Source of the DNA: Lactovum sp.
GTDB taxonomy: Bacteria; Bacillota; Bacilli; Lactobacillales; Streptococcaceae
DNA length: 17,881 nucleotides
Direction of reading: 5' to 3'
NCBI GenBank assembly: GCA_047974165.1
Contig: JBKECB010000035.1
Location: 1-17,881 of the forward strand
The notes under the pieces: model-generated
The model's input: the letters and a program-made list of their open reading frames with translations, nothing else
Database searches by the model: none
What the model was told of the DNA's origin: nothing
Position numbers and translations under genes: made by a program
Shown here: in pieces, positions 1 through 17,881 of the stretch
How positions within the stretch are numbered: the first letter of the stretch is position 1
How the letters are laid out: each line of letters opens with the position of its first letter

Positions 1-216
1 TAGAAGAGCTTCGTCAAGCACCAAAATGTTCAGGAGGTATTTGAGGATAAGCAGCGAACTTTACTATGACCGCCTGACGGACTTGGTGATGTATATTGTG
101 AGTGGTCCTCAAAATCGGATCGTACCTCTGGAGAAGCTAATCTAAGTGCTGCCTTGACACTTTAAACAACGATTACAGTCTTTGAAAAAGATGAAAAAAT
201 TCTAAAAACTTTATCA

Positions 217-450
217 ATGAGCTACTTTGAAACTTGTATTAACAACTTAGACAAATGGTATCAAGAAATGATGTCAGTGCTGGATGCTCAAAAGGTAAAG
301 CAACTTGACATCAAATACTGGGCAGAATATAAGGAAGATGAGAGTTTTCTCTATTACGATGAAGCTTCAGGTGATGCACTCTATGATAACATTTTAAGCT
401 TGATGAACTTATCTGCTGAGCGGTCTCAAAGTATAGCTTCAAATGCATAA
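217..450 (+). CDS. Hypothetical small acidic protein (77 aa). No recognisable motif and no SD upstream.
   Basis: Intact 77-codon ATG ORF. Acidic C-terminal half (YYDEASGDALYDN). I recognise no family, and there is no SD-like sequence upstream. Confidence 0.35.
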   Translation: MSYFETCINNLDKWYQEMMSVLDAQKVKQLDIKYWAEYKEDESFLYYDEASGDALYDNILSLMNLSAERSQSIASNA

Positions 451-483
451 ATCATTGAAAGTAATGCTGAGCAGTTTGACAGT

Positions 484-732
484 ATGATACGGACGGTTAC
501 CTGGACGCAAAAGTCAGCTAAAACAGTAATTGATACTACTAATGGTCTTTTGAATTCCGGAGGAGTGGACTTAAAAAATAGTCAGGATTATATGATAATT
601 TTGGAACTCCCCTCTCTAATACACGGACTAATGGTGTTGATAGCAATAGTATCTTTGACTTTTTTCCCAACCACTTATGATAAAAGACAGTACGAAAAAG
701 TTAATGTTGTAAAAAGCTTTGATTGGCGTTGA
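484..732 (+). CDS. Hypothetical small membrane protein (82 aa, one predicted TM helix).
   Basis: ATG ORF with a hydrophobic stretch LIHGLMVLIAIVSLTFF. No clear SD. Tandem with the preceding small ORF. Confidence 0.3.
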   Translation: MIRTVTWTQKSAKTVIDTTNGLLNSGGVDLKNSQDYMIILELPSLIHGLMVLIAIVSLTFFPTTYDKRQYEKVNVVKSFDWR

Positions 733-980
733 CTACTTGTCTTTTTAGTGGCTCTTCTCTTGGGTGTTTTGAGACGGACATAGATATGACCTAAACCTAA
801 AAAAGAAAAAGTTTAGTTAAATTAATCTTTTTAAGAATAATAAAAATAAATAATAGAGATTTAGTATATTACTTTTTGAATAAATCTTTTGATAATAAGT
901 AGTGTTATATTTTTCTAAAATTATTATGACAGTTTAATAGTTGCTATTAAATGCTTATTTAAGAAAATTCTTAGTTAAAG

Positions 981-989
981 TGTTATAAT
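981..989 (+). promoter_or_regulatory. Extended -10 promoter element (TGtTATAAT) for gap.
   Basis: TGnTATAAT at 981-989, about 65 nt upstream of the gap ATG, inside a roughly 320-bp AT-rich non-coding leader. The -35 is weak. Confidence 0.45.
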
Positions 990-1054
990 AGTAAATGTAA
1001 GCTAGTTAAGAAATTAACTTAGTCAAATAAAATTCTTATAGGAGGCAACTACAC

Positions 1055-2065
1055 ATGGTAGTTAAAGTTGGTATTAATGGTTTTGGACGTATTGGTCGTC
1101 TTGCACTTCGTCGTATTCAAGAGCTTGAAGGAATCGAGGTTGTACACATCAACGATCTTACAGATCCAGCAATGCTTGCTCATCTTTTGAAATATGATAC
1201 AACTCAAGGTCGTTTCAATGGTGAAGTTAAGGTTGAAGAAAACGGTTTTGATGTAAATGGTAAATTCATCAAAGTTACTGCTGAACCAGATCCATCAAAC
1301 ATTAACTGGGCAGAAGCTGGCGTTGAAATCGTTCTTGAAGCAACTGGCTTTTTTGCAACTAAGGAAAAAGCTGAGAAGCATTTACATGCTAATGGCGCTA
1401 AGAAAGTTGTTATCACAGCACCTGGTGGAAGCGATGTTAAGACAATCGTCTTCAATACAAACCATTCAGAATTAACAGGTGAAGAAACTGTTATCTCTGG
1501 TGCATCATGTACTACAAACTGTTTAGCACCAATGGCTGACGCTTTGAATAAAGCTTTTGGTATCCAAGTAGGTACAATGACAACTATTCACTCATACACA
1601 GGTGATCAAATGACCCTTGATGGCCCACACCGTGGAGGTGATTTCCGTCGTGCACGTGCTGCTGCTGTAAATATCGTTCCTAACTCAACAGGTGCTGCAA
1701 AAGCTATCGGTCTTGTATTACCAGAGTTGAACGGTAAACTTCAAGGACATGCACAACGTGTATCTACACCAACAGGTTCATTGACTGAGCTTGTAGCAAT
1801 CGTTGATAAGAAAACTTCTGTTGAAGAAGTTAATGCAGCAATGGAAGCTGTTGCAAATGAATCTTATGGCTACAACACAGACGAAATCGTATCTTCAGAT
1901 ATCGTTGGTATGAGCTTTGGTTCATTATTTGATGCAACTCAAACAGAAGTAACAACAGCAGGTGATGCTCAACTTGTTAAAGTTGTATCATGGTATGACA
2001 ATGAAATGTCTTATACAGCTCAACTTATCCGTACTCTTCAATATTTTGCTGAAATCGCAAAATAA
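1055..2065 (+). CDS. gap: Glyceraldehyde-3-phosphate dehydrogenase (type I GAPDH).
   Basis: N-terminal [10 protein letters not shown] Rossmann motif and active-site [13 protein letters not shown]-terminal [16 protein letters not shown]. 336 aa. GGAGG SD at 1041-1045, 9 nt before the ATG. Very high identity to streptococcal Plr/GapA. Confidence 0.97.
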
Positions 2066-2083
2066 GTAAGAGAGTAAATAAAA

Positions 2084-2104
2084 GTAGCTTCGGCTGCTTT
2101 TTTT
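2084..2104 (+). terminator. Rho-independent terminator of gap.
   Basis: GUAGC-UUCG-GCUGC hairpin: 5-bp stem including one G-U pair, UUCG tetraloop, followed by 7 U. Lies 19 nt after the gap stop. Confidence 0.7.
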
Positions 2105-2130
2105 GTAATAAAATGTCTTTAGATATAAGA

Positions 2131-2160
2131 AAAACGACTTTAGATTTTAAGTCGTTTTTT
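2131..2160 (-). terminator. Hairpin terminator downstream of the minus-strand PepSY lipoprotein gene. A/T runs on both sides, so it is bidirectional.
   Basis: aaaacgactt / aagtcgtttt: 10-bp perfect inverted repeat with an 8-nt loop, flanked by A-run and T-run. Lies 19 nt after the lipoprotein stop on the minus strand. Confidence 0.6.
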
Positions 2161-2178
2161 AAAATTTATATTAAATAC

Positions 2179-2775
2179 TTAATCATTTATATCCATATCA
2201 GATTCTCTGATATCACCAGATGCTGCATCAATTTCATAGCTATATTCAGTAGTTCCTATATAAAACTCAACTTCATAAACCTTGACATTGTTGTCGTAAT
2301 CTAAACTAACCTGAGTAAAATTAGCATCAGTTTCTTTTTTTCCAGCATGCGTTAAAGCAATTTCTTTTGCCTTAGCTTCACCAATCTCAGTAGAATTACT
2401 GGAAGAACTAGTATCTTTAGTACTTGATTCAGTACTAGAACTTTGAGAGCTAGAGGCTTCTTTACTAGAATTTGATGAGCTGATGATGTAATCCTCCACG
2501 TCAGAGTCGTAAGAAATAACATCTCCACTATCGGCATCAATTTCATAATCATACTCTGTTGCTCCTATGTAAAACTCGACATCATAAACTTTATTTCCAT
2601 CTTCTCTGTCGAGTTTTGTCCGAATAAACTGGGCATCAGACTCACTTTCACCTGCGTGTTTTATTGCAATCTCTCTTGCTTCTGATGCAGTGATCTTTGT
2701 TGAGTTATTTCCACAGGCAGTAAGAACTGTAAAGCTTGAAAGTGTCAGTAGTGTTATTATAAGTTTTTTGTTCAT
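2179..2775 (-). CDS. Lipoprotein with two tandem PepSY domains joined by a Ser-rich linker.
   Basis: Signal peptide MNKKLIITLLTLSSFTVLTAC with lipobox LTAC. Two repeated modules (KVYDVEFYIGATEYDYEIDADSGDV and KVYEVEFYIGTTEYSYEIDAASGDI) separated by SSSNSSKEASSSQSSSTESSTKDTSSSS. The ORF-track start at 2787 is TTG; the ATG at 2775 has GGAGG 5 nt upstream, so the start is placed there. Confidence 0.8.
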   Translation of the reverse strand: MNKKLIITLLTLSSFTVLTACGNNSTKITASEAREIAIKHAGESESDAQFIRTKLDREDGNKVYDVEFYIGATEYDYEIDADSGDVISYDSDVEDYIISSSNSSKEASSSQSSSTESSTKDTSSSSNSTEIGEAKAKEIALTHAGKKETDANFTQVSLDYDNNVKVYEVEFYIGTTEYSYEIDAASGDIRESDMDIND

Positions 2776-2798
2776 TTTTTCCTCCAAAGTTATATTTT

Positions 2799-2834
2799 TC
2801 TAACAAATAAATTATAACTTATTTTTGTTAGAAG
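2799..2834 (-). promoter_or_regulatory. 10-bp perfect inverted repeat (ttctaacaaa N16 tttgttagaa) between the HK stop and the PepSY lipoprotein start. Overlaps a TTATAAT -10-like hexamer on the minus strand.
   Basis: Arms at 2799-2808 and 2825-2834 are exact reverse complements. The 16-nt spacer, read on the minus strand, is aataagTTATAATtta. No U-tract follows, so it looks more like an operator or internal promoter than a terminator. Confidence 0.4.
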
Positions 2835-2855
2835 AAGATTAGAAAATATTAAAGC

Positions 2856-4184
2856 TTATTTTTTAAAAGTTATTTTAAAAGTAGTACCTTGCATGACTTT
2901 ACTTTTAACCTCAACTTTCCCCTTATGAAATTCAGCGATTTGCTTGACCATAGCAAGTCCAAGTCCCCAGCCTTTATTATGAGTTCTTGCTTTATCTGCC
3001 TGATAAAATCGATTCCAAATATGAGGAAGGTCAGTCTCATCAATCCCAATCCCATCGTCAGAGACAGAAAGTGAAAGAGTATTTTGATTTTCTTCTAATT
3101 GAATATAAATTTTTCCATTTTCCTTTCCATAGCGATAAGCATTTTGAAGGAGGTTTTGTATCAAACGTGTCATGAGAGAACTATCAACTTCAAAAAAAAT
3201 GTCAGCTTGTATGTTTTCTATTAAAAGGATATTTTTGCTATTTATTGTTAGATATTCTTGACAGATTGAAGAAATAAAGTTGCTAAAGTTGATTCGTTTT
3301 AGATTGGTATTTTCTATTTGTTGTTCGATTCGGGTAAATTGTAGTAAGGAATTAATGAGTTTAGACATGCGATAGCCTTGTTTTTGAATGGCCGTAATAG
3401 TTTCATATAATTCTTCTTTAGTCTTTGCGTGTTCAAAAGCATATTCACATTGAGCGAGTATAATACTAAGAGGCGTCCGAAGTTCATGAGAAGCATCTGA
3501 GGTAAAGTGTCGCTCAGCTTCAAAATTATTTTCTAGCTGAGAAAACATCTGATTGAAAGTAACGGCGAGCTGATAAAGTTCATCTTTATTTGTGTTTAAT
3601 TCAATTCGTTTAGATAAATCTCCACTTTCTTCGATTTCTTTTGCTAAGAAACTTATTTTTTTTATAGGACTTAAAGAGCGTGAGGCAATAAGGTATCCAC
3701 CGATAGCTGCAAGAAGAATGAGTAATGGTAAAGAAATGACAAGTGCCTGATACATCATGTTAATAGAGATAGCACTATTATTTTTAGATACAAAGCCTCT
3801 AATCCAGAAATTTCCAACTTGCCGATCGTAGAGGAAGTAATTCTCCTCTTTAATTTTTAGACTTGTAATATTTCTATCTTCAAAGTTTTTTGTTAAATGA
3901 GAGTACTCGTTGTCTCCACTTATCAACTTACCATTGGCATCAAAGATAAGACAGTTGATTCCATTTTTAAAGGAGATAAAATCCTCGTCAATATCAAGTT
4001 CACCATCTTCAAATTCTACTTCCTCAGTATTTTCGTCAACGATACTGATAAGTGTATTTTTGATAGTTCCAGAGGCGCTATTACTAGAGAGAAAGAAAGT
4101 GAAGGCGAGTATTAGACTAGAAAGGAGAATCATAAATCCAGTAAACCAAATTGTAATTTTTAATTTGATACTTAATTTTTTCAT
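2856..4184 (-). CDS. Sensor histidine kinase, EnvZ/OmpR-partner type: two TM segments, extracellular sensor domain, HisKA and HATPase_c.
   Basis: H-box SHELRTPLS, N-box LLQNAYRYG, G-boxes DDGIGI and GWGLGLAMV. Predicted TM1 near residue 15-35 and TM2 near 150-170. The ATG overlaps the response-regulator stop (ATGA at 4181-4184). Confidence 0.9.
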   Translation of the reverse strand: MKKLSIKLKITIWFTGFMILLSSLILAFTFFLSSNSASGTIKNTLISIVDENTEEVEFEDGELDIDEDFISFKNGINCLIFDANGKLISGDNEYSHLTKNFEDRNITSLKIKEENYFLYDRQVGNFWIRGFVSKNNSAISINMMYQALVISLPLLILLAAIGGYLIASRSLSPIKKISFLAKEIEESGDLSKRIELNTNKDELYQLAVTFNQMFSQLENNFEAERHFTSDASHELRTPLSIILAQCEYAFEHAKTKEELYETITAIQKQGYRMSKLINSLLQFTRIEQQIENTNLKRINFSNFISSICQEYLTINSKNILLIENIQADIFFEVDSSLMTRLIQNLLQNAYRYGKENGKIYIQLEENQNTLSLSVSDDGIGIDETDLPHIWNRFYQADKARTHNKGWGLGLAMVKQIAEFHKGKVEVKSKVMQGTTFKITFKK

Positions 4185-4855
4185 TCTTTAACCTTTAGAC
4201 AATAGCCAATCCCACGTACTGTATGGATGAGTTTGAGCTCATGCTTGTCGTCAATTTTTTTTCTTAAATAGGCAATGTAGACATCGACAACATTTGTACC
4301 ACCTTCATAATCATAATTCCAGACATTATCTTCAATTTTCTGCCTTGAGAGTATTTTATTTTTATTTCGGAGAAGGTATTCTAGCAAATTATATTCCAAA
4401 GCAGTTAGAGAAATTTCCTTTTGCTTCCGTGTGACGATGTGTGTTTCAGTATTTAAACTTAAGTCAGCTAAATTATAAATATTTGTTGGATTCTTAGAAA
4501 TAACTCGTGTTAAAACACGTAATCTTGCCAGAAGCTCATCGAAAGAAAATGGTTTGGTTAAGTAATCATTTGCTCCTAAATCAAGTCCTTTTACCTTATC
4601 GGAAATAGTATCTTTGGCTGTTAGAAAAAGCACAGGCGTGAGGTTGTCTTTGCTACGCAAAGCTTTGACAGCTTCAAAACCATCAAGTTTTGGCATCATA
4701 ATATCTAAAATGGCAGCATCGAAAAAATTACTTTCGAGATAATCTAGTGCATCCTCACCATTAAAGCAACTATCAACAGTATAGTTTTCAGCTCGTAATT
4801 TTTTAGTAATAATCTCATTTAAATCAACATCATCTTCTGCAATTAAAATTCTCAT
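4181..4855 (-). CDS. OmpR-family response regulator (receiver domain plus winged-helix DNA-binding domain).
   Basis: MRILIAEDD, phospho-acceptor in AAILDIMMPKLDG, and VLFLTAKD. C-terminal winged helix ...YIAYLRKKID...TVRGIGY. GGAGG SD 5 nt before the ATG. 224 aa. Confidence 0.9.
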   Translation of the reverse strand: MRILIAEDDVDLNEIITKKLRAENYTVDSCFNGEDALDYLESNFFDAAILDIMMPKLDGFEAVKALRSKDNLTPVLFLTAKDTISDKVKGLDLGANDYLTKPFSFDELLARLRVLTRVISKNPTNIYNLADLSLNTETHIVTRKQKEISLTALEYNLLEYLLRNKNKILSRQKIEDNVWNYDYEGGTNVVDVYIAYLRKKIDDKHELKLIHTVRGIGYCLKVKE

Positions 4856-4872
4856 TTTTACCTCCTTATTTT

Positions 4873-4881
4873 ATTATATCA
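4873..4881 (-). promoter_or_regulatory. Extended -10 (TGaTATAAT on the minus strand) for the RR-HK-PepSY operon.
   Basis: The reverse complement of 4873-4881 is TGATATAAT. It sits about 7 nt upstream of the AAGGAGG SD of the response-regulator gene. Confidence 0.45.
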
Positions 4882-4946
4882 TTGAATAATGAGAATGAGA
4901 TGAGAGCTTTTTCTCTGAAAAATCAAAGAAGAATTTTAGAAAAAAA

Positions 4947-4955
4947 TGTTATAAT
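4947..4955 (+). promoter_or_regulatory. Extended -10 (TGtTATAAT) for yqeG, 6 nt upstream of the ATG. This predicts a leaderless transcript.
   Basis: TG at 4947-4948 and TATAAT at 4950-4955. The ATG is at 4962. No SD lies between them. Confidence 0.4.
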
Positions 4956-4961
4956 TTAGCT

Positions 4962-5492
4962 ATGACAATAGAAAACTATCAGCCAACTTACTATCTAGAA
5001 GCAATCTATCAATTAGATGCTGAAACTTTAAAAAAAATAGGAGTAACGCTTGTTTTAGCTGACTTAGATAATACACTAACAGCTTGGAATAATCCTGAAG
5101 GTAGTCCTGAAATGAGAGCCTGGTTGGAAGAAATGAAAAGGGAAGGGATTTCGGTTGTTGTGGTATCCAATAATCATAAAAAAAGAGTAACTCGAGCAGT
5201 TGCCCCTTTTAATATTCCTTTTGTGTACCATGCATTAAAACCCTTTACAAGAGGGATACGTCAAGCAATGAGAGAACATAAAGGAGAGTTAAAGTCAACC
5301 CTAATGGTAGGAGATCAGCGAATGACAGATATTCGAGCAGCTAAGCGTGTTGGTATCCGTTCTGTTTTGGTGAAACCTTTACTTATTTCGGATCACTGGC
5401 CAACTTTGATAAATCGCACACGTGAGAAAAGAGTGACAAAAAAGATAGAGGAAAAGTATGGAGAGATTATTTATCAGAAAAATCTTAAATAA
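4962..5492 (+). CDS. yqeG: HAD-superfamily (subfamily IIIA) phosphatase YqeG.
   Basis: HAD motif I LADLDNTLTAW, motif II VVSNN, motif IV GDQRMTDI. Its length and N-terminus align with B. subtilis YqeG. First gene of the conserved yqeG-yqeH cluster. Confidence 0.85.
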   Translation: MTIENYQPTYYLEAIYQLDAETLKKIGVTLVLADLDNTLTAWNNPEGSPEMRAWLEEMKREGISVVVVSNNHKKRVTRAVAPFNIPFVYHALKPFTRGIRQAMREHKGELKSTLMVGDQRMTDIRAAKRVGIRSVLVKPLLISDHWPTLINRTREKRVTKKIEEKYGEIIYQKNLK

Positions 5493-5515
5493 ATTAAATA
5501 AAAGTTGTGCTTTTG

Positions 5516-5524
5516 TGATATACT
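5516..5524 (+). promoter_or_regulatory. Possible internal extended -10 (TGaTATACT) 6 nt upstream of the yqeH ATG.
   Basis: Same geometry as the yqeG promoter: a -10 hexamer, a 6-nt spacer (aagctt), then the ATG, with no SD. Confidence 0.3.
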
Positions 5525-5530
5525 AAGCTT

Positions 5531-6622
5531 ATGACTGAAGAACTTTATTGTATCGGCTGTGGAAGTTTAATCCAGATAGAAAATAAGAAAGAAGCTGGTT
5601 ATCTTCCAGTATCAGCTTTAAATAAAAAGCAAGAAGAGGAAGCCGTTTACTGCCAACGTTGTTTCAGACTTCGTCACTATAATGAAATTACAGCAAGCTC
5701 AATGACTGAGGAGGATTTCCTCCAAATGTTAAAGAAAATCAGTAAAAAAAATGCTCTGATTGTAAATGTCGTGGATATTTTTGATCTGACGGGTTCAATG
5801 ATAGAAAAATTACCCCAGTATGTTGGGAAGAATGAAATTTTACTAGTTGCAAATAAACTTGATATCCTACCTCACTCTTTGAAAAAGCATAAGCTGACAA
5901 CTTGGATAAGAAAAGAAGCAGGAAATCTTGGATTAAATGTAAAGGATGTTTTTGTCATGTCAGCCCGTCGTAAGGCTGATGTTGAAGAGTTGTTAGATTT
6001 GATTGATAACTATCGAAAAAATAGGGATGTTTATGTTGTTGGAGTTACAAACGTTGGAAAGTCAACCTTGATTAATGCGATGATAAAGCAGGTGAGTGGA
6101 CATTCAGATTTGATAACGACGAGCCGCTTTCCAGGAACAACTTTGGATTGGATTGAAATACCTTTAGATGAGAAGTCAAAGCTTATTGATACACCAGGTA
6201 TTATTCATAAAGGTCAGATGGCTCATTATTTAAACCCAGAAGATTTAAACTTAATTTCTCCCAAAAAGGAAATTAAGGCGAAAACTTGGCAGCTAAATGC
6301 TGGGCAAACATTATTTCTTGCAGGTTTAGCTAGGGTTGATTTTGTATCTGGTGAGCGTCAGGGGATTACGACTTATTTTGATAATGAATTAATGATTCAC
6401 AGAACGAAGCTCTCAGGAGCAGATGAATTTTACAAAAAGCATGCGGGTGAACTTTTAACTCCTAATATTTCAAAAATCTTCATCAAACATGAGTTCAAAA
6501 TTACAAGAAAGTCTGACCTTGTGATTTCAGGATTAGGATGGGTCCGTATTGCAAAAGAGGCTGAGTTTATAATCTGGACTTCTGAGTCGATTGATGTTTC
6601 TATTCGAGAGTCTTTAATTTAA
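5531..6622 (+). CDS. yqeH: Ribosome-biogenesis GTPase YqeH (circularly permuted GTPase with an N-terminal zinc ribbon).
   Basis: N-terminal CIGCG...CQRCF zinc ribbon. G4 (NKLD) precedes G1 (GVTNVGKSTLIN) and G3 (DTPGI), which is the circularly permuted order. 363 aa. Confidence 0.9.
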   Translation: MTEELYCIGCGSLIQIENKKEAGYLPVSALNKKQEEEAVYCQRCFRLRHYNEITASSMTEEDFLQMLKKISKKNALIVNVVDIFDLTGSMIEKLPQYVGKNEILLVANKLDILPHSLKKHKLTTWIRKEAGNLGLNVKDVFVMSARRKADVEELLDLIDNYRKNRDVYVVGVTNVGKSTLINAMIKQVSGHSDLITTSRFPGTTLDWIEIPLDEKSKLIDTPGIIHKGQMAHYLNPEDLNLISPKKEIKAKTWQLNAGQTLFLAGLARVDFVSGERQGITTYFDNELMIHRTKLSGADEFYKKHAGELLTPNISKIFIKHEFKITRKSDLVISGLGWVRIAKEAEFIIWTSESIDVSIRESLI

Positions 6623-6641
6623 AAAATAAAAGGAGGCTAAT

Positions 6642-6860
6642 ATGGAATGGTTAGAAAGTTATCGAGTATTAAAAATTAATGGTCTTACAAAAAAGGTCTT
6701 ACTAGAAGTCGATCCTGATGATCGTTTTTATAAGAAGTATGATTTAAATTTGTTTGATGAAAATGTCAGAGAAGGCTGTCAAGTTTATAAATATAAAAAT
6801 ATTGATGAACAAGAAGAATTTATTTTTATTACAGAAATTATGGAGAAAGAAGGAAGATGA
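6642..6860 (+). CDS. Hypothetical 72-aa cytosolic protein, translationally coupled to the downstream flotillin.
   Basis: Strong SD AAGGAGG 7 nt upstream. Its stop overlaps the flotillin ATG (ATGA). No TM segment. I recognise no family. Confidence 0.6.
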   Translation: MEWLESYRVLKINGLTKKVLLEVDPDDRFYKKYDLNLFDENVREGCQVYKYKNIDEQEEFIFITEIMEKEGR

Positions 6861-8308
6861 TGTTACTGTTACTAGTTTTTATTGCTTTTATTTTATTACT
6901 TCTATTTATTATTCTTTTAAGTTATAAAAGAGTCCGATCTAATACTGCCTTGGTTATTTGGGGTAAGGGAACGGGTGCTAATGGAATAAAAATTAAAACA
7001 GGAGGTGCAACTTTCGTCATTCCTATTTTACAAGGCTCACAAAAATTAAGTCTTGAGCCTTTTGCCGTGGATGTTGACCTAAAAGGAGCTTTGTCTAAGA
7101 AAAATATCCGTGTGAATACACCTTCAACCTTTACGCTTGCAGTCTCCTCAAGTCTAGATATGTTAAATAATGCAGCTCGTCGTATCTTAGACTTAAAGGA
7201 TGCAGCGTTGATGGAGCAATCCAGAGACATTATTTTAGGGCAATTACGTGCAGTGATTGCTGGTCTAACGATTGAGGAAATTAATGCAGATCGTGAAAAG
7301 TTTGAAGCTGAGGTTTTTAAAAATGTTTCTTCAGAGCTTTATAAGTTAGGTCTTGATTTAATTAATGTGAATATTAAGGATATTACAGATGAGGCAGGCT
7401 ATATTGAAGCAATTGGTCGTAAAGCAAGTGCTGAAGCGGTTAATCAGGCAAATATTGATGTGTCTAATGCTGATAAGTATGGCGAAATCGGAACAAACGA
7501 AGCACGTAAAGAAAAAGAAATTCAAGTGTCTAAGTTTAATACCGAACGTGAAATTGGAATTAGCTCTGCTGAAAAGGAGCGTATCATTCGTACAGCTGAA
7601 TTAGCAGCAGAGCGTGCAGAGGGTGAGAATCTTGCGATGGCTAAGCAACTTGAAAGTAATAAAGACTTGGCAGTTAAGACGGCAAAATTTGAAGAGGATT
7701 CTCGTCTAGCAGAAATTAGTGCTCAAATTGCAATTCAAAAACAAAAGGCTGAAGAAGAACTTGAACAACTTCGTGCTGAGGAAGTTTCTAAAGTCAAGGC
7801 TGAAAAAGAAAAAATTGAACTCCGAGCAGAAGCTGAAAAGAATAAACGTATCAAAGAAGCTGAAGCTCAAGCACAGGAAATCTTGCTTTATGCAGAAGCT
7901 GAAGCTCAAGGTATTAATAAAATCATGGAAGAAAAGGCAGCAGGTTACAATAAGATTCGTAAGGCTGTAGGGGATGATAATCTTGCAACCATTCTGATGA
8001 TTGAAAAGCTTGTAGAAGTTACGAAGGTGAAATCTGATGCCTTGAACAATCTTAATATTGATAAGATTACTGTTTGGGACAATCCTGGCTCTGGAAATAC
8101 AGAAGGACGTTCAGGTTTAAATGGATTTGTGGATAACTTTATGAACTCAATACCAGCCATGCATGAAATTGCAAATGATGCAGGAATTGATTTACCAAAA
8201 TATCTAGGTGAGCTAAAGAATTCAGCTCTTAAATCTGTAGAGTCAGAAGAGGAAGTTACTGTAAATAATCGTCCTTTAGATCCTATTGAAGTAAGTACTG
8301 ATGAATAA
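6857..8308 (+). CDS. floT: Flotillin-like SPFH/band-7 protein (FloT/YuaG type).
   Basis: N-terminal hydrophobic hairpin MMLLLLVFIAFILLLLFIILL. SPFH core GGATFVIPILQ (compare B. subtilis FloT GGGTFVLPVFQ). Long Glu/Ala/Lys-rich coiled coil with EA repeats (AEAEKNKRIKEAEAQAQEILLYAEAEAQG). C-terminal NIDKITVWD matches FloT NIDKITVVD. 483 aa. Confidence 0.85.
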   Translation: MMLLLLVFIAFILLLLFIILLSYKRVRSNTALVIWGKGTGANGIKIKTGGATFVIPILQGSQKLSLEPFAVDVDLKGALSKKNIRVNTPSTFTLAVSSSLDMLNNAARRILDLKDAALMEQSRDIILGQLRAVIAGLTIEEINADREKFEAEVFKNVSSELYKLGLDLINVNIKDITDEAGYIEAIGRKASAEAVNQANIDVSNADKYGEIGTNEARKEKEIQVSKFNTEREIGISSAEKERIIRTAELAAERAEGENLAMAKQLESNKDLAVKTAKFEEDSRLAEISAQIAIQKQKAEEELEQLRAEEVSKVKAEKEKIELRAEAEKNKRIKEAEAQAQEILLYAEAEAQGINKIMEEKAAGYNKIRKAVGDDNLATILMIEKLVEVTKVKSDALNNLNIDKITVWDNPGSGNTEGRSGLNGFVDNFMNSIPAMHEIANDAGIDLPKYLGELKNSALKSVESEEEVTVNNRPLDPIEVSTDE

Positions 8309-8320
8309 AAATGAAAGGCG

Positions 8321-8348
8321 AGAGTTTTTAAGAAACTCTTGTTTTTTT
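8321..8348 (+). terminator. Rho-independent terminator after the flotillin gene.
   Basis: agagttt-ttaag-aaactct: 7-bp stem and 5-nt loop, followed by ttgttttttt. Confidence 0.55.
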
Positions 8349-8371
8349 AATCAGAAAATAGTGTAAAATAG

Positions 8372-9904
<1,533 letters not shown>

Positions 9905-9930
9905 CAAAGCTTTGGTTTTTCTATATGAAG

Positions 9931-9939
9931 TGTTATAAT
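9931..9939 (+). promoter_or_regulatory. Extended -10 (TGtTATAAT) promoter for the yhbY-nadD-yqeK-rsfS-yqeM-tmcAL operon.
   Basis: TGnTATAAT, 33 nt upstream of the yhbY ATG. A weak palindrome with T-run (caaagctttggttttt) lies just upstream, after glpK. Confidence 0.45.
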
Positions 9940-9972
9940 GAGGTACAGTAAAAATAAGAGATAAGGATAATC

Positions 9973-10287
9973 ATGGAATTAACAGGGAAACAAAAAAGAT
10001 TTTTAAGAGCAGAGGCTGTGACAATGAAAGCCATTGTTCAAATAGGAAAGCAAGGAATTACAAATGAGATTTTAACAAGTATTCGTCAAGCCTGTGATGC
10101 GCGTGAGTTGATTAAAGTTTCGATATTACAAAACTCAGATAGTCAGGTTGAAGAATTAGCAGAAGCGATTGAAGAAATGGGGCTTGATATTGTTCAAACT
10201 ATTGGACGAAATCTCATTGTCTTTAAGGTTTCAGCCAAGAAAGAAAACCGGAAAATTTCAGAAGAAGTAAAGAAGCTAAGCCGATGA
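9973..10287 (+). CDS. yhbY: YhbY/YqeI CRS1-type RNA-binding protein.
   Basis: MELTGKQKRFLRAEA...IVQIGKQGITNEIL matches the CRM/YhbY domain. 104 aa. Sits at the conserved position before nadD. Its stop overlaps the nadD ATG (ATGA). Confidence 0.85.
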   Translation: MELTGKQKRFLRAEAVTMKAIVQIGKQGITNEILTSIRQACDARELIKVSILQNSDSQVEELAEAIEEMGLDIVQTIGRNLIVFKVSAKKENRKISEEVKKLSR

Positions 10288-10892
10288 CAGTAGAACTTCT
10301 GACTCCCTTTACAAAAGTTAAATTACAACAAGATAAAGAAATACAAAAAGGAGGGATTGCCTTTTTTTGGGGAACTTTTAATCCTGTTCATTTAGCACAT
10401 TTATTGATTGCTGATCAGGTTAGACAGTTATTAAAGTTAGATGAAGTTCGTTTCTTACCTGAAAAGGCAAGCTCTGATGTTCTTGAGATGTTAGCTTTGG
10501 TGACAGACGAAAATCTTAGCTTTAAGCTTGAAGAAGCAAGGTGTCAGACTCGTTTGGGGATTTATGAAACGATTAAAAAATTAAAGGAAAAATCTCCTGA
10601 AAAAGATCTTTACTTTATTTTAGGAGCAGATATGATCGCTTCTTTATCACGATGGCCTGATATCGATGAGTTGGTAAAGTTGGTGACAATAGTAGGTATT
10701 CAAAGACCACGATATCGTGCGGGAACCTCTTATCCTGTCCTTTGGCTGGATTGTCCACAGTTAGATATTTCAAGTTTTCAAATTCGTGAGATGATAAAAA
10801 AAGGAATTGAGCCTAATTTTTTACTTGCTCCTAAAGTGTTAAGCTATATTAAAGAAAGGAATCTTTACCGAGAAGATGATGGAATACTATAA
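10284..10892 (+). CDS. nadD: Nicotinate-nucleotide adenylyltransferase.
   Basis: GGTFNPVHLAHL (T/HxGH nucleotidyltransferase motif). ISSFQIRE (ISSTxIR motif). 202 aa. Confidence 0.9.
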   Translation: MTVELLTPFTKVKLQQDKEIQKGGIAFFWGTFNPVHLAHLLIADQVRQLLKLDEVRFLPEKASSDVLEMLALVTDENLSFKLEEARCQTRLGIYETIKKLKEKSPEKDLYFILGADMIASLSRWPDIDELVKLVTIVGIQRPRYRAGTSYPVLWLDCPQLDISSFQIREMIKKGIEPNFLLAPKVLSYIKERNLYREDDGIL

Positions 10893-11472
10893 AGAGCTTA
10901 AAATGAGTCGGGAAGAGCTGCTTGTTAAAATTCAATCAATGGTCAAAGCCTCAAGATTTCAACATATGCTGGCAGTTGAAAAGGTAGCAGGAGAGTTAGC
11001 TGAGCGCTTTTCAGCTGATATCTATCAAGCAAGGTTAGCTGGTCTTTTACATGATTATGCTAAAGAGTTATCATTTATGGAGTTTGAAGGATTGATTGAC
11101 CGTCATCATTTAGATGAATCTTTGAAATCATGGGGAAATGAAATCTTACATGGAAAAGTGGGTTACTTAAAAATTCAAGAGGATTTAGGACTTGAAAATC
11201 AAGAGATTTTACAAGCGATTGAAAGACATACAACAGGTCATGCTGAAATGACGGTGCTTGATAAAATTGTTTACGTTGCGGACTATATCGAGAAAGGGCG
11301 GAACTTTCCTCAAGTGGATAAGGCGCGTGAGTTAGCTGCTGTATCTTTAGACAAGGCTCTGGCTTTTAAGACAATGCGAACGATGGAGTATTTGATAGCA
11401 AAAAAAGAACCTATCTATCCACAAACACTAGAAACTTATAATACATATATTAAATTTTTGAAAGAAAAATAG
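10876..11472 (+). CDS. yqeK: HD-domain protein YqeK (bis(5'-nucleosyl)-tetraphosphatase family).
   Basis: HD-domain residues HMLAVEKVA...LLHDYAK...HT. Conserved position after nadD. Overlaps the nadD 3' end by 17 nt. Confidence 0.85.
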   Translation: MMEYYKELKMSREELLVKIQSMVKASRFQHMLAVEKVAGELAERFSADIYQARLAGLLHDYAKELSFMEFEGLIDRHHLDESLKSWGNEILHGKVGYLKIQEDLGLENQEILQAIERHTTGHAEMTVLDKIVYVADYIEKGRNFPQVDKARELAAVSLDKALAFKTMRTMEYLIAKKEPIYPQTLETYNTYIKFLKEK

Positions 11473-11481
11473 GAGAAAAAA

Positions 11482-11844
11482 TTGGAAGCAAAAGAATTGT
11501 TAGAACTTGTCGTACGAGCGGCAGATACAAAGAAGGCAATTAACATTGTTGCTTTAGATGTGGCTGAGGTATCTGGTGTATCAGACTACTTTCTTATCAT
11601 GGAGGGGATGAACTCTCGTCAGCTATCAGCTTTAGTAGCAGCGATTGATGAAGCAGTAGCTGCTCATGGGATTGAAGTTGGTGGAAAGATTGAAGGACAG
11701 GCAGACTCAGGCTGGATTTTGATGGACTTAAATGATGTTGTTGTCAGCATTTTTGATCATGATACACGTGGTCGCTTTAATCTTGAAAAACTCTGGCTAG
11801 ATGCACCGTTGGTAGATGTGACGGATTGGATTTCAGAAGACTGA
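11482..11844 (+). CDS. rsfS: Ribosome silencing factor RsfS (YqeL / Iojap family).
   Basis: Aligns along its full length with B. subtilis YqeL (DYFLI..G.N..Q..A....I; NLEKLW.DAP). TTG start with AGGAGA SD 5 nt upstream. 120 aa. Confidence 0.85.
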   Translation: MEAKELLELVVRAADTKKAINIVALDVAEVSGVSDYFLIMEGMNSRQLSALVAAIDEAVAAHGIEVGGKIEGQADSGWILMDLNDVVVSIFDHDTRGRFNLEKLWLDAPLVDVTDWISED

Positions 11845-12560
11845 TGCCATTTTACGAAGATTTTTCAAAAGTTTATGACCAGATTATGGATCAAGACTTA
11901 TACGAACGTTGGCTTAAATTTAGTCAACGTCATTTTTCATCCTCAACAAAAACGATTTTAGAATTAGCCTCTGGCTCAGGAGAATTGGCTTTAAGATTTG
12001 AAAAAGCTGGCTATGAAGTGACAGGTCTTGATATTTCAGAGGAGATGCTGACCCTAGCGAGAAAAAAATCGATGAAGTCAGAGTTTTTTAAAGGAGATAT
12101 GCGTGATTTTGACTTAGTGAAAAAGTTTGATGCCATTACCTGCTACTCTGATTCACTTTGTTATTTAGCAAATTTAGAAGAACTTTCAAATACTTTTCAA
12201 ACTGTCTATCGACATTTAAATGATGGGGGCTGTTTTATTTTTGATATGCATTCGATTTATCAGATAGATGAGATTTTTCCTGACTACAGCTATCATGAAA
12301 ATGCAGAGGACTTTGCTTTTTTATGGGATTCTTATAAGGGAGAAGAGGCACATTCCATTGAGCATCAGCTGAGCTTTTTTATTAAAACAAAAGAAGAAAG
12401 CTTTGTGAGAAAAGATGAGCTTCATCTGGAGAGGACCTATGAAATTTCTGAAATTTTAAAGAAGCTAAATGATTTTTCTTCGGTTGAAGTATTTGCAGAT
12501 TTTGAAGATCAAGCTCCTTTAGAAGACTCAGCAAGGTGGTTTTTTGTATGTCAAAAGTAA
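11844..12560 (+). CDS. yqeM: Class I SAM-dependent methyltransferase (YqeM family).
   Basis: SAM motif ILELASGSGELAL. The N-terminus MPFYEDFSKVYDQIM aligns with B. subtilis YqeM. The start is placed at the ATG at 11844, which overlaps the rsfS stop (ATGA). The ORF track's TTG at 11826 seems less likely. Confidence 0.8.
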   Translation: MPFYEDFSKVYDQIMDQDLYERWLKFSQRHFSSSTKTILELASGSGELALRFEKAGYEVTGLDISEEMLTLARKKSMKSEFFKGDMRDFDLVKKFDAITCYSDSLCYLANLEELSNTFQTVYRHLNDGGCFIFDMHSIYQIDEIFPDYSYHENAEDFAFLWDSYKGEEAHSIEHQLSFFIKTKEESFVRKDELHLERTYEISEILKKLNDFSSVEVFADFEDQAPLEDSARWFFVCQK

Positions 12561-13639
12561 CAGGGATTATTGCAGAGTTTAATCCTTTTCATAATGGCCA
12601 TCGCTATCTCTTGAGCCAAGCCACAGGAACAAAAGTAGTGGTCATGTCTGGAAATTGGATGCAAAGAGGAGAACCAGCCTATATTGATAAGTGGATAAGA
12701 GCAGAAATGGCCTTGATGAATGGAGCTGATTTAGTAGTTGAACTTCCAGTTCTTGCTTCTTTACAGGGGGCAGATTTTTTTGCCAAGGGAGCCGTGGATA
12801 TTTTATCTCATCTATCAGTTACTGAAATTTTATTTGGCTCTGAAGTTAATTTGGATTATCAAGAAATTGCAGATATTTATAGGAAAAAGTCTGAAAAAAT
12901 GCAGACTTACTTGGACTCTTTGCCAGATTATTTGTCCTATCCTGTGAAAGCTGAAAAGATGTGGGCAAAGTTTGCAAATATTCAATTTAATGGTGGAAGC
13001 CCTAATCATATTTTGGGCTTAGCTTACGCTAAAGCAGTCAAAGAAAGTGATATTCAGCTTAAAACGATAATACGTGAAACGGGTTATAATGATGATAAAT
13101 TAGCAGGGACAATTGCTTCAGCAACTGCAGTCCGACAAAATTTACCAGAATCGAAAAAAGCTGTTCCTAAAAATATATGGGAGCTTCTTTTAGATGCCGC
13201 TAAGGTTAGCTGGTCAGATTTTTGGGAGCTATTACGCTATAAGATTATTTTAAGTCGAGATTTGACTCAGATTTATCAGGTAAATGAAGAACTTTCAAGA
13301 CGAATAAAGCTTGCCATCAAAGTTTCTGGAAGTATTGAAATGCTAGTTGAGAAGGTTTATACTAAACGCTATACAAAAGGGCATATCCGTCGTTTATTAA
13401 CTTATATTTTACTAGATATTCCTAAAAACTCTCAACTTGTCCAAGATATTCATGTTTTAGGATTTACTGAAAAGGGACAGGATTTGTTAGCAGGTATAAG
13501 AAAAAAAGATATTTCATTGGTAACGCGTATTGGGAAAAATCCCTGGGATAGTCTGACACAGTCAGCAGATGAAATCTACCGCTTGGGAAATTCAGAGATT
13601 CCTGAGCAGACCTATGCTAGAAAGCCGATTATAAAATAA
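12548..13639 (+). CDS. tmcAL: tRNA(Met) cytidine acetate ligase TmcAL (YlbM/DUF795 nucleotidyltransferase).
   Basis: N-terminal GIIAEFNPFHNGHRYLL (HxGH-like nucleotidyltransferase motif), typical of TmcAL. The ATG at 12548 has AAGGTGG 8 nt upstream and overlaps the yqeM 3' end. The ORF-track GTG at 12536 seems less likely. Confidence 0.8.
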   Translation: MSKVTGIIAEFNPFHNGHRYLLSQATGTKVVVMSGNWMQRGEPAYIDKWIRAEMALMNGADLVVELPVLASLQGADFFAKGAVDILSHLSVTEILFGSEVNLDYQEIADIYRKKSEKMQTYLDSLPDYLSYPVKAEKMWAKFANIQFNGGSPNHILGLAYAKAVKESDIQLKTIIRETGYNDDKLAGTIASATAVRQNLPESKKAVPKNIWELLLDAAKVSWSDFWELLRYKIILSRDLTQIYQVNEELSRRIKLAIKVSGSIEMLVEKVYTKRYTKGHIRRLLTYILLDIPKNSQLVQDIHVLGFTEKGQDLLAGIRKKDISLVTRIGKNPWDSLTQSADEIYRLGNSEIPEQTYARKPIIK

Positions 13640-13669
13640 AAAATAGTGTTAAGTTATACGGTCTCTTTA

Positions 13670-13678
13670 TGGTATAAT
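13670..13678 (+). promoter_or_regulatory. Extended -10 (TGgTATAAT) promoter for yebC.
   Basis: TG at 13670-13671 and TATAAT at 13673-13678, 37 nt upstream of the ATG. AGGAGA SD. Confidence 0.45.
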
Positions 13679-13715
13679 AGACAGGAATTTTAAATCAAAT
13701 AATTAGGAGAAGAAA

Positions 13716-14429
13716 ATGGGACGTAAATGGGCAAATATTGTTGCTAAAAAAACAGCAAAAGATGGTGCAAACTCAAAAGTATATGCTAAGTTTGGTGTAG
13801 AAATCTATGTGGCAGCAAAGCAAGGCGAGCCAGATCCAGAGTCAAATGCTGCCTTGAAATTTGTGATTGAGCGTGCAAAGCAAGCACAAGTACCAAAGCA
13901 TGTGATTGATAAGGCCATTGATAAGGCTAAGGGTTCAACAGATGAGACTTTTACAACAGGTCGTTATGAAGGCTTTGGACCAAATGGATCGATGATTATC
14001 GTAGATACGCTGACAAATAATGTCAATCGTACAGCTGCAGACATTCGCTCTCTCTATAATAAAAATGCTGGTAATTTTGGCTCGACAGGTTCTGTATCTT
14101 ATATGTTTGATAATTCAGGAATTATTGTCTTTAAAGCGGATAATGCAGACGAAGTTTTTGAATATCTTTTAGAAAAAGAAGTGGAAGTACGTGATGTGGA
14201 ACAGCAAGATGATCAGGTAGTTGTGACTACAGAACCTACTGATTTGCATAAAGCAGTGGAGGCACTCAAGGAAAATGGTGTCACCGAGTTTACACAAACA
14301 GAGCTTGAAATGGTACCGCAAACAGAAATTGAACTCTCTGGAGAAGACTTGGAAAGCTTTGAAAATTTAATTGAACTTTTAGAGGATAATGATGATGTTC
14401 AAAAAGTTTATCATAATGTAATGCTTTAA
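13716..14429 (+). CDS. yebC: YebC/PmpR-family protein (probable transcriptional regulator / translation factor; YeeN-like).
   Basis: [55 protein letters not shown] is the hallmark YebC N-terminus. 237 aa. Confidence 0.9.
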
Positions 14430-14669
14430 TGTGAAGTTAGCAATATAACAAATACAAGCTATCATTAAGTTTGACTTAAAATGAGGTAGAAAGAAATTAA
14501 AAAAGCGATAGTTTATCGATCATTTTATTTATAACCATAATGTTAGCTTCTCTAAAGTTATACTAAATATTAGTACTTTTAAAAATTATATAAGAAGAAA
14601 TTAAGTTTATTTTAGAAATAAATGTCTAATGGATTATTTGATATGATTAAAAAATAGAATAGAGAAAAT

Positions 14670-17600
14670 ATGACAAGATATAGTGTTGGTCTAGATATAG
14701 GTATTTCAAGTGTTGGCTGGAGTATCGTGGATATTGATAAAAAGGAAATTGTTGATTTAGGAAGTCGAATTTTTCCTTCAGGTAATGCTGAAAGTAATCA
14801 AAAGAGAAGATCCTTTAGAGGTGCACGCAGACTTATTCGTAGACGGAAGAATAGATTATCTGATTTACAAAAAATTTTATCAGAGAAGGGTTTTCCAATT
14901 AGATTGAATAGCTCAGCGAATGTTTATGAATTACGAGTAAAAGCTTTAACAGAGCAACTTTCAAGAGAAGAGCTTTCTATCGTTTTGTATCATCTTGTGA
15001 AACGTCGTGGAATTTCCTATGATTTAGGTGATCTGGAAGATGATGGAACAAGTGGAGTAACAAACTATAAATCCTCTATTAATGAAAATAGGAAATTGTT
15101 ACAATTAGGAAAAACAGTTGGAGAGATTCAACTAGAGCGATTAAAAAAGTATGGACAGGTACGTGGACAAGTAACGATTGATAACATAAGCTTGTTAAAT
15201 ATATTTCCATCGTCAGCTTATGTAGAAGAAGTAGAGAGAATTTTAAAAACTCAAGAAAGCTTTTATACAGAAATAACAGCTGAATTTATAGATAAAATTA
15301 AAGACTTAATTAGACGTAAGCGTAAGTATTTTCATGGACCAGGAAGTGAGAAGTCACGAACAGATTACGGGATTTACAAAGTAAGTGGTGAAACTCTTGA
15401 AAATCTATTTTCTGAACTTATCGGTAAGGATAAGATTAATGGAGAACGTCGTGCTTCTGCTTCAAGTTTGACAGCTCAAATTTATAATTTATTGAATGAT
15501 CTTAATAACTTAACTGTTCCTAATACAGAAGATGGGAAGTTAACTACTGAGATAAAAATGGAAATTTTAGAAAAAGCAAAAACGACTAATGAACAATTTG
15601 GTTTGACTCAAATTTGTAAAATTATTGGGAGCAAAAAAGAAGAAATTAAAGGTTTTAGAATTGATAAATCAGAAAAACCTATTATTCACACATTATCAGG
15701 ATATAGGAAATTTCGTAAAATTCTTGCTGAAGCAAATGTTGAAGCAAATGATTTGCCTACAGAATTTTTCGATAAAGTAGCAGATATTCTAACTTTAAAT
15801 ACAGAAAAAGCAGAAATTCGTAAGCAACTAGATAAAGAAGAACTTGAAATATCAGATGAAATTAAAGAAATAATTAGTAGAGAAAATAAGAATTTACTTG
15901 TTGATAGTCGTGCAACTTGGCATAGTTTCTCATACAAGACATTAAAACTTCTTATTCCTGAACTGTTAAATACATCAGATGAACAGATGACGATTTTATC
16001 TAAGCGTGGACTTATAAAGGTTGATAATAAAAAGTATCAAGGCTTAACTAAGATTCCAGCAAAGCTAATTACAGAGGAAATATATAATCCAGTTGTTTCA
16101 AAGTCGACTTATGAGTCTATTAATGTGTTCAATGCCATTTCAAAAAGTTTAGGCTCTGAAAATATCGAACATGTGGTTATCGAATTACCTAGAGAAGATA
16201 ATGAAGATGATATTAAAGATAATTATATAGACTTTCAAAAACAACAAAAAAAAGAGAAAAGTGAGGCTGATTTAGAACTTCTTCAACAACTGGATATTTC
16301 TTTTGAGAGCTTGAAATCAAAATATAGACAATATAAAAAACTATCTCAGAAAGTTCGATTTTGGTATCAACAAGAAGGAGTTTGTCCTTATTGTGGTGAG
16401 AAAATTCCTGCAATCAAACTTGTTAATCAGAATGAGAATTTTGAGATTGATCATATTATTCCGATTTCAGTAAGTTTTGATGATTCTCAAGATAATAAAG
16501 TCATTTGTCATAGTAAATGTAACCAAGAGAAAGAAAAGCAAACGCCTTTAGGTTGGATAAATAATGGTGGCGGCTTTGGTCAGAATAAAGAAGACTATAA
16601 ATCAAAAATTAAAGCAAATAAGCATTACTCTAAAAATAAGAAGTATAATTTATTAAATGATGTTGATCTAAATGATATTGAAGTGCGTCGTAGCTTTATA
16701 AGTCGAAATATTAATGATACTCGTTATAGTTCAAAGCTTGTACTTAATGAACTTGAAAGCTTTTTCAAATCAAATAACTTACCGTCAAAAGTAAAAGTAG
16801 TACGTGGTAAGTGGACCTCTCAGATGCGTAAAAAATGGAATAACTCAGGTGGACTTTCAAAATCAAGAGACACACATCATCACCATGCGATTGATGCCAG
16901 TATCATTGCAAGTTTTCCTTTGGTTAAAGTCTTTAGTCATCGTGTTAACTTAATAACTAGTGTGGATATGGAGACAGGCGAAGTTTTAGGAAAAATACCG
17001 ATTCTCTCATATAAAGATTTTAAAAAAGAAGTCATGGAAATTTCTGACTATCCACTTTTTAAACAAATCGAAGAGGCAAATGATATTGGTCATTTTGAAA
17101 AAGATGAAAAGGGACAGAGTTATCTTGTTGAAAACCCCCAAAAAATAAAAAATAATCCTGTGAAATTTAGCCATAAAGTAGATAAAAAAGTAAACCGTGA
17201 AATTGCAAATCAGACAATCTATGGGACACGACAAAGAAAGAAAATAGAGACAAAAGGTCGTGGAAAAAATAAAAAAGAAGTTGAAAAAATAGAAAATTAT
17301 GTATTTGCTTCAGTTAATATTTATGCTTTTGAGTCACGTCCAGGTGTTAAAGGCTGGAAAGATGCTAAAAAACTTTTTGAGAAGACAAAAAATGGAGAAA
17401 AAGTTTTCTTGATGCAGGAAAAAGATCCTAAAACTTGGGAAAAACTTGTTGAAATTCTCAAGACCTATCCAGATAAAATAGAGCAAACTCAAGCAGATGG
17501 AAAAGTAAAAGTTTCATCCCTCTCTCCTTTTGAGCTTTATCGTAAAGAGAATGGATTTGTGACAAAGTATTCTAAGCATAATAATGGTCCTAAAGTTAAA

Positions 17601-17881
17601 AAAATTAAATATTATGACCATAAACTTGGTAGTCATATGGATATAACACCTAAAAATTCTAAGAATAAAGTAATACTAAAGTCAATAAAATCATGGCGAA
17701 CTGATGTTTATTATAATAAACAAACTAAAAGTTATGAGTTATTAGGACTTAAATATAGAGACTTAAAATATACAAATGGAACTTATGGTATTAGCCAAGA
17801 AGATTATGAAAAATTAAAATATGGAATTGAAAAAGATGGTACGATACTTTGGAAACCGATTAGCAAAGAAAGTGAGTTTTG
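14670..17881 (+). CDS. cas9: Cas9 (type II-A, S. thermophilus CRISPR1 / St1Cas9-like), 5' portion only. The ORF is open to the end of the window (at least 1070 codons) and is absent from the supplied ORF track because it has no in-window stop.
   Basis: RuvC-I GLDIGISSVGW (D9). Arg-rich bridge helix RRSFRGARRLIRRRKNRL. RuvC-II HVVIELPRE (E505, nt 16182-16184). HNH EIDHIIP...DNKV...NQEK (H595, nt 16452-16454). RuvC-III DTHHHHAIDA (H739/D742, nt 16884-16895). Long collinear identity blocks with St1Cas9: KRKYFHGPGSEKSRTDYG, NLLNDLNNLTVP, ELIPEL..TS.EQMTIL, LTEEIYNPVV.KS, RTP, DTRY, KYSK..NGP.K..KYYD.KLG.H.DITPK.S.NKV.L.S...WR.DVY.NK.T..YE.LGLKY.DL. Confidence 0.92.
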   Translation, partial: MTRYSVGLDIGISSVGWSIVDIDKKEIVDLGSRIFPSGNAESNQKRRSFRGARRLIRRRKNRLSDLQKILSEKGFPIRLNSSANVYELRVKALTEQLSREELSIVLYHLVKRRGISYDLGDLEDDGTSGVTNYKSSINENRKLLQLGKTVGEIQLERLKKYGQVRGQVTIDNISLLNIFPSSAYVEEVERILKTQESFYTEITAEFIDKIKDLIRRKRKYFHGPGSEKSRTDYGIYKVSGETLENLFSELIGKDKINGERRASASSLTAQIYNLLNDLNNLTVPNTEDGKLTTEIKMEILEKAKTTNEQFGLTQICKIIGSKKEEIKGFRIDKSEKPIIHTLSGYRKFRKILAEANVEANDLPTEFFDKVADILTLNTEKAEIRKQLDKEELEISDEIKEIISRENKNLLVDSRATWHSFSYKTLKLLIPELLNTSDEQMTILSKRGLIKVDNKKYQGLTKIPAKLITEEIYNPVVSKSTYESINVFNAISKSLGSENIEHVVIELPREDNEDDIKDNYIDFQKQQKKEKSEADLELLQQLDISFESLKSKYRQYKKLSQKVRFWYQQEGVCPYCGEKIPAIKLVNQNENFEIDHIIPISVSFDDSQDNKVICHSKCNQEKEKQTPLGWINNGGGFGQNKEDYKSKIKANKHYSKNKKYNLLNDVDLNDIEVRRSFISRNINDTRYSSKLVLNELESFFKSNNLPSKVKVVRGKWTSQMRKKWNNSGGLSKSRDTHHHHAIDASIIASFPLVKVFSHRVNLITSVDMETGEVLGKIPILSYKDFKKEVMEISDYPLFKQIEEANDIGHFEKDEKGQSYLVENPQKIKNNPVKFSHKVDKKVNREIANQTIYGTRQRKKIETKGRGKNKKEVEKIENYVFASVNIYAFESRPGVKGWKDAKKLFEKTKNGEKVFLMQEKDPKTWEKLVEILKTYPDKIEQTQADGKVKVSSLSPFELYRKENGFVTKYSKHNNGPKVKKIKYYDHKLGSHMDITPKNSKNKVILKSIKSWRTDVYYNKQTKSYELLGLKYRDLKYTNGTYGISQEDYEKLKYGIEKDGTILWKPISKESEF

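Follow-up and report, generated by a model that had tools for sequence, protein, structure and literature searches.

A St1Cas9-like Cas9 gene running off the end of a Lactovum sp. contig

The window analysed here is the entire 17,881-bp contig of a Lactovum sp. MAG. At its 3' end, a stop-free frame on the + strand (positions 14670-17881) very probably covers 91% of a cas9 gene, counted from its 5' end, in a chromosomal type II-A locus of the St1Cas9-like kind, with the contig ending inside a gene that is itself biologically untruncated. The encoded protein is a Cas9 whose domain order and catalytic residues are intact. The gene is real yet not new, as the public record already carries the right label for it and its family is well understood. 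Its importance is small. It mainly shows that unprocessed sequence is enough for a careful reader to recognise a Cas9, and that genes crossing contig ends stay hidden in six-frame ORF lists. A modest value remains in the addition of another St1Cas9-like ortholog from an uncharacterised Lactococcus/Lactovum clade, in which the nearest neighbour is 68% identical.

The open frame and the protein it encodes

Translation of the + strand gives 1070 codons without a stop, from the ATG at 14670 (the earliest start after the in-frame stop at 14655-14657) to the contig end, which agrees with the single continuous frame described in an earlier, sequence-only reading of this DNA. The G+C content of the DNA is 30.5%, and 1070 stop-free codons at this composition exclude chance. 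We therefore annotate a partial cas9 CDS (14670..17881, + strand, as are all features below) that holds codons 1-1070 of an expected ~1170 and is cut by the contig end. The sequence-only reading had also called the gene unannotated, which has to be withdrawn: NCBI MFV0556089.1 is the identical 1070-aa protein, recorded as [quoted passage not shown] on a 17,881-bp contig, with YebC (MFV0556088.1) as its neighbour. The cas9 frame is absent from the six-frame ORF list because the list omits ORFs running off either end; the gap is a tool artefact and no missing annotation. A full-text literature search for Lactovum together with Cas9 found no papers.

The identity of the protein is carried by profiles and structures alike. 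NCBIfam TIGR01865 (cas_Csn1) scores 623.1 bits (cut-off 100), with residues 4-1051 covering profile positions 1-967 of 1070, and Pfam finds the WED, HNH, RuvC_III and PI domains. The top PDB matches are the St1Cas9 structures 6rj9 and 6m0v, about 180 bits above the next one; for 6rj9 (E 4.7e-219), query residues 5-1057 are colinear with St1 residues 5-1017. The proposal that this Cas9 is most like St1Cas9 is thus borne out, with 6rj9 as the best solved match.

Invariance was judged on an alignment of 27 homologues (A1). The split RuvC domain is complete, comprising an Asp in RuvC-I, a Glu in RuvC-II and a His/Asp pair in RuvC-III. The RuvC-I Asp D9 (14694..14696) lies in the GLDIG motif of residues 7-11, is invariant in A1 and aligns with D9 of St1Cas9, the residue that was mutated to make the St1 nickase. 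It is followed by the Arg-rich bridge helix (residues 46-72, 14805..14885), which is colinear with St1Cas9 and has R46, R47, R50, R53, R54, R58 and R62 invariant in A1, with the Pfam model Cas9-BH reaching 21.9 bits, under its 26.3 cut-off. The REC lobe region is likewise colinear with the REC lobe of St1Cas9. The RuvC-II Glu E505 (16182..16184) sits in VIELPRE (residues 503-509), which aligns with IEMARE of St1Cas9, and is invariant in A1.

Between RuvC-II and RuvC-III lies the HNH domain with its catalytic His and Asn. Its core (residues 572-626, 16383..16547; Pfam HNH_4, 77 bits) contains H595 (16452-16454) and N618 (16521-16523), both invariant in A1 together with D594, and H595 aligns with the His replaced by Ala in 6m0v_A. 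RuvC-III (residues 672-748, 16683..16913; Pfam RuvC_III, 45 bits) carries the motif HHHHAIDA (residues 736-743) with H739 (16884-16886) and D742 (16893-16895); A1 shows no variation at H738, H739 or D742. The five residues listed by the sequence-only reading (D9, E505, H595, H739 and D742) are all found exactly at the positions it gave, with N618 in addition, and its statement that every nuclease catalytic residue is present holds, all six being kept in the 27 homologues. At the C-terminal side, the WED domain (residues 843-1004, 17196..17681) matches the full Pfam profile CRISPR_Cas9_WED (1-131, 130.5 bits), after which only the truncated start of the PAM-interacting domain is visible (residues 1005-1070, 17682..17881; Pfam Cas9_PI2, 49 bits, profile positions 2-43 of 59 only).

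The break at the contig end

The nearest sequences belong to a Lactococcus/Lactovum/Liquorilactobacillus clade (62-68% BLAST identity, 1154-1200 aa), with no member nearer than 68%. These relatives' Cas9s continue for 98-101 residues past the window end; about 99 residues are thus absent, and the full protein is expected to measure ~1170 aa.

Alternatively, the frame could be a degenerate or orphan cas9 remnant, disrupted just past the window and unlinked from an adaptation module or array. We consider this very improbable, even though the contig ends before the final ~99 codons and the stop codon, with all downstream sequence out of view, and no extending fragment was found in the protein collection or the JGI metagenome contigs. 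The last 196 residues matched the protein collection only at 45-53% identity, giving no overlapping C-terminal fragment, and an exact 39-mer from the window end had 0 matches in the JGI metagenome contigs. A query of an exact-sequence index with the upstream YebC returned only two Logan contigs (2.4-2.8 kb); they are near-identical (99.5%) and keep the frame open, and both are also broken inside cas9.

Comparison of three strains provides a further argument for a remnant, as differences between strains are 5-8 times more frequent in cas9 than in the housekeeping genes on either side, and those in cas9 comprise 13 nonsynonymous and 5 synonymous ones. This 13:5 nonsynonymous excess, in small numbers, is compatible with relaxed constraint. 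However, several of the differences cluster at the tips of the Logan contigs, where assembly-graph artefacts are likely. Also against a remnant, the frame stays open over all 1070 codons despite the low G+C content, the catalytic and near-invariant family residues are all kept, and the break falls exactly at the contig end. Moreover, all relatives examined have complete loci, and a full-length type II Cas1 (P0138; TIGR03639, 293 bits) is recorded for a Lactovum sp. MAG under a neighbouring accession. This Cas1, MFV0555589.1 ("MAG ... [Lactovum sp.]"), lies 500 numbers from the window Cas9 and is encoded on a 2,918-bp contig, a length that fits the summed parts of the expected remainder (a cas9 tail of ~300, a gap of ~230, cas1 of 903, cas2 of ~320 and csn2 of ~1035 bp, plus leader). 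Judging from accession proximity and organism name only, this contig probably holds the rest of the locus in the same MAG. We thus favour the reading of an untruncated cas9 gene that is interrupted by the assembly.

The locus around cas9 and its counterparts in relatives

Upstream, the yebC-cas9 intergenic region (14430..14669) is the presumed cas9 promoter region and is without a tracrRNA. It contains a single weak sigma-70-like site (14437-14465), and shuffled sequences give more. In the window, no tracrRNA was detected, with no anti-repeat above background and no nexus motif within 3 mismatches; Rfam gave no hit at the gathering threshold in the window and none even at E<=1 in the intergenic region. 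An upstream tracrRNA as in S. pyogenes was considered and dropped, given these negative Rfam, anti-repeat and nexus searches and the position of the relatives' tracrRNA downstream of cas9. For the same reason, namely that the relatives carry it 3' of cas9, the absence of a tracrRNA from the window is expected and does not speak against a type II-A locus. The window also contains no repeat-like sequence that would indicate a CRISPR array, and no cas1, cas2 or csn2 was found in it. We place the array beyond the window end since the relatives' arrays come after csn2.

Four relatives' loci (L003, L004, L005/L006 and L007) share the order cas9, a tracrRNA in the cas9-cas1 gap, cas1, cas2 and an ORF of 343-346 aa. 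In L003 (Lc. hircilactis), this last ORF is identified as Pfam Cas_St_Csn2 (61.8 bits), and ORFs of equal size occur in the three others. Where the contig extends that far, csn2 is followed by an array with a near-identical 36-nt repeat, GTTTTTGCACTCTCAACATTTTCCTATCAGTAAAAC, of which L003 has ~49 full copies; its first 24 bases occur 37 times in L004 and 22 times in L005/L006. The nexus of the clade's tracrRNA, between cas9 and cas1, is CAAAGATAAGGCTTTATGCCGAAATCA. The downstream cas1-cas2-csn2 genes and 36-nt array that the sequence-only reading predicted are thus seen in relatives at 62-68% identity. The insertion site shows no synteny, as the four relatives have their loci at four different chromosomal sites and the window locus, downstream of yebC, occupies a site unlike theirs. 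Directly 3' of the window, we would accordingly expect a tracrRNA (an anti-repeat, a AAGGCTTTATGCCGAAATCA-like nexus and a terminator), cas1, cas2, a St-type csn2 and an array with 36-nt repeats of the form GTTTTTG(C/T)ACTCTCAACATTTTCCTATCAGTAAAAC.

As the window does not contain csn2, the gene that defines the subtype, the protein might instead be a Cas9 of subtype II-C or II-B, which would have no csn2 after it. This is highly improbable, as the protein matches II-A enzymes best (St1Cas9 first, followed by 8hud and the SaCas9 group) and the examined relatives at 62-68% identity all have cas1, cas2 and the 343-346-aa ORF, including the L003 copy that matches Cas_St_Csn2.

For the favoured type II-A locus, gene completeness, subtype, activity, guide RNAs and PAM are properties that we infer. 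By homology, the full ~1170-aa protein would bind the crRNA:tracrRNA duplex and its WED and PI domains would recognise the PAM, after which HNH (H595, N618) is predicted to cut the target strand and RuvC (D9, E505, H739, D742) the non-target strand.

Extra length, PAM and likeness to known Cas9 enzymes

The sequence-only reading placed the window end near residue ~1018 of St1Cas9 with an excess of ~50 aa, and the alignment agrees: aligned to the streptococcal Cas9s of 1121 aa, the window stops near their residue 1020, and over this stretch the window protein exceeds them by ~50 aa. The excess is located in residues 751-842 (92 vs 68 aa, +24), in WED (+17) and in the start of PI (+8). The majority thus falls after RuvC-III, where the same reading had sought the insertions, and the peptide it quoted, GKIPILSYKDF...NPQK, is indeed present at residues 774-825. 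Within A1, a lineage-specific 18-aa insertion, FEKDEKGQSYLVENPQKI (residues 809-826, 17094..17147), is common only to the window protein and P0017 (Lactococcus nasutitermitis). These two are without another insertion of ~18 aa, after ETGEIL, that the other clade members have. A further claim, that WED and PI are the most divergent parts, is not borne out by A1: identity to the streptococcal 1121-aa Cas9s is 51-54% in WED and 49-53% in the start of PI, about equal to the 46-49% of the whole protein, and divergence is instead concentrated in residues 751-842 (26-27%) and the L1 linker (25-35%).

The unseen tail includes the stretch aligning with K1086, a PAM-reading residue of St1Cas9, as well as the two PI loops that are most variable in the clade. 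With the PAM-reading part missing, the protein is not exploitable without the rest of the locus. Spacers of L003 matched to phages gave protospacers that imply the PAM NNGC(A/T)C; the array spacers of L004 and L005 had no phage matches, so this array alone provided them. Judging from this one relative, the clade uses a G/C-containing PAM. Giving NNGC(A/T)C to the window protein was rejected, because the window is without spacers and conservation of the PI tail among clade members is only 51-76%. It is conceivable, though on balance doubtful, that the window encodes part of an active full-length ortholog with a PAM unlike that of every characterised St1Cas9 variant, in which the 18-aa insertion might act as a functional module on the protein surface instead of being a neutral loop. 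If true, the compact editing enzymes would gain another member, one whose PAM is non-A-rich, for instance NNGC(A/T)C. The Lc. hircilactis PAM is unlike the NNAGAAW of St1 and nearer to the NNGCAAA reported for the St1Cas9 of strain LMG18311.

Among known systems, the other compact II-A-type enzymes, SaCas9 (5axw, 5czz) and the 1107-aa Cas9 8hud_A, have the same domain order as the window protein. Both are more distant than St1Cas9, with 8hud_A matching at E 2.9e-164 over residues 4-1049 and SaCas9 at E ~1e-123, and for most chains of the SaCas9 group the best matched stretch ends at RuvC-III, around residue 750. The clade members (among them Lc. allomyrinae P0005, Lactovum odontotermitis P0007, Lc. 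hircilactis L003 and Lc. nasutitermitis P0017) share the extra length over St1Cas9 and, where context is available, follow one plan of cas9-tracrRNA-cas1-cas2-csn2(St type)-array. We take the placement of the clade's tracrRNA between cas9 and cas1, and its nexus, to match St1 CRISPR1, and the relatives' repeat presumably resembles the St1 repeat as well. Finally, St1Cas9 of S. thermophilus CRISPR1 (6rj9, 6m0v) has the same order of RuvC-I, bridge helix, REC, RuvC-II, HNH, RuvC-III, WED and PI and corresponding catalytic residues (D9 to St1 D9, H595 to the Ala site of 6m0v), whereas the window protein differs from it by ~50 aa of additional length over the visible part and is 46-49% identical to the 1121-aa streptococcal homologues.

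An annotated Cas9 cut by the contig end

From position 14670 to the last nucleotide at 17881, the plus strand carries one continuous open frame, as the sequence-only reading had proposed and translation confirmed (1070 codons, zero stops); its ATG at 14670 is the first start codon past the in-frame stop at 14655-14657. The G+C content of this region is 30.5%, against 35.2% in the rest of the window (1-14669), and a stop-free frame of such length at 30.5% G+C cannot be accidental. It is missing from the mechanical ORF list because ORFs running off the source end are not listed. Three minus-strand ORFs (15686-15937, 16213-16413, and 17007-17234) are all contained in the cas9 frame in antisense orientation and, as was suspected earlier, are most likely spurious.

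The NCBIfam Cas9 equivalog model TIGR01865 matches residues 4-1051 of the product with 623 bits (cut-off 100), and the Pfam domains follow each other in canonical order: a weakly matched bridge helix, HNH_4 (572-626), RuvC_III (672-748), WED over its full length (843-1004, 130 bits), and the first part of PI (1009-1050). Among solved structures, Streptococcus thermophilus CRISPR1 Cas9 (St1Cas9; 6rj9, 6m0v) is the best match by ~180 bits (E ~1e-219), with residues 5-1057 colinear with St1 residues 5-1017, and 8hud_A and the SaCas9 group come next. Together, these matches bear out the proposal of an St1Cas9-like enzyme with its hallmarks in the correct order. The catalytic residues had been numbered correctly throughout (D9, E505, H595, H739, and D742), and the HNH asparagine, N618, can be added to them. 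None of the six varies when the window protein is aligned with 26 homologues, which range from the nearest clade to the streptococcal 1121-aa enzymes. H595 aligns with a position occupied by Ala in the 6m0v chain. D9 corresponds to the residue changed in the D9A nickase mutation used by St1Cas9 base editors.

Contrary to the earlier claim, the gene is not unannotated: a homology search returned the NCBI protein MFV0556089.1 (1070 aa, 100% identical), named as a partial type II Cas9 of Lactovum sp. and encoded on a single contig of 17,881 bp, which directly follows the window's YebC, MFV0556088.1, in accession order. The window thus represents a whole MAG contig, and the gene stops because the assembly stops. 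It is an ordinary, already annotated Cas9 of a known family, cut by the contig end, and its indels are merely routine lineage-specific ones. A full-text search found no papers mentioning both Lactovum and Cas9.

Genomic surroundings and the rest of the locus

The block upstream of cas9 consists of chromosomal housekeeping genes, namely those for GAPDH, a two-component system, yqeH, an SPFH-domain protein, an FGGY-family sugar kinase, and yhbY, together with nadD-like, HD protein, rsfS, methyltransferase, HIGH nucleotidyltransferase, and yebC genes. Pfam gave no significant match for three small plus-strand ORFs of the window (217-450, 484-732, and 6642-6860; 77, 82, and 72 aa).

The nearest full-length homologues share 62-68% identity and measure 1154-1200 aa. 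In Lactococcus hircilactis (L003), a gap of 199 bp separates cas9 (5381-8908) from cas1 (TIGR03639, 290 bits), after which come cas2 (TIGR01573), a 343-aa ORF recognized by Pfam Cas_St_Csn2 (61.8 bits), and an array at 11415-14650 with ~49 copies of a 36-nt repeat and 30-31-nt spacers. The gene order is identical in Lactovum odontotermitis (L004), Lactococcus nasutitermitis (L005/L006), and the Logan contig on which the closest relative lies (L007). The relatives' tracrRNA lies on the plus strand in the cas9-cas1 gap, with anti-repeat TTGATAGGAAAATGATTGAGAATCTGCAAAG, nexus AAGGCTTTATGCCGAAATCA, and a terminator hairpin. A compensatory pair change from GGCTTTATGCC to GGGTTTATCCC in L. odontotermitis (11517-11750), relative to L003, L005, and L007, supports the nexus stem. 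Within the window, searches found neither an anti-repeat nor a nexus, a repeat, or an RNA recognized by Rfam, as expected if such parts all lie 3' of 17881.

The cassette occupies a different chromosomal site in each genome (the window and four relatives), which, together with the lower G+C content of cas9, is consistent with horizontal transfer. In Lc. nasutitermitis (11622-12157), a PhdYeFM-type antitoxin (83 aa) and a ParE toxin (95 aa) lie between cas9 and tracrRNA/cas1, separating the effector gene from the remaining II-A locus. In L. odontotermitis, a minus-strand ADP-ribosyltransferase exotoxin domain gene (PF03496, 185 aa) with a 121-aa partner (together 16649-17564) lies just downstream of the CRISPR repeat region.

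Searches for overlapping sequence found no direct extension of cas9 past the window end. Querying with the Cas1 of the closest relative yielded a full-length 300-aa type II Cas1 (P0138, MFV0555589.1; TIGR03639, 293 bits) on a 2,918-bp NCBI contig, in a record named "MAG ... [Lactovum sp.]". Its accession precedes that of the window Cas9 by exactly 500 numbers, from which we infer a shared submission and probably a shared MAG. By our own arithmetic, ~2.9 kb is the size expected for a cas9 tail, tracrRNA, cas1, cas2, csn2, and an array edge, and this contig may be physically linked to the window cas9.

Two Logan contigs (SRR30067253 and SRR30067254) match the window at 99.5% identity, and they too break off inside cas9, at positions 16275 and 15200 of the window. 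Compared with both contigs over 14670-16275, cas9 shows strain differences of 0.75-1.13%, against 0.12-0.14% in yebC and the nucleotidyltransferase gene, and is thus 5-8 times denser in them. Such strain heterogeneity could plausibly explain why the assemblies break in this gene. Several of the differences cluster at the Logan contig tips; the 13 nonsynonymous and 5 synonymous changes are too few to distinguish relaxed from diversifying selection.

Extra length, divergence, and PAM

The alignment places the window end at about residue 1020 of the streptococcal 1121-aa proteins, in agreement with the earlier estimate (St1 residue 1018, ~50 aa longer). Nearly every homologue continues for another 96-107 residues (88 in the Lc. 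nasutitermitis Cas9, P0017). The closest relatives have 98-101, and the full window protein should therefore measure ~1170 aa. Compared with the streptococcal proteins, the extra length lies in residues 751-842 (92 vs 68 aa), WED (162 vs 145 aa), and the PI start (66 vs 58 aa), and most of it is common to the whole Lactococcus/Lactovum/Liquorilactobacillus clade. Only Lc. nasutitermitis has the 18-aa segment FEKDEKGQSYLVENPQKI (residues 809-826) in common with the window protein. The rest of the clade has another insertion of ~18 aa, placed after ETGEIL, that is absent from the window protein.

WED and PI had been considered the most divergent part, which does not hold against three streptococcal Cas9s (P0028, P0031, and P0118): identity is 51-54% in WED and 49-53% in the PI start, compared with 57-63% in the RuvC-III core but only 26-27% in residues 751-842 and 25-35% in the L1 linker. 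K1086 of St1Cas9, which reads G4 of the PAM, sits in the PI domain beyond the window end, and the true PAM-reading part hence falls outside the visible sequence.

The window contains no spacers. In Lc. hircilactis, four spacers perfectly match Lactococcus P335-type phages (ul36 derivatives, bIL286, 53801, and an unnamed phage assembly), and the 3' flanks of these protospacers (ATGCAC, GAGCAC, TTGCAC, and AAGCTC) imply a putative NNGC(A/T)C PAM, from which a fifth protospacer, matched with one mismatch, departs. Spacers from the L004 and L005 arrays found no match among phages. Since clade members differ in their PI tail (51-76% identity to that of Lc. hircilactis, with two hypervariable loops), this PAM should not be transferred to the window enzyme. 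It is reasonable that the latter's PAM may differ from NNAGAAW, which would not be remarkable, given how well documented the variation in PAM is among St1Cas9 variants. The PAM predicted for Lc. hircilactis itself differs from NNAGAAW of St1Cas9 and resembles NNGCAAA of the St1Cas9 from strain LMG18311.
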